Assembly (NCBI GenBank): GCA_030390025.1
Contig: CM059432.1
Coordinates: 35,900,001-35,964,000 of the forward strand
Reading direction: 5' to 3'
Length of the DNA stretch: 64,000 bases
Source of the DNA: Squalus acanthias
Lineage: Eukaryota
Part shown: piece after piece, positions 1 through 64,000 of the stretch
Layout: each line of letters begins with the position of its first letter
How positions within the stretch are numbered: the stretch's first letter is position 1
Notes under the pieces: model-generated
Seen by the model: the letters and a program-made list of their open reading frames with translations, nothing else
The model's database searches: none
What the model was told of the DNA's origin: nothing
Program-made: the position numbers and the translations under genes

Positions 1-113
1 CCACGCAGACACGGGGAGAATGTGCAAACTCCACACAGACAGTCACCCGAGGCCGGATTCGAACCCGGGTCCCTGGCGCTGTGAGGCAACAGTGCTAACC
101 ACTATGCCACCAT
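1..113 (-). mobile_element. tRNA-derived V-SINE (HE1-like) 5' part, truncated by window edge
   Basis: Reverse complement begins GGTGGCATAGTGGTTAGCACTG...GGGTTCGAATCC (pol III A/B boxes), followed by GTCTGTGTGGAGTTTGCACATTCTCCCCGTGTCTGCGTGG. Near-identical to the copies at 18387 and 57289. Confidence 0.8.
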
Positions 114-119
114 GTTCAG

Positions 120-640
120 TCCCGCCTCCATCAGCTTCTGTCCAACCAGTGGGATTTTCCCCTGATTGACCTTGTTAAGCCCGCCCGGCGGGTTTAGCAG
201 GCCAATTAGGGCGAAGCCAGTTGCAGAGCACGTTAGCGTATGACATGTCATCTGTCAAGAATTTTTGAAAGAAGAAATGTCATCGTTTGACAGCTCTGTG
301 AAGCTGTCAAACACTGACATTCTGTGTAGTTTGATGAGTCCTTGTGTTCAGGACTCATCAAACCTTTCTACTTTGCAGAAATCAGATGACTGTTGGATCG
401 GAGGATGCAGCAGCCAGTCTGTGATCTCTACAATGGAGATGTCGGGGACTCTGGCTCCACAGCGGCTGATGGCTGCAGGAAGAAACAAAGGTAAGTTAAC
501 ATTTTCTAACACTTTACACTCACCTCACATACTTACCACTCCACACTTGCACCCATCACTCACCTCTACAGCGCACTTTCAGACCCCTCCAACCCCCGCA
601 GACCCACTGCTCACCTCCTACACCCTTTTGATGGGCTAGT
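120..640 (-). mobile_element. Fragment of the PIF/Harbinger-like non-autonomous element also at 9682-10517 and 52514-53291
   Basis: Shares internal blocks in reverse orientation (TGATTGACCTTGTTAAGCCCGCCC, TTTGACAGCTCTGTGAAGCTGTCAAACACTGAC) with the other two copies. Confidence 0.6.
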
Positions 641-898
641 CCTAAATCACACGGTGCCTTTATCCACTGGGTCACTGGGGGAAGGCCAAATGGTAAGTTA
701 TCTTCAAACCCTGCTCACCCCCCCCTAATGCACATTGAGAAGTGTCTGAAAGGTGCTGAAATTCTTTGAATATTTGATGGAACTGGTTCATGGTGGTCTT
801 ATAGAGGATGTTACAGATCTAGAAAGGGCAAAAGTTACTATTCGACTGTAAGCGGCATCACAGTCGAACTCAATCCTGTCCTCATCCAATATTCACAC

Positions 899-3425
899 GT
901 GTATAACATATTTAGAAAAGATAGAGAGGGGGGGAAAAGGGGAGGTGAAGTAGCTGTACGTATTAGGGATAACATAATGGCAGTAGAAAAAAGTGACGCA
1001 GCTATCAGCAAGACAAAAATAGAATTCATATGGATAGAGATAAAAGATAATAAAGGATCAATCACACTAATAGGTGTAGTCTACAGACCACCTAATAGTG
1101 GAAGGGAGGTGGAGGAAGAACCATACAGACAAATTAGAGAAATTAGTAAAAAACATAGAATAATAATCATGGGGGATTTCAACTACCCCGATATTAATTG
1201 GACAGAAGAGGTCGGTAAAGGGGATAAGGGAATGGAGCTGCTACAATGTCTACAGGATTCTTTTCTAACCCAATATGTAAAAAGCTCAACAAGGGAGGAT
1301 TCACTATCAGATATAGTTATGGGGAATGAGCCAGAGCAGATAAGAGAAGTAAAAGTAGGGGAACATATAGGCAATAGTGACCATAGTATAATACGCTTTA
1401 AGATGATAATGGAGAAGGGCATAAGAATGACAAAAACCAAGTTAATAGATTGGAGAAAAGCTTATTTTGAGGGTCTGAGAATAGAACTTGGGAAGATAAA
1501 ATCGGCAACAATATTGGCAAACAATGTTGTAGAACGACAATGGGAAATATTTAAAACGGTGTTCAACAGAGTGCAGGAAAAATATATTCTGCTAAAAGGA
1601 AAGAACAAACTAAACACTAATGAGACTCCATGGATGAATAAAGACATAAGGAAACAATTGAGGGTAAGGAAAGGGGCATACATTAAGTACATAGACAGCA
1701 GAGGAGTGCATGATAAGAAAGAATACGAAGGGATTAGGAGAGAAGTCAAAAAAACAATTAGGAAGGCAAAGAGGAACTATGAAATTAAATTATCAAGGAA
1801 CATAAACAAAATAGTAAAATATTTTACAGGCACATCAATAAAAAAGGAAGGTTGCGATGGGAATAGGGCCATTAAGGGATGGACAGGACAATACCACAGG
1901 TAATGATAGGGAGCTGGCAGAAATATTAAATCATTATTTCGCTTTGGTATTTACCAGGGAGATAGAACAGGTGGACATGACATTGGATGATGAGATGAGT
2001 AATGAGATAAGTGCATTTAAAATAAAAAAAGGGGATATATTAAATAAACTAATCAAACTCAAAGAGAATAAAAATCCCTGGTTCGGATGGATTGCATCCA
2101 ACCATTTTAAAAGAATCTAGGGAAGAGATAGCAGAGGCATTACTACACATAGTTAATAATTCATTAGAAAAAGGTGTAGTGCCAGAGGACTGGTGGATAG
2201 CTAACATAATACCCATATTTAAGAAGGGGGATAGAACATGTCTAGGGAATTATAGACCAGTCAGCTTAACATTGGTGGTAGGAAAAATAATGGAATCCCT
2301 ACTAAAGGAAAAAATAGAAGAACATCTAGAAACGAAAAGTATAATAATGAATAGTCAGCATGGATTTCAAAAGGGAAAATCTTGCTTGACCAGCCTTATT
2401 GAATTTTTTGAAGAGGTAACAGAGAGAGTAGACAATGGTAATGCAGTAGATGTAATTTATCTAGATTTTCAAAAGGCCTTCAATAAGGTATCCCATAATA
2501 GACTAATGAATAAGGACAGAGAATGTGGAGTCAGGGGACAAGTAGTAGAATGGATTGCTAGCTGGTTTCATGACAAAAAGCAGAGAGTTGCGTTAAAGGG
2601 TAGCTATTCACAGTGGCAGAAGGTGGGTAGTGGTGTTCCACGAGGATCAGTGCCGGGACCACTGTTGTTCACAATTTACATTAACGATTTAGACTTTGGA
2701 ATCAAAACACAATTTCTAAATTTGCGGATGATACCAAATTGGGGGGGGATAATCAATACTGAGGAGGACTGCAACAAATTACAGGAGGACATTAATAAAC
2801 TTGCAGAATGGGCAAATAATTGGCAAATGAAGTTCAACACAGACAAATATGAGGTATTACATTTTGGTAGGAAGAATAGGGAGGTCACTTATCACTTGGA
2901 GGGTGCGAGTCTAGGTGGGGTAGAGGAACAAAGGGATCTCGGAGTACAAATACGCAAATCACTAAAAGTTGCGCCACAGGTTAGCAAGGCCATTAAAAAT
3001 GCCAACCAAGCACTAGGGTTTATTTCTAGAGGGATAGAATTGAAAAATAGGGAGATTATGCTAAACCTGTATCGAACCTTGGTTAGACCACACTTAGAGT
3101 ACTGCGTGCAGTTCTGGTTGCCATGTTATAAAAAGGATATGGAGGCACTGGAGAGGGTGCAGAGAAGATTTACAAGGGTGATACCAGAAATGCGAGGGTA
3201 TACATAACAGGAAAGGATGAACAGTCTGGGTCTCTTTTCTCTTGAAAAAAGAAGGCTGAGGGGTGGCCTAATAGAGGTCTATAAAATTATGAAAGGTTTT
3301 GATATAGTGGATACAGAGAGTGTGTTTCCACTTGTGGGGAGGAGCATAACTAGAGGCCATCAATATAAGATAATCACCAAGAAATCCAATAGGGGATTCA
3401 GAAGAAACTTCTTTACCCAAAGAGT
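899..3425 (+). mobile_element. CR1-clade LINE ORF2 (APE endonuclease + reverse transcriptase), frameshifted and truncated
   Basis: Motifs GVVYRPPNS, IMGDFNYPDINW, SDHSII (APE) and [44 protein letters not shown] (RT), split over ORFs 899-1903, 1857-2120, 2092-3207 and 3217-3456. Confidence 0.93.
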
Positions 3426-4099
3426 GACCTTGGGGATGTGCAGACTCTTGATGTGATGCTTATCACGTATGGGACGGTCTAGTTGGACCTATTTTTTTTT
3501 CCTGTTTACGTTTTCGTGTGCCCATATGTTGAAAGACCTTGAATTGGGAGACTGATGGCTAAGCTGCCTGGGTAATATCAAGAGACAGTGAAATTCTCAA
3601 CGAGAAAGAAAGAAAGCACATCCGAAAGAGTTTGACACCAATAAATTAATTTTGAAGTGTAGCCACTGTTGTTTTACAGGCAAACACAGCAGCCAATTTG
3701 TGTACAGCAAGCTAATGAGATCATGACCAGTTCATGTTTTTTTGGTGGTTTTGGATAAAAGAGGAATGTCAGCCAGAACACTGGGATAACTTCCCTGCAC
3801 TTCTTCAAAAAGATTTCATTGGGTCTTCTACACCCACTTGAACAGGCAGACAGGGGCCGCAGTTCAACGTCTCACTTGAAAGACGGCACCTCCATCAGTG
3901 CAGCGGGACGGCAAGCCTGGATTATGTGCTCAAGTCCTGGAGTGCGGTTTGAAAACCACAACCTTCTGACTCAGAGGCGAGAGTCAAACCGAGTGGAGCT
4001 TTCACAATATGACACATAATTCACAGTAACAGAGGTCTGTTGTATACACTGCTGCCTGCCAGCTGTTTGATTAACCTTTGACCTGTTTGCTTTGCTCAC

Positions 4100-4226
4100 C
4101 AGACCCTGTGCCACCACTCAGACTGTGCAACAGTATGGCCCCACTGTAACTGTCCCGGCGTTCCACCTCTTTCCATGGTGCAGCGAAGCAAACTCTTGTC
4201 ATCCTCTGTCCGCAGTCCATGATGCC
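4100..4226 (-). pseudogene. tubz1: Zeta-tubulin-like gene, coding exon 4 (127 nt), frameshifted as assembled
   Basis: Acceptor tttacag|GG and donor TCTG|gtgagc. The incoming phase-1 frame reads (G)HHGLRTEDDKSLLRCTM; the tubulin-homologous KEVERRDSYSGAILLHSLSGGTGS(G) is in a different frame from ~4172. Confidence 0.8.
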
Positions 4227-4559
4227 CTGTAAATAGATTGTGGCTTGTTAGGCCTCACTGGATCAATATGAATCCTTTGCATACAGTGTAATCCTGTTAG
4301 AATGATCAATATAACCAACTGATCAAAAAAAGTAGCAATCTCTGAATTGTATTGCTGATCAGATGTCTGAACAGTGCTGCTTGGCACTCGCCAGCACTGA
4401 TTAAATAGCTGCTCAGCCTCTTGTTACCCAGCTGAAGCTCAGCCTGTCCTCACCCAAGTGCTGCTCCACCTCTCCACCCTATGCACTATTTAGCTTACAC
4501 TGTTCAGTGGACATAACCTACAAGGGCTTGGGTGTGCATAACTAAGACTGCCTAATTTC

Positions 4560-5190
4560 ACCTCCATAACAACGCCCGTCTCCGCCCTTGCCTCAGCTCA
4601 TCCACTGCTGAAACCCTCATCCATACCTTTGTTACCTCGAGACTTGACTATTCCAACGCGCTCCTGACTGGCCTCCCACATTCTACCCTACGTAAACTTG
4701 AGGTCATCCAAAACTCAGCTGTCCGTATCCTAACTCGCACCAAGTCCCGTTCACCCATCACCCCTGTGCTCGCTGACCTACATTGGCTCCCGGTTAAGCA
4801 ACGCCTCGATTTCAAAATTCTCATCCTTGTTTTCAAATCCCTCCATGGCCTCGCCCCTCCCTATCACTGTAATCTCCTCCAGTCCCACAACCACCCCCCC
4901 CACCCCCCGAGATATCCGAGCTTCTCTAATTCTGCCCTCGAGCATCCCTGATTATAATCGCTCAACCATTGGTGGCCGTGCCTTCTGTTGCCTAGGCCCT
5001 GAGCTCTGGAATTCCCAGCCTAAACCTCTCCTCTTTTAAGATGCTCCTTAAAACCTACGTCTTTGACCAAGCTTTTGGTTCTCCTTATGTGGCTCAGTGT
5101 CAAATTTTTTGTCGTTTAATACTCCTGTGAAGCGCTTGGGGCATTTTATGTTAAAGGCGCTATATAAATACAAGTTGTTGCTGTTGTTGT
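4560..5190 (+). mobile_element. L2-clade LINE 3' fragment
   Basis: Encodes SRLDYSNALL...LHWLPVKQRLDFKILILVFKSLHGLAP; L2-type tail AAAGGCGCTATATAAATACAAGTTGTTG. Confidence 0.85.
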
Positions 5191-5397
5191 TGACTGGATG
5201 GGAAATCTAGCTCCCCTAGTGGCTTACTGGGTAAAAGGATCTTCCAGTGTGTTGAGCCCAAAGGTGGCAGGTTTGATCCCGTCTGGGCTGAGTTACTGTA
5301 ATTGATTTCACCTTAGATAGTAATTGGCCTGGGTTAGGAAGAGAGAGGGGGTAAAAATCAGCCAGGGATTCTCATTGTTGATCACTATACGGTGATC

Positions 5398-6600
5398 GGC
5401 TCCCGACCTCATTACAGCCTTGGTCCAAACATGGACAAAGGAGCTGAATTCCAGAGGTGAGGTGAGAGTGACTGCCCTTGACATCAAGGCAGCATTTGAC
5501 CGAGTCTGGCATCAAGGAGCCCTAGTAAAACTGAAGTCAATGGGAATCAGGGGGAAAACACTCCATTGGCTGGAGTCATACCTAGCACAAAGAAAGATGG
5601 TTGTGGTGATTGAAGGTCAATCATCACAGCCCCAGGACATTGCTGCAGGAGTTCCTCAGGGCAGTGTCCTAGGCCCAACCATCTTCAGCTGCTTCATCAA
5701 TGACCTTCCCTCCAACATTAGGTCAGAAATGGGGATATTCGCTGATGACTGCACAGTGTTCAGCGCCATTCACAACCATGCAACAACGCCTGGACAACGT
5801 TCAGGCTTGGGCTGATAAGTGGCAGGTAACATTCGTGCCACACAAGTGTCAGGCAATGACTATCTCCAACAAGCGAGAGTCTAACCACCTCCCCTTGACA
5901 TTCAACGGCATTACCATCGCTGAATCCCCCACTATCAACATCCTGGGGGTCACCATTGACCAGAAACTTAACTGGATCAGCCACATAAATACTGTGGCAA
6001 CAAGAGCAGGTCAGAGGCTAGGTATTCTGCGGCGAGTGTCTCACCTCCTGACTCCCCAAAGCCTTTCCACCATCTACAAGGCACAAGTTAGGAGTGTGAT
6101 GGAATACTCTCCACTTGCCTGGATGAGTGCAGCTCCAACAACACTCAAGAAGCTCAACACCATCCAGGACAAAGCAGCCCGCTTAATTGGCACCCCATCC
6201 ACCACCTTAAACATTCACTCCCTCCACCACCGGCGTACCGTGGCTGCAGTGTGTACCATCTACAAGATGCACTGCAGCAACTCGCCAAGGCTTCTTCGGC
6301 AGCACCTCCCAAACCCGCGACGTCTTCCATCTAGAAGGACGGGGCAGCAGGCGCATGGGAACACCACCACCTCCAAGTTCCCCTCCAAGTCACACACCAT
6401 CCTGACTTAGAAGTATATCACCGATCCTTCATCGTTGCTGGGTCAAAATCCTGGAACTCGCTACCTAAGAGCACTGTGGGAGTACCATCACCACATGGAC
6501 TGCAGCGGTTCAAGAAAGCGGCTCACCACCACCATCTCAAGGGCAATTAGGGATGGGCAATAAATGCTGGCCTTGCCAGTGACGCCCACATCCCATAAAA
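5398..6600 (+). mobile_element. Second LINE family (CR1/L2 superclade), RT 3' half plus 3' UTR
   Basis: [43 protein letters not shown]; tail GGGCAATAAATGCTGGCCTTGCCAGTGACGCCCACATCCC, whose short 3' ends recur throughout the window. Confidence 0.88.
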
Positions 6601-8152
6601 ACGAATATCCAGTGACCCCTGCTGAAGTGTATACATAGGCCTAGAAATTCATCTCGGGCGGTGGTGCAAAACGGGCAGTATCGGATCGGCCGCCCGTTAT
6701 ACACAGCGCTTGATAATCAGTTCCATTGACTGAAGTGGTCGTCTTTTGTGAGGAACTTTGTCAAATCCCTTTGGATGCCTAAGTATACCACAGTCCACTT
6801 GGACACAGTACTCAGGGTTCAGTCTGACCAGAGCCCTGTACAGTTTGATCATACGTCTTGTGACCTATAGCCTACTGTTTTGGCGATGGAGTCCAACATC
6901 CTGTTAGCTTTGTTGATTGTTACTCTGCATTGGTTAGGACATGTTGAGCATTCAGTCTGCTAAGACTCCTGGATCTTTTTCATCTTCATCCTTAGCTATT
7001 TCAACACCGTTCATGAAGTGAGGGTGCGTTGCCCATTTTCCTTCCTATGTGAAGTATTTCACGCTTGTCTGCTCTGCCCACTTACATATTTTGGCCAACT
7101 CATTCTGCATTTTCTGATCTACCTCCTCAAAATTATCTACCAATTCCAGTTTGGTACCATCTGTAAATTTGACCAATTTACATAAGTTTTTCAATCCAAG
7201 TTGTTGATGTAAATTAGAAACAGTAGTGATCACAACGCTGATCCTTGGGGCGCCCTGCCCAGTAATCCTTCCCTCCCCGCCGGGCTAAACTCCTCTATTC
7301 CCCGTTGCTTTCTACCCTTAAGCCAGTTTCTTATCCCCAAATCTCATAGCTTTCATCTTTGTGCGGAACTTTGTCAAATCCCTTTGGAAGCCTAAGTACA
7401 CCACAGTCCACTTGGGTACAGTGGTGTAGAATAATGGTGATGTAACCAGAGGTTGTGAGTTCAAATCCCAAAGCTCGTCATTTGTGGGCTGGCACCAAGA
7501 AAAATGACCATGGAAGCTGCTGGATTCAACTAAAAACCCAACTGGTTCACTAATGACCTTCAGGGAAGAGAACCTGCTAGCTCTACCTGGTCTGGCCTAC
7601 ACTATGTGGTTGACTCTTAATGTGTTTTGAAATTATTTTTGGAACAGCCTCCCAGAAAAGTCTTTAACGGCTTTATCAATGATCTCCTTCAGGGATGCTT
7701 CCAATCGCAGGAAAGAGCAAAAGTCATGAAACCTATACAAAAGACCATGGCCTGCAGGACAGGACACCAAGGTTTGAAAAAAGAAGATATGAGATACAAC
7801 AACAACAACTTGCATTTATATGCAAGTAGCAGTTAGGTGACACCAAACTTGGTTTTAAGAGCTGTAGATTGTAGGAGGAAGAAAAGGCTGAGTGAGTTGA
7901 AGAACGCCATGGTTTTGAGATCCTGAGAAAGAATGAGTTATAGTCGGAGACAGTGCAATGAGACTTGGTTTCAACATAGTGAGGATGTAGAAAGGAGAAA
8001 GAGTGTGTCGGACATGGTGTTTGGAACTTAGGAGGAACAAGAGGAGAAAAGTGTGGAGAATCACCAATCATAACAGTATTGATAAAATAGAGAGATAAGA
8101 AAGGCTGAGGTCTTTTAGCTTTAAAAGCCTAAATTACTCCTCAGAATCTCAC

Positions 8153-8214
8153 CAAAAGCCCAGTTGTTGCCTCTTCCTCTCAAGCCAACTAAAATGTTTG
8201 AATCTCTGAATGAC
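8153..8214 (-). CDS. tubz1: Zeta-tubulin-like gene, coding exon 3 (62 nt)
   Basis: cgttaaag|G TCA TTC...TGG GCT TTT G|gtgaga encodes (G)SFRDSNILVGLRGRGNNWAF(G), the tubulin GNNWA loop. Phase 2 in, phase 1 out. Confidence 0.9.
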
Positions 8215-9681
8215 CTTTAACGAAATACAAAGGTTATGTCAGTTTAATCGCAATCAGTGCAGCTGGCCAAGTTCAACAGCGGTCAGTCTCAAAGGGCAGT
8301 ACAATCTCCACCACTTACACCGTCCACACTTATCACGGGCAGCCGCCTATATCAGGAAAATGGCGCTAACCATTCGCCATCACCATAGGCGTCAATTACA
8401 CAGGCACAGCTTATAACGTATTAAGCACACCGGCTATTTCGGGCAGTCCAAACAACTATTCACACCTCGTTAAAATGCGATTACCTTAGTGATGAGTCTG
8501 CCATTAAGACCTTTCATGACTTCTGCGACTTGGATCAGGCAGCCTCGCCATTTCCAGTGAGTTATAGGATACAGTAGCCACATGGTCCTGATACTGGACT
8601 AGCAACCAAAAGGTCATGAGTTCAAATCCCACTGTGTTAAGCTGTGAATTTTGAATTCAAATAAATTTGGTCATTTGTGGACTGGTGCCAGAAAAAAATT
8701 GACAAAGACAACTGCCAGGAGGGAACGTACCACCTCTACATGTGACTCCAGTCCAACATCATATTAATGCCCTCATAGAGTCATAGAGTTATACAGCACA
8801 GAAAGAGGCCCTTCGGCCCATCGTGTCTGCGCCGGCCGTCAAGCCCTGTCTATTCTAATCCCATTTTCCAGCACTTGGTCTGTAGCCTTGTATGCTATGG
8901 CGTTTCAAGTGCTCATCGAAATGCTTCTTGAATGTTGTGAGGGTTCCTGCCTCTACCACCCTTTCAGGCAGTGAGTTCCAGATTCCAACCACCCTCTGGG
9001 TGAAAAAGTTTTCCCTCAAATCCCCTCTAAACCTCCTGCCCCTTACCTTGAAACTATGTCCCCTGGTTATTGACCCCTCCACTAAGGGGAAAAGTTCCCT
9101 CAAGACAACTTGGGATGGGCAAATGTGGCCTTGCCAGTGTTGCCCACATCCCAAGAATACATTTTTTTTTAAAGTTGTCAGGCTATTCTGGCTGTGGAGT
9201 TTTACCACAGCTGGGCCTAGTTCTGTGCTCACCCAACATCCACACTGTCCTGCGAAGAGTCACTGGGATCTCGGAGTGGAAACACTGGCTTGAGGCCATG
9301 CAGTGGTGGCCCTGGCTCAATCGGTAGCACTGTAGTCTCTTGAGGAAGAAGGTCATGGGTTCTAGCCCAACCTCAAGACTTGAGCGGATAATCTAGGCTG
9401 ACACTTCAATGCAGTACTGAGGGAGTGCTGCACTGTCAGATGCCCCTTCTGCCCACAGGTGAACATAAAAGATATTTAAAGAAGAGCAGGGGAGTTCTAT
9501 TGGTGTTCTGGTCAACATTTATCCCTCAGCCAACACCTAAAATACAGATTATCTGGTCATTTATCTGGTCATACAAGGCTATGGACCAAGTGCTGGAAAA
9601 TGGGATTAGAATAGCTAGGGCTTGATGGCTGGCGCAGACACGATGGGCCGAAGGGCCTCTTTCTGTGCTGTATAACTCTAT

Positions 9682-10517
9682 GGGCTCGAATTTCCAAGCC
9701 CTGTGGAGGCGGGCTTGGAGGCGGGAAAATTGCAGATTCGGGGGGTACGTACCCATCCCGCCCCCAACCCGCCTCCATGTCAATGTCCCAGGAGGCGGTT
9801 ACCCGACCTGTGCTGGGAGCCGCCTCCCCGAGGCGGGAAGGGGATTAGTGCTAATTAACTGCCTGTTAACAGGTAGTTAACAGGCAGTTTTTTGGCTAAT
9901 CCCTATTTTTAGCCCTGAAGTGTGGGCTGCCTGACGGCTCCAAACCACGCCAAGTTAGCGAGGTGGACCGTGGGTCTGCAGGGTTTGGAGGGGTCGAGAT
10001 GTTCGGTGTACAGGTGAGTGATGGGTGCATGAGTGCAGAGGTAGGTGTGTTTGGTGTGTGTAAAGTGTTTTAATAAGTTTTACTTACCTTTACTTTCTCC
10101 TCCAGGCTTCCTCCCTTCAGGTCTCGGGAGTCCCTCAGCTCACCGGCACAGAAAGCAGAATGGCCGCTGAGCTGTCAAAAGCTGCAGCCTCTGTTTTCTG
10201 GTCTGGAGAGCTCTCTAACTGAGTCTGAGTAGAAGGACTCAAGTTAGAAGACAGATTGTCAGTGTTTGACAGCTTCACAGAGCTGTCAAACGCTGATATT
10301 TCATCTGTCAAAAGCTCTTGACAGATGAAATGTCAATCGCTGACGTCACCAGTATCCAGGTGTCCCTTAATTGGCCTGCTGAGCCCGCTGGGCGGGCTTA
10401 ACAAGGTCAATCAAGGGAAAGTAGCGTGGGTTGGCCACAAATCGATGGAGGCGGAACGACAACCCAAAAAGTGGGAGTCCCGCCTCCATCACGTCCCCAT
10501 TGACAAAATCCAGCCCA
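9682..10517 (+). mobile_element. PIF/Harbinger-like non-autonomous DNA transposon (~830 bp)
   Basis: Ends GGGCTCGAATTT... and ...AAAATCCAGCCC form imperfect TIRs. Colinear with the 52514-53291 copy; no ORF. Confidence 0.6.
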
Positions 10518-10862
10518 GAGACTCTATTGCTGTTTGTGGAACCTTGCTGTGTTCAAATTGGCTGCTGTGTTTCCTACATTACAACAGTGGCTACACTTGT
10601 ATTTCATTAACTGTGAAGCACTTTGGGAGGTTCTGAGGACATGAAAGGTGCTATATAAATGCAGGTTTTCTGTTTCATTGAGATCAACCAACAGCACAGG
10701 CTGGGATCAAACCTTGAACCTTCAGGGTCTGTAGGTGGGCCATTCTGATGCTAAGACATGCTAAAACCATTGGCTGTGGTAATAATTTGTCAATCATACT
10801 TAATCCACAAGAGGAACTTATGTGGAAAGCTCAAATATTAAGTTAAGGAGATTGTTGCATAC

Positions 10863-10958
10863 CCGGTCTTCACTTCCTGGAGCAATCTCCTCACTACTTT
10901 GGGCTCACTGTCCACACACAGGGTGCTCAGCTTCCCACTGGCTGTGTAAAATGGATAC
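10863..10958 (-). CDS. tubz1: Zeta-tubulin-like gene, coding exon 2 (96 nt)
   Basis: ttgttgcag|G TAT CCA...AAG ACC GG|gtatgc encodes (R)YPFYTASGKLSTLCVDSEPKVVRRLLQEVKT(G), with the tubulin VDxEPKV motif. Phase 2/2. Confidence 0.9.
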
Positions 10959-11004
10959 CTGCAACAAGGGATCCCATCACATCTCCAGCACATAAACACA
11001 GTGA

Positions 11005-12015
11005 TAGAATCATAGAATGGTTACAGCACGGAAGAAGGTCATTCGGCCTGTTGAGCCCGTGCCGGCTCTCTGCAAGAGCACTTCAGCTAGTCTCACTCCC
11101 CCGCGCTTTCCCCGTAGCCCTGCAAATATCTTTCCTTTAGATACTTATCCAACTCCCTTTTGAAAGCAGTGATTGAAAATTTCTTTCCTTTAGATAATTA
11201 TCCAACTCCCTTTTGAAAGCCGTGATTGAGTCTGCCTCCACCACCCTTTCAGGCAGTGCATTCCAGATCCTAACCACTCGCTGCGTTAAAAAGTTTATTC
11301 TTATGTCGCCTTTGGTTCTTTTGCCAATCACCTTAAATCTGTGTCCTCTGGTTCTCGACCCTTCTGCCAATGGGAACAGTTTCTCTCTATCTACTCTGTC
11401 CAGACCCCTCATGATTTTGAACACCTCTATCAAATCTCCTCTCAATTTTCTCTGCTCCAAGGAGAACAACCCCAGCTTCTCTAGTCTATCAACGTAACTA
11501 AAGTCCCTCATTCTGGGAATCATTCTCATAAATCTTTTCTGCACCCTCTCTAAAGCCTTTGCATCCTTCCTAAAGTGCGATGCCCAGAATTGGACACAAT
11601 ACTCCAGTTGGGGCCGAACCAGTGTTTTATACAGGTTCATCATAATTTTCACACTTTGTACTCTATACCTCTATTCATGAAGCCCAGAATCCCGTAAGCC
11701 TTTTTAACTGCTTTCTCAACCTGCCCTGCCACCTTCAACAATTTGTTCAGACATAGCCCCAGGTCTCTCTGTTCGTGCACCCCCTTCAGGATTGTACCAT
11801 TTAATTTATATGTCCTCTCCTCATTCTTTCTACCAAAATGTATCACTTCACACTTTTCTGCGTTAAATTTCATCTGCCACGTGTTCGCCCATTTCACCAG
11901 CCTGTCTATGTCTTCCTGAAGTCTATCACTCTCCTCCTCACTGTTCACTATACTTCCAAGTTTTGTGTCATCTGCAAATTTTGAAATTGTGCCCTGTATA
12001 CCCACGTCCAAGTCA
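11005..12015 (-). mobile_element. CR1-clade LINE 3' end (RT C-terminus + tail)
   Basis: SKFADDTKLG, LVRPQLEYCVQFW, RTRGHRFK, VVRIWNALP; ATTCTATG-type tail. Confidence 0.9.
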
Positions 12016-13442
12016 TGTATGGTACTTGCATATTGTTAACTGAACACTAGATGGCCCCCTGAGGGGAGTAAGCACATTGTAGCAATGACACTCCAAGATC
12101 TCTCTTGTATTGCTTTTGTTGGGAAGTCAAAGGAAATAAAAATCAGGAGAGGTGTAAATCGGGCTGCCAATTCGCTATCGCCCGTTTTACACTATTGCAC
12201 AATGTCAAAATCTACCCAAACACGCCGCCATATATTGTACACACTGGGAAATAAACCATTCTGTGGTCTGGCAGAGAACAGATCCCGACCTCAAGCTGCT
12301 CCTGCAGTAATTTCATTCACTCCCTGCCAGCACATGCTGGATCTCGGAGCTGGGATTAAAAAACCCCTTGGATCTGCGGTGGAAAATGAACAAAGGACCT
12401 GCAGAGTTAACGGCACAGCTATCCTGTGGTCTACTCTGGGCGGCTTGCCATTTCAGTGCACTTACTGGAGTCATAACTGTCGTACTATCAATCACAGTGC
12501 TCGAACTACTGCTCCCTTCACTTCCAAGGCAGGAGGAAATGCATCAGAGAAAGCAGCAAGATCCTAGTCAACAAAGTAAAGAGCAGATTACATTCAGGAT
12601 TTGAATTTTTCAACTTCCTGTCCTTAGAGAAAGAAAAGAAAGAAAGAACTTACGTTTCTATAGCACCGTTCACAACCTCAGGACATCACAAAGCGCTTCA
12701 CAACCAATGAAGTACTTTTGAAGTGCAGTCACTATTGTAAACTGGGGAAACACAGCAGCCAATTTGCGCACTGCAAGGTCCCACAAACAGCAATGTGGTA
12801 CTGGCCAGAGACTCTGTTTAAGTGATGTTGGTTGCGAGCTAAATATTGCCCAGGACAGCAGGAGAACTCCCCTGCTCTCCTTCAAAATAGTGCTGTGCCA
12901 TCTTTTAAGTCCACCTGAGAGGGCAGACCCGAAACATGGCACCTCCGATAGTGCAGCACTCCCTCAGTACTGCACTGAAATACCAGTCGAGATTATGTGC
13001 TCAAGTCTCCGAATTGGGGCTTAGAACCCACAATCTTCTGACTCAAAGGTGAGAGTTCTACCACTGACACCAGAGCAACATACAAAACCGAGGGCAGGAA
13101 AATTCAGCTGGTCCATTGAGCCTGTCCTACTGGGTTGCAGTACAATCCCATGAGCACCAGAGGCCTTCGGGTACATCAATCAACTGGCCACTCTTCAAGA
13201 GTGAGCCTCGACCAGAGGTTCCCAAACTTTAATTATTGCCTACGCCCTTCCAGATCTACCAGCTGCCCGCGTACCCCTACCAGTATACAGGTTTAATATT
13301 TTAACCCCTTTAATGCCCAAGCATTGTACAAAATGTACAAATTATAATACACATAACAACTTAGTGTACAGTGATTAGAAGTGAGGGTTCTGTACGTCAT
13401 CATCTCTGTGTATCTGTGTTCTCATTGGCATATCGTGAAGTC

Positions 13443-13899
13443 AGCCGTGGCTCACTGGGTAGCACTCTCACCTCGGAGTCGGAAGGTCATGGGTTCAAGT
13501 CCCACTCCAATGACTTGAGCTCAAAAATCTAGGCTGACACTCCAGTGCAGTGCTGAGGGAGTGCTGCACTGTGGGAGGTGCCGTCTTTCGGATGAGACAT
13601 TAAACCGAGGCCCCATCTGCTCTCTCAGGTGGACATAAAAGATCCCATGGCAGTATTCGAAGAAGAGCAGGGGAGTTTTCCCCGGTGTCCTGGCCAATAT
13701 TTATCCCTCAATCAACATAACTAAAAAAAAACAGATTATCCAGTCATTATTACATTGCTGTTTGTGGGAGCTTGCTGTGCGCAAATTGGCTGCCATGTTT
13801 CCTACATTACAACAGTGACTACACTTCAAAAGTACTTCATTGGCTGTAAAGCGCTTTGGGTGTCCTGAAAGGCACTATATAAATGTAAGTCTTTCTTTC
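13443..13899 (+). mobile_element. SacSINE1/DeuSINE-like tRNA-derived SINE with L2-type tail (near full length)
   Basis: Head AGCCGTGGCTCACTGGGTAGC...GGGTTCAAGTCCC, central GCACTGTGGGAGGTGCCGTCTTTCGGATGAGAC...AAAAGATCCCATGGC, tail CTATATAAATGTAAG. Further copies near 3600-4000(-), 9306-9570 with 10525-10670(+), 12630-13070(-), 17094-17490(+), 19535-19960(+), 21700-22040(-), 26185-26520(-), 40100-40400(+), 41081-41430(+), 45415-45730(-) and 56600-56970(-). Confidence 0.75.
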
Positions 13900-15285
13900 A
13901 AATTAACTACTTTATATAACAAATTCCCACAGAGTTTTAAAGCTTTGTCTGAGTAGCCTATTGTAAAAATGCAATAATATCCTATTGGTACCTCAACTAA
14001 CATCATCTAACTCAGCACAGGAAACAATCCTGCGACCTTCTGGTCTGAATGACTCAGTAACACATGGGATGGTGCCATTGAGCCATCAACAGAACTCTTC
14101 CCCCTGCCCCTACATTATGAGTGCTTTACTTCTTTAGTTACTGAATGGTGAGAGATGTTGGTTAAGTAAATATACACACATGAAGTACATCTACCTGTAT
14201 TCTGTGAGTGTATGTGAGCCGTTTTCGACTAAAATTAGTGCATGTGGCCAAAACAGTGTCGCCGTAGTCACAACCTGTGGCTAGCCAGCAATTTCTATTG
14301 GACAACACTAGTCTAGATCAATCGCCTGGGTGAGTCACAAGCCCCTAGGCCTTCGAGAGTGCCTTCACTAGCCTTACTATCTAGCTAAACATTCAATAAC
14401 AAAAAACCTTGGCCTGTCAATTATTTTAAGCTACTGGAATTATTCTTATGACTCCACAAGTTCTTTCAGAAGGTACTGAAGTAACTAAAGATGAAATTAA
14501 AAGAGACTCAAAACTCAACATGTCCAATCAATGTAGAGTAGCAATAAACAAAGCCAATAGGATGTTGAACTCCATAGTCAAACAGTACACTACAAGTCAG
14601 AGGAGGTAAGGAGCAAACCATACAGTGCTCTGGTCAGACCGCACCTTGAGCACTGTGTCCAGCTCTGGTCACCGAGACACGAGGGAGACATTCAACTGCT
14701 GGAGGCAGTGAAGGAAGAGCCATGAGGCCGGTCCCCAATGTCAGGGGGTATGAGTTATGAGGAAAGACTGGAGAGACTTGGGCTTTCATTTAAATGCAAA
14801 TTAGATAGATTTCTTTCAGAAAATAATACTTTGGGATACAGTATATGAGTAATTTGAGACATGATATGTGGTAAGTGGAGCGAGCTTAGGGAGGATTAGG
14901 TCTCTTTGGACCTATGTTTCCCAAAGCTTTCCACTATTGGGGTTTTCCTCGCGTCATGTCTGGGTCTGTTGTAGACTAATTGATAGAGATTAATTGCCAT
15001 GATTAAGCAACAACTCCATTATCACTGTATCATGTGACCACCAGGATGGTAGAAGGAGAACCAGATAGACCTTGGTCTTTTTTCGTCCGGCAATTCCTAT
15101 GTTCAGCGTGGGAAGGAGGCGTCTAAGAGCTGGTCTTATAGAGGTATATAAGAAAGTGAAGGGAATGGAAAAGGTAAATCCAGAATATTACTTTAGGTTA
15201 AACTGTGAAAGTAGAACAAGGTGACACACGTTCAAACTAGTAAAAGGAGAAATTAGGACTGATATCAGGATATTTTTCACACAGA

Positions 15286-15471
15286 GAGGGTAATTTGAAT
15301 TTTGGGCGATCGTGTACGATGGGCAATATAGAATTGGTGACACATTATACGACCCACCTGATTTTACCTTCCACTAACTTCAATGGAAAGGGAAATCGGG
15401 CGCATTGCGTAATGGTCGGCTAATTCGATATCGCCTGTTGTACACCATCGCCCAAAGTTAAAATTACCCCC
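15286..15471. mobile_element. ~185-bp MITE with ~30-bp terminal inverted repeats, inserted in an old CR1
   Basis: Left GGGTAATTTGAATTTTGGGCGATCGTGTAC is the near reverse complement of right GTACACCATCGCCCAAAGTTAAAATTACCC. CR1 sequence resumes on both sides; related fragments at ~6640, ~12150 and ~21540. Confidence 0.7.
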
Positions 15472-18270
15472 ACAGAGTGATGAACACTTGGAATGGACTC
15501 CCAGGAATAACAGTGGAGGAAAAACTTCAGGAATCATTTAAAAAATTGGTGCTGCAATGAGGAGAGGATCTCTCTGGATGGGCCAAATGGCCTTCCTCAT
15601 CTGTAATTATCTTGTGATCTATCTCCTCGAACAGAGAAAAAAACAAAAAGTTTGTGAACCTAAAAACCTAAATCTGTAATCTCTAAAAAAAAAACCAATT
15701 ACATACACAGCTCCCCTCCTTCTCATCTCCCTACAAGCTGTGCGAGCCAGCTAAACATCTACCCGTCTTTCTATGAAGATTTCAGTTTGTTCGATGCACT
15801 GGGAGGACTGTTTTGGTGTATTTCTTTGTAGAGCACTTGACCTGTTGCCAAGGATCATTAGAAATTGAAAACTGACAGCCTCAGTTCAAAAAAAAACCAG
15901 GCTGTCATATCATTAATGGGCCAATGATGAAGTCTATATCGATTTGCAGATTGTGTTGGACTCTAACTCCCAAGCCTGTTGCCACGGGGACTACAACAAC
16001 AAACTTCGCAACATCCGTAACAAAATAGACTGAGGCTGCAGGTGGCTTTTTAAAATCTAAAGTATTTAGTCAAATTTAAAGGATAGTTACCATACATGAA
16101 GAAGGAGGGGATAGTGGGATATGGGAGCAGGGTGGGAAGAGATTAGATTGGGAAGACGCTCATGTGGAGTGTAAACACTGGCACAGACCAGTTGGGCAGA
16201 ATGGTCTGCTTCTATGCTGTAGAGTCTATGTAAGACCAAGTTAAGACAGCACTGCTTCATATTTGGAATCGTACAATTTTACAACACAGAAGGCAGCCAT
16301 TCGGCCCATCTTGCCTGTGCCAGCTCTCTGAAAGAGCTCTCCACTTAGTCCAATCCCCCTGTCCTTTCTCCACAGCCTTTTACATAAGAACATAAGAATT
16401 AGGAGCAGGTGTAGGCCATACAGCCCCTCGAGCCTCCTTTTCCATTCTGCCTGTCTTTTCGAAACGTCAAGTACCCTGGAATATTTAGTTCCCAACCTTG
16501 GTCACCTTGCAACCACGTCTCTGTAATGGCTGTTAAATCAAAGCCAGTTATCTCTATTTGTGCCACTAATTCGTCTCTCTTGTTACGAGAGCTTCGTGTA
16601 TTCAGATAAAGCGCCTTTAAGTTTAACTTTTTACCATTATTCCCTGCTTTCACCTTATTCGCTTACATTTTTGTATTTCAAATATTTACCCACTTCCCTT
16701 TTAAAAGCGATTATGGATTCTGTTCCCAACGCTGCTTCTGGTTGAGCATTCCATATCCTAGCAATCCTCACTCTGCGTTAAAAGAACATTCTCCTAACCT
16801 CTCCCTTCGTTCTTTTGGTAATGATCTTAAATTGACTCCCCTGTCGTTACTGACTCACTGACCATTTTTCACATACTCTCCCCCATTGAACTCCATACAT
16901 ATGGGGATGCAGCATTCATGAGCATTGACTCTGTTTATTCCTGGTGTGATAGGGTGTAGACATTCCCATTTTAGAAAACATGGCCATGATGGCTCATCAT
17001 GATGTACCCTTCAAGAGCAATGATACTCAAACATTCTTTGTCAATTGTAGAATAAGCCATCACTTGGGGAAACAGCTTACAATGTACAACTGTCAGCCCT
17101 GGCTCAGTGGTAGCGCTCTCACCTCTGAGTCAGAAAGTTGTGGGTTCAAGCCCGACTCCAGAGACTGGCACTTCAGTACAGTACTGGAGGTGTCGTCTTT
17201 CAGCTGAGACGTTAAGCCGAGATCCTGTCTGCCCTCTCAGGTGGACATAAAAGGATCCCATGTCTCTATTCGAAGAAGAGCAGCGTAATACTCCCGGTGT
17301 CCTAGCCAACATTTCTCCCTCAACAACATCATTAAAACAGATTATCTGGTCATTAGCTTGTGGCTGTTTGTGGGAGCTTGCTGTGTGTAAATTGGCTGCT
17401 GTGTTTCCTACATAACAACAGTGACTAGACTTCAAAAGCAATGAACTGACTTTGAAGCACTGTGGGACATACCGAGCTGCTATATAAATGGGGGATGCAA
17501 AAGAGGCCAGAATTGGAAGAACGCAGATTTCTCAGAGGATTGTACGGCTGGAGGAGGTTACAGAGATAGGGAGGGGCAAGGCCATGGCGGGTTGGAACAT
17601 GAGGATGAGAATTTTAAAATCGAGGAGTTGCTGAACCAATGTAGGTCAGCGAGCGCAAGGGTGATGGATGAACGGCACTTGGTGCGATTTAGGATACGGC
17701 AGCAGAGTTTTGGACGAGCTCAAATTTACTGAGGGTGGAAGAAGCCTGTTCTTTTTAGGTTTTACCCTTCTCCCCACGCCACAGTGACATATAAAGGGTG
17801 ATATCATGGGCAATCTTAAGTAAATTGTTTCGAGTCAATCCCGGTACCACTCTCATGGAATTGTAGAGACATACAGCACAGAAGGAGCCCATTCGGCCCA
17901 TCTTGCCTGTGTCAACTCTTTGAAAGAGCTATCCAATTAGTCCCACATCCCTGCTTTTTCCCCATAACCCTGCAATTCTTTCCTTTTCAAGTATAGATCC
18001 AATTCCCTTTTGAAAGTTACTATTGAATCTGCTTCAATTACCTTGTCAGGCAGTGCATTCCAGATCCTAACAACTCGCTACGTAAAAAAAATTCTCCTGA
18101 TTTCCGCCACCCCCCCCTCCCCCATTTCCATAGAATATATCTTGTGATCATTGCTCTATTTTAACAAATTTAGCAAGTGGCCAGTACTCACTGGTGTCTC
18201 TCGCATCCTTGCCACTTTAGTGACATCTCTCTTCCACATAATGGCACTACTTCCTTTATATTGCACTCAG

Positions 18271-19265
18271 TGTGTCTCACCTCCTGACTCCCCAAAGCCT
18301 TTCCACCATCTACAAGGCACAAGTAAGGAGTGTGATGGAATACTCTCCACTTGCCTGGATGACTGCAGCTCCAACAACACTCAAGAGGGCAACACGGTGG
18401 CATAGTGGTTAGCACTGGTGCCTCACAGCGCCAGAGACCCGGGTTCGAATCTGACCTCGGGTGACTGTCTGTGTGGAGTTTGCACATTCTCCCCGTGTCT
18501 GCGTGGGTTTCCTCCGGGTGCTCCGGTTTCCTCCCACAGTCCAAAAATGTGTGGGTTAGGTTGATTTGGCTATGATAAATTGACCCTTAGTGTTAGGGGG
18601 GATTAAATATGTGGGGTTATGGGGATAGGATGGGATATGTTAGGGGGAATTAAATACGTGGGGTTACGGGGGTAGGGTAGGATATGTGTACTGTGGGGAT
18701 TAAAGCAGGGACAGGGTACTGGATTTGGATGATCAGCCATGATCGTATTGAATGGCGGAGCAGGCTCGATGGGCCGAATGGCCTACTCCTGCTCCTAGAT
18801 TCTATGTTTCTATGTTAAGAGGCTCGACACCATCCAGGACAAAGCAGCCCGCTTGATTGGCATCCCATCCACCACCTTAAACATTCACTCCCTCCACCAC
18901 CAGCGTACCGTGGCTGCAGTGTGTACCATCTACAAGATGCACTGCAGCAACTCGCAGAGGCTTCTTCGGCAGCACGTCCCAAACCTGTGACCTCTACCAC
19001 CTAGAGGGACAAGGGCAGCAGGTGCATGGGAACACCACCACCTTCAAGTCACACACCATTCTGACTTGGAAGTATATCACCGTTCCTTCATCGTCGCTGG
19101 GTCAAAATCCTGGAACTCCCTCCCCAACAGCACTGTGGGAGTACCTTTACCACACGGACTGCAGCGGTTCAAGAAGGCGGCTCACCACCACCTTTCAAGG
19201 GCAATTAGAGATGGGTAATAAATGCTGGCCTTACCAGCGATGCCCACATCCCATGAACGAATAAA
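18271..19265 (+). mobile_element. Second LINE family 3' end, interrupted by an HE1-like SINE
   Basis: Colinear with 6035-6600 on both sides of the SINE insertion. Confidence 0.85.
18387..18816 (+). mobile_element. Full-length HE1-like V-SINE with CR1-type tail
   Basis: tRNA-like head GGGCAACACGGTGGCATAGTGG, V-domain, tail ...GGCCTACTCCTGCTCCTAGATTCTATGTTTCTATGTT; short AAGA duplication at both junctions. Confidence 0.82.
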
Positions 19266-21242
19266 ACATTTTTTTTTTGAAGTCCAATAAATTTTCTGCG
19301 TTCGGCTTATATTTTGGACATAATCTCAGGATTTCTCATGCAACATTTTAAGGACATCTATGCTGAGCTTTCACTTGGAAATGTACTGTTAATAAAGTGA
19401 CTGCCCCAGAACGCTGCACCGATCCTTTAGAGGCGACCTTCGGCCTCCTGCTGATGTTACCGCCGGAAAGAGCGCATTGCATGGGAGCTTCTGCGCTGCG
19501 CTCATTTAAATCAGCAGGCAACACCAAATACCGGTGCCACGGCTCACTGGAAGAACTCTTGCCTCTGAGTCAGAAGGTTGTAGGTTCAAGCCCCATTCCA
19601 GGGACCTGAGCACATAATCTAGGCTGATACTCTAGTGCAGTACTGAAGGAGTGCTGCACTGTCGGAGATTCCGTCTAGATGAGACATTAAACCTCTGAGG
19701 TGGACGTAAAAGATCGCATGGCACTATTCGAAATTGAGCAGGTGTCCTGGCCAACACTCAACCCTCAACAAACATCACTAAAACAGATTAAGTGGTCATG
19801 TATCTCATTGCTATTTGTGGGACCTTGCTGTGTGCAAATTGTCTGCTGCGTTTCCTCCATTACACAGTGACTACACTTCAAAAGTATTTAATTGGCTGTA
19901 AAGCACTTTGGGATCTCCTGAGGTCATGAAAGGCTCTATATAAATGCAAGTTCTTTCCTTTAAAGCTGCACCGGGCCGTGACTTTACTCTCTAGACCAGC
20001 GGATCATCCACTACCAAGGTTGCTCCTCGGCAGGTAATAAGTTCAGGAGTGATGGGGAATGGGCCCCCCCAGATTCCCTGTTCTTTCCTGCTGTGAAATG
20101 CCTTCTCTCAACTCCCAGATCACAAATCTTCACACGGAAGCCACCAGTCTGGTAACTGAGGATCATTCCACATTGTATATCCTTCCTTTTGAAGGACTGA
20201 ACAGAGAATTAATAACAGAGAATTAATAAGTCAGTCGGAAAAAATAAATCCCCTAACCATTGAAATGTCTGCTCCGTGCCAGACTTTGTTTCCCCAAGGA
20301 CTCCTGCTCTATTTTCAGGTTGGATTTGTTCCCAATGGAGCAAACAAGGAACTCCCCACATTCAATCCCAGTGGTTGGCTGCTTGGTGCACAGTTGACTC
20401 TCTACAACCAAATGGCAAGGCCTTGGTGGTGCCAATGGCCAGTCTGATTAGAATGAAAAGTCAATGCAGCTTCCTCTGGCTGTTTCTTTCCCCAATTTTT
20501 GTCCTCTCCTCTCGAAAGGAGATCCTAGCTGGGTACGATACCACATGAAATTTCCCATTCTTCATGGGTGAGGCTAGACAATGAGTGCCGACAGGCTAGT
20601 TGACGATGCGGGGCATCATAGCTGTGCCTGATCCTCTCTTCACCCAGCCAATAAACAGCAAAGGTCAATGGAGAACCATTAGGAGTGGGGTCCCTGGCTA
20701 ATTTCCCTCCACCCTAGCACAGGGCTAAATACAAGGCATACATAGAAAATAGTAGGTGGGGAGAAGACAGGCAGACACACAGAGTCAGAGTCAATTGTAC
20801 AGCCCCAGCTGCTGCTCTGGTGAGATCGGCTAACTCAGCACAGGTCGAAGTTCGAACCTGAAACCTTTTGATCTATGCAGCTTAGTGCTGCACCAGGTGG
20901 TACCTTTACTCATTAGCTCAACAGGGTACCAAATGGCAAGGCCTTGGTGGGGCCACTCCTACCTGCTCCAATCCCAATGAACAGTCTGATTAGAATGAAA
21001 AGTCAATGCAACATCGGAACATAGGAACAAGAGTTGGCCATTCTGCCCCTTGAGCCTGCGCCACCATTCGATTAGCCAATTAGATCATCGCTGTTCTGCA
21101 CCTCAACTCCATTTGCCCACCCTTTCTCCATATCTTTGATTCCTTGATACCCTTGCCCAGCAAAAAACTATTGATCTCAGTCTTGCAAGCTCTAATTGTC
21201 CCAGCACTCAGAGCCTTTTCAGCAACAGATGAGATCACTCAC

Positions 21243-21346
21243 CTGTCCACAGCGCAATTTGGAGCCTTTTCATTGGTAACCAGTTTCCAACATTCCTGTC
21301 CCACTTGATTGCCACACTGCCCGACCTGCAGCCAAATGGTGGACAT
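21243..21346 (-). CDS. tubz1: Zeta-tubulin-like gene, first coding exon (exon 21243-21348, ATG at 21346)
   Basis: ccttttcctctag|GA ATG TCC...GTG GAC AG|gtgagt encodes MSTIWLQVGQCGNQVGQECWKLVTNEKAPNCAVD(R), with the tubulin QVGQCGNQ motif. The strong acceptor implies an upstream non-coding exon. Confidence 0.92.
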
Positions 21347-23899
21347 TCCTAGAGGAAAAGGAGAAGATGCTGGTCATTTCCCACACTTTTTAGGGCGAAT
21401 CCCAGTGAACAACGTACGTAGGAAATAGTACGGAATAGGGGAGGAGAGAAACAGATACAAAAGCCTCGATGTTAACCTATCCCGCTCGGTGGCAAAGGGA
21501 CAAGTTCAAGACAGACGTCTGCTTTGCAACCTGACTGATTTTACTCTCCATTGACTTCAAAATTGGGCAGGGTCTAAAATGGGTGTCCGACTCAAACCCA
21601 CCCCATTCCCACTGGGCGGGTTACGTTAAAATTGAGAGTAGACAATAAGAGACAGACAGTGAGTGAAAGAGACAGAGAGACATACACACACAGACAGATA
21701 ACCAGATCTGTTTTAGTGATGTTGGTTTAGGGATCAATATTGGCCATGACACTGAGGAGAACTTCCCTGCTCTTCTTTGTATAGTGGTCATGGGATAGCA
21801 GACAGGGCATTGGTTTAACATCTCATCTGAAGGATAGCACATCCAACAATGCAGCACTCTCTCAGTACTGCACTGAATTGTCAACCTGGATTATGTGCTT
21901 ATAATACTCCTGTGAAGCGCCTTGGGACGTTTTATTACATTAAAGGTGCTATATAAATACAAGTTGTTGTTGTTGTTTAGTCTCTGGAGTGAGGCTTGAA
22001 CCTATGACCTTCTGACTCAGAGGTCAGACTGCTACCACTGAACCTCGGGGGGGGGAAAGCACCATGAAAACCCAAATGTGTTCACTAATGCCCTTCAGGG
22101 AAGGGAACCTGCCACTCCTACTGCTCCAATCCCACACTACGTGGTTGACTCTTAATGGCCTCTGAAGTGGTCTAGCAGTCCACCACCTCCTTCTCAGGGC
22201 AGTAAATGCAATCTTCATACATTGCCCCTATCGGAAAACAAATTTAAAAAAGCTCAGGAGGTTACTAATAACGTACGTTAGACAGATTTCCCCCACCCCA
22301 TTATACTTGAGGACTTGGGGCAAAAAATGTCCCCTGGAAACTCTTTGTGATTTCTTTAATGTTGCAACCATCCACTACCACATCCATGAGAGCCTAGATG
22401 GTGAGTGTTGGTACCACAGTCAGAGAGAGGTTGTTCTTGTTGTATCTTATATGGAAAAAAGGCGGGTAAATGGAGTTGAGGTACAGAGAAGCCATGATCT
22501 AAGAAAATGGCAGAACAGGCTCGATGGGCTGAATAGCCTCCTCCTGTTCTTGGAAAACAGTGTGAAGCAGCAGAGGGATTCTCAGGCTGGTTAACAGTCT
22601 GACAGGCCACGACGTGAACACTGCTTCCTTGGCCATAACTATCTTTATACCAGACGATTGGGTGGTTAGGCCTTTATGGCGGGAGCATTTTACGGGCTCC
22701 CACAACCCATACGATGAAGGGGGGGCCAGCGACAGCCACCAGACATGAGTATCCCACTGAATGTCAACCCACTATTTAGAGCTGGAGCTCCAGTCGCCAG
22801 GACTGTCTGGGGTTCAATTTTTTTTTATTCGTTCCTGGGATGTGGGCGTCGCTAGCCAGGCCAGCATTTATTGCCCATCCCTAACTGCCCTTGAGAAGGT
22901 GGTGGTGAGCCGCCTTCTTGAACCGCTGCAGTCCGTGTGGTGAAGGTACTCCCACAGTGCTGTTATGGAGGGAGTTCCAGGATTTTGACCCAGCGACGAT
23001 GAAGGAACGGCGATATACTTCCAACTCAGGGTGGTGTGTGACTTGGAGGGGAACTTGGAATCCTGCACCTTCTGACTTAGAAGTGGGAAGGGTACCACTA
23101 AGCCAAGTATCACTCCCCCAGGTAGGTGAAGGGTACTAAGGCAGGAGAGTCAGTAACCAGAGGACTCAGATTTAAAATAATTGGCAAAAGAACCAGAGGG
23201 GCGATGAGGATAATTTGTTTTACGCAGAGTTGTTATAATCTGGAATGCACTGCCTTAAAGGACAGTGTAAAGCAGATTCCATAGCAATTTTCAAAAGGGA
23301 ACTGGATATATATTTGAAAAGGAAAATTTTTCAGGGCTGTGGGAAAAGAGCAGGAGAGTGGGACTAATTGGATAGCTCTTTCAAAGAGCCGGCACAGTCA
23401 TGATGGGTTGAGTGGCCTCCTTCTGTGCTGTAAAATTCTAGGATTCAACTGTGTCAAAGGTCTGGGGGAGTCTGAAAGCTGTTTAACTTTCTGCTGTCTC
23501 CAAAAACTCTGAACACACCAGCAATGCACGTGTTATCATACTGTACAGTGTTATACATTAATTCAATTGGTCACAGTCTGTTGCCTGGGTATTGTATCAG
23601 AGAGAAAAAAACTGAAAGTGCCTGGCGGTTAAGGAACGATTCATGAAATTGCCTCTCAATATCCCAATCTGCATCGCTCCAAATGGACAAAGTTCGTGTT
23701 GAACCCGATTCATTAAAAAAAAGTTGCAGGAAGAGTTTTAAAAAAATGATTTATAAGCCGAATTAACGATCCAAGATTCCTTTTGTTCCCCAAGTTATTG
23801 CCAAGTGTGTTTTTTGAGTCATGTCTGCTACCGATATTTTTTTAAATAGTTTCACCTTTGAGAAAAAAATCAGAACAAGAGTAATTCCAAAAACAAACA

Positions 23900-24339
23900 C
23901 ACGACTAACTGCGGAGAAACAGACACAAACCTGACGATTTTCAGCAGTAACTCCGCATGAATAATAATAAAATGTCTCTTGTTGTGTAAGTGTCACAAGC
24001 CGGCCAGACACTTTCAATTGGCCCGGGCAACTGTCAGTTTCACAGGAAAGTCCCAGTCACTTTAAAAAAAACTCTTCTTGTTTCATTTCCGTTTGTTACG
24101 GAGCGACGTACATCGTCCCAGTGTTCTTTCTCGAGGCTAAAAAAAATACACACACACACATATATATATAATGTGTGCTTAAAACAAGAGAGAAACCAGA
24201 AAGAAAAAAAATACAAATTAAAATGGCTTTAAATGTAAAAAATTCCGTTCCTTTCTGATGAAAGATTTTTTTTCACGTTGCAATTTTTTTTTGCAGAGGC
24301 AAAACAGGGATTAAAAAAACGATCGTGTGCCTGGTGTTT

Positions 24340-24371
<32 letters not shown>

Positions 24372-24765
24372 GGGTACAATAATATATAAATATATAAGGA
24401 AGGATGTTTTAGAGAGAAGGGCTTCGTGTGTGGATTCCACACGGCGACCGGCGGCGGAGCAGCGAGCATGGAATGAAGCTGAAGGGCAACATTTGTATCG
24501 GATCGGAAGAGAGAATTGATACAAAAAGGTTCGATTTTGGAACGTCGCGGGCGCCGGGATTCTAATTTCGGAACGTCGAGTTGCCACTCGCTCCGGGAGG
24601 AAAAGTCTCAACGTTCCAAACGAAGGTGGAAAATAAATTTACAAAGGAGGAAATTTACACGCCGGCTCGGAGAATCGTTGGGAGATTTTTTTTTCTCGTT
24701 GTTTTATTATTATTTTTTCTTTTTAATGCTGAATGTTTTGAGTAAAATAGCGCCGCTCGGTGAAG
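23900..24765. promoter_or_regulatory. Repeat-free, CpG-enriched putative bidirectional promoter / 5' UTR region between the tubulin gene and SETD2
   Basis: High CpG density at 24420-24800 against a CpG-poor background. Lies between two divergent first coding exons; candidate minus-strand donor CAG|GTTTGT at 23931/23930. Confidence 0.6.
24340..24370. repeat. (TA)n(CA)n microsatellite in the promoter region
   Basis: Direct reading of the sequence. Confidence 0.9.
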
Positions 24766-24800
24766 ATGGGGGACGCTTATGACCCAGAGCACCCGACCGA
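24766..24800 (+). CDS. setd2: Histone H3K36 methyltransferase SETD2, coding exon 1
   Basis: AAG ATG G...ACC GA|gtaagt encodes MGDAYDPEHPT(E), matching recalled human MGDFYDPEHPTP. In-frame TAG upstream at 24748; phase 2 donor. Confidence 0.92.
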
Positions 24801-27800
24801 GTAAGTGATCAAAATATCTCATTATTATCACTTAATTGATTTATTTAATTACTACCCGGTAGGTTTCCAGTGAAACTTACATTTAGGAAATGAAATGTGA
24901 TTTGGGTGGGAGGGGGAGAGGGTGCAAAAAATAGGAGTTTGGACTGTTTTGGGAAGCAGTGCCCCAGGGGAAGGTTTTGAAGGGCTGGAGCCCAGGCCCC
25001 TGTGATGGTCACTCATCCCTCATGTTTTAATCCCCCCCACTCCCACTCCTCCCTATTTTGGCTCCAGCCATTTCCCAATCTTGTGTAGCTCGAAGGTACA
25101 ATAAATGGCGGGTAAACTTTGAAAGGGGGAGGATAAAACACACACAGGATAGCTTTGGGGAAGGGAGACACAAGGCCTGAGATCCACGGCGCTCGCGTAC
25201 TTGTAATGGGCGGTCGGTGAAGCTTGCGGCACCGAAAAGAAAGGGGGAGGGGGGAGGTAGGGCCCTGAGAGCAGCCTCGGTTAGATTTTAACTGGACAGT
25301 GGTACAGAGGGAGGGAGAATGGTGGGTGGAGGAGGAGGTGAACACACAGAGAGAGGGGTTGGTTGGAGAGGGAGATAAACAGGGTGGCTCTCTTACTTGG
25401 CAAAGTGCTGGTGTTTGGTATAAAACACTCAGCAACTGGCCCCATCTCATTGCACTGAACATAATGGGGGCAGAATGAAGGGCAATAAACAGACTGGGCA
25501 ACTTAGCCAGCCAAAAACCAAATACACAGTGGCCATCATTTACCCAAGAAGACAGTTGGATGCCATCTTGAGTCATTTCAAGCTGTTATCACAAACTCTT
25601 ATAGCCATGAGGGAGAAAATTCATGACAAATTTTATAGTAAACCACGTGCAAAGTATATTTTTGAAGAAAAACCCTTTCGCTTGCAAGTCTGCTAGACTG
25701 CGGTGACCTCTGTAAATCTCCACGTGCATAACAGGAAGAATTTTACTTACTTAAAAATGAAACAAAAAAATTCAAATGAGGAGGGAGCACTTTCTGTAAT
25801 TAAAAACCAGTACTCAGGAGTAGGAAGTCCTTTTATTTATTTTCTAAGCTGGAATTTGACATACTGCATATATTTAAATTGAGGATCCCGCAGAATATTC
25901 TGGAGATACGCAGCAGGTCAGTCTCGGAGAGGTGGCTTCATGGTGCAGGTGAGGACCCTTCATCAGATATGAACGGGGAGGCACCAGAAACATTGACTTG
26001 CTTTTTTTATTTGCTCCTTCAGATGCTGTCTGTCCCGATGTGGATTTCTAGCAATTAATATGTTTGTTTTGCTTTCATGTGCATTTTTTTCTCTCGTCGC
26101 TTGAGTTGCACTTCAGTTATGGAATAACAAAAATTAATCAGCACAGGCCCCCCCCCCCCCCCCCCCCCCCTGAGTTTTCTCCTGAAGAAAAGCACTTGTG
26201 TTTATATAGGGCTTTTCACCACCACAGGATGTCCCAAAGTGCATCATAGCCAATGAAGTACTTTTGAAGTGTAGTCACTGTTGTATTGTAGGGTAATGTG
26301 GCAGCCAATTTGCGCACAGCAAGGTCGTACAAACCAAATAATCTGTTTGGTGACGTTGGTTGAGTGATAAATATTGGCCAGGACACTGGGGAGAGAGAGC
26401 TCCCCTGCTCTTTGAATAGTGCCTTGGGATCTTTAACATCCACCTGAGAGGGCCACTGTTTAACATCTCGGCCAAATGATGGCACCACTCACAGTGAGAA
26501 CTTCCTCAGTACTCCATTGCTGTCTTGGTGTATGAGCCTAGATGGTGGTTGTTTCCGAGTATTCGACCATGCAGAGTATCCCAGCCGAGTCCAATGCTCA
26601 TCTTGTCCTCACCTGGTATCCCCAAACATGCTGCAGCTTCCATCAGGAGTAGCTTGATCTTGATTATTAGTGGGTAAGGTAGTGTAGTGTTTATGTTAGC
26701 AGATTAGTAACCCAGAGGCTTGGACTAATAATTTAGAGAACATGAGTTCAAATCTCTCCATGGCATTTTGAAAATTTGAAGTTAGTTTGAACAATCTGGA
26801 AATAGAAAGCTGGTATCAGTAAAAGTAACCATGAAGCTGTCAGATTGTTGTAAAAACCCAACTGCTTCACTGATGTCTTTTAGGGAAAGAAACCTGCCGT
26901 CTTTACCTGGTCTGATCTATATGTGACTCCAGTCCCACACCAACTCATAACTGTGCACTGCAGCCAGTCAGTTGCATCAAACCGCTACAAACACAGACTT
27001 CAGCGGCTCAAGAAGAAGGGCCACCACCAACATTGAAGGATGGGCAATAAATGCTGGCCTTGCCCACATCGTTTATTAAAAAAAAAAGGAACAGGAGCCC
27101 TGGCTGATTTGTTTCCCTCCCTTCCCTTCTGCCCATGGACACTGAAGTCAATTACCTTTTGGCTACAATCAACCTACTCCGCGTAGATTGGGATCATGAG
27201 TTTGGGTCCTTCTGGGCTGTATTGCTCAGTATTAAACCATGCTGTGCCTTGATCATCTAAGGAATGTGGGGAAGTTGAGGAATTCCCTTGGGGAGAAGGT
27301 ATGGTCGATGAGGCTATATTTTAAGCAAGGTGTTTTTAATACTGCTGTTAGGAAATTGCAAAGAATGAGATACTTTGAGGTTAATATTTGGTGTTGGCCT
27401 TTGTATGGTTGCCATTGGTTTCTTGACCAGTGTCTTTCTCTCTCTGTTATATCATGCAGTGTTATCGGTGGAGTATCCAGCTACATTCACTTTCACCCAG
27501 CAATGCTATTGTAGACTGCGGCCGTTGAAAATTGAGTTGTATCTTGCGAGGGCATGTTAAGCTAGAGTGAAGTACCACAACGACTTGCGTTTATATAGCA
27601 CCTTAAATGTATAAAATGTCAGAAGGCGCTTTACAAGAGGGACAGATACACTGAGCCTAGAAGGAGAGCTTATGATGGGTGATTGAAGGCTTGGTGAAAC
27701 GATAGGCTTTGAGAAAGAAAGACTCGCATTTGCATAGCGCCTTTCACCACCTCAGGATGTCCCAAAGCGCTTCACAGCCAATGAAGGACTTTTGAAGTGT

Positions 27801-28679
27801 AGTCACTGTTGTCATGTGCACAGCAAAGACCCACAAACGGCAATGATATAATTGGCGAATTAAACTGTTTTTTGTGGTGGTGGTTGAGGGATAACGATTG
27901 ACCAGGAGAACTCCCCTGCTCTTCTTCGAAATAGTGCCATGGGATTCTTTACGTAGGATCAATTTGAGGTGATCGAGAATCTCTGAGACCATCCACGCTG
28001 GTGGGCACGCAGGATATAAAGTGACTAATTGGCACAAACAACAATATTATGATTTGGAATTATAGGTTTCTTTGGTTAATTAGACTGGCTATATTAGTGG
28101 TGCCTCCTTAAAAGTAGGCACTTGTGCTGTCTTTTGGTTGATACTGGGCCACCTTTATTCGTTTATTAAAATAAGCACGGGGGAGGGGATTTGGTGGTGA
28201 AGTGATTGGGGTGGTGCCTTTTCACCCCTGAGACCAGGGTTCAAACCCAATCCATGAGGATGGGATGATTCTCCTCTGGCTGTAAGGATCCTACATCAGA
28301 TGAGCTTGGACTGTCCCAATTCAGCACAAGAAGCTTGATTTGAACTGGTTATTTGCTTACCTGGTACACCCCGGCCGTCAGATTGGGTTCCTGTTCATTC
28401 CCTTGGGGGAAATGACATCCTTACCCTTCAGTTATGGCTTTGTTTTTGTGTAGTCAGCGGCTCCAATTAATACATACTTGACCCTTGGGTTCAATATATT
28501 AATTCTCCCCCCTCCTCCTGAAGACATCCTTTCTTGTGGTTCTTTGGGAACAGCAGTGCTCTAGTACCTCACCAATGTGCCCATTTTTCATTTGCGAGCT
28601 TAGACAGCATTGCTTGACACAGCGTCTGTCCTGGGCCGACGTCCGGCTTGCGGTGAAAGCCATCGAGACGCCAAAAGTG

Positions 28680-29560
28680 GCACTCGGCCCTGACGCCACT
28701 AGGTGCATCGAGGAGGCTCAAGCATGTGGAGTGATCCCGTCCGGGCTGACCCCCGCTCGGCCGAAATTTCTCATTGGCGCCAGGCCCCGAAGCGGAGCCG
28801 GCGCCTCCCACCTTGAGTCGTCTCTCGGAAATTCCCTCCGTGCCATTCCACACTGCATGGTGGGGTTTCCTGTACGGGCTGGTTCTGCACACTCGCCACT
28901 TCATCGTCCTTGTCTGCCGTCCGGACACGTCTTGGCGTACCATCTTGCTGTTCGGAGGTGGCGGGGGTCCCCAGTGGAGGGCTCTCTATGCAGGAGTCAT
29001 CCTCTTATCTATTGGGGATTTGGCATGGAGGGTGTTGCACAGAGCAGTCCCGTGCAATAAGTTTTTTAATTGGTTCACGGACTCCCGGGCCGCCTGCAAT
29101 TTCTGCAGCCTGGAGGAGTCCGTTTTCCATGTATATGTTGAGTGAGAGAGGTTGCAGCCCCTCTTCCAATATTTGAAGGGGCTGCTCCTCAATTTTTGGC
29201 TGCACTGCAGTCCCTCGCTCCTGATCTTTGGTCACCCGGTGTGGAGGGGAGCGGGCAAGTTGGAGGACCTCCTTGTTGGACTGCTCCTGGGCCTGGCCAA
29301 GGCGGCCATTAACAGGTCCAGGCAGCGGGCAGTCGAGGGGGTCATTCGGCCTGACTGCCTGCCTCTTCCGCGGCTATGTTCATGCCTGGGTGTCCCTGGA
29401 GATGGAGCATGCGGTGTCCACTGGCACACTTGAGGCATTCTGCGACCAGTGGGCACCGGAGGGACTGGAGTGCTTCATCACCCCCCACAAAACAGAATTT
29501 TGATTTGATTTGTTAGTTTCCTTTAAATTTTATTTAAGTTACAGTTTTATTGGTTGTGCC
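28680..29560 (+). mobile_element. L1/Tx1-clade LINE 3' end (zinc-binding C-terminus), degenerate
   Basis: PQWRALYAG...GDLAWRVLHRAVPCN...ACNFCSLEESVFHVYVE*ERLQPLF...LLLGLAKAAI; GC-rich, with a T-rich 3' UTR. Confidence 0.75.
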
Positions 29561-30049
29561 ATTTTAAGAAGGACACATGCCATCTCCTAATTGGTGATGA
29601 CATCAGTCATCAATTAAGTTTTAACCAATAAGAAGTAGACAGCGTTGTTAGGCAATTCTACTGTAGGAGCCATCATGGATGCACCCAATCCTGTTCTCAT
29701 CCAACATCCACACAAGTGCACTTTTGAACAAGGAGTCACTGGATCGTGACCAAGAATGAGAAGCCTGGTTTGTTTCCTCCTCCACCTCGCCCCCAGCCCA
29801 GGGCTAATAAAGCTAACTGAACTTGATGTTCCCACTCCACAGCCTCCACCCACCATTACTCAGCTAACAGTGGATAATGACCAACTTCTATTCCATTCCC
29901 GTCATTGATGGAGGGTCCCAAGAGTATCTGGGGGTGACCCTCCTTATAATATTTATCTAGAATAGAAAAAGGCGGAGAAGGGGAATCAAACGTCAGCCAC
30001 CCTAATTGATGATCTCTCCAACTTTTCGCTCTGGGGCCCCTGCTGACCC

Positions 30050-30790
30050 CAACAACAACAACTTGTATTTATATAGCGTCTTTAACGTAGTAGAACATCT
30101 CGAGGCGCTTCACAGGAGTGTTATAAAACAAAATTTGGCACCGAGCCACATGAGATATTAGGGCAGATGACAAAAGCTTGGTCAAAGAGGTAAGTTTTAA
30201 GGCGTGTTTAAAAGGAGAAAAGAGAGGCAAAAAGGGAGGGAATTCCAGAGCCTTGGGCCTAAGCATCTGAAGGCACGGCCACCAATGGTTGAGCGATTAA
30301 AATCAGTGATGCTCAAGAGGCCAGAATTAGACGAGCGCAGATATCTCGGGGGGTGGGGGGGTCGTCTGTGGGATTGTGGGGCTGGAGGAGATCACAGAGA
30401 TAAGGAGCGGTGAGGCCATGGAGGGATTTTAAAACCAGGATGAGAATTTTAAAATCAAGGCGTTGCTTAACCGGGAGCCAGTGTAGCTCAGCGATCACAG
30501 GGGTGATGGGTGAACGGGACTTGGTGCGAGTTAGGACACAGGCAGCAGAGTTTAGGATTAGCTCAAGTTTACGGAGGGTAGAAGGTAGGAGGCCGGCCAG
30601 GAGTGCGTTGGAATGGTCAAGTCTAGAGGTAACAAAGGCATGGATGAGGGTTTCAGCAGCAGATGAGCTGAGGCAGGGGTGGAGTTGGGCAATGTTCCGG
30701 AGGTGGAAATAGGCGGTCTTAGTGATGGCACGGATATGTGGTCAGAAACTAATTTCGGGGTCAAATATGACACCAAGTTTGTGGACACAG
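30050..30790 (-). mobile_element. L2-clade LINE 3' fragment
   Basis: Reverse-complement relative of 4560-5190 (LHWLPVKQRLDFKILIL; TTG tail). Confidence 0.85.
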
Positions 30791-31692
30791 CCTCAGACAG
30801 ATGCCAGCGAGAAGGATGGACCACAAAAGCAAGGTACCTGAGGGGGGGAAAAAAAGTCCTGTACTTTCCTATCGCCTGGGGATCATCTATTTCAGAGGTG
30901 CAGGAAGTTGAAGGTCATTGCCGGTCGCTAGGGCGGCACCAATTGACTCCAGAGGAAATTGCACCAATTGCTATTCTCGGCTTTTCGTTTCTGGAGGCAT
31001 CCAAGTTGACATCCAGCTGGGCAAAGATGTGCCAGCACAATATCGGGGTCCTGTTATAAGGCTGTATATTTACTGAATCGTGGTCTGCTTTCTCCCCCTC
31101 TCCCACAGTTCATAATCTTAAAATTAGAGCCAGGCCATTCAGGAGTGAAATCATTAAGCACGTTTTCACACAAAGGGTAGTGGCAATCTGGAACTCTCTT
31201 CCCCTGTAGATGCTGGGACATTTGAAATTTTCGAGATTGAAATAGATAGATTTTTGTTGGGTAAGGGTATCAAGAATATGGAGCAAAGAAGGGTAAATGG
31301 AGTTGAGGTACATATCCGCCATGATCTGATTGAATGGTTTGAGGGGCTTCATGGCCTCCACTTGTTCCTATGTACAGTTCCGTGGGTACTGGCTGCTCTC
31401 ACACAAGGAGCTCTTGTTGCCGTGTGAGCATGGACAGAGTGCCACTAGCGAGTAACCGTGTGGGACTGTTGCAGCTGAGCCCTGCTGTCCACACAATCAC
31501 ACTTACCAGGTCTCGTCCCCTGTCTCAGTGGGTCTTGTCCTCATTATAGAGGAGATTATACAGAGAGTCACCCCTCGATACCCTTGGGATTCTCCATCAG
31601 CAATGAGCTCCGAAAGGAAGGTGGCCATTATCCACTGTGTCCAACCCAAAATGGTGTTCCTACTGTAAGCTCTTGGCTCTTAAAACCCAAAC

Positions 31693-32066
31693 TTAGTATA
31701 TAGAAATAACAGCAGAAAACGCTGGAAAAACTCAGCAGGCGAGGCAGCATCCGTGGAGAGAGAAACAGAGTTAACGTTTCAGGTCGAAGTCCGTCTTGGT
31801 TGGAAGAGCAAGGCTCTGCTCCTCTTGACGTTCCGTTGTGTGGAGGGCAGGAGAGTGTGCTCTCTCTCCTGCCCTCCACACAACGGAACGTCAAGAGGAG
31901 CAGAGCCTTGCTCTTCCAACCAAGACGGACTTCGACCTGAAACGTTAACTCTGTTTCTCTCTCCACGGATGCTGCCTCGCCTGCTGAGTTTTTCCAGCGT
32001 TTTCTGTTGTTATTTCGGATTTCCAGCATCTGCAGTATTTTGCTATCGTATTAGTATATAGAAATA
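31693..32066. mobile_element. Penelope-tail fold-back insertion (153-bp inverted arms) with 16-bp TSD
   Basis: Arms 31703-31855 and 31864-32016 with one mismatch; TTAGTATATAGAAATA at 31693 and 32051. Outer arm sequence matches the Penelope 3' end at 37702-37820. Confidence 0.85.
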
Positions 32067-35000
32067 CTGGTTGGACCGAACGGCCTATTTCCGTGTTGTA
32101 TTTCCTAAACTGCCGACGGAAATGGTGGAAGTGGAGACACTCAATGTTTTCAAGGGGAGACTGGATAGGCACTTGAGGGAAATAAACTGGCAGGGCTACG
32201 GGGATAGAGCGGGGGAATGGGACTGACTGGATTGCTCTACAGAGAGCTGGCATGGACTCTGGGCTGGATGGTCTCCTTCTGTGCCGTTATGACTCTAACT
32301 TGGCTTGGTGTCTTTCCATTATTCTTTTTATCTATACCACCTCATCCCATTTTCTTGAAGCACCTTGGGATGTTGAAGGACCTACATAACTGCTAGTTGT
32401 CATCGTCCTCCCTGTACAAATCCTCTGGGCTACTTTTCCTTCCCCCTCCACATCACAGTTGGTAGCAGAGCCTCCACTCAGCTGATACTGTGCTCTGGAA
32501 TCTCTTCTCAAAGCTTGCTGCCTCTCCCCACCTCTCTCGCCACCTTCAAAAGCCCTCTTAAACCCACTTCAACTAACCTCCTCTCTTCCCACTGGTGTCC
32601 ATGATTTCACTGATAAGGTGCCTTGGAATTGAAAGACACTATATAAATATACTGCGACAGGTACTGTCTTTACCAAATGGGTCTTCAAGGAGATTTTGAG
32701 GTTTAAATTTTCTTTGTTCCACTTACACTAAGGTATGGTAGTGTCGTGGTTACGTTACTGGATTAATAATCCAGGGAACCCACCATGGGCAGTTTGAGAA
32801 ATTGTAAGGCTGGTATCAGTAAAAGTAACCATGAAGCTGTCAGATTGTCGTAAAAACCCAACTGGTTCACCTAATGTCCTTTTTAGGGAAGGAAACCTGC
32901 CGTCCTTACCCAGTCTGGCCTGCATGTAACTCCAGTCCCACACCAATGTGCTTGACTCTTAACTGCCCTCCTGAAGTGGCTTTGCAAGTTGTATCCAACC
33001 ACTACCAGTGGTTCAAGAAGGTGGCCCAACACTACCTTCTGAGGGCAACTAGCGATGGGCAATAATTGCTGGCCTTGCCAACGATGCCTACATCGCAAAA
33101 ATAAATTTTGGGGGGAAAAAAAGTATTCCCAGGAGGGCAAGTTTTGGGGTTCCCAGAGGAGGGGGAAAAAAACTATCTCCAGCTCACATCAAACTTTAGA
33201 AGGAAGAAGGAACATGTGCCTTTCAGGACATCCCGAAGAGTTTCACAGTTGCTGGATTACTTTTGCAGTGTAGTCACTGTTTTATGCACACTTGTGGCAG
33301 CCAATTTGTGACTTAATTACATTTCTCTTTGGTTCAGTTATCAAAAATGCTAGGATGGCAACGTGAGATCAGAGTAAAGCCCTTCAGTGCAGGTGTATTT
33401 TTTTATTTGATCTTGGGATGTGGCCAATGTTGGCAAGACAACATTTATAGCCCATCCCTAGTTGGCCTTGAGAAGGTGGTGGTGGGCCTTCTCCTTGAAC
33501 ACTGATTGTTTTATTAGGCCACTGCAGGGGCCTTAAAGAGTCAACCAGGTAGAGACGGGCTGCAGTCATGTCTCGGCCAAACCAGGTAGGGGAGGCAGGT
33601 TCCCTTCCTTGAAGGGGCATTAGTGAACCAGTTAAGTTTTTAACAACAATCTGGCAGCTTTCATGTTGATTTTTTTTTCTGGTGCCTATTTATTGAATTC
33701 AATTTCACAACTTGCCAAGGTGGGATTTGAGCTTGTGCCCTCTGGGATCTATGTTTACCAGTCCAGTCCCAGAACCACTGCACTGCACCCTAAAGGCAGC
33801 ACAGATTTGCTGTTTAATTTGGGGAGTAGACATAAATAAAGTATTGTATTTATATCGTGCCTTGTAAAGTGTCTCGGCGATAGCGTCGCACATGAGGTTA
33901 ATTATGTTAAAGTGAAGTCACTGTTTTGTAGACAAACATTTTTGCATACAGTAAGATCCCACAAACCGCAATGAGTTGAATGACCAATTAATCTGTTTTG
34001 GATGGTGTTGGTCGAGGGAGGGATGTTGTCCAGGACACCGGAAGAGCTCCCTCCCCTTTGAACAATACCAGGGGATCTTTAGTGGGTTTTTTAATTCATT
34101 CTTGGGATGTGGGCATCGCTGGCAAGGCCGGCATTTATTGCCTGAGAAGGTGGTGATGGCTGCCTTTTTAAACTGCTGCAGTCCGTGTGGTGAAGCTGCT
34201 CCCACACTGCTGCTGTTCTTTGTAACGATTTGATACAACCAAGTGGCTTGCTAGGCCATTTCAGAGGGCAGTTAAGAGTTAATTACATTGGTGTGGGACT
34301 GGAGTCACATGTAGGCCAGACTAGGCAAGGACAGCAGGTTTTCTTCCCTAAAAGGACATTAGTGAGCCAGTTGGGTTTTTACGACAATCCAACAGTTTTC
34401 ACTGATACCAGCTTTTCTCAAATTGCCCATGGTAGATTCTCTGGATTACTAGCCCAGTAACACAACCACTGTACGACCATACCCCTCTGTGTCTACCTGA
34501 ATCACTGGGAACAGATGGGGCCCCAGTTTGAAGTCGCTGAAAGATGGCAACTTGGAGAATGCAGCACTCCCTCGCTACTGGACTGGAGCGTCAGTGTAGA
34601 GATGTGAACAGAGAAGAGAGAGAGAGAGTGAGGAAGAACGGTTTTTAAAAAATAACTGGTTCACATTCTACAAATTGGTGCCTTTTAGAGCTCCGAATGG
34701 TTTTAAGATGAGTCATAATCAGTACCGCTCACAGGGGCTGAGAGTACACACAACACAGTCGTATACACGGTAACTACGGCAACAGAATGCCAGCTGAAAC
34801 GATCTACTATTGAACGGTAGGGAGGGAGAAGGAATTTTCAAAGACTGATCCTTCTCATTTTCATTCAGTATATTTGTGGAGTTGCTGTGTTTTTTTTTAA
34901 ATTCCAGTGTCTTTGTGGGGAAATGCAGCAGTACAATGTGTATATACACCGGGGGATTTTCGAGACAATCGGGTCACAATATTTTTCTCCCCTTTTTTCA

Positions 35001-35729
35001 CCCTCCCAATTTTTTTTTGCTAGTTGTTAAGTTCCCCCTCGCCCACTTGCCCCAAACTCTCAAATTCCCCATCCCTCCTCTCTTTATAATCACAGTTTCC
35101 TCGGGTTCAGCTAGGTGGGGAGCCTGTCGATGTGGAGTGGAAGTTGTGTGGGACAAGGTTTGACTGGTTGGGATGCTATCAAATTATTTTCTTAACCTGC
35201 TTTGGTCACCTTGTCCCCAGCAGGTAAGGTTGCCAACCCTCCCGGATTGCCCTGGAGTCTCCAGGAATTGGAGATTAAATTTCCGGACAACGGTGCAAGC
35301 AACCAGGGAGAAAAATCATAGGGAATTCTCAAAATGAATATTGAATAGTTCTTGTTGTTTTCGTACCTTCAAACTCTTCCCTGAGAGCCGTGTGGAATGA
35401 TTCTTCGGCTGATTAACAGTCTGACAGGCCGTGACGTGAACGTTCCTTCTGTGGCCGTAGCCATCTTTCTACCAGCCAATGGTTATATACGGTGGGAGCC
35501 TATTATGGGCTCCCACAACCCATACAATGAGAGGGCACCCACAGCCACTAAATGTCAACCTAGAATTCGGAGCCGGAGCGCCATTCTCCTCTTGTCAGGA
35601 CTGAAGTGGGGTTTGAACCCTGCACCTTCTGACTCAGTTGTGGGAATGAGCCAAAGGCTTGCTCCAATCTGATTCTGATTTGTCTTGTTATCAGCTTTTC
35701 AAGTCTTTCTTCATATTTGTATTTCCTCA

Positions 35730-36640
35730 TACCAGGCCGGCCAGGAGAGCATTGGAATAGTCGAATCTGGAGGTGGCAAAGGCATGGATGTGAGTTTCAG
35801 CGGCAGATGGGCTGAGGCAGGGGCAGAGATGGGAGTAGGTGGTCTTTGTGATGGAGAGGATATGGGATCCAATGCTCCGCTCGGGGTTGAATAGGACGCT
35901 GAGGTTGTGAACAGTCTGGTTCAGCCCGAGAGAGTGGTCGGGACGGAAGATGGAATCGGTGGCAATGGTACAGATTTTTTGGTAGGGCTGAAGACGATGG
36001 CTTTGGTCTTTCTAATTTTAACTGGAGGAAATTGCGGCTAATCCAAGACTGGAGGTCGGCCAATCAGAGCTGGGTGTCATCAGTGTACATATGGAGCCTG
36101 ATGTTATTTGCGGATGTTTGCACCAGGAGGCAGCATGTAAATGAGGAAAAGATGGGGCCGTGGATAGCTCCTTTGGGGACACCAGTTGTAACGGTGCGGG
36201 GGTGTGAAGAGAAGTCATTGCCAGAGGTTCTCTGGCTACGACTGGATAGATGGGGCCAAGCAAGGACAGTCCCATTTGAGCTGGACAAAGGAAGACAGGC
36301 GTTGAAGGAGGATGGTGTGGTCGACCATGTCAAAGGCTGCAAGACAAAGAGGGATAGTGCACCACGGTCACAATCACAGAATCAGAGGACGTCATTTGTG
36401 ACTTTGATTAGGACCATTTCATGCTATGGCAGGGGCGGAAACCTAATTGGAGAGGATCAAACGTGGAGTTGCGGGAGAGATGGGCATGGACTTGGGAGGT
36501 GACGACACGTTGAAGGTCTTCACGGAGGTTGGAGATGGCAGGCGGTAGTTTGCACAGACAAAGGGGTCAAGGGTGTAGTTTTAAAAGGATGAGGAGCATT
36601 ACCTGAGGAGAGGGAACCATCAACGTCAGCTAGCATGGGA
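35730..36640 (-). mobile_element. Older L2-clade LINE RT fragment
   Basis: TVTTGVPKGAIHGP...HMYTDDTQL, DLQSWISRNFLQL. Confidence 0.75.
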
Positions 36641-37701
36641 CCTGTTTTAAATCCCCAGAACACTCCTGCTTTGGGACGTCCTGAGGTCGTGAAAGATGCT
36701 ATATAAATGCAAGTTCTCTCTGTCTGTCTTTCTTTGAATAGTGCCATGGGATCTTTAACGTCCACTGGATAGGCAAACTGGGCCTCGTCCGAAAGACGGC
36801 GCCTCTGACAGTGCAGCACTACTCCAGTATTTCACTGAACTGTTAGCAAGGATTATATACCTTGTTGAAGATAAATCTTGTCTGACTAACTTGATTGAAT
36901 TCTTCGATGAGGTAACCGAGAAGGTTGATCAGGGTAGTGCAGTAGATGTGTGTGTGTGTATATATGGACTTTCGGAAGGCATTCGACAAAGTGCCACACA
37001 CGAGGCTTATTAAGAAGATAGAAGCCCATGGAATTTAGGGGAAAGTGGCGGTATGGATACAAAATTGGTTCAGTGACAGGAAGCAAATGGTGGTGGTGGA
37101 TGGATGTTTTTCAGACTGGGAGGTGGTTTGCAGTGGTATTCCCCAAGGGTCAGTTTTGGGTCAATTACTCTTTGCAATTTTTATAAACGACCTAGACTCG
37201 GGTTTAGGCAGCAGCATTATAAAGTTTGCAGATGATCCAAAACTTGGCAAAGTAGTAGATAGTGATGAAGATAGTTATAGGCTTCAGGATGTCATAGACA
37301 GGATGGTGAAATGGGCAGAAGCATGGCAGATGGAGTTCAATGTGGAGGAGTGTGAGGTGATGCACTTTGGGAGGACTAATATGGAAAGGCAGTATACTAT
37401 AAATGGCACGATTTTGAAGTGTAGATGAGCAGAGAGATCTTGGTGTCCATATTTACAAATCCTTAAAGGTGGCAGGGCAAGTTGATAAGGTGGCTAAAAA
37501 AAGCACATGGGTTACTTGGGTTTATAAATAAAGGAATAGAATATAAAAGCAAAGAGATCATGCTAGCACTTTATAAATCACTGGTTAGGCCTCAGCTGGA
37601 GTATTGTAGAGAATTCTGGGCACCACATATCAGGAAGGACATAAAGGCCTTAGAGGTTAGAAAAGTTAGGACTGTTCTCCTTGGAGAGAAGGTTAAGAGG
37701 T

Positions 37702-39255
37702 ACAAAAGCAAAATACTGTGGATGCTGGAAATCTGAAATAAAAACAGAAAATGCTGGAAATACTCAGCAGGTCAAGCAGCATCTGTAGAGAGAGAAACAG
37801 AGTTAACGTTTCAGGTCGATGGCCCTTCGTCAGAACTGGGAAAAGTTGGAGATGTAACAGATTTTATAGCAAGTGTAGGGGCGGGGGGAGGAGAGGAAAG
37901 AACAAAAGGGAAGGTCTGTGATAGGGTGGAAGGCAGGAGAGATTAAAAGACAAAAGGGACGATGGTGCAAGACAAAAGGAGCTGGTAATGGGACAAGTTA
38001 AGAAACAAAAGATGACTCTAGATGAAGTGTAAATGGCAATGGCAGGATGATCAACAGCTGCCATGTGAAAGAGAGACGGAAAAAAAAGATGGGGCCGAGG
38101 TTATGGTCTGAAATTGTTGAACTCGATGTTGAGTCCAGAAGACTGTAAAGTGCCTAATCGAAAGATGAGGTGCTGTTCCTCAAGCTTACGTTGAGCTTCA
38201 TTGGAACAGTGTAACAGGCCGAGGACGGAGAGGTCAGAGTGGGAGTGGAGTGGAGAATTAACGTGACGGGCGACTGGAAGCTCGGGGTCACCCTTATGGA
38301 CTGAACGGAGGTGTTCCGCAAAGCGGTCACCCGACCTGCGTTTGGTCTCCCCAATGTAGAGGAGACCGCATCGTGAGCAGCGAATACAGTATACTAAATT
38401 GCAAGAAGTACAAGTAAATTGCTGATTCACCTGGAAGGAGTGTTTGGGGCCCTGGACAGTGGGAAGGGAGGAGGTAAAAGGGCAGGTGTTGCATCTCCTG
38501 CGCTTGCATGGGAAGGTGCCGGGCGAAGGGTTGTTGGGGTGATAGAGGAGTGGACCAGGGTGTCGTGAAGGGAGTGGTCCCTTCGGAATGCTGAAAAGGG
38601 AAGTGAGGGGAAGATGTGTTTGGTGGTGGGATCATGCTGGAGGTGGCGGAAATGGTGGAGGATGATCCATTGAATGTGGAGGCTGGTGGGGTGAAAGGTG
38701 AGGACAAGGGGAACCCTATTGTGGTTCCGGGAGGCAGGGGAAGGGGTGAGAGCAGAAGTGCGGGAAATAGAATGCACACAGTCAAGGGTAATCCTCGGTT
38801 GAGGAAAAAGGAAGACCTGTCTGAAGCACTAGTATGGAAGGTGGCATCGTCAGAGCAGATGCGGTGGAGACGGAGAAACTGGGAGAATGGAATAGAGTCC
38901 TTGCAGGAAGCAGGGTGGGAGGAAGTGTAGTCCAGGTAGCTGTGGGAGTCAGTGGGCTTATAGTGAATGTTTGTCAATAGCCTATCCCCAGAGAAGGAGA
39001 CAGAGAAGTCGAGGAAGGGAAGGGAAGAGTCGGAGATGGACCATGTGAAGGTGAGGGAAGGGTGGAAATTGGAAGCAAAGTGAATGAAATTTTCTAGTTC
39101 AGGGCGAGAGCAGGAAACGGCACCGATACAGCCATCAATGTACCGGAAAAAGAGGTGAGGGAGGGGACCCGAGTAGAACTGGAACAAAGAATGTTCCACA
39201 TATCCCACGAAAAGGCAGGCATAGCTAGGATCCATGCGGGTACCCATAGCTTAGC
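37702..39255 (-). mobile_element. Penelope-like element, 5'-truncated (RT C-terminus + GIY-YIG endonuclease + 3' tail)
   Basis: AMGTRMDPSYACLF, FFRYID, LPFLD, HYKPTDSHSYL; NLVYCIRCSRCGLLYIGETKRR...RFAEH (GIY-YIG). 12-bp TSD AGGTTAAGAGGT at 37690 and 39256. Confidence 0.93.
37797..37838 (-). ncRNA. Minimal type I hammerhead ribozyme motif in the Penelope tail
   Basis: CAGUU-CUGACGA-AGGGCCAUCGACCU-GAAAC-GUU^AACU: both core boxes, stem I (AGUU/AACU), stem II and palindromic ACGU stem III. Confidence 0.65.
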
Positions 39256-39735
39256 AGGTTAAGAGGTTTTCAAGATGATGAGAGGTTTTGACATATTAGA
39301 TAGGGAAAAAATATTGCCTCTGGCGAGTGGGTCAATAACTAGAGGTCATAGATTCAAAATCATTGGAAAAAAATCTAGGGGGGTGATGAGAATTTGTTTC
39401 ACTCAGAATTGTCCGGATCTGGAACCCTCTACCTGAAAAGGTGGTGGAAGCTGATTCCATAAATAATTTTAAAAGCGAGTTGGACAGGTACTGGAGGATA
39501 AGAAACTTGCAGGGTTACAGACAAAAAGCGTGGATGTGGGACTAGGCACGACTGCTCTTTCAAAGACCCAGCACAGGCACGACGAGCCGAATAGTGCTGT
39601 AAGTTTTTGTGATTTTTCTATTGAAATATCTGGAGTGGGACTTGAACCCACGACCTTTTGACTCAGAGGCGCGAGTGCTGCCACTGAGCCACGACTGACA
39701 CTATATAAATGTTACTGCACAGAAAAACAAAAACA

Positions 39736-39958
39736 ATTTTAAAATAGCTATTACGATAGTAAAATACTGCGGATGCTGGAAATCCGAAATAACAACAGAA
39801 AACGCTGGAAAAACTCAGCAGGCCAGGCAGCATCCGTGGAGAGAGAAAGAGAGTTAACGTTTCAGGTCGATGACCTTTCATCAGGTCTCTCTCCACGGAT
39901 GCTGCCTGGCCTGCTGAGTTTTTCCAGCGTTTTCTGTTGTTATTTTAAAATAGCTATT
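39736..39958. mobile_element. Penelope-tail fold-back insertion with 17-bp TSD
   Basis: ATTTTAAAATAGCTATT at 39736 and 39942; ~60-bp perfect inverted arms; hammerhead core CTGATGA...GAAAC on the minus strand at 39855-39884. Confidence 0.85.
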
Positions 39959-40487
39959 GTTGACCGCTAATTTGTCCGATTTTAAAGAGAGGTGACCAAT
40001 TACAAACCTCAATCATTATTTTGGATGAAGTTTGGTACTTTATTGCTGGTCTGTTTCCCATTTAGGTCTTCGCCTTGGGAGCACTCTCACCTTGTTAAAC
40101 GGAGGACCGCTCTGCCCTCTCGGGTGGGTGTAAAAGATCCCATGGCACTATTTCGAAGAGGAGCTGGGGAATTCTGCCTGGTGTCCTGGCCAATATTTAT
40201 CCCTCTACTAACATCATTTGAAGAGACAGATTATCTGGTCATTTAGCTCACTGTTGTTTGTGGGCGCTTGCTGAGCGCAAATTGGCTGCTGCGTTTCCCA
40301 CATTACAACAGTGACTACACTTCAAATTACTTCATTGGCTGTAAAATGCTTTGGGACGTCCTGAGGTTGTGAAAGGTGCTATATAAATGCAAGTTCTTTC
40401 TGTTCTTTCCTTATCAGACAGCATCAGGTGATCGTGTGAGGAAGGAATAGTTACTTCTTCCTAATCTATCTAGTCCTCCGTTGACTG

Positions 40488-40752
40488 ACTTCTTTCAGTA
40501 CAAAAATGAGAAGTCGCACAACACCAGGTTATAGTCCAACAGATTTATTTAAAATTACAAGCTTTCGGAGCTATCGATCGCCCCTTCTTCAGGTAAAGTT
40601 GCAACTTTACCTGAAGAAGGGGCGATAGCTCCGAAAGCTTGTAATTTTAAATAAATCTGTTGGACTATAACATGGTGTTGTGTGACTTCTCATTTTTGTC
40701 CACCCCAGTCCAACGCCGGCATCTCCGCATCATGACCACTTCTTTCAGTACA
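40488..40752. mobile_element. Fold-back insertion of a second, probable Penelope-family tail with 15-bp TSD
   Basis: Palindrome 40501-40698 centred on TTG|CAA at 40601/40602; ACTTCTTTCAGTACA at 40488 and 40738; hammerhead cores in both arms. Confidence 0.8.
40605..40645 (+). ncRNA. Minimal hammerhead ribozyme motif (sense to SETD2)
   Basis: UUAC-CUGAAGA-A-GGGGC GAUA GCUCC-GAAAG-CUU^GUAA: stem I UUAC/GUAA, 5-bp stem II, palindromic AGCU stem III. Confidence 0.65.
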
Positions 40753-43700
40753 CGTGAGGCCTTAACTCAGAATGTGTCACTGGGAAGGGGAGACAGTGGG
40801 AGGTGGTGGGGAGAGAAAAGAGTGTCAGCTTAGCTCACTTGGAAACACGGTCACCTCTGGGTCAGAAGTCATCCCTCCTATCGGGAGCTGCACGTGTAAT
40901 CAAGATTACAGTGGAGTAAAGCTTCATAGGGTCTTGCCATGTATGAGAAGGAAGGATGGAGTTTTAGTAGTAGCTCATTAAACGAGGAATATTGCCAAGG
41001 AGGAAGAACTCAGTGATTGAATGGTGCCAGCAAATCATTTAACGCCCACCTGAGAAGCAGACGGAACTTAGTTGGGTGTCAGCCGTGGCTCAGCGGTCGC
41101 ACTCTCGCCTCTGAGTCAGAAGGTTGTGGGTTCAAGCCCCACTCCAGAGACTTGAGCCTAAAATCCAGGCAGGCTGGACTGTCCGAGGTGCCAACTGTCT
41201 CCTCAGGTGGAAGTAAAAGATCCCATGGAACTATTTGAAGAAGAGCATGGGAGTTCTTCCATTGTCCTGGCCAATATTTATCCCTCAACCAGCACCTAAA
41301 ACCGAAGTTCTGGTCATTTATTTTATTGATGTTTATGGGCTCTTGCTGAGCGCAAATTAGTTGCTGCATTTCCGACACTTCAAAAGTACTTCATTAGCTG
41401 TAGAGTGCTTTGGGACGTCCTGAGGTCTCTTTGTTTACCAGCTCTTCTGAAGGAGAACACCTCTGAAAATGCAGGATTCCTTCAGTACCCCACTGTCGTG
41501 CAGTCTCGATAACAGTTGGCAGAGGTGCCACTTTTCAGATGAACCATTAATCCTAAGTCCTGACAACACTCATGGGTGGATGAAAGAGAAGAATGCAAGA
41601 TTGGTGTCCTCATCCTTCATCCAAAACCCATCTTGTGAAACCAAACCGTAATGGGAGTGAATCACAGGATATATTAAGCGTAACCAATGTACCATTGAAT
41701 AAATTAAACTGGAGGATGTTCAATGAGGGCTTGCCAGAGCTCTGAAATCTGTTGAAGCTGCAGTTTATTTTTAAGAATATTTATTAATATGCTTCTGGAA
41801 AGTCATTAGAACCCTTTGGTAAATTGAGAAGTCTAGACTTAAAAATATGTTTTTACCAAAGTTGCGCTCTCAAGATAATTACAGATGAGGGAGGCCATTC
41901 GGCCCATCTTAATTCATCAATCCAGAGAAATCCTATAGTCGTTTCATTGTAGCATCCGATTGATTCTTGAGTGTTTCCGGAATTTTTGCCTCCACCATTA
42001 TCTGGGAGTCTATTCCAAGCGTTGACCCCTTTGTGTGACGAAGAACTTTCTGATATCAGTCCTCAGTTTGCCTTTTACTAGTTTGAGCCTCAGTCTGTGT
42101 GTAGCAATTTTGCTGGTTCCCAGTAGGCTCCCTGTTTGTTTATACACAGGACATGAGCTTTTATCTCAGCTGAAGCAGAACCAGTTATGGGTTGGGTTCA
42201 CAACGGTCAAACCGGTTTACCTGAATGAGATTTCCTCCGCTGGATAATATCACAGCTCACTAATGGTAACAGGGTATTGGTTGGGAGCGTGGTGTGCGAG
42301 GGAGCTGGATTAATATCAGTAGAGATAGCCAGTGACACAGGGTGCTGGGGGGAGGGGTAACTGAGTGACAATGTGATAGAATAAAACCACATCATTTTTT
42401 TTTTAATGCCCCATGCATCCGGGTTTGCTAGCAGCAGCGTCCAGAAAATGAATCTTTAAATTCCTGAACACTCCAGGACAATCCAATAATGGTTATGTTA
42501 CTGGGCTAGTAATCCAGAGGCCTGGACTGATGATCTGGAAAGATGAGTTCAGATCTCACCACGGCAGCTGGGGAATTTAAATTCAGTTAATTAAATAATC
42601 TGGAATTTAAAAAAAGCTCGTTTCAGTAATGGTGACCATGAAACTGTCGTAAGATGGTCGTAAAAACCCATCTGGTTCACTAATGTCCTTTAGGGAAGGA
42701 AATCTGCCGTCCTTACCTATATGTGACTCCAGACCCACCGCAATGTGGTTGACTCTTAACTGCCCTCTGAAATAGCAGCTCACCACCACCTTCTCGAGGG
42801 CAATTAGGATGGGCAATAAATGCTGGCCTTGCCAGTGACGCCCACGTCCCGTGACCGAATTTAAAAAAAAAAAATCCTGGAGGGTTGGCAAACCCTTTCT
42901 TTAGACGTGGTCCAGGTACGGGTGGAGGACAGGTATGACATGAAACGCTCGCGGATTGTGTCAACGAGGTGATGTCTCGCACAAGGCTTTGCCTGGGAGG
43001 ATAATCAAGCAGGCAGATAACGGCGGTTCCACTGTAATATTCACTTTGTCGTCCGATTTAAATTAAAAAAAATAACTTTTCTTTCTTTCCTTCTCCCAAG
43101 GGCGCATGCCTCTCCTCACCCTCCATCACCCACGAGGGAAGGTTGGACGGAACTGCAGATGTCGCCTGGACCATCAACGCCTCTCCACGTTCAGTCCACA
43201 GGAGACGTGCTTGTTGTGGGGTGAGACAGACAACACTCTCTCTTCTTGCTCTCGCTCTCGCTTTGGAAGTCCAATCGGGTGTTCCAAGTTTAAGGAATCC
43301 AGTGCTGTATGGAAAGAGGGGTGGAGGGCGGGAGAGAAAGAGTGCTTGTGTATATGTTTCTGCCATTAGATATCTTTAAGGCCGTTTAACAGCAGTTGTC
43401 CCTATTTTTACTTGCAAAAATAGGGGTGTAGTTCTCTAGTCAACCTTGGGGAACACCTGCATCAACCTGGCCGACATCGGCAAAATCCTTCCAAGTATTG
43501 AAGCCTAGGCTTGATGAGAAGGGGAAATAACACCAGCCACTTGGATGTCATTTGATAATGGCTATATAGTGACCTGTTTTGGTATTGGACTAATTTATTA
43601 ATCTATCTATTTAATATATTAATTAATCTGTCCACTTCTGGTCAACTTTTTCTATTTATAAATTCTTATATCCACATTTATTGTAAAAAATTACCCATGT

Positions 43701-44789
43701 AATTGCATCCTCCTGCAGTACAGCACCTCCACTGGTGGGAGGATATAATTCTAGCGTGACATGTTTACATAGCCCATTCCCATTATAAATGTGAACATAG
43801 GTATTTATAATGGAAATATAAAAAGTAAGGACAGGATGTATGGAGACTGAATTCCATCTGCATAGCTTTAACCTAATTGTCTCCCACCCCTAAATCTACC
43901 TTGCCTGAAGATGAGACTTAGTCTTGACACCCGTGTGCATTGCCATGGGAGGTCGACTACTTTATTGTTAAAAAATATTGCGAGGTGCGTGTGTTTCCTG
44001 TCCAAACACCTTGCCACCTGTTGACATGAATTTTGGTCACACTTACTATTGTAACTTGCCATGTAAACATGTCCCATCAATTTTTCTATGTCAATAATCA
44101 CAAAGTAGTTGTAGGATCTCGCCGCTTTGCGGAGTGAGTTTCTGAAGTCTGTCTCCCAACTTTATTGGCATCTTGTTTATTTTTTAAGAACAGCTTGAAC
44201 TGGCCATGGGCAATTTAGTAAGCTTAAAAATTACTCTTTTTATATATATAATACCTATATTATATGCTAACATTTTTGGAGTTCATTTGTCTTGCAATGT
44301 TGGATGTCTATCAGATAGTTAGTTGACACAACATCTCCCTTTGTGCTATGAATTAGTTCTGTGGGTATCCCGTGCGTCCTCCCGCCTCCCCACTGTCTGC
44401 ACCTCCAGTTTTCACGCTCCTCCTGAGAGCCCTGGTTCTTGCTGGCCAAGAGTCTGTAGACAGCAGCGGAGCTCATCCAGCTGGCCATTCTCATGTCTGG
44501 ACCTTGGCTGTGTAGCATCACCGAGCCTGCTTCTGTCCTCGCCTGATGTCAGCATTGCGCAGAGGTCATCAAATTAGGAGCAGATACTCAGGGCGGACTC
44601 CACTCCTTCCCCATCCCCGGCCAACCATACCCCAATGATACTGAGGAAAATTATAACTCCTCATCTGCAGTTCACGGATGTGTGTGGCTCAGTCCTACAC
44701 TGGGCAGGAGCCCTTACTCACCGGGTCATTTGAAGAAGGTCACGAGATGTATCGGAGTGTAATCCAGTCCGGCAGTGTGCCTGGTGACA

Positions 44790-45100
44790 TTAAAAACAGA
44801 AAATGCTAGAAATACTCAGCAGGTCAGGCAGCATTTGTGGAGAGAGAAGCCGAGTTAATGTTTTAGGTCAATGACGTTTCATCAGAACTGGAAGGTATTC
44901 GAGATGAACAGCTTTTGAGCAAGTCCACAACCAGGGAAAAGGGGGTGCATGGAAAGAACAAAAGGGAAGGTCCGTGATAGGGTGGCGGGCAGGATTGATT
45001 GAATGACGACAGTAATGGTGCAAGACAAAATTAGGTGATAATGGGACAACTATGGAAACAATCGATGGGTGCAGGGGAGGTGTAAATGCTTACAGCGGAA
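44790..45100 (-). mobile_element. Degenerate Penelope 3' tail
   Basis: Colinear with 37735-38050; the hammerhead GAAA box is mutated. Confidence 0.75.
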
Positions 45101-45814
45101 TAGCAGAGGGTGAGGGAAGCAGGAGTGTGCTGACATGGCTTATTTTCATAGAAATAGAATCAGACAGCACAGAAGGAGGCCATCGTGCCTGAGCTGGGTC
45201 TTTGAAAGAGCGATCCAATTAGTCCCACTCCCCCGTTCTTTCCCCATAGCCCATCAAATTTTTCCTTTTCCAATTCTGAAAGTTGTATCTTTTGAAAGTT
45301 ACGATTGAATCTGCTTCCACCACTCTTTCAGGGAGTGCATTCCAGATCATCATAACTCGCTGCGTTAAAAAAACAATTCTCATCTCTACTCTGGTTCTTT
45401 TTGCCAATTCTATAGAAAGAAAGACTTGCATTTATATAGCACCTTTCACAACCTCCGGTTCCAAAGTGGTTTACAGCCAATGAAGTAATTTTCGAAGTGT
45501 AGGCGCTGTTGTAATGTAGCCAATTTGCACACAACAAGGTCCCACACAGCAATGAGATAAATGACCAGTTAATGTGTTTTATTGATGTAGGTTGAGTGAT
45601 AAATATTATCCAGGACACTGGGGAGAACTCCCCTGCTCTTCTTCGAAATGGTGCCACGGGATCTTTTACATCCACCTGAGAGGACAGACAGGGCCTCAGT
45701 TTAACATCTCATCTCAAAGATGGCAGTCCCACAGAAGCACGATACTTGGCTGATGTTTTGATTTTCCTATTGGGAAGAGTCCAATTGTAGCGCCCGCGCT
45801 CCATCGGCCAGTCA

Positions 45815-46530
45815 AGGAACAAAGGGATCTCGGAGTACAAATACACAAATCACGAAAAAGTTGCGACGCAGGTTAGCAAGGTCATTTAAAAAAAAAGTCA
45901 AACCAAGCACTAGGGTTTATTTCTAGAGGGATAGAATTGAAAAGTAGGGAAGTTACGCTAAACCTGTATTGAACCTTGGTTAGACCACACTTGGAGTGCT
46001 GTGCACAGTTCTGGTCACCATATTATAAAAAGGATATAGAGGCACTGGAGAGGGTGTAGAAAAGATTTACAAGGATGATACGAGGGTATACATATCAGGA
46101 AAGGATGAACAGGCTGGGTCTCTTTTCTCTTGAAAAAAGAAGGCTGAGGGGTGAACTAATAGAGGTCTTTAAAATTATGAAAAATTTTGATAGAGTGGAT
46201 ACTGAGAGAATGTTTCCACTTGTGGGGAAGAGCATAACTAGAGGCCATCAATATAAGATAGTCGCCAAGAAATCCAATGGGAATTCAGAAGAAACTTCTT
46301 TACCCAAAGAGTGGTGAGAATGTGGAACTCATTACCACAGGGAGTGGTTGAAGCGAATATTATAGATGCATTTAAGGGGAGACTAGACAAGCATGAGGGA
46401 GAAGGGAATAGAGGGTTATGCTGATAGATTTAGATGAGGAAAGACGGGAGGAGGCTCGTGTGGAACATAAATGCCGGCATGGACTGGTTGGGCCGAATGG
46501 CCTGTTTCTGTGCCGTATATCCTATGTAAT
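45815..46530 (+). mobile_element. CR1 LINE 3' end (same subfamily as 899-3425)
   Basis: Near-identical to 2925-3425, plus the 3' tail. Confidence 0.88.
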
Positions 46531-46599
46531 AGAAACTGGGACCTTGATGGTCAGCAGATCACAGTGGTGAATTAAAAAAAAACATTATTTTGTGGTCGT

Positions 46600-49130
46600 C
46601 GCCGGCAAGAACCAAGCTGAATATAGAAAGTACAGAGGAGATCTAAAAAAGGCAACGAGAGAGTATGAGAATAGGTTAGCGGCTAACATAAAAGGGAACT
46701 CAAAAAACCCTTTTATAAACACATAAATAGTAAACGGGTAGTCCAAGGAAGGATGGGGCCGATTAGGGACCAAAAAGGAGATACTCTTGTGGAGGCTGAG
46801 GGTATGGCTGAGGTACTAAGTGAGTACTTCGCATCTGTCTTCAACAGAGAAGAGGATGTTGCCAATGTAGCAGTAAAGGAGGAAGCAGTAGCGATATTGG
46901 ATAGGATCGATCTTCTTTCGTATGGTAGTAGCAAAGCAAATCAAATGTCAATATCTAAGTTGGATATCCAGGCCAAAGCTTCCAGTGTAACAGCGTGGAT
47001 ATCTTGTAGGCTGCCTGCGAATTTCCTGAGGGCAGTGCTCAATGATGTGCTCCAGGGTCTGATCAGGAGCTCCACAGTCGCATGATGGGGATCCTTTAAT
47101 CTTCCATCTATGGAGAAGGTGGCAGCATCCACCATGACCAGTTCTGAGGCGGTTGATGGTTGTCCACTGTTTGCAAGGAAGGTTTGATCCTTCAGGTTGT
47201 ACTGTGGGGTCCTCTATAAGGAATCCATTCCATATGTCGCAGTTCTTCCAAGCATTCCGCCATCAAGGCTGAGGGGAGATCGCTGAAGGGCTTCGGCGAC
47301 GGTCCAAAATGGCCGTCTAGATTTGAGACGGGTTGGTGGTAGGTTGTTTAAGTCGGCCTGGATCGGCATGTCTTTGCTGGTGTAGTGGTTGTATTTTCTG
47401 GAGACTGCATATTTGCGGCGTAGGTGTGGTGGTGCGAAGTTTGCAAGCACGGGCAGTCAAGGTGTTGGTGTCGATAAAAGCGTACCGGTGATAATTCTCA
47501 TAGTAGAATTCAACTGGACATCAACGGATTTGACATGCGGACTCGATCGCCATGCCGGAGAGCAGTACTCCGCTGTAGAGTACACCAGGGTGAGTGCTGT
47601 CGTACAGAGGGTTTGAGCCTCTGTGGATAGGATAAAAATTAAGAGGAGGTACTTAAAAGTAGTCTTCAAAGTAGAAAAGTCACCCAGTCCAGATGGGATG
47701 CATCCCAGGTTACTGAGGGAAGTAAGGGTGGAAATTGCAGAGGCTCTGGCCAGTTGTTCCAATCCTCCTTGGATATGGGGATGGTGCTGGAGGACTGAAA
47801 ATATTACACCCCTTTTTTTTAAAAAGGAGAGCGGGATAAACCCAGCAACTACAGGCCAGTCAACCTAATGTCGGTGGTGGGGAAACTTTGAGAAAATAGT
47901 CCAAGACAAAATTAACTGGCATTTGGAAAAGTATGTGCCAAAAAATGAAAGTCAGCACAGATTTGTTAAAGGCAAATCTTGTTTGACTAACTTGATGAAG
48001 TAACGGAGAGGGTTGATGAAGGTAGTGTGGTTGATGTGTATATGGACTTTCAAATGGCGTTTGAGAAAGTAGATAATAGACTTGTAAAGCCCATGGGATT
48101 AAAGGGACAGTGGCAGCGTGGTTACAAAATTGGCTACGGGACAGAAAGCAGAGAGTAGCGGTGAACGGTTGTCTTTCAGATTGGAGGGACGTATACAGTG
48201 GTGTTCCCCAGGGATCAGTATTGGGACCGCGGCTGTTTTTGATCTATATTAATGACCTGGACTTTGGTATACAGGGCATAATTTCAAAGTTTGCAGATGA
48301 GACGAAACTTGGAAATGTAGTAAACAATGAGGGGGATAGTAACAGAAATTAGAAGGACAGAGACAGACTGATGAAAAGGGGCAGACACATGGCCGATGAA
48401 ATTTAACAGAAAAGTGTGAAGTGATACATTTTGGTAAAAAGGATGAGGAGAGGCAATATAAACTAAATGGTACAATTTTAAAGGGGGTGCAGGAACAGGG
48501 AGCAGGACAAGTTGAGAAGGCTGTTAATGCATACAGGATCCTTGGCTTTATTAATAGAGGAATAGAGTACAAAAGCAAGGAAGTTATGATGAACCTTTAT
48601 AAAACACTGGTTAGGCTTCAGCTGGAGTATTGCGTTTAATTCTGGGCGCCACACTTTATGAAGAATGTCAAGGTCTCATAGAGGGTGCAGAAGAGATTTA
48701 TGAGAATGATACCAGGGATGAAAGACTTCAATTATGTGGAAAGACTGAAGAAACTGGGGTTGTTCACCTTGGAGCAGAGAAGGTTAAGAGGAGATTTGAT
48801 AGAGGTGTTCAAAATCATGAACGGTTTTGATCAAGTAAATAAGAGAAACAGTTTCCAGTGGCAGAAGAGTCAGTAACCAGAGGACACAGATTTAGGTGAT
48901 TGGCAAATGAACCAGAGGTGACATGAGGAAACATTTTTTTTCCACAGTGAGTTGTGATCGGGAATGAACTGCCTGAAGATTCAGTAGTCACATTCAAAAG
49001 AGAATTGGATAAATGCTTCAAGAGGAAAAAAAATTACGGGGCTATGCGGAAAGAACAGGGGAATGGGATTAATTGGATAGCTCTTTCAAAGAGCCGGCAC
49101 AGGCACGATGGGCCGAATCATTCTATGATT
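46600..49130 (+). mobile_element. Degenerate CR1 LINE ORF2, interrupted at 46908-47623
   Basis: [48 protein letters not shown]; many stops and indels. Confidence 0.88.
46908..47623 (-). mobile_element. Non-LTR retrotransposon 3' end, Vingi/Ingi-like (RTE-X as alternative)
   Basis: LVYSTAEYCSPAW...DVQLNSTMRIITG, RLKSRRPFW, CCHC knuckle SCDCGAPDQTLEHIIEHCP, ending WISNLDIDI*; 10-bp TSD TGGATAGGAT (46898, 47624). Confidence 0.6.
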
Positions 49131-50182
49131 CTAAGGCCGGCATTTATTGCCCATCCATACTCGCCCTTGAGAGGGTGGTGGTGAGCCGCCGCCTTGAACT
49201 GTTGCAGTCTGTGTGGTGAAGGTGCTCCCACAATGCTGTTGGGTAGAGTGTTCCAGGATTTTGACTCTGCGATGATGAAGTAATGGTGATATATGTCCAA
49301 GTCAAGATGGTGTGTGACTTGGAGGGATGCGATCATAAGGTGGAATGCAACCATGGCAAGTTGTGAACTTGATTTCAATAAATCTGTAATTTGGGCTAGC
49401 ACCAGATAAAATGAGCATGAAAGTTGCTGATTGATGTAAAATCCTAACTGGTTGATTAATATCCTTCGGAAAAGGGAACCTACGACCTTTACCAACCTAC
49501 GACCTTTACCTGGTCTGGTCCTACACGTGACTCCAGTATGTGTCAGCCTCAATAGGAAATTCAGGAGAAACTTTTTTACCCAGAGAGTGGTTAGACTGTA
49601 GAACTCACTACCACAAGGAGCAGTTGGGGCGACTAGCATAGATGCATTTAAGGGCAAGCTAGCTAAACACATGAGGGAGAAAGGAGTAGACGGATATGTT
49701 CGATGATGAAGGGTGGGAGGAGATTCGTGTGGAGCATAAACACTGGTAGATCTGTTGGGCCAGATGGCCTGTTTCTGTGCTGTAAATACTATGTAAACCT
49801 TTGCACCATTGCTCTCGAGCAATGAGCCCGCGGCCTGATCCGTCATTGGACCTAAAAGCAACCTAGAAGCCCTCTCCAAGTTGAGGTCTCCAGCACAGTG
49901 TGACAGTGGATATTGGGTTCACTAGCAGGGGTGTGAGTCAAGTGGACTGTTCTGTTCTTGATGTTGTTGAGGTTCTTGAGTGTAGTGAGTTTTCCATCAG
50001 ATTCAACTTGAGCCTTGTCGATGTGCCAGGCCATGAGGTTACAGATTGTGGTGGTATATAATTCGGCTGCTGCTCATGGCTCACAGCATCTGCTGGATGT
50101 CCAGATTTGGGCTGCTAGGTTTGTTTGTTGTCTGCCCACTTGGCACGGCAGGAGTGACCACATTACAAGATGGAGGTGCTTG

Positions 50183-50345
50183 TGTCACACTACACGATGG
50201 GGGATGTCCTCACAGTGATATTGTCACACTACACGATGGGGGATGTCCTCACGGTGATGGTGTCGCACTGCCCGATGGAGAATGTCCTTACAAGTAATGG
50301 TGTCACTACACAATGGAGGATGTCCTTACAGTGATGGTGTCGCAC
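50183..50345. repeat. ~39-bp minisatellite, about 4 copies
   Basis: Unit approximately TGTCACACTACACGATGGGGGATGTCCTCACAGTGATGG. Confidence 0.8.
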
Positions 50346-52249
50346 AACCCAGTAATGGTGATGGGAATTCAAGGACACCTTGTGCAATTCTTCTGGCATC
50401 GAAATATATATTTACCACCTTCTGACCCAGCCATCTCTGCGATTGTCGGATCACACCAGCTGAAAGTTAAATGAGGCGGCGGATGTAAATGGTGAGGTGA
50501 TGCAGGATGTATAGACCAGGCTTGTTTGCATTCATGCAGCCTATAATGTTCCAGTTCAAAAATCCTCTTACCATTAGCTCTCTGACGCTGTGTGAAATGG
50601 ATGTGTTTTCAGAGCAATGGGTGCACTCAGGCTTCAAAAATTCACAGACTTGCAGTGTGATTGAGCTTCTGCTGGAGCTGCGATAAGATTGGAATCTGGT
50701 TCCTGTCAGTCATCTCGACTTTCTACCCACCCCACCATACAATGCACAACCGGTGCACGAGTTGACTTGAAATGTGATATCAGGCCATGAGTGTCCTTGG
50801 GCAAAGTGCAAGGATTGGAGCAGTGCAGTCTGACATATTTCCCCCCCCCCCCTGTCTGTCTGGCTCTCTTGCCGTGTGTGTGTGTGTTACTCTTTCTTTC
50901 TGTCTGTGTATGTGTTTCTCCTGTTGTCTGTCTCTCCTCTCTCTCGCTCGTGTTGTGTGTCTCTCTCCCCCCTCTCTTTTTATCTGACTCCCATAACTTG
51001 TTACGTTGGCCTTCTCCAACATTTTGTATTTTGCCTATTTTTTATTTTATTCATTCATGGGATGTGGGTGTTGCTGGCACAGCCGGCATTTATTGCCCAT
51101 CCCTAATTGCCCTTGAGAAGGTGGTGGTGAGCCGCCACCTTCAACCGCTGCAGTCCGTGTGGTGAAGGTCCTCCCACATTGCTGTTAGGTAGGGAGTTCT
51201 AAGATTTTGACTCCGTGACGATGAAGGAACGGCGATGTATTTCCAAGTCCTGCCACATCCAGTCGTGAATGGTGGCGGACCATTAAACAACTAACGGGGG
51301 GGAGGGAGGAGGCTCCATGAATAACCCCCATCCTCAATGATAGTGGAGCCCAGCACGTGAGTGCAAAAGACAAAACTGAAGCGGTTGCAACCATCTTCAG
51401 CTAGAAGTGCCGAGTGGATGATCCATATCGGCCTCCTCCTAAGGTCCCCACCACCACAGAAGCCAGTCTTCAGCCAATTCGATTCCCTCCACGTGATATC
51501 AAGAAATGGCTGAGCGCACTGGATACAGCAAAGGCTGTGGGTCCCGACAACATCCTGACTGTCGTGCTGAAGACTTGTGCTCCAGAACTAGCCGCGTCTC
51601 TAGTCAAGCTGTTCCAGTACAGCTACAACACTGGCATCTATCCGACAATGTGGAAAACTGCCCAGGTATGTCCTGTCCACAAAAAGCAGGACAAATCCAG
51701 CCCAGCCAATTACCGCCCCATCAGTCTACTCTCAATCATCATCAAAGTGATGGAAGGTGTCGCCGACAGTGCTATCAAGCAGCACTTACTCACCAATAAC
51801 CTGCTCACTGAAGCCCAGTTTGGGTTCCGCCAGGACCACTCGGCTCCAGACCTCATTGCAACCTTGGTCCAAACATGGACAAAAGAGCTGAATTCCAGAG
51901 GTGAGGTGAGAGTGACTGCCCTCGACATCAAGGCAGCATTTGACCGACTGTGGCATCAAGGAGCCCTAGTAAAACTGAAGTCAATGGGAATTGGGAGGGA
52001 AAACTCTCCACTGGCTGGAGTTATACCTAGCACAAAGGAAGATGGTTGTGGTGGTTGGAGATCAATCATCACAACTCCAGGATATCGCTGCAGGAGTTCC
52101 TCAGGGCAGTGTCCTAGGCCCAACCATCTTCAGCTCCTTCATCAATGACCTTCCCTCTATCATAAGGTCAGAAGTGGAGGAAGAGGCTTGTAAACGGAGC
52201 AGGCTCGAGGGGCTGTATGGCCTACTCCTGCTCATATTCTTATGTTCTT

Positions 52250-54979
52250 ACGTAATGCTGCCAAAAAGAGTAGTAAGCCTGAGGATTAGGAGGATTTTAG
52301 AATGCATCAAAGAAGGACCAAGAAATTGATAAAGAAAGGGAAAATAGAATATGAGAGTAACCAAGCAAGAGACATTAAAAACAGACTGTAAAAGCTTCTA
52401 TAGGTATGTAAAAAGGAAAAGATTAGCAAAAGTAAATGTCGGTCCCTTACAGGCTGAGACAGGAGAAATTATAATGGGGAATAAGGAAATGGCAGAGAAA
52501 TTAAACATACTTTGGGCGCGATCTTGCCAGCCCTGGGGAGGCGGGTTTGGAGGCTGGACTGCCGGGAAAATGGCAGAATCTGGGGGCGGGTGCCCAACCC
52601 GCCTCCATGCCACCTTCCCAGGAGGCGGGTAGCCGACCCGCGCCGTGTCCTGTCTCCTGGAGGTGGGAAGGGGATTACAGCCACTTAACTGCCTGTTAAC
52701 AGGTAGTTAACAGGCAGTTAAAAGGATTATCCCCATTTTGCCACCAGAGGCGCGGGCTTCCCGACATCTGGAAACCCCGCCAGGGTCACCGAGGTGAGCA
52801 GTGGGTCTGCAGGGGTCGGAGGGGTGCAAAAGTGCGCTGTGAAGGTAAGTGATGGGTGCAAGTGTGAAGAGGTAAGTATGTGAGGTGAGTGGAAAGTGTT
52901 AGAAAAAGTTTACTTGCATTTGTTTCTTCCTGCAGGTTTCAACAGTTGGGGATGCGGAGAGTCTCGCATCTCACCGGCAGAGATGACAGATGGCTGCTGC
53001 ATTCTCCGATGCAACAACCATCTAATTTCTGCTAAAGAAAGAGGTTTGATGAGTCTTGAATACAAGGACTCATCAAACAACATAGAATGTCAGTGTTTGA
53101 CAGCTTCACAGAGCTGTCAAACGATGACAATTCATCTGTCAAAAATTGGTCCTTAATTGGCCTGTTAAACCCGCTGGGCGGGCTTAACCAGGTCAATCAA
53201 GGGAAAATAGCGTGGGTTGGCCACAAGTCGATGGAGGCGGGACTGAAACCCGACGAGCAACAGTCGCACCCCCATTGGCAAAATCACCCCCTTTGTGTCT
53301 GTCTTCACGGAAGAAGACGCAAAAATCTTCCCAGAAATAGTGGACAACCAAGGGTCAAGCGAGAATGAGGAACTGAAAGATATTAGTATTAGTAAAAAAG
53401 TAGTACTAGAGAAATTAATGGGACTGAAAGCGAATAAATCCCCTGGACCTAATGGCCTACATCCTAGGGTTTTGAAAGAGGTGACTATAGAGATAGTGGA
53501 TGCATTGATTGTCATTTTCCAAAATTCCATAGATTCTAGAACGGTTCCCGCGGATTGGAAGGTAGCAAATATAACCCCACTATTTAAGAAAGGAGGGAGA
53601 GAGAAAACGGGGAACTACAGACCAGTTAGCCTGATATCAGTAGTAGGGAAAATGCTAGAATCTGTTATTAAAGACGTGGTAACAGGGCACTTGGAAAATA
53701 ATAATACTCATGTATGAAAGAGAAATCACGTTTGACAAATCTGTTAAGAGTTTTTTGAGGTTGTAACTAGCAGAATAGATATGGGGAAACCAGTGGATGT
53801 GGTGTATTTGGATTTTCAGAAGGCATTCGATAAGGTGCCACACAAGATTATTAAACAAAATTAGGGCTCATGGGATTGGGGGTAATATACTAGCATGAAT
53901 TGAGGATTGGTTAACGGACAGAAAACAGAGAGTAGGAATAAACTGGTCATTTTCGGGTTAGCAGGCTGTAACTAGTGGGGTGCCGCAAGGATCAGTGCTT
54001 GGGCCTCAGCTATTCACAATCTACATCAATGATTTGGATGAGGGGACCAAATGTAATATATCCAAGTTTGCTGATGATGCAAAGCTGGGTGGGAATGTAA
54101 GTTGAGGAGGATGCAAGGAGGCTTCAAGGGGATATAGACAGGCTAAGTGAGTGGGCAAGAACAGGGCAAATGGAATATAATGTGGAGAAATGTGAAGTTA
54201 TCCACTTTGGTAGGAAAAATAGAAAAGCAGAGTATTTTTTAAATGGTGAGAGATTGGGAAATGTTGGTGTTCAGAGAGACCTGGGTGTCCTTGTACACGA
54301 ATCACTGAAAGTTAACATGCAGGTACAGCAAGCAATTAGGAAAGCAAATGGTATGTTGGCCTTTATTACAAGAGGATTCGAGTATAAGAGTAAAGATGTC
54401 TTACTGCAATTATATAGGGCCCTGGTGAGACCACACCTGTAGTATTGTGTATAGTTTTGGTCTCCTTACCTAAGGAAGGATATACTGTACTTGCCATAGA
54501 GGGAGTGCAACAAAGGTTCACCAGACTGGTTCCTGGGATGGGGGGATTGTCTTATGAGGACAGATTGAGTAGACTAGGCCTATATTCTCTAGAGTTTAGA
54601 AGAATGAGAGGTGATCTCTCAAAATTCTTACAGGGCTTGACAGGGTAGATGCAGGGAGGACGTTTCTCCTGGCTGGGGAGTCTAGAACCAGGGGTCACAG
54701 ACCAAGAATAAGGGGTCGGCCATTTAGGACTGAGATGAGAAATTTCTTCACTCAGAGTGTGGTGAATCTTTGGAATTCTCTACCCCAGAGGGCTGTGGAG
54801 GCTCAGTCGTTGAGTATATTCAAGAGAGATCGATAGATTTTTGAATATTAAGAGAATCAAGGGATATGGGGACAGTGCAGGAAAGTGGAGATGAGGTAGA
54901 TCATCAGCCATTATCTTATTGAATGGCGAAGCAGGCTCGAAAGGCTAAATGGCCTACTCCTGCTCCTATTTCTTATGTT
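52250..54979 (+). mobile_element. CR1 LINE (RT + tail) nested in the second-family LINE
   Basis: KSPGPNGLHPRVLKE, NYRPVSL, KFADD, LVRPHL; tail GGCCTACTCCTGCTCCTATTTCTTATGTT. Confidence 0.88.
52514..53291 (+). mobile_element. PIF/Harbinger-like non-autonomous DNA transposon nested in CR1
   Basis: 15-bp imperfect TIRs GGGCGCGATCTTGCC / GGCAAAATCACCCCC and a 3-bp TTT duplication; removing it restores CR1 TACTTTGTGTCTGTCTTC (YFVSVF). Confidence 0.7.
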
Positions 54980-56977
54980 TGCTGATGACTGCACAGTGTT
55001 CAGTGCCATTCGCAACTCCTCAGATAATGAAGCAGTCCATGCCCGCATGCAGCAAGACCTGGACGACATTCAGGCTTGGGCTGATAAGTGGCAGGTAACA
55101 TTCGCGCCACACATGTGCTAGGCAATGACTATCTCCAACAAGCGAGAGTCTAACCACTGCCCCTTGACATTCAACGACATTACCATCGCCGAATCCCCCA
55201 AATCAACATCCTGGTGGTCACCATTGACCAGAAACTTAACTGGACCAGTCACATAAATACTGTGGCAACAAGAGCAGGTCAAAGGCTGGGTATTCTGTGG
55301 CGAATGTCTCACATCCTGACTCCCCAAAGCCTTTCCACCATCTACAAGGCACAAGTCAGGAGTGTGATGGAATACTCTCCACTTGCCTGGATGAGTGCAG
55401 CTCCAACAACACACTAGAAGCTTGACACCATCCAGGGCAAAGCAGCCCACTTGATTGGCACCCCATCCACCACCTTAAACATTCACTCCCTCCACCACCG
55501 GCACACTGTGGCTGCAGTGTGTACCATCTACAAGATGCACTGCAGCAACTCACCCAGGCTTCTTTGGAAACACCATCAAACCCGTGACTTCTACCACCCA
55601 CTACATCCACTGGTTCCCCTTTATCTACTGCTAGTTACATCCTCAAAAAACTGTGATAAATTTGTTAAACACGATTTCCCTTTCATAAAACCATGTTGAC
55701 TCTGCCTAATCATGTTATGATTTCCTAAGTGCCCTGATACCACTTCCTTAACAATGGATTTTTCCTACTACTGACATCTGTTTTATTCTTTTAAATTCTA
55801 AATGAGTATTCCATGTGCAAATCTGAGCAGGAGTGTCACCTGAGAATACCCTGGCCATACTACAATTGGCCTCAATGTCCGTGGGCAGGGGAAGGGGTCA
55901 ATAAGCCATGGACATCTCTTTTGGTTGCTGTCCAGTGCAGATTCCTTGCTACTCGGTGACCTGCTGCAGTGCAAGCGAGTAAAGGTCAGAGTTCAACTCG
56001 ACTCCACTGTAGCAGAGCCTCCTCACAATAACTTGCGAGCTTCGGTGTATGAAGAGTACTGGAAGGTTTGGACGGGGCCCCATCTGGAGTAGTGCGTTCA
56101 GTTTGGGGGACCAAACCTCAGGAAGGATGTATTGGCGTTGGATGGGGTATAGTGCAGACTCACCAGGATGATACCAGAACTGAAATTATGAGAACAGGTT
56201 GCCTAAACTTGGCTTGTATTCCCTTGAGGTTAGAAGGACAAAACATGATCTAATCGAGGTATTTAAAACACTAAAAAGGATTCGATAGGGTAGGTACAGA
56301 GAAACTACTTTCTCTGGTGGGGGCACCAGAACAAGAGGGCATAATCTTAAAATTCAAGCATGATTCAGGAGTGAAATTGGGAAGCACCTTTTCACACACG
56401 GTAGTAGAAATCTCAAACTCTCCCCCAAAGGCTGTGGATGCTGGGTCAATTGACATTATAAAGACTAAGAGCGATAGATTTTTGTTTGGTAAGGGTATCG
56501 AGGGATATGGAATTGAGGTACCGATCATAATCTGATTGAATTGCGTAACAGGTTTGATGGGCTGAGCGGCTTACTCCTGTTCCATGTTCCTATATAGTAA
56601 GAAAGAACTTGTATTTACATAGACCCTTTCACATTCTCAGGACATCCCAAAGAGCTGCACAGTCACTGTAGTCACTTCTGTAGTCTAACATGGCAGCCAA
56701 TTTAACACAAACAGCAATGAGATAAATGACTTTTGTCATGTTGGTTAAGGGATAAATAAGAACATTATTGATCATCTTCAAATGGTGTCATGGGATCTTT
56801 AACATACAACCAGGACAGGTAAAATAGGGTGTCGGATTAATGTCTCATCCGAAAGACGGCAACTCCGACAGCGCAGCACTGTCACTGTACTGTGAAGAAG
56901 TGTCAGCCTGGATTTTGTGCTCGGGTCTCTGGAGTGGGACTTGAACCCATGACCTTCAGACTCTGAGGCGAGTAGAT

Positions 56978-57289
56978 GTCACAGAATCCCCACAGTGCAG
57001 ATAGAGGCCATTTCGGCCCATCGAGCCTGCACCGACACATATCCCACCCTATCCCCGTAACCCCACGTATTTAATCCCCCTAACACTAAGGGTCAATTTA
57101 TCATAGCCAAATCAACCTAACCCGCACATCTTTGGACTGTGGGAGGAAACCGGAGCACCCGGAGGAAACCCACGCAGACACGGGGAGAATGTGCAAACTC
57201 CACACAGACAGTCACCCGATGCCGGATTCGAACCCGGGTCCCTGGCGCTGTGAGGCAACAGTGCTAACCACTATGCCACCGTGTTGCCC
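56978..57289 (-). mobile_element. Full-length HE1-like V-SINE
   Basis: Same head and V-domain as the 18387 copy; tail GTCGGTGCAGGCTCGATGGGCCGAAATGGCCTC...TCTGCACTGT. Confidence 0.82.
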
Positions 57290-57922
57290 ACCGTGTCAGG
57301 TGAGGAGAGGATCAAGCTCTGTTGTGTATGTATGTGGATGGTGGGGGCGGTAAGGATTGGGGCTTATTTGTGATAAATAACCGGTTATATAACCTTCCGT
57401 TGCTCGACTGTCTTGCGAGTGAAGAATGGCCAATCTGATCGATTTTTTTAAAATCGGGATGTAGCAAGGCCGGCATTTATTGCCCATCCTTAGTTGCCCT
57501 GAGAAGTTGGTGGTAGGCCTTTTTCTTGAACCCCTGGCAACTGAGTAACTTGCTAGGTAACTTCAGAGGGCAGTTAAGAGTCAACCACATTGGTGGGGGA
57601 CTGGAGTCACATATAGGCCAGACCAGGAAAGGCCGCCACGTTTTCTTCCCTAAAGGATATTGGTGAACCAGTTGTTTTTTTACTACAGTACTACTACCGT
57701 ACCCTCGGAGCTGCCAGAAGATTCTCTGTTCCCGTGAGACACTACCGCAGGGAGAGTGCACGCCTTCAGGAGAACAGGGGCAAAGTACAGTCTGTGTCCG
57801 GTTATAATGTTGATGTAATTGTTCCTTTGTTTTTAGTGCTTCATGTTTTGTATTAGAACATGTTTCTAACCTTGTGCTTTTTTCTGGTTTTTTTTCATGG
57901 TTTGCTTGGTCGTCTGCAACAG

Positions 57923-57938
57923 AGAAGACGAGAACGCA
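57923..57938 (+). CDS. setd2: SETD2 16-nt microexon (exon 2)
   Basis: T-rich tract, ctgcaacag|AGAAGACGAGAACGCA|gtaagg, encoding (E)EDENA. It converts the phase-2 end of exon 1 to the phase-0 start of exon 3; human exon 2 is, from memory, also 16 nt. Confidence 0.88.
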
Positions 57939-57992
57939 GTAAGGATTTAAATAATGTTCAATTAACTGTAATTTAATCATTGTGTGGTTGGG

Positions 57993-58023
<31 letters not shown>

Positions 58024-58208
58024 ATCGATTTGTTTTTGAAGCTGTTCATCGAAAAGCTCTGGCCAATTTTAACCTTTAGCCTAATTCAGAAACCTGACTC
58101 CAGTGGGATATAAAATGTACTAACAGCTATCTGGGAGATTTTTAACTTTTCTTTAGTGGAAATTCTTTTTGTGCTCATCGAATAAACTAGCTACCAGCTT
58201 TGAGACCT

Positions 58209-58335
58209 AGGGCAGGTACAACACGGGTTAGATACAGAGTAAAGCTCCCCCTACACTCCTTCATCAAACACTCCCAGGGCAGGTACAGCACAGGTTAGAT
58301 ACAGCTATAAAGCTCCCTCTACACTGTCCCATCAA
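58209..58335. repeat. Two copies of a ~67-bp satellite unit
   Basis: AGGGCAGGTACARCACRGGTTAGATACAG...TAAAGCTCCCYCTACACT is repeated in tandem. Confidence 0.75.
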
Positions 58336-58499
58336 GCTTAAGGTTGTCCTCCGTGCCCTACATTATGGAGGGGAAAATATGCCACGTTTGCCACCCTGAT
58401 TTGTTATCGCTCCGCCCGGTCCTCTCCCTATGCCCCGTGCTCTTCCTCTTTTTGTGTCAACTCTCGTTGTGGTGCAGTTCCACCAATGCCTTCCAGTTC

Positions 58500-59880
58500 C
58501 ATAAGAACATAAGAATTAGGAGCAGGAGTAGGCCATATGGCCCTTCGAGCCTGCTCCGCCATTCGATAAGATCATGGCTGATCTTCGACCACAACTCCAC
58601 TTGCCCGCCCGATCCCCATATCCCTTGATTCCTCTAGAGTCCAAAAATCTATCTATCTCAGCCTTGAATATACTCAACGACTGAGCATCCACAGCCTTCT
58701 GGGGTAGAGAATTCCAAAGATTCACCACCCTCTGCGTGAAGAAATTTCTCCCCATCTCAGTCCTAAACTTTACTGGCAAGCCTATTATGTGGCACTTTGT
58801 CGAACGCCTTTTGGAAATCCATGTACACCACGTCAACCGCATTGCCCTCATCACAACCCTCTCTGTTACCTCATCAAAAAACTCGATCAAGTTGGTTGAA
58901 CATGATTTACCTTTAACAAATCTGTGCTGGCTTTCCTTAATTAATCCACACTGTTAATTTTGTCCCTGATTATTGTTTCTAAAAGCTTCCCCACTACTGA
59001 GGTTAAATTGACCAGCCTATATTTGCTGGGTTTATCTTTACACCCTTTTTTGAACAAGGGTGTAACATTTGCAATTCTCCAGTCCTCCGGCACCACCCCC
59101 ATATGTAAGGAGGATTGGAAGATTATGGCCAGTACCTCTGCGATTTCTTCCTTCACTTCCCTCAGTGTCCTAGGATGCATCCCATCTGGTTCTGGTGACT
59201 TATCTACTTTAAGTACAGCCAGCCTTTCTAGTACCTCGTCTTTATCAATTCTTATCCCATCCAGTATCTCCTCTACCTCCTCCTACTATGTCTATGGCAG
59301 CATCCTCTTCCTTGGTGAAGACAGATGCAAAGTAGTCATTTAGTACCTCAGCCATACCCTCTGCCTCCATGCATAGGCCTCCTTTTTGGTCCCTAATCGG
59401 CCCCACACACCCCTCTTAATACCCGTTTACTATTTATATGCCTATAGAAGACTTTTGGATTTCCTTTTCTGTTAGCTGCCATTCTATTCTCCTACCCTCT
59501 CTTTGCTCTTACTTTCTTTTTCACTTCTCCTCTGACCTTTCTATATTTAGCCTGATTCTCAGATGTATTCTCGACCTGACATCTGTGAGACACGATCTTT
59601 TTCTGCTTCATCTTACTCTCTCTCTCTCTCTCTCTCTTCATCCAGGGAGCTCTGACTTTTGTTGCCCTACCTTTCCCCCTAGTGGGAATGTACCTCGACT
59701 GTACCCCAACTGTTTCCTCTTTAAAGGCAGCCCATTGTTCCACTACAGTTTTGCCTGCCAATCTTTCATTCCAATTTACCCGGGCCAGATCCATTCTCAT
59801 CCCACTGAAATTTGCCTTCCTCCAATTAAATATTTTTACTCTAGATTGCTCCCTGTCCTTTTCCACAGCTAATCTAAATC
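58500..59880 (-). mobile_element. CR1 LINE fragments (internally deleted RT + tail)
   Basis: FNWRKANFSGMR, MHPRTLREV, EDWRIANVTPLFKKG, FFTQRVVNLWNSLP. Confidence 0.85.
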
Positions 59881-60768
59881 ATATGGGGTCTTTCAAAATC
59901 ATGATGGGTCTGGACAGAGTAGATAGAGAGAAACTGTTCCCATTGACAGAAGGGTCGAGAACCAGAGGACACAGATTTAAGGAAATTGGCAAAAGAACCA
60001 AGGGCGAGTGGTTAGGATCTGGAATGCACTGCCTGAAAGGGTGGTGGAGGCAGATTCAATCACTGCTTTCAAAAGGGAGTTGGATAAGTATCTGAAGGGA
60101 AAACATTTACAGGGCTACGGGGAAAGAGCAGGGGAGTGGGACTAGCTGTAGTGCTCTTGCAGAGAGCCAGCACGGACTCGAGGGGCCGAATGGTCGTCTT
60201 TCGTGCTGTAACCTTTCTATGATTCTGTGACTATGCCCCCTAGTTTCTAGACTCTCCAGCCAGAGGAAACAACCTCTTGACATCCAGCCTGTCAATCCCT
60301 CTCATTCTTCTAAACTCCAGAGTATAGGCTCAATCTCTCCTCATAAGACAACCCTGTCATCCCAGGGATCAATCTAGTGAACCTTTTTTGCACCGCCTCT
60401 AATTCCTCACCTAATTGGCCAGTCTTCATGACCAGGGTCTAGACAAAGAGCAGGCTATTTGACTGTGGGACGCACCACCGCTGTGCCCAATCCTGTCCTC
60501 GGCTGATGTCCACCCACGTGCACTTTTCTAACGGGGGCGGTCACTGGGTAACTATCCGGAGCAGGAACCCGCCCTAGCACAAGGGTACTGAGGCCAATTG
60601 TAACTGAGATCAGCAAAGTCATCACAAACTGAGAGCTTTGGGATGCCCTGTTCTTGCATCTGGCGTAAAGACCTGTTGCCTTGATTGGCATTCCTTTGAG
60701 AGTGAATTGTAATGAAATGAACGTGAACTTGCAGAGCTGTACCTAAAGTGTGCGCAATACCGTTGCAG

Positions 60769-63700
60769 GTCAAGTCGGAGAATCCATTGGTATTGAGTGT
60801 TCTCAAGGGGCAAGTGACAAAAGGCTGTAGTCGATTTCTACCTAAGGGCACCAAGGCAAAAGTCAACCTGGAGGACCAAGGACGGCAGAAGGTGTCTTTT
60901 ACCTTCAATGTAACAAAGACCTTACGAAATAGGTTCCAAAGTGCCATTGGGACTGAGCCGGATGAAGTCAAGATTCCACCCCTGACGTTGCCTCCCATTT
61001 CTGTGAAAGGGAGCCAGGACAGTAAAAGTGACACTGATTCGGCCGATGCTACAGAGATTGCTACCTCACCGCCCAAATCCAAGGTAGAGTGGAGCAAGGT
61101 GCACTTCAAGAAGAAGCATCTCAACGATGCAGCCAAACCTGTGAGTTTGTCTGACAGGGAACCGTGTAGCTCGTCGGTGGAGGAACCTGTGGATGTAGCA
61201 GTCAAGAAAGATTCTACAGGAGGAAGTGAAACTGTGACAAAGGTGGCTGTTGAACCGAAACCGTCAAATCAGAATCTCAGTACATCCCACATTGGGAAGG
61301 GTGATAACTTGGAGGAGTTCAAGAGTGTCTCCTCATCTTCTGAAAACGATGAGCTTAGGAAGGTTACTCAGGCAGAAGAAGCAATGCAAGTACAATCAGC
61401 TGGCTCGGAGTCTGAGGGGGATTTATTAAGGAAGTCGCCTAGTTTGAAGTCGCAGGACACGAAAAATGCTGAATCTGATCGAGATGTTAGGAAAAATCCA
61501 ATGGCTTCCAAAATCGATGAGGTAGAAAAGGTTTCCTCTCATTCCAAGTCTGAGCGAGATAAGAGGAGCAGCGGTCGTTCCAAGTCTGAGCGAGATACGA
61601 GAAGGACTTCGTCCCGGTCAAAGTATGGGAGAGAGGAAAGAGTCAGTTCATCTCGATCTCGCTCCGATAGAGATTCAAGGGCACCCTCTTCTTACTCGAA
61701 GTCAGACCGGTCGAGGACCTCTTATTACCGTGAGAAAGACAGAGGATATCGTAGAGGCTCCCCTTACTCAGAAAGGAGCAAATCTTCTCGTTCCAAATTG
61801 GGATCTGATTTAAGAGACGCTTCCTCTTGTTCAGATTCCGAAGAAGATTCCAGAAGGTATCATCCCAGATCAAATGACTTGAGAAGGACTTCATTGCATT
61901 CTAAATCCTATAGAGACTTGAGGAAATACCAGTCACGGTCGGATAGAGATCTGAGGGCAACTTCGTCGTGCTCTGAATCAGAGAGAGAGACTAGAAGGAC
62001 TAAATCTAAGTCAGATAAAATATCCAAAACATCAACGTCTTGTTACGAGTCAGAAAGCTCTAAAATTAATTCTCCTGAACCAGAATTAGATTCCAGGAAA
62101 TTGTCCAAATCGGACAGTCATTCAAAGATATCTTCATACCATTCAAAGTCATCGATTTCTTGTCATAAACCAGAGGTAGTTAAAACAAACTCGTCTGACC
62201 CGGAATTGGACTGCAGGAAAATCTCCAAGTCTGATGGTCATTTGAGGACAACTTCATCTCATTCCAAATCTGTAACCTCTTGCCATGAGGTAGCAGTAAA
62301 GAAGGACTCCCCAGAACCAGAAATGGACTCGAGGAAATGTTCTAAGCTGGACAGTAACTCAAAGACAATTCCATCTCATTCCAAGTCATCCACTTGTTGT
62401 GGAATGGAAGCAATTCAAGGGGACTGCCCAGAGCTAGAATCAGATTCCAGGAGAAGTCACAAGCCTGATATTAATTCAAGGATATCCCCATTACATTCTA
62501 AATCAACTACTTGCTGTGAAATAGAAGTAGTTAAAATGGACTCTTCCGAACCAGAATTGGACTCGTGGACTAACAGTAGGTCAGACAATAACTCAATGGT
62601 AACCCCAACTCGCTCTAAGTCAACTACTTGCTATGAAATGGAAGTAGTTAAAATGGATTCTGCAGGGCCAGAATTGGACCCATGGACTAACAGTAGGTCG
62701 GACAAGAACTCAATGGTAACTCCATCTCATTCTAAGTCGACTACTTGCTATGAAATGGAAGTAACTAAAATGGACTCTTCTGAACCAGAACCGGAATTGG
62801 ACTCGTGGGCAAGCTGTAAGTCAGATCGGCAGTCAAGGATAACTACATCTAGTTCCAGATCCCATAAGATGAGGACTTCGCCCCCTTATACATCTGACAG
62901 GGAATTAAGAAGGACTTCATGCTCTGAGTCAGAAGATGAATTCAGAGAGGTTCCTGAACTGCACAAGTCAGGAACAATGCAGACAGTTTCTAGATCAGAT
63001 GAGATTTGTTCCTCACTTGATCACCAATCGGACAATTATGTAAGCACCTCACCGTATTCTACATCAGATTTACCGAGGACGTTCTGCCACTCCAGACTCG
63101 CTGTTGAAATAGCCGGACCTTCAGCTGGTTCTAAATTAGATGGACCTTTGGCAAAAGTTTCATCTTGCTCAGAATCAGATGAAGAACTGAGATCTTCACC
63201 TCATTGCGAGGCTGATTTGACGGTTTCACCTCGTTCCCTATCAAATGAGTTGCTGTCCCCGCCTCATTTCATAACTAATGATTTGAAAACCTCACCTCAT
63301 TCCAGCCCAGATGAGGTTAAGTCTTTGGCCCACCCAAAACTGGAGGAATTCAGCACTTCGCACTACACCGAGACGGAGGAGATTTTGGCCTGTCCCAAAC
63401 CGGACGAGTCCATCTCTGTGCCCCGCTTGTATTTAGATGCAGCTTGGACCGTTTCGGCTGATGCTGAAAGTTGCACAAGAGACGCAAAACATCAAGGCGA
63501 AGAGTCAACAGAAAATAGGGATGTGGATAGTCGAAGGGAGCAACACACCAGTGAAGGAGATGGTTCTGAATCAAAAAATGATAGACTGTTTCACGATCCA
63601 AATAGCTTTAACAATTGCAAAAGTAAACCGAATGTAGTGCCTGGCGACCAAAATTGGGATTCATTTGAGAAAGTTAGATTGTACACAGATTTGGCCAGCC

Positions 63701-64000
63701 ACCTTACTTTTGAAACTAAGGAGTCTTCAGAAGTGAAGACTGAAAGTCCATCAACAAATAACGAAGAAACCTCTTTCTCTGCTAGACCAGATAGTTCTGT
63801 TAAAGTGGAACCAGAGCAGTCGATGGAAATTTCTGAAGATGAGGAAGAGACCGATGAAGACTTGGCTGTGGAGGTGGCCGAGAGGCCACCGCCTTTGAGC
63901 ACTGCCGACCTGACGAGCTCAAATGAAGCGGAACACAGTTTACAGAATTACAAAACCAAGTCTTACTGTGACAGCAGCTCTATGAAGGCAGAATACAACA
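60769..64000 (+). CDS. setd2: SETD2 giant exon 3 (partial, >1077 codons, runs off the window)
   Basis: gttgcag|GTC AAG; VKSEN...SRFLPKGTKAKVNLEDQGRQKVSFTF...SPPKSKVEWSKVHFKKKHL matches recalled SETD2 SRFLPKGTKTKVNLEEQGRQKVSFSF and SPPKSRVELGKIHFKKHL. An RS/RD-rich block follows, and I found no stop up to 64000. Confidence 0.95.
62023..62853 (+). repeat. Coding tandem repeat, 7 x 117-123 nt (39-41 aa), inside SETD2 exon 3
   Basis: Units start at 62023, 62143, 62263, 62380, 62497, 62614 and 62731; consensus approximately SKSTTCxExEVVKxDSxEPELDSxxxSKSDxxSxxTPSH. Confidence 0.9.

Follow-up and report, generated by a model that had tools for sequence, protein, structure and literature searches.

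A zeta-tubulin locus broken by frameshifts in Squalus acanthias is very probably a unitary pseudogene

The locus described here is very probably the single shark orthologue of zeta-tubulin (TUBZ1) and a unitary pseudogene. Four of its coding exons lie in the window, i.e., the whole 64,000-nucleotide stretch of DNA that was analyzed. An earlier note on this stretch had announced a hidden zeta-tubulin-like gene there; the family was named correctly, but the reading as a working gene is not supported, since the locus has lost a splice donor, contains a premature stop, and is put out of frame by deletions in two places. Zeta-tubulin is a protein of centrioles and cilia and is not known from humans. 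To our knowledge, none of the six tubulin families is less well understood, the sole functional study of zeta having been made in Xenopus multiciliated cells. What is known of its role comes mainly from its patchy distribution across lineages, and the locus reported here would be one more lineage-specific loss of this patchily distributed gene.

We analyzed the minus strand of the window, where four exons flanked by GT/AG splice sites and joined in phases 2, 2, and 1 encode the N-terminal motifs of a tubulin GTPase (Table 1). All four were found at the places given in the earlier note, and their splice sites and phases agree with its description; the phases follow from exon lengths of 104, 96, and 62 nt. 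The tubulin superfamily motifs that it had listed (GQCGNQ, GNNWA, and GGTGSG, with NNWA at residues 83–86) can be read straight from the exons. Pfam agrees with this reading, since the Tubulin family PF00091 matched exon 1 with an E value of 7.8e-06 (26.7 bits) and the second half of exon 4 with an E value of 0.0011 (19.7 bits), both scores falling below the 33-bit gathering score because the fragments are only 24–34 residues long. When a shark orthologue was used as the tblastn query against 59 kb of the locus, exons 1–4 were recovered with E values of 2.9e-15, 6.3e-14, 1.1e-07, and 1.3e-13, respectively, so that these matches are not due to chance. Exon 1 was 89% identical to the Heptranchias perlo protein named "tubulin delta chain-like" and was also matched by beta- and gamma-tubulins in the PDB. 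By tblastn, exon 2 was 94% identical to residues 35–67 of the H. perlo sequence P0136 and exon 3 was 90% identical to its residues 68–88, while exon 4 gave two high-scoring pairs in different frames, corresponding to residues 74–106 and 110–134. In positions 1–4098 of the window, no exon past residue 134 was found by tblastn, the remaining exons being outside the window. A polypyrimidine tract and an AG directly precede the ATG of exon 1, which suggests that a non-coding exon probably lies upstream of the ATG exon.

Table 1. Coding exons of the zeta-tubulin locus in the window and the position of the exon 4 deletion
Feature	Position in window	Strand	Details
Coding exon 1	21243..21346	-	ATG at 21346-21344; 34 codons + 2 nt; GQCGNQ; donor GTGAGT (GT at 21242-21241)
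Coding exon 2	10863..10958	-	96 nt; enters in phase 2, exits in phase 2; VDSEP; acceptor ..TTGCAG, donor GTATGC
Coding exon 3	8153..8214	-	62 nt; exits in phase 1; RGRGNNWA; acceptor ..TTAAAG, donor GTGAGA
Coding exon 4	4100..4226	-	127 nt vs. 138 nt expected from relatives; acceptor ..TTACAG, donor GTGAGC
Exon 4 deletion (11 nt), junction	4169..4173	-	frame shift point

The first lesion lies inside exon 4, whose first 17 codons are read in one frame, while the 24 codons that contain GGTGSG are read in another. Where relatives have TMESFRKEVE, the window has TM(E) and then KEVE in the other frame, which corresponds to a deletion of 11 nt; the sequence around it is repetitive, so that the junction cannot be pinned to one base. 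In the alignment, 87 of 87 relatives have residues in all four of the columns deleted here, with an invariant R among them. The peptide in the earlier note had been written with a break at this point. That discontinuity is real, but it is neither a splice junction nor a gap in the reading, and instead marks the frameshift.

The locus as a whole (G000:C8:35868692-35921346, minus strand) retains the ancestral layout of 10 coding exons over ~52.7 kb. Tubulin exons downstream of the first four had been predicted to lie left of the window, and six (exons 5–10) were found there on the same strand. Several of them are damaged. The donor of exon 5 is CT where GT is expected (a G-to-C change), exon 6 has an 18-nt in-frame deletion of columns that are filled in 85–86 of 87 relatives, and in exon 8 the frame is shifted once more by the loss of 13 nt, in columns filled in 86 of 87 relatives. 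In the last exon, a conserved tryptophan (W in 85 of 87 relatives) has become a stop by a TGG-to-TGA change. A 9-nt gap in exon 6 was also considered as a decay lesion but was rejected, since this region is indel-variable (filled in 50–68 of 87 relatives). The spliced exons sum to 1227 nt compared with 1278 nt expected, and the shortfall of 51 nt fits deletions of 11, 18, 9, and 13 nt, these sizes being derived from protein alignments and exon-length arithmetic.

Translation of the spliced exons reaches a stop at codon 137, after 105 tubulin-like residues. Mutual rescue of the two frameshifts (11 + 13 = 24 nt) was rejected because stops occur from codon 137 on between them. A working member would have an open reading frame for a complete tubulin of ~420 residues; here the frame is shifted twice, one codon has turned into a stop, and one donor reads CT. 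Because of the frameshifts, the stop, and the lost donor, we regard it as a pseudogene of the zeta-tubulin family and not as a working member.

Since the lesions were all read from one assembly (GCA_030390025.1), we considered whether the gene might be intact and functional in the animal, with the lesions being assembly or consensus errors. The good conservation of the remaining coding sequence would suit this explanation: the end branch of the pseudogene is no longer than that of its working sister (0.065 vs. 0.074), and the locus departs from the consensus at 3 of 89 highly conserved columns, compared with 0–4 departures in eleven working orthologues. Neither branch length nor departures at these 89 columns gave any sign of relaxed constraint. 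This absence of excess protein change implies either that inactivation was recent relative to the split from the sister or that shark rates are too slow to register it. However, four independent disabling lesions of three kinds (the 11- and 13-nt deletions, the G-to-C donor change, and the TGG-to-TGA change), plus the 18-nt deletion, fall within 1.2 kb, and consensus errors do not usually take the form of point changes or of deletions of several bases. The paralogous delta-tubulin gene of the same assembly (C11:674510-715872, minus strand) provides a control and is uninterrupted in exon alignments: seven of these cover 399 of 448 residues with no stops and no gaps, in addition to a first-exon match to residues 1–50. 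Given four disabling lesions in a single 1.2-kb coding sequence and this clean control, assembly error is quite improbable.

It is likewise very unlikely that the lesions are real but sit on a null haplotype that segregates with a working allele in the species. A young allele would be expected to lack excess amino-acid change, as seen here, but four or five lesions on one haplotype imply a long time without selection, which would be hard to square with a working allele at appreciable frequency. We also considered whether the broken locus might still be transcribed and kept as a non-coding gene or as one with a truncated product. It is still recognizable, since no exon of the ten is missing, the ATG is in place, and only one of the ten splice-site pairs has been lost, and a product of 136 residues could formally be encoded, the final 31 of them out of frame. 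A nucleotide-binding tubulin domain needs the GGTGSG loop, however, and the 105 tubulin-like residues end before it, so no such domain would be formed; retention of this kind seems most unlikely.

For a unitary pseudogene, the course of events would be as follows. The 11-nt deletion in exon 4 would shift the frame and end translation at codon 137, making a tubulin product impossible. The lesions would be real and fixed in the species, and any transcript would be non-coding and probably cleared by nonsense-mediated decay. The role of zeta-tubulin at the basal foot may then be dispensable in this animal, or may have been taken over by delta- and epsilon-tubulin.

The assignment to zeta-tubulin begins with exon 1, for which the only database matches (3 among 4 candidates, at 86–89% identity) were shark proteins named "tubulin delta chain-like." Compared over its full length with a Xenopus tropicalis protein, this shark family shows 58% identity, and the cluster of that protein at 90% identity includes NP_001082326.1, "zeta tubulin L homeolog [Xenopus laevis]," together with a UniRef entry that bears the name "Zeta tubulin." We then placed the locus, entered as a read-through with X at each break, in a 114-row FastTree phylogeny and a 34-row IQ-TREE phylogeny. 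As delta references, we used proteins from fish, sharks, and amphibians that their sources call "tubulin delta chain"; the tree contained no eutherian TUBD1 or TUBE1. In both trees, the read-through was sister to the Heptranchias protein within the shark clade, and it fell in a clade (support 100) with the Xenopus zeta protein, apart from the delta-named clade of the same species. An AU test rejected the locus and delta as one clade (delta lnL 47.9, p = 1.85e-07). The phylogeny thus bears out the earlier proposal that the peptide groups with zeta and not with delta or epsilon. The motif argument behind that proposal also fits: among zeta-like rows matching the pattern, 10 of 10 have GR-G[NK]NWA at residues 80–83; in the database proteins named delta, the motif is GS-GNNWA and begins no earlier than residue 95 (11 of 11). 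The locus itself has RGR-GNNWA at residue 83 and not the delta-type GS-GNNWA at about 95–105. Among ten 50%-cluster representatives of other tubulin clades, none was named delta or epsilon, and the best 60 of 171 PDB matches were beta-, Asgard, or bacterial tubulins, none of them a delta, epsilon, or zeta chain.

Although the nearest proteins are publicly named "tubulin delta chain-like" and delta and zeta always form one common group in the excerpted text of Findeisen et al. 2014 (PMC4202323), there is next to no chance that the exons are delta- or epsilon-tubulin, a reading rejected by the tree placement and, for delta, by the AU test: the delta and zeta families are separate clades that are both present in the same species, a separate delta gene lies on C11, and an epsilon-like locus on C3454 falls outside the delta and zeta group.

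To look for other copies, we scored each of the 86 candidates that the assembly yielded. Matches of at least 55% identity all lay on C8:35868695-35921346, long matches elsewhere were at most 28% identical, and a few short single-exon matches of 35–46% belonged to other tubulins (delta on C11 and the epsilon-like locus on C3454). No second zeta-like locus was found among these candidates, a result that covers the assembled sequence only (3882 contigs), so that a second copy in an unassembled part would escape it. The C11 gene has relatives in sharks, rays, bony fishes, and amphibians, and a protein that carries the name "tubulin delta chain" matches one exon of it at 100% identity over 62 residues. 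With a separate delta paralogue in the same genome, misnaming of a single gene is ruled out. The multi-exon locus at C3454:1832636-1860873 falls outside the delta plus zeta, gamma, and alpha/beta groups in the tree; for one of its exons, the ESM Atlas gave "Tubulin/FtsZ family" only. From its tree position, this locus is a candidate epsilon-tubulin gene.

Among the known systems closest to this locus, Xenopus zeta-tubulin (tubz1; NP_001082326.1; P0124) belongs to the same orthologous clade and shares the N-terminal layout, with GR-GNNWA at residues 80–83. In Xenopus, the gene is intact and has been the subject of experiments, whereas the S. acanthias locus is broken in at least four places and can encode no tubulin. 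The nearest relatives are the shark "tubulin delta chain-like" proteins of H. perlo (XP_067834996.1, i.e., P0136), Chiloscyllium, Cetorhinus, and Mustelus, of which the H. perlo protein, its sister in the trees, is 88% identical to the locus over 402–406 aligned columns. All ten coding exons align to a 425-residue shark isoform, including the 96-nt exon that is absent from the 393-residue isoform. The shark relatives are predicted as full-length open reading frames, in contrast to the shortened and interrupted locus. Delta-tubulin (TUBD1) is the sister family of zeta (support 99 here; likewise in the excerpted text of Findeisen et al. 2014, PMC4202323) and has the GTPase motifs in common with it, but its N terminus reads QLGQCG where zeta has LQVGQCG.

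Zeta-tubulin has been lost in placental mammals and in other lineages. As far as the excerpted sources go, the pattern known from eutherians, in which zeta is lost and delta and epsilon stay (PMC4202323, PMC5653238), would also apply here; unlike in those losses, each exon of the remnant can still be recognized. Among the 49 zeta sequences in Table 1 of Findeisen et al. 2014 (PMC4202323, seen in excerpt), 0 are pseudogenes. According to the excerpted text of PMC4741028, the ZED module follows a rule by which no lineage is without epsilon and each keeps delta, zeta, or both. Set against this rule, delta is uninterrupted in S. acanthias and a candidate epsilon locus is present.

For several sharks, the public annotation already includes working orthologues of zeta-tubulin, listed as "tubulin delta chain-like." No ray or skate protein was among the 120 sequences closest to shark zeta, while delta-tubulins of rays and skates are in the same collection. 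We therefore raise, as a tentative and rather doubtful suggestion, that zeta-tubulin may have been lost more than once in cartilaginous fishes, with this locus being a recent and readable loss in one squalomorph-like shark lineage, and that rays and skates may be without the gene.

The finding is incremental, since it was already known that this family exists, how it is distributed among vertebrates, and that it has been lost repeatedly. It carries two warnings for annotation: the zeta family sits in public records under "tubulin delta chain-like," and exon-by-exon motif spotting may take a pseudogene for a hidden gene. As cited in PMC4741028 and PMC11156431 (excerpted text), Turk et al. 2015 described zeta-tubulin as a basal-foot component in Xenopus multiciliated cells and found it associated with TRiC/CCT in cycling cells, both observations being from Xenopus only. 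If our reading is true, the S. acanthias locus would add one more independent loss that obeys the rule, in the excerpted text of PMC4741028, that delta or zeta may be lost but never both. Close shark species with and without zeta-tubulin would then form a comparative system; had the gene been lost more than once in cartilaginous fishes, natural knock-outs beside close relatives with a working gene could serve as a probe of what zeta-tubulin does at the vertebrate basal foot.

N-terminal tubulin motifs lie in four short minus-strand open stretches, read from the window sequence, and the lengths of the first three exons (104, 96 and 62 nt) give phases 2, 2 and 1, with NNWA at residues 83-86 of the spliced peptide. 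Exon 1 was matched both by the Pfam Tubulin model and by PDB beta- and gamma-tubulins, and the Pfam model also hit the latter half of exon 4. The four exons, phases and motif position proposed in the earlier note were thus borne out by direct reading and by these matches. Right before the ATG exon, a polypyrimidine tract plus AG (window 21347-21380, minus strand) resembles a splice acceptor, so a non-coding 5' exon, with the promoter, probably lies further upstream. No coding sequence past residue 134 was detected by tblastn in window 1-4098. The downstream tubulin exons, which the earlier note expected left of the window, were found there on the same strand by a search of the 3.7-Gb assembly, and all six were placed by tblastn and direct reading in C8:35866001-35900000. 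C8 is the contig of the window, which occupies positions 35900001-35964000. The end of exon 5 was set so that its phase agrees with that of the exon 6 acceptor.

Coding exons of the zeta-tubulin locus (exons 1-4 in window coordinates, exons 5-10 in C8 coordinates)
Exon	Position	Strand	Flanks	Basis
1 (ATG exon)	21346..21243	-	then GTGAGT	ends read directly
2	10958..10863	-	TTGCAG / GTATGC	ends read directly
3	8214..8153	-	TTAAAG / GTGAGA	ends read directly
4	4226..4100	-	TTACAG / GTGAGC	ends read directly
5	35891490..35891349	-		tblastn + direct reading
6	35890552..35890394	-		tblastn + direct reading
7	35887109..35887014	-		tblastn + direct reading
8	35885462..35885400	-		tblastn + direct reading
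9	35874315..35874174	-		tblastn + direct reading
10	35868927..35868692	-		tblastn + direct reading

Of four candidates for the exon 1 frame, three were hits, each a shark 'tubulin delta chain-like' entry at 86-89% identity. When one full-length, 425-aa shark 'delta chain-like' protein was the query, the best 120 relatives, listed down to 43% identity, came from sharks, coelacanth, lungfish, amphibians, reptiles, marsupials, ray-finned fishes and invertebrates, and included neither placental mammals nor birds, rays or skates. The Xenopus tropicalis member has 58% identity to the shark query and falls, at 90% identity, in one cluster with NP_001082326.1 'zeta tubulin L homeolog [Xenopus laevis]' and a UniRef entry 'Zeta tubulin', which indicates that 'delta chain-like' is an automatic public-record label for zeta-tubulin. 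The true delta gene is on another contig, C11, where one exon matches a protein named 'tubulin delta chain' with 100% identity across 62 residues and the exons share 76-100% identity with their counterparts in a sawshark protein; a C11 delta exon search returned delta chains of sharks, rays, bony fishes and amphibians, and some of these species have a 'delta chain-like' protein as well.

In a 34-row IQ-TREE analysis (LG+C20+F+G4, quick search), proteins named delta grouped together (support 97), as did the zeta-like ones (support 100), and the two clades were sisters (support 99), a relationship described by Findeisen et al. 2014 (PMC4202323). The read-through, i.e., the locus translated across exons with X at each break, was sister to the Heptranchias (cow shark) protein within the shark part of the zeta clade, and a 114-row FastTree placed it identically. 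The sawshark affinity of the delta exons and the cow shark affinity of the zeta remnant make a squalomorph shark the probable source of this DNA. A delta identity was rejected, as the AU test excluded the locus and delta as a single clade (p 1.85e-07). Together, the trees and this test uphold the earlier preference for zeta over delta. The GNNWA-motif argument for zeta is likewise borne out among the rows examined: the 10 zeta-like rows fitting the pattern have GR-G[NK]NWA at residues 80-83, versus GS-GNNWA at residue 95 or later in 11 delta-named database proteins.

Straight translation of the spliced exons runs into a stop at codon 137, after 105 tubulin-like and 31 out-of-frame residues and before the GGTGSG loop. 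Within exon 4, codons 1-17 are in one frame and 24 codons with KEVERRD...GGTGSG are in another. Relatives all read TMESFRKEVE at this site, while the window passes from TM(E) directly to KEVE; the gap spans four alignment columns filled in 87/87 relatives, including an invariant arginine, and by codon count the exon is 11 nt short. The break marked in the peptide of the earlier note is a frame change inside this single exon. At the exon 5 donor, CTAACT stands where GT is required. In exon 8 the frame shifts after ...IVHTH and before TGNI, with the loss of four columns filled in 86/87 relatives, and exon 10 reads AYLH, TGA, YWKHG, with tryptophan at the TGA position in 85/87 relatives. Exon 6 has an 18-nt gap at six columns that 85-86/87 relatives fill; a 9-nt gap in the same exon was rejected as a lesion, the region being variable among relatives. 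The ten exons total 1227 nt against 1278 expected (425 codons plus stop), the missing 51 nt comprising 11 in exon 4, 18 and 9 in exon 6, and 13 in exon 8. The earlier proposal of a hidden zeta-tubulin-like gene thus stands for the exons but not for coding capacity, and the frameshifts, lost donor and stop codon indicate that the locus is broken and that functional tubulin cannot be made.

Exon 7 (96 nt) remains intact in the pseudogene; it matches the 32 residues by which the 425- and 393-residue isoforms predicted for other sharks differ, and looks like an alternatively skipped cassette exon. Intron 4 carries a LINE element antisense to the pseudogene (window 770-3207, plus strand), with two long open frames matching an endonuclease (PF14529, E 3.4e-12) and a reverse transcriptase (PF00078, E 5.4e-27); a second reverse-transcriptase fragment lies at window 51405-52145 (plus strand).

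The lesions were read from one assembly, and two indirect controls speak for their being real rather than artefacts: four disabling changes of three kinds fall within 1.2 kb, and the delta paralogue in the same assembly aligns without stop or gap (399/448 residues over seven exons, with the first exon also found). Scoring of all 86 candidates in the assembly gave no second zeta-like locus: matches of at least 55% identity fell exclusively at the C8 locus, long matches elsewhere reached at most 28%, and a few short single-exon matches at 35-46% fell in other tubulin genes.

We also considered the age of the loss. The end branch of the pseudogene (0.065, 34-row IQ-TREE) compares with 0.074 for its working sister, and at 89 highly conserved columns the pseudogene departs at 3, versus 0-4 in eleven working orthologues. 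Neither measure gives any sign of prolonged relaxed constraint on substitutions, which suggests either that the loss is young compared with the divergence from the Heptranchias lineage or that evolution is too slow to show it.

Other tubulin loci were also found in this assembly. An epsilon-like multi-exon locus on contig C3454 is presumably epsilon, judging from its tree position. On contig C3410, >20 tubulin-like matches at 26-31% identity to zeta/delta queries lie on both strands in ~0.9 Mb (1130754-2026515), suggestive of tandemly repeated genes or pseudogenes from an alpha- or beta-type tubulin family; a smaller tubulin-like cluster lies at C3:78511126-78822819. Zeta-, epsilon- and delta-tubulin form the co-conserved 'ZED' module (PMC11156431), in which epsilon is always kept and delta or zeta may go, but never both (PMC4741028). 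With zeta apparently dead, delta intact and a putative epsilon, this genome would fit that rule. In Xenopus, zeta-tubulin forms part of the basal foot of multiciliated cells and, in cycling cells, binds TRiC/CCT (PMC4741028), and zeta is absent from humans and other placental mammals (PMC5653238; PMC4202323). The collection that gave no ray or skate zeta among the best 120 relatives does contain delta-tubulins from these fishes (Mobula, Amblyraja, Narcine), and zeta-tubulin may be missing from batoids as well.

Several sharks already have annotated working orthologues of zeta-tubulin, and it has been published that the family was lost repeatedly (PMC4202323); Table 1 of that paper, Findeisen et al. 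2014, counts 0 pseudogenes for its 49 zeta sequences. The literature searched yielded no account of a zeta-tubulin pseudogene in a cartilaginous fish. The pseudogene is a fresh instance of an already known kind of event, and its main use is as a natural knock-out for comparative studies.

Follow-up and report, generated by a model that had tools for sequence, protein, structure and literature searches.

An exon 4 deletion shared with related organisms marks the zeta-tubulin gene of Squalus acanthias as a probable unitary pseudogene

Unitary pseudogenes, such as GULO in primates, are genes lost without a surviving paralogue; in general they keep their introns, are present in single copy, combine early lesions shared among species with lesions private to single lineages, and evolve with dN/dS near 1. 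Zeta-tubulin is the least understood of the tubulins, and in the accessible portions of the literature the placental loss is the one named for vertebrates. In those portions, the studies of the eutherian loss describe delta-tubulin as kept while zeta-tubulin was lost (PMC4202323, PMC4741028, PMC10707541), and delta- or zeta-tubulin, not both, is said to be dispensable (PMC4741028, citing Turk et al. 2015). From work in Xenopus, again as far as the available text goes, zeta-tubulin is known at the basal foot of multiciliated cells (PMC4741028, PMC11156431). Fish are counted among its holders by PMC10707541, the available part of which names no shark loss. Our search, with subscription journals outside its coverage, found no report of zeta-tubulin loss in sharks, and the species table of Turk et al. 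2015 could already list cartilaginous fishes. Loss of zeta-tubulin is in itself an already known kind of event.

The window analyzed here, 64,000 nucleotides at G000:C8:35,900,001-35,964,000 of the 3.71-Gb Squalus acanthias genome, contains exons 1-4 of a ten-exon zeta-tubulin gene (Table 1). We consider it highly probable that this gene, the only zeta-tubulin gene of the genome, bearing an 11-nt deletion in exon 4 that is shared with other organisms together with further lesions, is a unitary pseudogene that has been dead since the common ancestor of Squalus acanthias (organism A) and two relatives designated B and D. Like unitary pseudogenes generally, it retains its introns, has several disabling lesions, both shared and lineage-private, has no functional copy elsewhere, and appears to have evolved neutrally in coding sequence over the 2 of 10 exons compared. 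It differs from the usual case in that slow shark substitution keeps the fossil nearly intact in look. As in the eutherian loss, zeta-tubulin is gone and delta-tubulin is kept. Compared with that loss, the shark event is separate, each of its ten exons can still be read, at about 88% identity, its lesions can be placed in order, and the locus is still spliced.

Table 1. Features of the zeta-tubulin locus. Bare positions are those of the window; positions with the prefix G000:C8 are those of the contig.
Feature	Position	Strand	Remarks
Exon 1 (ATG, GQCGNQ motif)	21243..21346	-	104 nt coding; GT donor
Exon 2 (VDSEPK)	10863..10958	-	96 nt; AG/GT
Exon 3 (GRGNNW)	8153..8214	-	62 nt; phase 1 end
Exon 4	4226-4100	-	127 nt vs 138 in orthologues; flanked by AG and GT
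11-nt deletion junction	4170..4174	-	S-F-R of MESFRKEV gone; exact cut ambiguous within stretch
GGTGS(G) nucleotide-binding loop codons	4101..4115	-	no longer in frame; organism B has P for S
Intron 4, first part	1..4099	-	gene continues past window start on G000:C8
Cryptic exon, intron 4	from G000:C8 35894023	-	spliced to exon 4 in RNA-like contig
Exon 5	G000:C8 35891490-35891349	-	donor CT in place of GT
Exon 6	G000:C8 35890552-35890394	-	159 nt for 186; two in-frame deletions
Exon 7	G000:C8 35887109-35887014	-	open
Exon 8	G000:C8 35885462-35885400	-	63 nt for 76; 13-nt frameshift
Exon 9	G000:C8 35874315-35874174	-	open
Exon 10	G000:C8 35868927-35868692	-	W395 = TGA in Squalus acanthias only (vs B, C, D)

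The motifs GQCGNQ, D-EP, GNNW, and GGTGSG, which belong to the GTPase domain of the tubulin superfamily, are all present across exons 1-4. The frame entering exon 4 is fixed by the 3' end of exon 3, which reads TTT G/GTGAGA and ends in phase 1; read in this frame, exon 4 gives HHGLRTEDDKSLLRCTM and then ERGGT..., and KEVERR...HSLSGGTGS lies in a different frame. Both features had been noted in the sequence-only reading of this DNA and both are there in the letters. At the same place, the intact zeta-tubulin of Heptranchias reads ...LLHRTMESFRKEVERRD.... The earlier reading had left open a 1-nt insertion or a deletion of about 11 nt and had proposed aligning the exon from other sharks, with an expected length of 126, 135 or 138 nt. 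When a gap of 11 nt is opened at the exon 4 break, all nine of the intact 425-residue shark orthologues examined line up with the gene column by column. Exon 4 of the orthologues is therefore 138 nt long, and 11 nt have been deleted here; a 1-nt insertion is ruled out because the orthologues require 138 nt. Thus the frameshift is genuine, with an exon of 127 nt, the loss of residues S-F-R, and the GGTGSG loop displaced from its frame. No inserted letters are found at the junction in the contigs of organism B or D. A GGAA microhomology at the deletion is plausible, and would require that the lost R codon ended in G.

The sequence-only reading had further taken the frameshift for a lone lesion in an otherwise intact gene whose other exons and splice sites are clean, and had suggested a search for damage in the downstream exons. 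The claim of cleanness stands for the four exons in the window and fails for exons 5-10, where that search found five more lesions (in exons 5, 6, 8, and 10), making six in the assembly. The in-frame deletions of exon 6 fall in a loop that is also variable in reptiles. The lesions of exons 5, 6, and 8 were seen in the assembly, with indirect read support from the skipping of exon 5 in one contig at depth 2. The first stop is met at codon 137 when all exons are joined, at 243 when exon 5 is skipped, at 248 when exon 4 is skipped, and at 119 when both are, and no intact zeta-tubulin frame of 420-425 residues was found. Compared with Xenopus laevis tubz1 (NP_001082326.1) and the shark orthologues, the Squalus acanthias gene differs by its two frameshifts and two in-frame deletions, together with the dead donor and the stop, and no intact product is possible.

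A tree of 23 proteins places the read-through of the locus within the zeta clade (100/100 support), sister to Heptranchias (90/89) and apart from the delta-tubulins. This clade includes the Xenopus laevis "zeta tubulin L homeolog" (P0149), and Xenopus tubz1 and the shark orthologues annotated as "tubulin delta chain-like" belong to the same clade as the shark read-through. With unknown letters at the breaks, the read-through is identical to the protein of Heptranchias perlo at 358 of 406 scored residues. Because it groups with a named Xenopus zeta-tubulin and the genome holds a separate delta-tubulin, the identity proposed from the letters is upheld. Matches of single exons to the Pfam tubulin family PF00091 (E=7.8e-06 for exon 1, E=0.0015 for exon 4) lie below the curated whole-protein cut-off, and exon 5 alone gives no match; the orthologue P0037 passes the cut-off. 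With P0037 as the query, the PDB gave 0 sequence hits at E<=1e-30. Full-length orthologues are found in Heptranchias, Heterodontus, Cetorhinus, Mustelus, two Scyliorhinus, two Chiloscyllium, and Hemiscyllium. Odd models occur in Carcharodon (without exon 2, with RQCG and GGTGYG), Rhincodon (without exons 1-3), and Stegostoma (exon 1 frame-shifted; P0007, P0002, and P0042, respectively), and these represent either further decay or annotation errors. With two protein queries (P0037 and P0149) and one DNA query, and with the best candidates of one assembly scored, no second zeta-like locus rose above background. A processed pseudogene was also considered and is ruled out by the ten exons with introns over 52.7 kb and by the lack of a parent gene elsewhere.

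The 127-nt exon was seen in all four runs compared over window positions 3990-4340, with no alternative form. Among the Squalus acanthias runs, X7, a DNA run, has one contig over this whole stretch with 0 differences at depth 21.8 and may be the source of the assembly, and X5, an RNA-like run from a different study, covers 4100-4230 with 0 differences. Organisms B (X12) and D (X15), each represented on exon 4 by one contig, are 3-4% diverged from Squalus acanthias: B has 11 other letters and D has 10, the sole gaps are intronic (9 nt and 2 nt), and the two have just 1 listed difference in common. The presence of the same exon, with no alternative, in both further Squalus acanthias runs and in B and D speaks against an assembly error or a segregating allele, both of which had been raised from the sequence; fixation of the deletion is shown for the sampled runs. 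A run search with exon 10 pointed to 20 runs from 7 studies and 7 organisms, and the comparisons over exons 4 and 10 draw on 6 of the 20, from organisms A, B, C, D, and F; over exon 10, contigs came from three of four runs (B, C, and D; none from F, X18). The codon of the internal stop is TGG in B, C, and D, so this stop is private to Squalus acanthias, and the terminal stop is changed to AGA in B and to TGG in C and D. Organism C, compared on exon 10 only, has 1 listed difference from D in 431. Of all the lesions, the exon 4 deletion alone is shown to be older than the species splits, and it may be the founding one; being shared, it also provides a clean clade marker.

Since two related species carry the same deletion, this is likely an old, clade-wide loss rather than a fresh mutation or an assembly error, and the young loss first proposed does not fit a deletion common to B and D. 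Organisms A and B differ at 30 of about 770 letters and A and D at 24 of about 780. Some 1.5% per lineage would correspond to the order of 10^7 generations, and tens of millions of years or more, at a rate borrowed from another species, the epaulette shark (7e-10 per generation, 95% CI 1.4-14.1e-10, in the available part of PMC10587355). The upper age bound would be the split from the keepers of the gene, Heptranchias and the galeomorphs. In the accessible portion of PMC4537554 (Table 1), Squaliformes family splits are dated to 110-133 Ma and the divergence from the clade of sawsharks and angelsharks to 177 Ma; the position of the Hexanchiformes is disputed in what is available of 10.64898/2026.02.13.705779. 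Because sevengill and galeomorph sharks retain full-length proteins, the loss is independent of that in placental mammals, as the sequence-only reading had suspected. Its impression of youth is understandable because slow shark rates leave a pseudogene looking almost intact.

Among A, B, C, and D, exons 4 and 10 (2 of 10 exons) show 23 coding substitutions, 18 non-synonymous and 5 synonymous, in a small, unpolarised count made in the ancestral frame, with a two-letter codon change taken as one of each and a place at the deletion edge as non-synonymous. The neutral expectation is 21-29% synonymous, and the dN/dS estimate that had been called for gives omega of about 1.0-1.4 over these two exons. 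At 25% synonymous sites, the counts differ from those expected at omega 0.2 (P=8e-05) and 0.3 (P=0.0025), and the evidence against omega 0.5 is not firm (P=0.025-0.11). In B and C/D alone, the ratio is 15 non-synonymous to 3 synonymous (P=9e-05). The 18:5 ratio is as expected in the absence of selection. Furthermore, differences in the exons are at least as dense as those in the flanks (about 14/363 vs 14/419 for B and 15/363 vs 8/419 for D). A test for relaxed selection at the protein level, based on branch length and on changes at otherwise invariant columns, gave no signal: the read-through has a branch of 0.058 vs 0.075 for the intact Heptranchias protein, and changes at 12/268 such columns vs 14/282 for Heptranchias and 11/279 for Heterodontus. 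The read-through protein is thus not visibly degenerate, which leaves a lengthy period of neutral evolution before A, B, and D split without support. The tip branch of delta-tubulin is 0.019 in the Squalus acanthias genome vs 0.059 in Pristiophorus, and the simplest reading is a slow-evolving lineage in which the loss of the gene only shortly preceded the divergence of A, B, and C/D.

The contigs of X5 connect exons with the introns removed, and we treat this run as RNA for that reason. Two further X5 contigs leave exon 4 at its donor, one entering exon 6 and the other entering the repeat-derived cryptic exon. The former skips exon 5, whose donor is dead, and by dropping 11+142 nt restores the downstream frame, without GGTGSG. 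This join is no rescue: the loop is misread, exon 5 is missing, and the frame is lost once more in exon 8. Within the same exon, an inner AG lies just past the deletion, and its use would bring KEVERR...GGTGS back into frame with a loss of about 21 residues. It is very improbable, in our view, that the relatives make a shortened functional protein by such a route, even though exon 10, the one exon past exon 4 compared in B, C, and D, lacks an internal stop in all three. No pyrimidine tract precedes the inner AG, and the single X5 contig over it runs through the entire exon 4; the 15:3 ratio in B and C/D, the S to P change in the GGTGS loop of B, and the two separate losses of the stop codon all argue against a maintained protein, and in Squalus acanthias exons 5, 8, and 10 are broken regardless. 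As for an assembly error or an allele segregating in Squalus acanthias, the identity of X7 carries less weight if that run is the assembly's own source, and contigs drop rare variants, such that a rare intact allele could escape them. We nevertheless judge this explanation extremely improbable, given that the short exon recurs in the RNA-like run of a separate study and in two organisms 3-4% diverged, which refutes an assembly error, and that the haplotype is damaged further by another frameshift, a stop, and the dead donor.

The spliced contigs and the neighbors of the locus, KIF9 (tail to tail; L007:4653-4895, + strand) and SETD2 (head to head; L013:9192-9437, + strand), lend themselves to another interpretation, in which the protein is dead and the transcript is kept as a functional lncRNA beside SETD2. 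This may have happened at human KIF9-AS1, which we take to have the same place and orientation as the shark gene and which may be a placental zeta-tubulin remnant. The available portion of PMC5770597 lists KIF9-AS1 in the same human 3p21.3 interval as SETD2 and KIF9. We find this interpretation quite improbable because the exons are no more conserved than the flanks by the counts given above, splicing is heterogeneous with one donor lost, and KIF9-AS1 is absent from the four supplements of the lncRNA-fossil study PMC5577775, in which searches for KIF9, tubulin, and tubz returned 0 hits. The idea that the locus is a decayed duplicate, with a working zeta-tubulin elsewhere, could appeal to the large genome, to the scoring of best candidates only, and to stretches with runs of N, where a copy could sit in an assembly gap. 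It is vanishingly unlikely given that neither the protein queries nor the DNA query found a second match above background, that the locus has all ten exons and their introns, and that section 15 of PMC4202323, as far as available, describes no duplicated zeta-tubulin in any species analyzed.

We therefore favor a unitary pseudogene, and its history may be pictured as follows. A short deletion, probably arising by microhomology-mediated end joining or replication slippage, would have shifted the GTP-binding GGTGSG loop into the wrong frame. If delta- and epsilon-tubulin sufficed for centrioles and cilia, the null allele would have been tolerated and could have been fixed by drift, with neutral sequence evolution since. 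The promoter region, which faces SETD2 in a head-to-head arrangement, is likely still active, and it would yield aberrantly spliced RNA from which no tubulin can be encoded. A second loss with readable exons and with relatives that keep the gene would make basal feet and multiciliated epithelia comparable between losers and keepers, and would render the substitution of delta- for zeta-tubulin testable. It also carries a caution, as a pseudogene in a slow-clock shark, with a likely age of tens of millions of years, can pass for a single fresh lesion in one window.

In regard to the other tubulins of the genome, delta-tubulin on C11 has 8 exons, an open frame, and GT-AG introns, and is sister to that of Pristiophorus japonicus (413 of 455 columns identical; SH-aLRT 99 in a quick tree of 11 rows), a placement that suggests a squalomorph shark near to, though distinct from, that sawshark, in line with a zeta-tubulin loss within a squalomorph clade; the two epsilon-tubulin exons seen are both open. 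Exon 1 of delta-tubulin (G000:C11:715872-715704, L027) reads GQGGLQ for the GQCGNQ loop of the nucleotide-binding region, as in Pristiophorus japonicus (P0161); GQCGNQ stands in 6 of the 8 database delta-tubulin rows printed, and the Amblyraja model has a different N-terminus. No sawshark, ray, skate, or chimaera zeta-tubulin was found among 36 matches of one search, among the best 120 of 208 matches of another, or among those members of 11 clusters that were examined, and the delta-tubulins of Pristiophorus, Mobula, Amblyraja, and Narcine are present in the same protein collection. This absence could reflect missing annotation, and further losses are possible. It is tempting, if rather unlikely, to suppose that zeta-tubulin was lost repeatedly in cartilaginous fishes (in this clade, sawsharks, rays, and skates), and that the delta-tubulin motif was retooled from GQCGNQ to GQGGLQ as zeta-tubulin was dropped in a clade with Pristiophorus. 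If true, sharks would offer matched keeper and loser lineages for the role of zeta-tubulin at the ciliary basal foot.

Several minor features of the locus and genome were also observed. The exon 10 acceptor (L005:8927-8940) has two AG sites 5 nt apart, both present in organism B and Squalus acanthias; the second is one letter different in C and D, and 4 nt are lost from the pyrimidine tract in Squalus acanthias alone. The cryptic exon has its source in a 58-bp tandem repeat of intron 4 (G000:C8 about 35893940-35894085, L002), and intron 9 has a related repeat, 77% alike, directly before exon 10 (about 35869050-35869200, L005). Remnants of LINE-type endonuclease and reverse transcriptase were recognized by eye in introns 4 and 3, at about 950-3420 (+) and 5400-6580 (+) of the window, and roughly two thirds of a 264-kb stretch matches itself elsewhere. 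Large tandem clusters of tubulin lie at C3:78.5-78.8 Mb, C28:18.7-18.8 Mb, and C3410:1.1-2.0 Mb, with the C3410 cluster alone giving 12 matches to Pfam positions 102-189.

Follow-up and report, generated by a model that had tools for sequence, protein, structure and literature searches.

A broken zeta-tubulin gene head-to-head with SETD2 across one CpG-rich zone in a shark genome

Within the stretch of DNA analysed here (the window, 64,000 nt, G000:C8:35,900,001-35,964,000 of a 3.7-Gb genome), a zeta-tubulin gene that is no longer intact stands head-to-head with an intact SETD2 gene, and the two probably lie across a single CpG-rich bidirectional promoter of an ordinary kind. We consider it probable, too, that this arrangement is ancestral to jawed vertebrates and that it has been kept by the need of SETD2 for its promoter and not by any joint work of the two proteins.

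The layout agrees in its main points with the original prediction, which had placed two divergent start codons about 3.4 kb apart. The ATG at 21,346 on the minus strand and that at 24,767 on the plus strand are separated by 3,421 bp; the former begins the N-terminus of a tubulin (MSTIWLQVGQCGNQ..., Pfam Tubulin, E 7.8e-6) and the latter that of SETD2 (MGDAYDPEHPTE), a sequence found identically in four of the seven annotated cartilaginous-fish SETD2 proteins compared. The tubulin ATG exon does have the acceptor claimed for it, with a pyrimidine tract and a TAG that finish 2 nt before the ATG, and the single CpG-rich zone claimed between the two ATGs was also found, with CpG o/e up to 1.66 there and 1.0 or less elsewhere in the window. 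Divergent orientation and a common CpG-rich zone are in keeping with a bidirectional promoter pair, and the gene order is KIF9(+), TUBZ(-), SETD2(+). The features, from left to right, are as follows.

G000:C8:35,868,692-35,891,490 (8.5-31.3 kb outside the window start), minus strand: zeta-tubulin exons 5-10, from orthologue mapping
4,100-4,226, minus strand: zeta-tubulin coding exon 4, in which an 11-nt deletion near 4,172 makes a frameshift
8,153-8,214, minus strand: zeta-tubulin coding exon 3, 62 nt, with the GRGNNWA motif and an AAG acceptor
10,863-10,958, minus strand: zeta-tubulin coding exon 2, which has kept its length of 96 nt
21,243-21,348, minus strand: ATG exon of the zeta-tubulin pseudogene, 2 nt of UTR and codons 1-35, acceptor tag at 21,351-21,349, donor gtgagt
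23,519-23,584, minus strand: upstream 5′ UTR exon of the tubulin, acceptor at 23,584 and donor CTG/GTGTGT at 23,519, after a Heterodontus model
23,600-24,950, no strand: CpG-rich, GC-poor zone (by CpG o/e and GC), candidate shared divergent promoter
23,931, minus strand: candidate donor CAG/GTTTGT of the original prediction, 7/9 consensus matches, equal to three other sites
24,095-24,107, minus strand: X-box (RFX)-like 13-mer beside an ETS-like core, a pattern fitted post hoc and a lead only
24,379-24,801, plus strand: SETD2 exon 1, 5′ UTR from 24,379 or earlier, ATG at 24,767, donor after 24,801
43,102-43,221 (approximate borders), plus strand: second coding exon of SETD2, 88% to residues 13-54 of Heptranchias SETD2
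60,769-64,000, plus strand: large exon of SETD2, open to 65,481 past the window, from orthologue mapping

The tubulin is a zeta-tubulin, a centriole protein whose place in multiciliated cells is the basal foot. An 18-row tree, which sets zeta apart from delta, alpha and beta and leaves out gamma and epsilon, places it within a 100/100 clade with the Xenopus laevis ‘zeta tubulin L homeolog’ (NP_001082326), and it is 82-88% identical to the zetas of sharks, 54-59% to those of other vertebrates and 22-29% to deltas. It adjoins Heptranchias in both trees, with weak support (82/83), and the proteins of the window in general have their nearest counterparts in sharks. Tree placement with zeta led us to reject the database label ‘tubulin delta chain-like’ that the shark orthologues carry; the Atlas names the family ‘tubulin delta chain’, with no separate zeta. 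These orthologues map to ten coding exons, from 21,346 to 31.3 kb before the window start, and W20 of the ATG exon is C in the window. No second zeta copy was found in the assembly, where all matches of more than 50% identity fall at the present locus (86/86 candidates scored). A delta-tubulin lies on C11:674.5-715.8 kb, its matched exons are without a stop, and it is 68-90% identical to a protein of the cluster called ‘tubulin delta chain’ in rays. A further gene, on C3454, resembles epsilon-tubulin. The PDB matches held no delta, epsilon or zeta entries and hence supplied no name for the C11 and C3454 genes.

The plus-strand neighbour to the right is a SETD2 orthologue. Heptranchias SETD2, which has the AWS, SET, WW and SRI domains, maps to it exon by exon over residues 13-2752, with the SET, WW and SRI regions open and with the stops shown in the mapping sitting in intron overhangs. 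The window contains only three 5′ pieces of the gene, the SET, WW and SRI parts lying 6-50 kb past it. At the first of these pieces, a 5,894-nt contig of run X18 (we call such runs RNA-like, their RNA label being a guess) corresponds to 24,379-24,801 with 0 differences and exits at the SETD2 donor; its initial 37 letters are unplaced, beside a skipped simple repeat. To the left of the tubulin, a kinesin on the plus strand has one exon that matches KIF9 at E 2.5e-21 (next kinesin, 1.9e-10) and a Pfam KIF9 domain 55-57 kb before the window start. The last recognised KIF9 exon is approx. 10 kb from the tubulin stop, and KIF9 stands tail-to-tail with the tubulin.

We think it probable that a single unmethylated island drives SETD2 to the right and the tubulin to the left. 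CpG o/e reaches its peak of 1.66 at 24.2-24.9 kb (400-nt windows), at a GC content of 34-47%, and among the 926 1-kb windows of the surrounding 464 kb only 11 have a CpG o/e of at least 0.9, two of them at this zone; the assembly has a single copy of 23,480-24,130. Two zeta models of Heterodontus begin with a 14-residue extension that aligns to minus-strand 23,558-23,517 (11/14 identical) with a score of 61, which none of 264 background pieces reached, and the 23,519 exon accordingly rests on a computed gene model of Heterodontus. Other model extensions were tried and rejected, namely that of Chiloscyllium punctatum as antisense of the SETD2 5′ UTR (16/264 background pieces score equally) and likewise those of the lizard and caecilian zeta models (126/264 and 52/264 respectively).

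The distance from this 5′ exon of the tubulin (23,584) to the mapped 5′ end of SETD2 (24,379) is 795 bp, a distance between mapped exons, for which the contigs give neither start nor strand. Since the 23,584 exon has an acceptor, the first exon of the tubulin should lie still closer to SETD2, and with an upstream tubulin exon approx. 0.8 kb from the transcribed 5′ end of SETD2, a shared promoter is likely. To this extent, with one CpG zone and 5′ exons approx. 0.8 kb apart, the shared bidirectional promoter of the original prediction remains likely; the functional co-regulation attached to it is unlikely, for reasons given below. The donor proposed at 23,931 fared less well: three other sites score as high, and at best it would close an additional exon still nearer SETD2.

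RNA-like coverage of the tubulin side is sparse. The interval 23,458-23,981 is uncovered in all four RNA-like runs, and the tubulin ATG exon is uncovered in runs X10 and X17, both labelled organism A, and in X18. Run X17 has contigs at 24,104-24,274 and 24,462-24,685 (unstranded). Run X10 gave one unspliced 162-nt contig, possibly DNA, that runs from exon 4 into the intron following it, and for exon 4 there is no run recorded as RNA among those listed. Run X19, from a species whose W20 codon is intact, has coverage of the ATG exon (21,241-21,349, as read from distances in the table) and also of part of 23,982-24,243, for which the contigs give neither strand nor gene.

These data bear on an alternative in which the promoters are separate and the tubulin starts at 23.6-23.9 kb from its own cilia-specific element, bordering the island of SETD2. 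In its favour, the mapped tubulin exon ends 0.8 kb short of the mapped SETD2 5′ end, the CpG o/e peak is on the SETD2 side, and none of the joints listed links the CpG-rich zone with the ATG exon of the tubulin. However, the acceptor on the 23,584 exon puts the first exon nearer SETD2, and X19 covers both the ATG exon and a short sequence within 23,982-24,243 (unstranded, gene unassigned), so that we regard separate promoters as unlikely. As to the X-box, whose patterns were fitted post hoc, zeta models have 17 distinct N-terminal extensions, and three of these can be read as such a box (shuffled mean 0.085), two of the three being from related frogs; the window has three matches against 0.23 expected, two of them far from any promoter.

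The two genes are also neighbours in other species. In seven of ten shark and amphibian species, zeta-tubulin and SETD2 carry accession numbers or locus tags at most 20 apart, which indicates adjacency and says nothing of strand; these are Heptranchias, Cetorhinus, Chiloscyllium punctatum, X. tropicalis, Nanorana, Hyperolius and Geotrypetes. The tags are consecutive in C. punctatum (chiPu_0009515/6) and in X. tropicalis (XENTR_v10015795/6), so the tubz1-setd2 synteny envisaged for Xenopus is borne out there at the level of adjacency only. In Nanorana both genes are on one 103-kb scaffold, and in Hemiscyllium, Carcharodon and Spea both are on one chromosome-size contig with numbers 275-940 apart. 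The head-to-head arrangement was likely inherited from the jawed-vertebrate ancestor.

Such persistence might also mean that the pair has been kept for its function: one promoter would co-regulate zeta-tubulin and SETD2, the reason being that the enzyme methylates tubulin of centrioles or cilia. Sharks and amphibians alike have the two genes as neighbours, KIF9 as the third neighbour likewise encodes a microtubule protein, and SETD2 is reported to methylate alpha-tubulin at K40 (PMC12838686). Zeta-tubulin, though, is 15 residues shorter at this point and lacks the K40 loop, and the residue in the K40 region is not conserved (K in the window, R in Heptranchias and A in Xenopus). Furthermore, SETD2 outlives the tubulin, both here, where the tubulin is dead, and in placentals, from which zeta-tubulin is described as absent (PMC4202323), and divergent promoters within 1 kb are common, at 11% of human genes according to one account (PMC10887517). 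For these three reasons we consider functional co-regulation quite unlikely. The suggestion that a centriolar tubulin is co-regulated with a tubulin-modifying enzyme is therefore not upheld, given the missing loop and a tubulin that is dead while SETD2 is intact, and the enzyme-substrate pairing looks like coincidence.

That the zeta-tubulin might be dead had been raised in the original prediction, and the locus bears this out: it carries two frameshifts and two in-frame deletions, has lost one donor and contains a stop, six lesions spread over four exons and one intron. Taking the exon lengths of Heptranchias zeta-tubulin as the reference, exon 4 is shorter by 11 nt, exon 6 by 27 nt (two in-frame gaps) and exon 8 by 13 nt; ctaact stands in place of the donor that should follow exon 5, and a TGA interrupts exon 10 in YLH*YW. 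With orthologous splicing the first stop comes after residue 136, and a full-length zeta-tubulin protein is not encoded at the locus. The exon-4 deletion was found in contigs of X1, X2 and X6. In organism A, contigs from two DNA samples agree with the window at exon 4 over 404 and 543 nt with 0 differences; in organism B, a related species, a contig has 15 base differences and a 9-nt intronic gap together with the same exon-4 deletion; this read support covers one of the six lesions, the exon-4 frameshift. In exon 4 of organism B, five base changes lead to four residue changes, including SGGTGS to NGGTGP (one contig, depth 3.6), and two of the four fall in the tubulin signature motif.

Substitutions have added little to this decay. 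Changes at strictly conserved columns number 5/125 in the window, 3/130 in Heptranchias, 4/131 in Heterodontus and 0-1 in seven other sharks, the branch of the window tubulin (0.055) is no longer than that of Heptranchias (0.071), and eight of the nine donors are intact. With lesions at the orthologous locus and no other copy in the assembly, the zeta-tubulin is, as read from sequence, a unitary pseudogene, and its loss would be older than the split between organisms A and B and young relative to the split from Heptranchias. A functional tubulin whose breaks are assembly errors or alleles would fit the 88% identity to Heptranchias, the short branch and the intact donors, but with six lesions, the first of them seen in two samples and a second species, and with the adjacent SETD2 exons reading open, this explanation is largely refuted and has hardly any probability left.

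On the reading that we prefer, a broken zeta-tubulin opposite SETD2 over an ordinary bidirectional promoter, the first exon of the tubulin would start at approx. 24.1-24.3 kb and both genes would fire from the same unmethylated island. Delta-tubulin would have rendered zeta dispensable, as per the ZED-module rule that delta or zeta may be lost, but not both (PMC4741028). After the loss, selection on the SETD2 promoter would preserve the divergent start; with the island still required by SETD2, transcription to the left could go on, and we give about even chances to its product persisting as a non-coding RNA. The RFX-like box near 24,100 may have given the tubulin side a ciliary bias, which we put forward as a lead only.

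Human KIF9-AS1 presumably starts head-to-head with SETD2. By its name it is antisense to KIF9, which is the strand of the tubulin in the shark. The genes given around SETD2 at 3p21.3 are CCDC12, NBEAL2, NRADDP, KIF9-AS1, KIF9 and others (PMC5770597), and the human slot of SETD2, KIF9-AS1 and KIF9 in this list shares its neighbours with the shark zeta-tubulin. On position alone, KIF9-AS1 may be a fossil of the lost zeta-tubulin gene. More tentatively, and with rather less than even odds in our estimation, KIF9-AS1 could be a living fossil of placental zeta-tubulin fired by the SETD2 promoter, the shark locus an independent, earlier-stage replay of the same change from gene to lncRNA, and the losses among cartilaginous fish several (the present lineage and possibly rays, sawshark and chimaera). 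If this is true, the zeta-tubulin losses are natural knock-outs for the building of basal feet without zeta. The locus supplies a genomic address, between KIF9 and SETD2, at which the loss of the sixth tubulin family can be traced and dated in any vertebrate genome, and it offers a concrete candidate origin for KIF9-AS1, a human disease-associated lncRNA.

A search of the literature, in which Turk et al. 2015 was not included, found no report of a shark zeta-tubulin loss or of a link between zeta-tubulin and SETD2 or KIF9-AS1. The loss of zeta-tubulin in a shark lineage is apparently unreported; the novelty of the zeta-tubulin-SETD2 synteny is uncertain, since either the synteny or a remnant in placentals may have been described before, in Turk et al. 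2015 or its supplement.

Three known systems resemble the locus. In CpG-island bidirectional promoters, as described in PMC10887517, the divergent 5′ ends, here those of mapped exons, likewise lie less than 1 kb apart over one CpG-rich zone with one housekeeping partner; here, in contrast, the island is GC-poor (34-47% GC) and one partner is dead. Among lncRNAs that are fossils of lost protein-coding genes (Hezroni et al. 2017, PMC5577775) there are likewise cases in which placentals have lost the gene and a lncRNA fired divergently from the promoter of a neighbour has taken its place, one example being LOC102606465, which is divergent from DPH5 and occupies the slot of the lost gene. Our locus differs in showing a non-mammal at an early stage of the same decay, and the likeness of KIF9-AS1 is one of position. 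The supplementary files of that paper hold no match for KIF9, SETD2, tubulin or tubz, and its Table S4 none for KIF9-AS1, KLHL18, NBEAL2 or CCDC12, in name matches that anchors or rows given by Ensembl id only would escape. The closest likeness in gene identity is to the zeta-tubulin of the ZED module (tubz1; Turk et al. 2015, as cited in PMC4741028, PMC11156431 and PMC11169422), since the gene described here belongs to the same Xenopus zeta clade, is single-copy and has been lost with delta kept. Whereas the vertebrate loss known from these sources is placental, the present one is an independent loss in a shark, with ten coding exons still recognisable, and a shark lineage without zeta provides a second vertebrate test of the interchangeability of delta and zeta.

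A protein database search placed no zeta-tubulin of rays, sawsharks or chimaeras among the best 120 of its 484 matches; the same database does contain SETD2 from seven taxa of these groups, as well as delta-tubulins from five ray taxa. The missing zeta-tubulins possibly reflect further losses among cartilaginous fishes, or possibly gaps in annotation. In public annotation, vertebrate zeta-tubulins are widely misnamed 'tubulin delta chain-like', 'beta chain-like' or 'gamma chain-like'.

Within the Squalus pseudogene itself, AAG, which may be either the ancestral state or a product of decay, stands at three zeta-tubulin splice acceptors, listed here with positions outside the window given on its contig (G000:C8).

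Window 8,214, minus strand: AAG acceptor of exon 3
G000:C8:35,887,109, minus strand: AAG acceptor of exon 7
G000:C8:35,868,927, minus strand: AAG acceptor of exon 10

The introns of both the pseudogene and SETD2 hold many fragments and copies of repeats (e.g. at window 11,140-12,035 and 51,405-54,440), which we take to be LINE reverse-transcriptase-like fragments and SINE copies, and the large SETD2 exon contains internal Ser/Cys-rich repeats at window 61,996-62,853. Two other CpG-rich zones lie downstream of the window, the more distant of which is likely to be the next promoter.

G000:C8:36,013,501-36,015,000: CpG-rich zone at the last SETD2 exons
G000:C8:36,135,501-36,138,500: CpG-rich zone approximately 170 kb past the window

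The zeta-tubulin models of the frogs Hyla and Ranitomeya (P0082 and P0089) have in common an identical 17-residue N-terminal extension with VTTVT, which can be read as a putative RFX X-box inside a conserved 5' UTR. Among the sharks, the Carcharodon model (P0008, XP_041046601) is without exon 2, shows G9R in its QVGQCG motif and carries a Y within the GGTGSG motif. Judged from this model, zeta-tubulin may be decaying in Carcharodon too, whereas that of Cetorhinus looks intact.

What the first reader, a model, noticed from the sequence alone, without database searches (positions are those of the whole stretch)
62023..62853. Seven-copy 39-41 aa Ser/Cys tandem repeat expanded inside SETD2's N-terminal region
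Seen: SKTSTSCYESESSKINSPEPELDSRKLSKSDSHSKISSYH / SKSSISCHKPEVVKTNSSDPELDCRKISKSDGHLRTTSSH / SKSVTSCHEVAVKKDSPEPEMDSRKCSKLDSNSKTIPSH / SKSSTCCGMEAIQGDCPELESDSRRSHKPDINSRISPLH / SKSTTCCEIEVVKMDSSEPELDSWTNSRSDNNSMVTPTR / SKSTTCYEMEVVKMDSAGPELDPWTNSRSDKNSMVTPSH / SKSTTCYEMEVTKMDSSEPEPELDSWASCKSDRQSRITTSS. Units 5-7 are the most alike (recent, polar expansion), all indels keep the frame, and SKS, Cys and PELD are largely retained. Established: the long N-terminal region of SETD2 is disordered and influences its stability. Inference: a lineage-specific multivalent module (phospho-sites, degrons or Cys/His metal or redox sites) that I do not recall in human SETD2.
Basis: partly seen in the sequence, partly recalled or inferred. 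Interest (0 to 1): 0.72.

Follow-up and report, generated by a model that had tools for sequence, protein, structure and literature searches.

The report
Shark-wide repeat inside SETD2's floppy arm
Sharks, rays and a chimaera carry seven to ten tandem copies of a 39-amino-acid stretch that bony vertebrates keep once in the unstructured arm of the histone enzyme SETD2; it looks like an old, tolerated spacer expansion rather than a new functional domain.

Summary
The array is real: seven in-frame units at 62023-62853 in the giant exon of shark SETD2. A spliced contig crosses it without differences. It is not a recent expansion of one lineage. All 14 cartilaginous-fish sequences compared carry it: 7 units in 11, 8 in Heterodontus, 10 in Heptranchias, 9 in Callorhinchus. 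One laid run skips exactly one unit. None of 222 other SETD2 proteins has two units. Bony vertebrates keep one copy of the unit core at the same position. The array is predicted disordered and evolves as fast as the flanking disordered region; its cysteines are not slow. Between-unit dN/dS is 0.33-0.54. Only one aspartate column stands out (p=0.04). Best reading: an old tandem amplification that works as a charge-patterned disordered spacer with flexible copy number. A dosage-tuned motif module remains possible. I found no description in print. A side find in snakes, a SETD2-transposase fusion isoform, may deserve more attention.

The parts
24766..24800 (+). SETD2 first coding exon (ATG at 24766, GT donor at 24801)
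   Evidence: tblastn with shark SETD2 N-termini; sequence
43101..43220 (+). SETD2 second coding exon, 120 nt
   Evidence: its last 14 bases appear in the spliced loose end of run X1
57923..57938 (+). 16-nt micro-exon
   Evidence: pattern match with AG/GT ends; present in the loose ends of contigs from runs X1, X22 and X9
60769..64000 (+). giant exon coding the disordered N-terminal region; runs off the window
   Evidence: open frame; three runs' contigs begin at 60768-60769 with spliced loose ends
62023..62142 (+). unit 1 (40 aa); colinear homologue of the single copy in bony vertebrates
62143..62262 (+). unit 2 (40 aa)
62263..62379 (+). unit 3 (39 aa)
62380..62496 (+). unit 4 (39 aa)
62497..62613 (+). 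unit 5 (39 aa); unit-5/6 class, where copy number changes
62614..62730 (+). unit 6 (39 aa); unit-5/6 class
62731..62853 (+). unit 7 (41 aa); its 2-residue insertion is shared by sharks and rays

Best explanation
A single ~39-aa segment just behind SETD2's RS-rich region was multiplied in frame inside the giant exon, early in cartilaginous fishes (shown: distribution and homology; inferred: direction of change, and unequal crossover or slippage as the mechanism). Copies still turn over at the unit-5/6 end (shown). The product is a disordered, Ser/Thr-rich, near-neutral polyampholyte tract with an acidic core followed by a basic patch in each unit (predicted). It most likely works as a spacer and as part of the redundant, length-dependent N-terminal arm that speeds proteasomal turnover and scaffolds partners in human SETD2 (inferred from human data). 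Selection keeps the frame, disorder and charge pattern, not a fixed copy number or a specific ligand site.
For: Copy number 7, 8, 9, 10 among 14 sequences and a one-unit skip in run X9. Mean site rate 1.31 in the array against 1.47 and 1.25 downstream, 0.83 in the RS-rich part and 0.52 in AWS-SET. Invariant columns 29% in the array, 32% downstream, 93% in SET. Acidic and basic residues are slower than hydrophobic ones (0.94 and 1.0 against 1.78). AlphaFold pLDDT about 25-34 over the array with no secondary structure. No Pfam match. The arm is not unusually long: anchor-to-AWS median 1224 aa in cartilaginous fishes, 1311 in Amia, 1235 in lungfish, 1299 in sturgeon. An unrelated repeat begins at the same site in the toad Spea. 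In human cells, N-terminal segments destabilise SETD2 cumulatively (PMC8405934), and deleting residues 504-816 alone has minimal effect (PMC10557632).
Against: Pooled between-unit dN/dS is below 1 (0.33-0.54). One Asp column is almost invariant (94 of 95 elasmobranch units; permutation p=0.038). Columns shared between units tend to be slow between species (Spearman -0.38, p=0.016). A Cys stays near the unit start in 87 of 95 units. Seven units persist in 11 of 13 elasmobranch sequences, which is stable for a dispensable tract. The S-P core is kept in 104 of 109 bony-vertebrate proteins, so the ancestral copy probably does something.
Confidence: 0.65

Rival explanations
1. Dosage-tuned motif module: each unit carries a short linear motif (Lys-x-x-Ser-Pro with an acidic E-x-E-L-D tail) that docks a kinase, lamin-related partner or ligase, and multiplying it raises avidity or turnover of SETD2.
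For: The motif is kept once in bony vertebrates and maps near residue 530 of primate SETD2, at the start of the 504-816 region that shares lamin/CDK1 scaffolding (PMC10557632). dN/dS below 1. Paralogue-conserved columns are slower in orthologues. S/T-P-x-x-S/T/E/D sites number 2-8 per array against 1-4 in the next 280 aa, and SUMO-type sites 1-5 against 0-1.
Against: S-P at the core is kept in units 1 and 3 (7 and 10 of 11) but in 0 of 11 for units 5, 6 and 7, the ones that expand. FBW7-type sites are absent from 5 of 14 arrays; skates lose the SUMO-type lysines of units 3, 5 and 6; SPOP-type sites are sporadic. Rate differences among columns are not significant overall (p=0.053; p=0.23).
Confidence: 0.2
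2. Caspase-cleavage cassette: the E-x-D followed by a small residue in most units offers repeated cut sites that would release the catalytic part from the RS-rich speckle-targeting arm.
For: The Asp is present in 94 of 95 elasmobranch units and never becomes Glu; Glu lies two residues before it in 86 of 95 and Ser follows in 61 of 95. It has 1 parsimony step over seven units (p=0.038 after choosing among columns). The caspase preference itself is recalled, not from a call.
Against: Chimaera units have Glu there in 4 of 9. Tetrapod single copies mostly have Gly or Arg at that place. Several unit-6-class copies have Pro after the Asp. A search for SETD2 with 'caspase cleavage' listed no paper on the subject (listing only).
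Confidence: 0.06
3. Cys/His metal-binding or redox module: units fold on zinc or act as thiol switches.
For: Cys near the unit start in 87 of 95 elasmobranch units; terminal His in 66 of 95, changing slowly; Cys columns of units 1 and 2 are invariant.
Against: Array Cys columns average 1.79 parsimony steps against 1.36 downstream and 0.00 in the SET region. Only 4 of 9 chimaera units have the Cys. Cys count per array (8-17) resembles the next 280 aa (6-14). No fold is predicted, although AlphaFold2 without metal can miss metal-dependent folds.
Confidence: 0.05
4. Assembly artefact or sequence that is spliced out.
For: Tandem repeats are prone to mis-assembly; one run's contig lacks one unit.
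Against: Units are only 32-79% identical, are position-matched across species, and lie in a spliced contig with no differences.
Confidence: 0.01

Closest known systems
Disordered N-terminal region of human SETD2 (regions A 1-503, B 504-816, C 817-1322; PMC10557632, PMC8405934)
   Same: Same protein region. The single-copy homologue of the unit lies near residue 530 in primates, at the start of region B.
   Different: Primates and other bony vertebrates have one copy; cartilaginous fishes have 7-10. No repeat is mentioned in the passages I read.
Elongation of long internal exons that code disordered regions (PMC9825244)
   Same: A long internal exon of a nuclear protein grows in frame; repeat expansion is named there as a possible mechanism (passages).
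   Different: SETD2 does not occur in that paper's main text; here the unit is long, traceable to a conserved motif, and old.
Functional repeats in giant exons, such as BRCA2 BRC repeats and Ki-67 repeats (recalled)
   Same: Units of tens of residues repeated in one large exon of a nuclear protein.
   Different: No Pfam match to those or any family. No strongly conserved binding motif stands above the flanking rate here, apart from one Asp.

Membership tests
SETD2 (KMT3A) orthologues | Best sequence matches are SETD2 proteins with AWS, SET, WW and SRI domains | tested here: met
   Top 15 hits are cartilaginous-fish SETD2, 54-91% identity; domains confirmed in P0002. The domains themselves lie beyond the window.
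SETD2 (KMT3A) orthologues | Array is part of the spliced coding sequence | tested here: met
   Contig of run X1 joins exon 2, the micro-exon and 60769-63125 with 0 differences; the run's RNA label is a guess, but the splice junction shows processed transcript.
Pan-vertebrate SETD2 repeat | Two or more units in bony vertebrates | tested here: not met
   0 of 222 non-chondrichthyan proteins with two hits at 8 bits or more; the set includes fragments and several isoforms per species.
Known Pfam repeat or domain families (BRC, Ki-67 and others) | Profile match | tested here: not met
   0 families at E up to 1
Cys/His zinc-binding repeats | Invariant, fixed-spacing Cys/His ligands | tested here: not met
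   Array Cys 21% invariant against 100% in the SET region
Cys/His zinc-binding repeats | Metal binding in vitro | not testable with these tools
   Needs titration
Multivalent SPOP or FBW7 degron arrays | Consensus degron kept in most units and species | tested here: not met
   SPOP-type 0-1 per array; FBW7-type 0-4 and absent in 5 of 14 (the patterns are recalled consensus motifs)
Caspase substrate sites | Asp at P1, Glu at P3, small residue at P1' | tested here: inconclusive
   94, 86 and 61 (Ser) of 95 elasmobranch units; not kept in chimaera or tetrapods; cleavage untested
Intrinsically disordered region expanded in a long exon | No predicted fold; rate like flanking disordered sequence; in-frame length changes | tested here: met

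The most novel reading that the evidence does not exclude
The unit is an unrecognised short linear motif conserved in all jawed vertebrates at the boundary of SETD2's speckle-targeting and lamin/CDK1-scaffolding regions. Cartilaginous fishes multiplied it 7-10 times as a dosage dial (a docking site, or a repeated Asp-directed cleavage site) for SETD2 turnover. The shark array would then point to a specific functional site near residue 530 of human SETD2.
Probability: 0.22. Interest if true: 0.68.

Novelty: new variant of a known kind. Interest (0 to 1): 0.36.

Why it matters
SETD2's N-terminal arm controls its stability and has no mapped motifs in the passages I read. The shark array marks out a short segment that bony vertebrates have kept in one copy, and nature supplies versions with 1, 7, 8, 9 and 10 copies (possibly 6). 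That makes a clean test of whether this arm works by length and charge or by specific motifs. If the answer is length and charge, the array is an ordinary exon expansion and a modest clade marker for cartilaginous fishes.

Tried and rejected
No whole genome is held for this window, so the end of the giant exon and other genomic copies of the unit were not examined. A unit-profile search of proteins of 73-2000 aa found 1 of 1906 candidates, a partial Mustelus SETD2; this is weak evidence that the unit occurs nowhere else. A phmmer search of 1.84 billion representatives gave 24 hits; the 11 of 20 looked up that carry a name are all SETD2. ESM Atlas: best score 0.79, a blank. Earlier scan findings: none. 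No run was on record as RNA; expression rests on the splice junction in contigs. Only 40 of 210 difference rows were shown, so no interspecies dN/dS could be computed. In those rows the array had 6 non-synonymous and 2 synonymous codon changes, the upstream part 10 and 8, the downstream part 8 and 2. That is close to the neutral ratio in the array, but the rows are few and selected. 'Recent polar expansion in this species' rejected. Orthology of unit 5 versus unit 6 between sharks and rays is unresolved (14 and 16 of 28 best matches); a batoid-only clade of units 5+6 is weakly rejected (p-AU 0.034, 41 columns). A count of the residue at the Asp position in bony vertebrates was discarded because the pattern often matched an upstream stretch. 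No lamprey, hagfish, coelacanth or bichir sequence was among the named hits. Literature searches without a relevant paper: SETD2+S624 (wrong residue number, recalled), SETD2+cartilaginous+tandem repeat+shark (34), SETD2+chondrichthy (46; two arterivirus papers), six general terms (49), SETD2+caspase cleavage (51), SETD2+S532 (52), tandem repeat+disordered region+copy number+elasmobranch (58). No complex prediction was run, as no partner is claimed.

Full report
Observation. The window holds the 5' part of a shark SETD2 gene on the + strand. Coding exons lie at 24766-24800, 43101-43220 and 57923-57938, and a giant exon starts at 60769 and runs off the window. The closest protein is Pristiophorus SETD2 at 91% identity. 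A DNA profile from the first five units recovers units 6 and 7 at E 3.7e-25 and 5e-23, and nothing else in the window scores better than E 0.55.

Transcription. A contig of run X1 carries the end of exon 2 and the micro-exon, then follows 60769-63125 with no difference, crossing all seven units. Runs X22 and X9 show the same junction. These runs are not on record as RNA, but a spliced junction shows processed transcript. The X9 contig, from another organism, skips exactly 117 bases (62589 to 62707). This is either a six-unit form or a contig collapse between similar units; I could not tell which. Run X19 has seven units without gaps.

Distribution. An iterated unit profile finds 7 units in 11 of 14 cartilaginous-fish sequences (the window, six other sharks, four batoids), 8 in Heterodontus, 10 in Heptranchias and 9 in Callorhinchus, two of these weak. 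Three further Chiloscyllium entries were left out of that count as near-duplicates; each had 7. None of 222 other proteins (tetrapods, lungfish, sturgeon, gar, bowfin, teleosts; fragments and isoforms included) has two hits at 8 bits; 11 have one. No named cyclostome, coelacanth or bichir sequence was retrieved, so gain in cartilaginous fishes is inferred rather than shown.

Age and turnover. Shark units 1-4 best match the batoid unit at the same position in 112 of 112 comparisons; units 5, 6 and 7 do so in 14, 16 and 17 of 28. In unit trees, units 1-4 each form supported clades across sharks and rays, and unit 7 separates from the 5/6 class at 97/99 support. Extra copies in Heptranchias (up to 95% identical to each other) and Heterodontus fall in the 5/6 class, and the X9 skip lies there too. 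The window's own units 5 and 6 differ by dS 0.32-0.41. Chimaera units 1 and 2 group with elasmobranch units 1 and 2; the others are long branches of unsure place.

Origin. Aligning six cartilaginous and 32 bony-vertebrate sequences from a conserved upstream anchor puts unit 1 against a single segment with the pattern acidic, Lys/Arg, Ser-Pro, Glu, Arg-Lys, then Ser-Lys-x-Asp/Glu. A profile of all units, compared with a 700-column bony-vertebrate profile, scores best on that same segment (P 0.0014). Bowfin and sturgeon keep the E-L-D part as well. The Lys/Arg-x-Ser-Pro core was found in 104 of 109 bony-vertebrate proteins that had both anchors; 113 of 238 proteins lacked an anchor match and were skipped. 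In a full-length marmoset protein the motif lies near residue 530. I recall a phosphoserine annotated at about this position in human SETD2; no call confirms it (one search found nothing).

Constraint. Across 11 elasmobranch proteins the mean site rate is 1.31 in the array, 1.47 and 1.25 in the downstream disordered region, 0.83 in the RS-rich part and 0.52 in AWS-SET (the window and Mustelus were left out as incomplete, and the chimaera was not included). Charged residues are slower than hydrophobic ones. Cys columns are not slow: 1.79 steps against 1.36 downstream and 0.00 in SET. Pooled dN/dS between the window's units is 0.33 without and 0.54 with a transition bias, and many pairs are near saturation. 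Against pure drift, one Asp is kept in 94 of 95 elasmobranch units (p=0.038), and columns shared by units are slower between species (rho -0.38, p=0.016). Against a strong shared motif, the overall variation among columns is not significant (p=0.053; p=0.23), and the 40 displayed interspecies differences are mostly non-synonymous in the array. S-P, FBW7-type, SPOP-type and SUMO-type patterns are not kept across units and species (consensus patterns recalled). AlphaFold2 gives pLDDT near 30 and no secondary structure; Pfam gives nothing.

Mechanism. In human cells the N-terminal arm lowers SETD2 half-life through several disordered segments acting together, and deleting a PEST motif did not matter (PMC8405934; abstract, introduction and first results sections read). 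Residues 1-503 target SETD2 to speckles, while 504-816 and 817-1322 redundantly scaffold CDK1 and lamins (PMC10557632, preprint; abstract and passages). A review calls the region mostly unstructured (PMC9167812; passages). The array amplifies the first part of the 504-816 region. The shark arm is no longer than that of bowfin, sturgeon or lungfish, though about 180 aa longer than in tetrapods. I therefore read it as a tolerated, charge-patterned disordered spacer that adds to a redundant arm (0.65). The rivals are a multiplied docking motif (0.2), a caspase cassette (0.06) and a metal module (0.05). All functional steps are inferred; none was tested.

Known and new. Growth of long internal exons that code disordered regions is a described process (PMC9825244; passages). 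I found no paper on this array (the library lacks most subscription journals, and no supplements were read). It is a new variant of a known kind. Its value lies in exposing a conserved single-copy segment and a natural copy-number series.

Side find. Annotated snake SETD2 isoforms replace the WW/SRI half with a Tigger/pogo-type transposase; see Noticed in passing.

Noticed in passing
P0079 (Python), P0239 (Liasis), P0118 (Crotalus), P0119 (Pantherophis); about 70 aa after the post-SET region: Annotated snake SETD2 isoforms keep AWS-SET but replace WW and SRI with CENP-B-type helix-turn-helix and DDE_1 transposase domains (one search scanned P0079, P0118, P0119). The junction is at the same or nearly the same place in four genera, the transposase parts are 61-63% identical between pythons and colubroids, and the helix-turn-helix is repeated in colubroids. 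Python and Liasis also have the normal isoform. It resembles SETMAR (recalled): a possible domesticated SET-transposase fusion. These are gene models; transcripts were not checked. No relevant paper (listing only); SETD2 is absent from the main text of bioRxiv 10.1101/2020.05.07.082677, whose supplements I did not see and which may list it.
   Followed up: partly
P0128 (Spea bombifrons SETD2), residues 530-672: An unrelated short-period repeat (score 138 against 29 for shuffles) begins right behind the same Ser-Pro motif: an independent expansion at the same site.
   Followed up: partly
P0123 (lungfish) 1309-1412; P0198 (Thalassophryne) 724-754: Other lineage-specific tandem repeats (19-aa and 9-aa periods) elsewhere in the SETD2 disordered arm.
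   Followed up: no
window 57923-57938: 16-nt micro-exon, confirmed by spliced contigs; human SETD2 has a similarly tiny early exon (recalled).
   Followed up: yes
window 60790-60950: A highly conserved stretch at the start of the giant exon is the only part with pLDDT above 50, predicted as two strands and a helix: a candidate binding element in the disordered arm.
   Followed up: no
window 50183-50335: Intronic 39-nt tandem repeat, 3.9 copies.
   Followed up: no
window 58516-59878, minus strand: Broken open frames that look like CR1/LINE reverse-transcriptase remnants (recognition recalled, not tested).
   Followed up: no
window 61454-61487: A 34-base stretch matched by an unrelated contig with the same flanks in three runs; probably a chance match to another transcript.
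   Followed up: no
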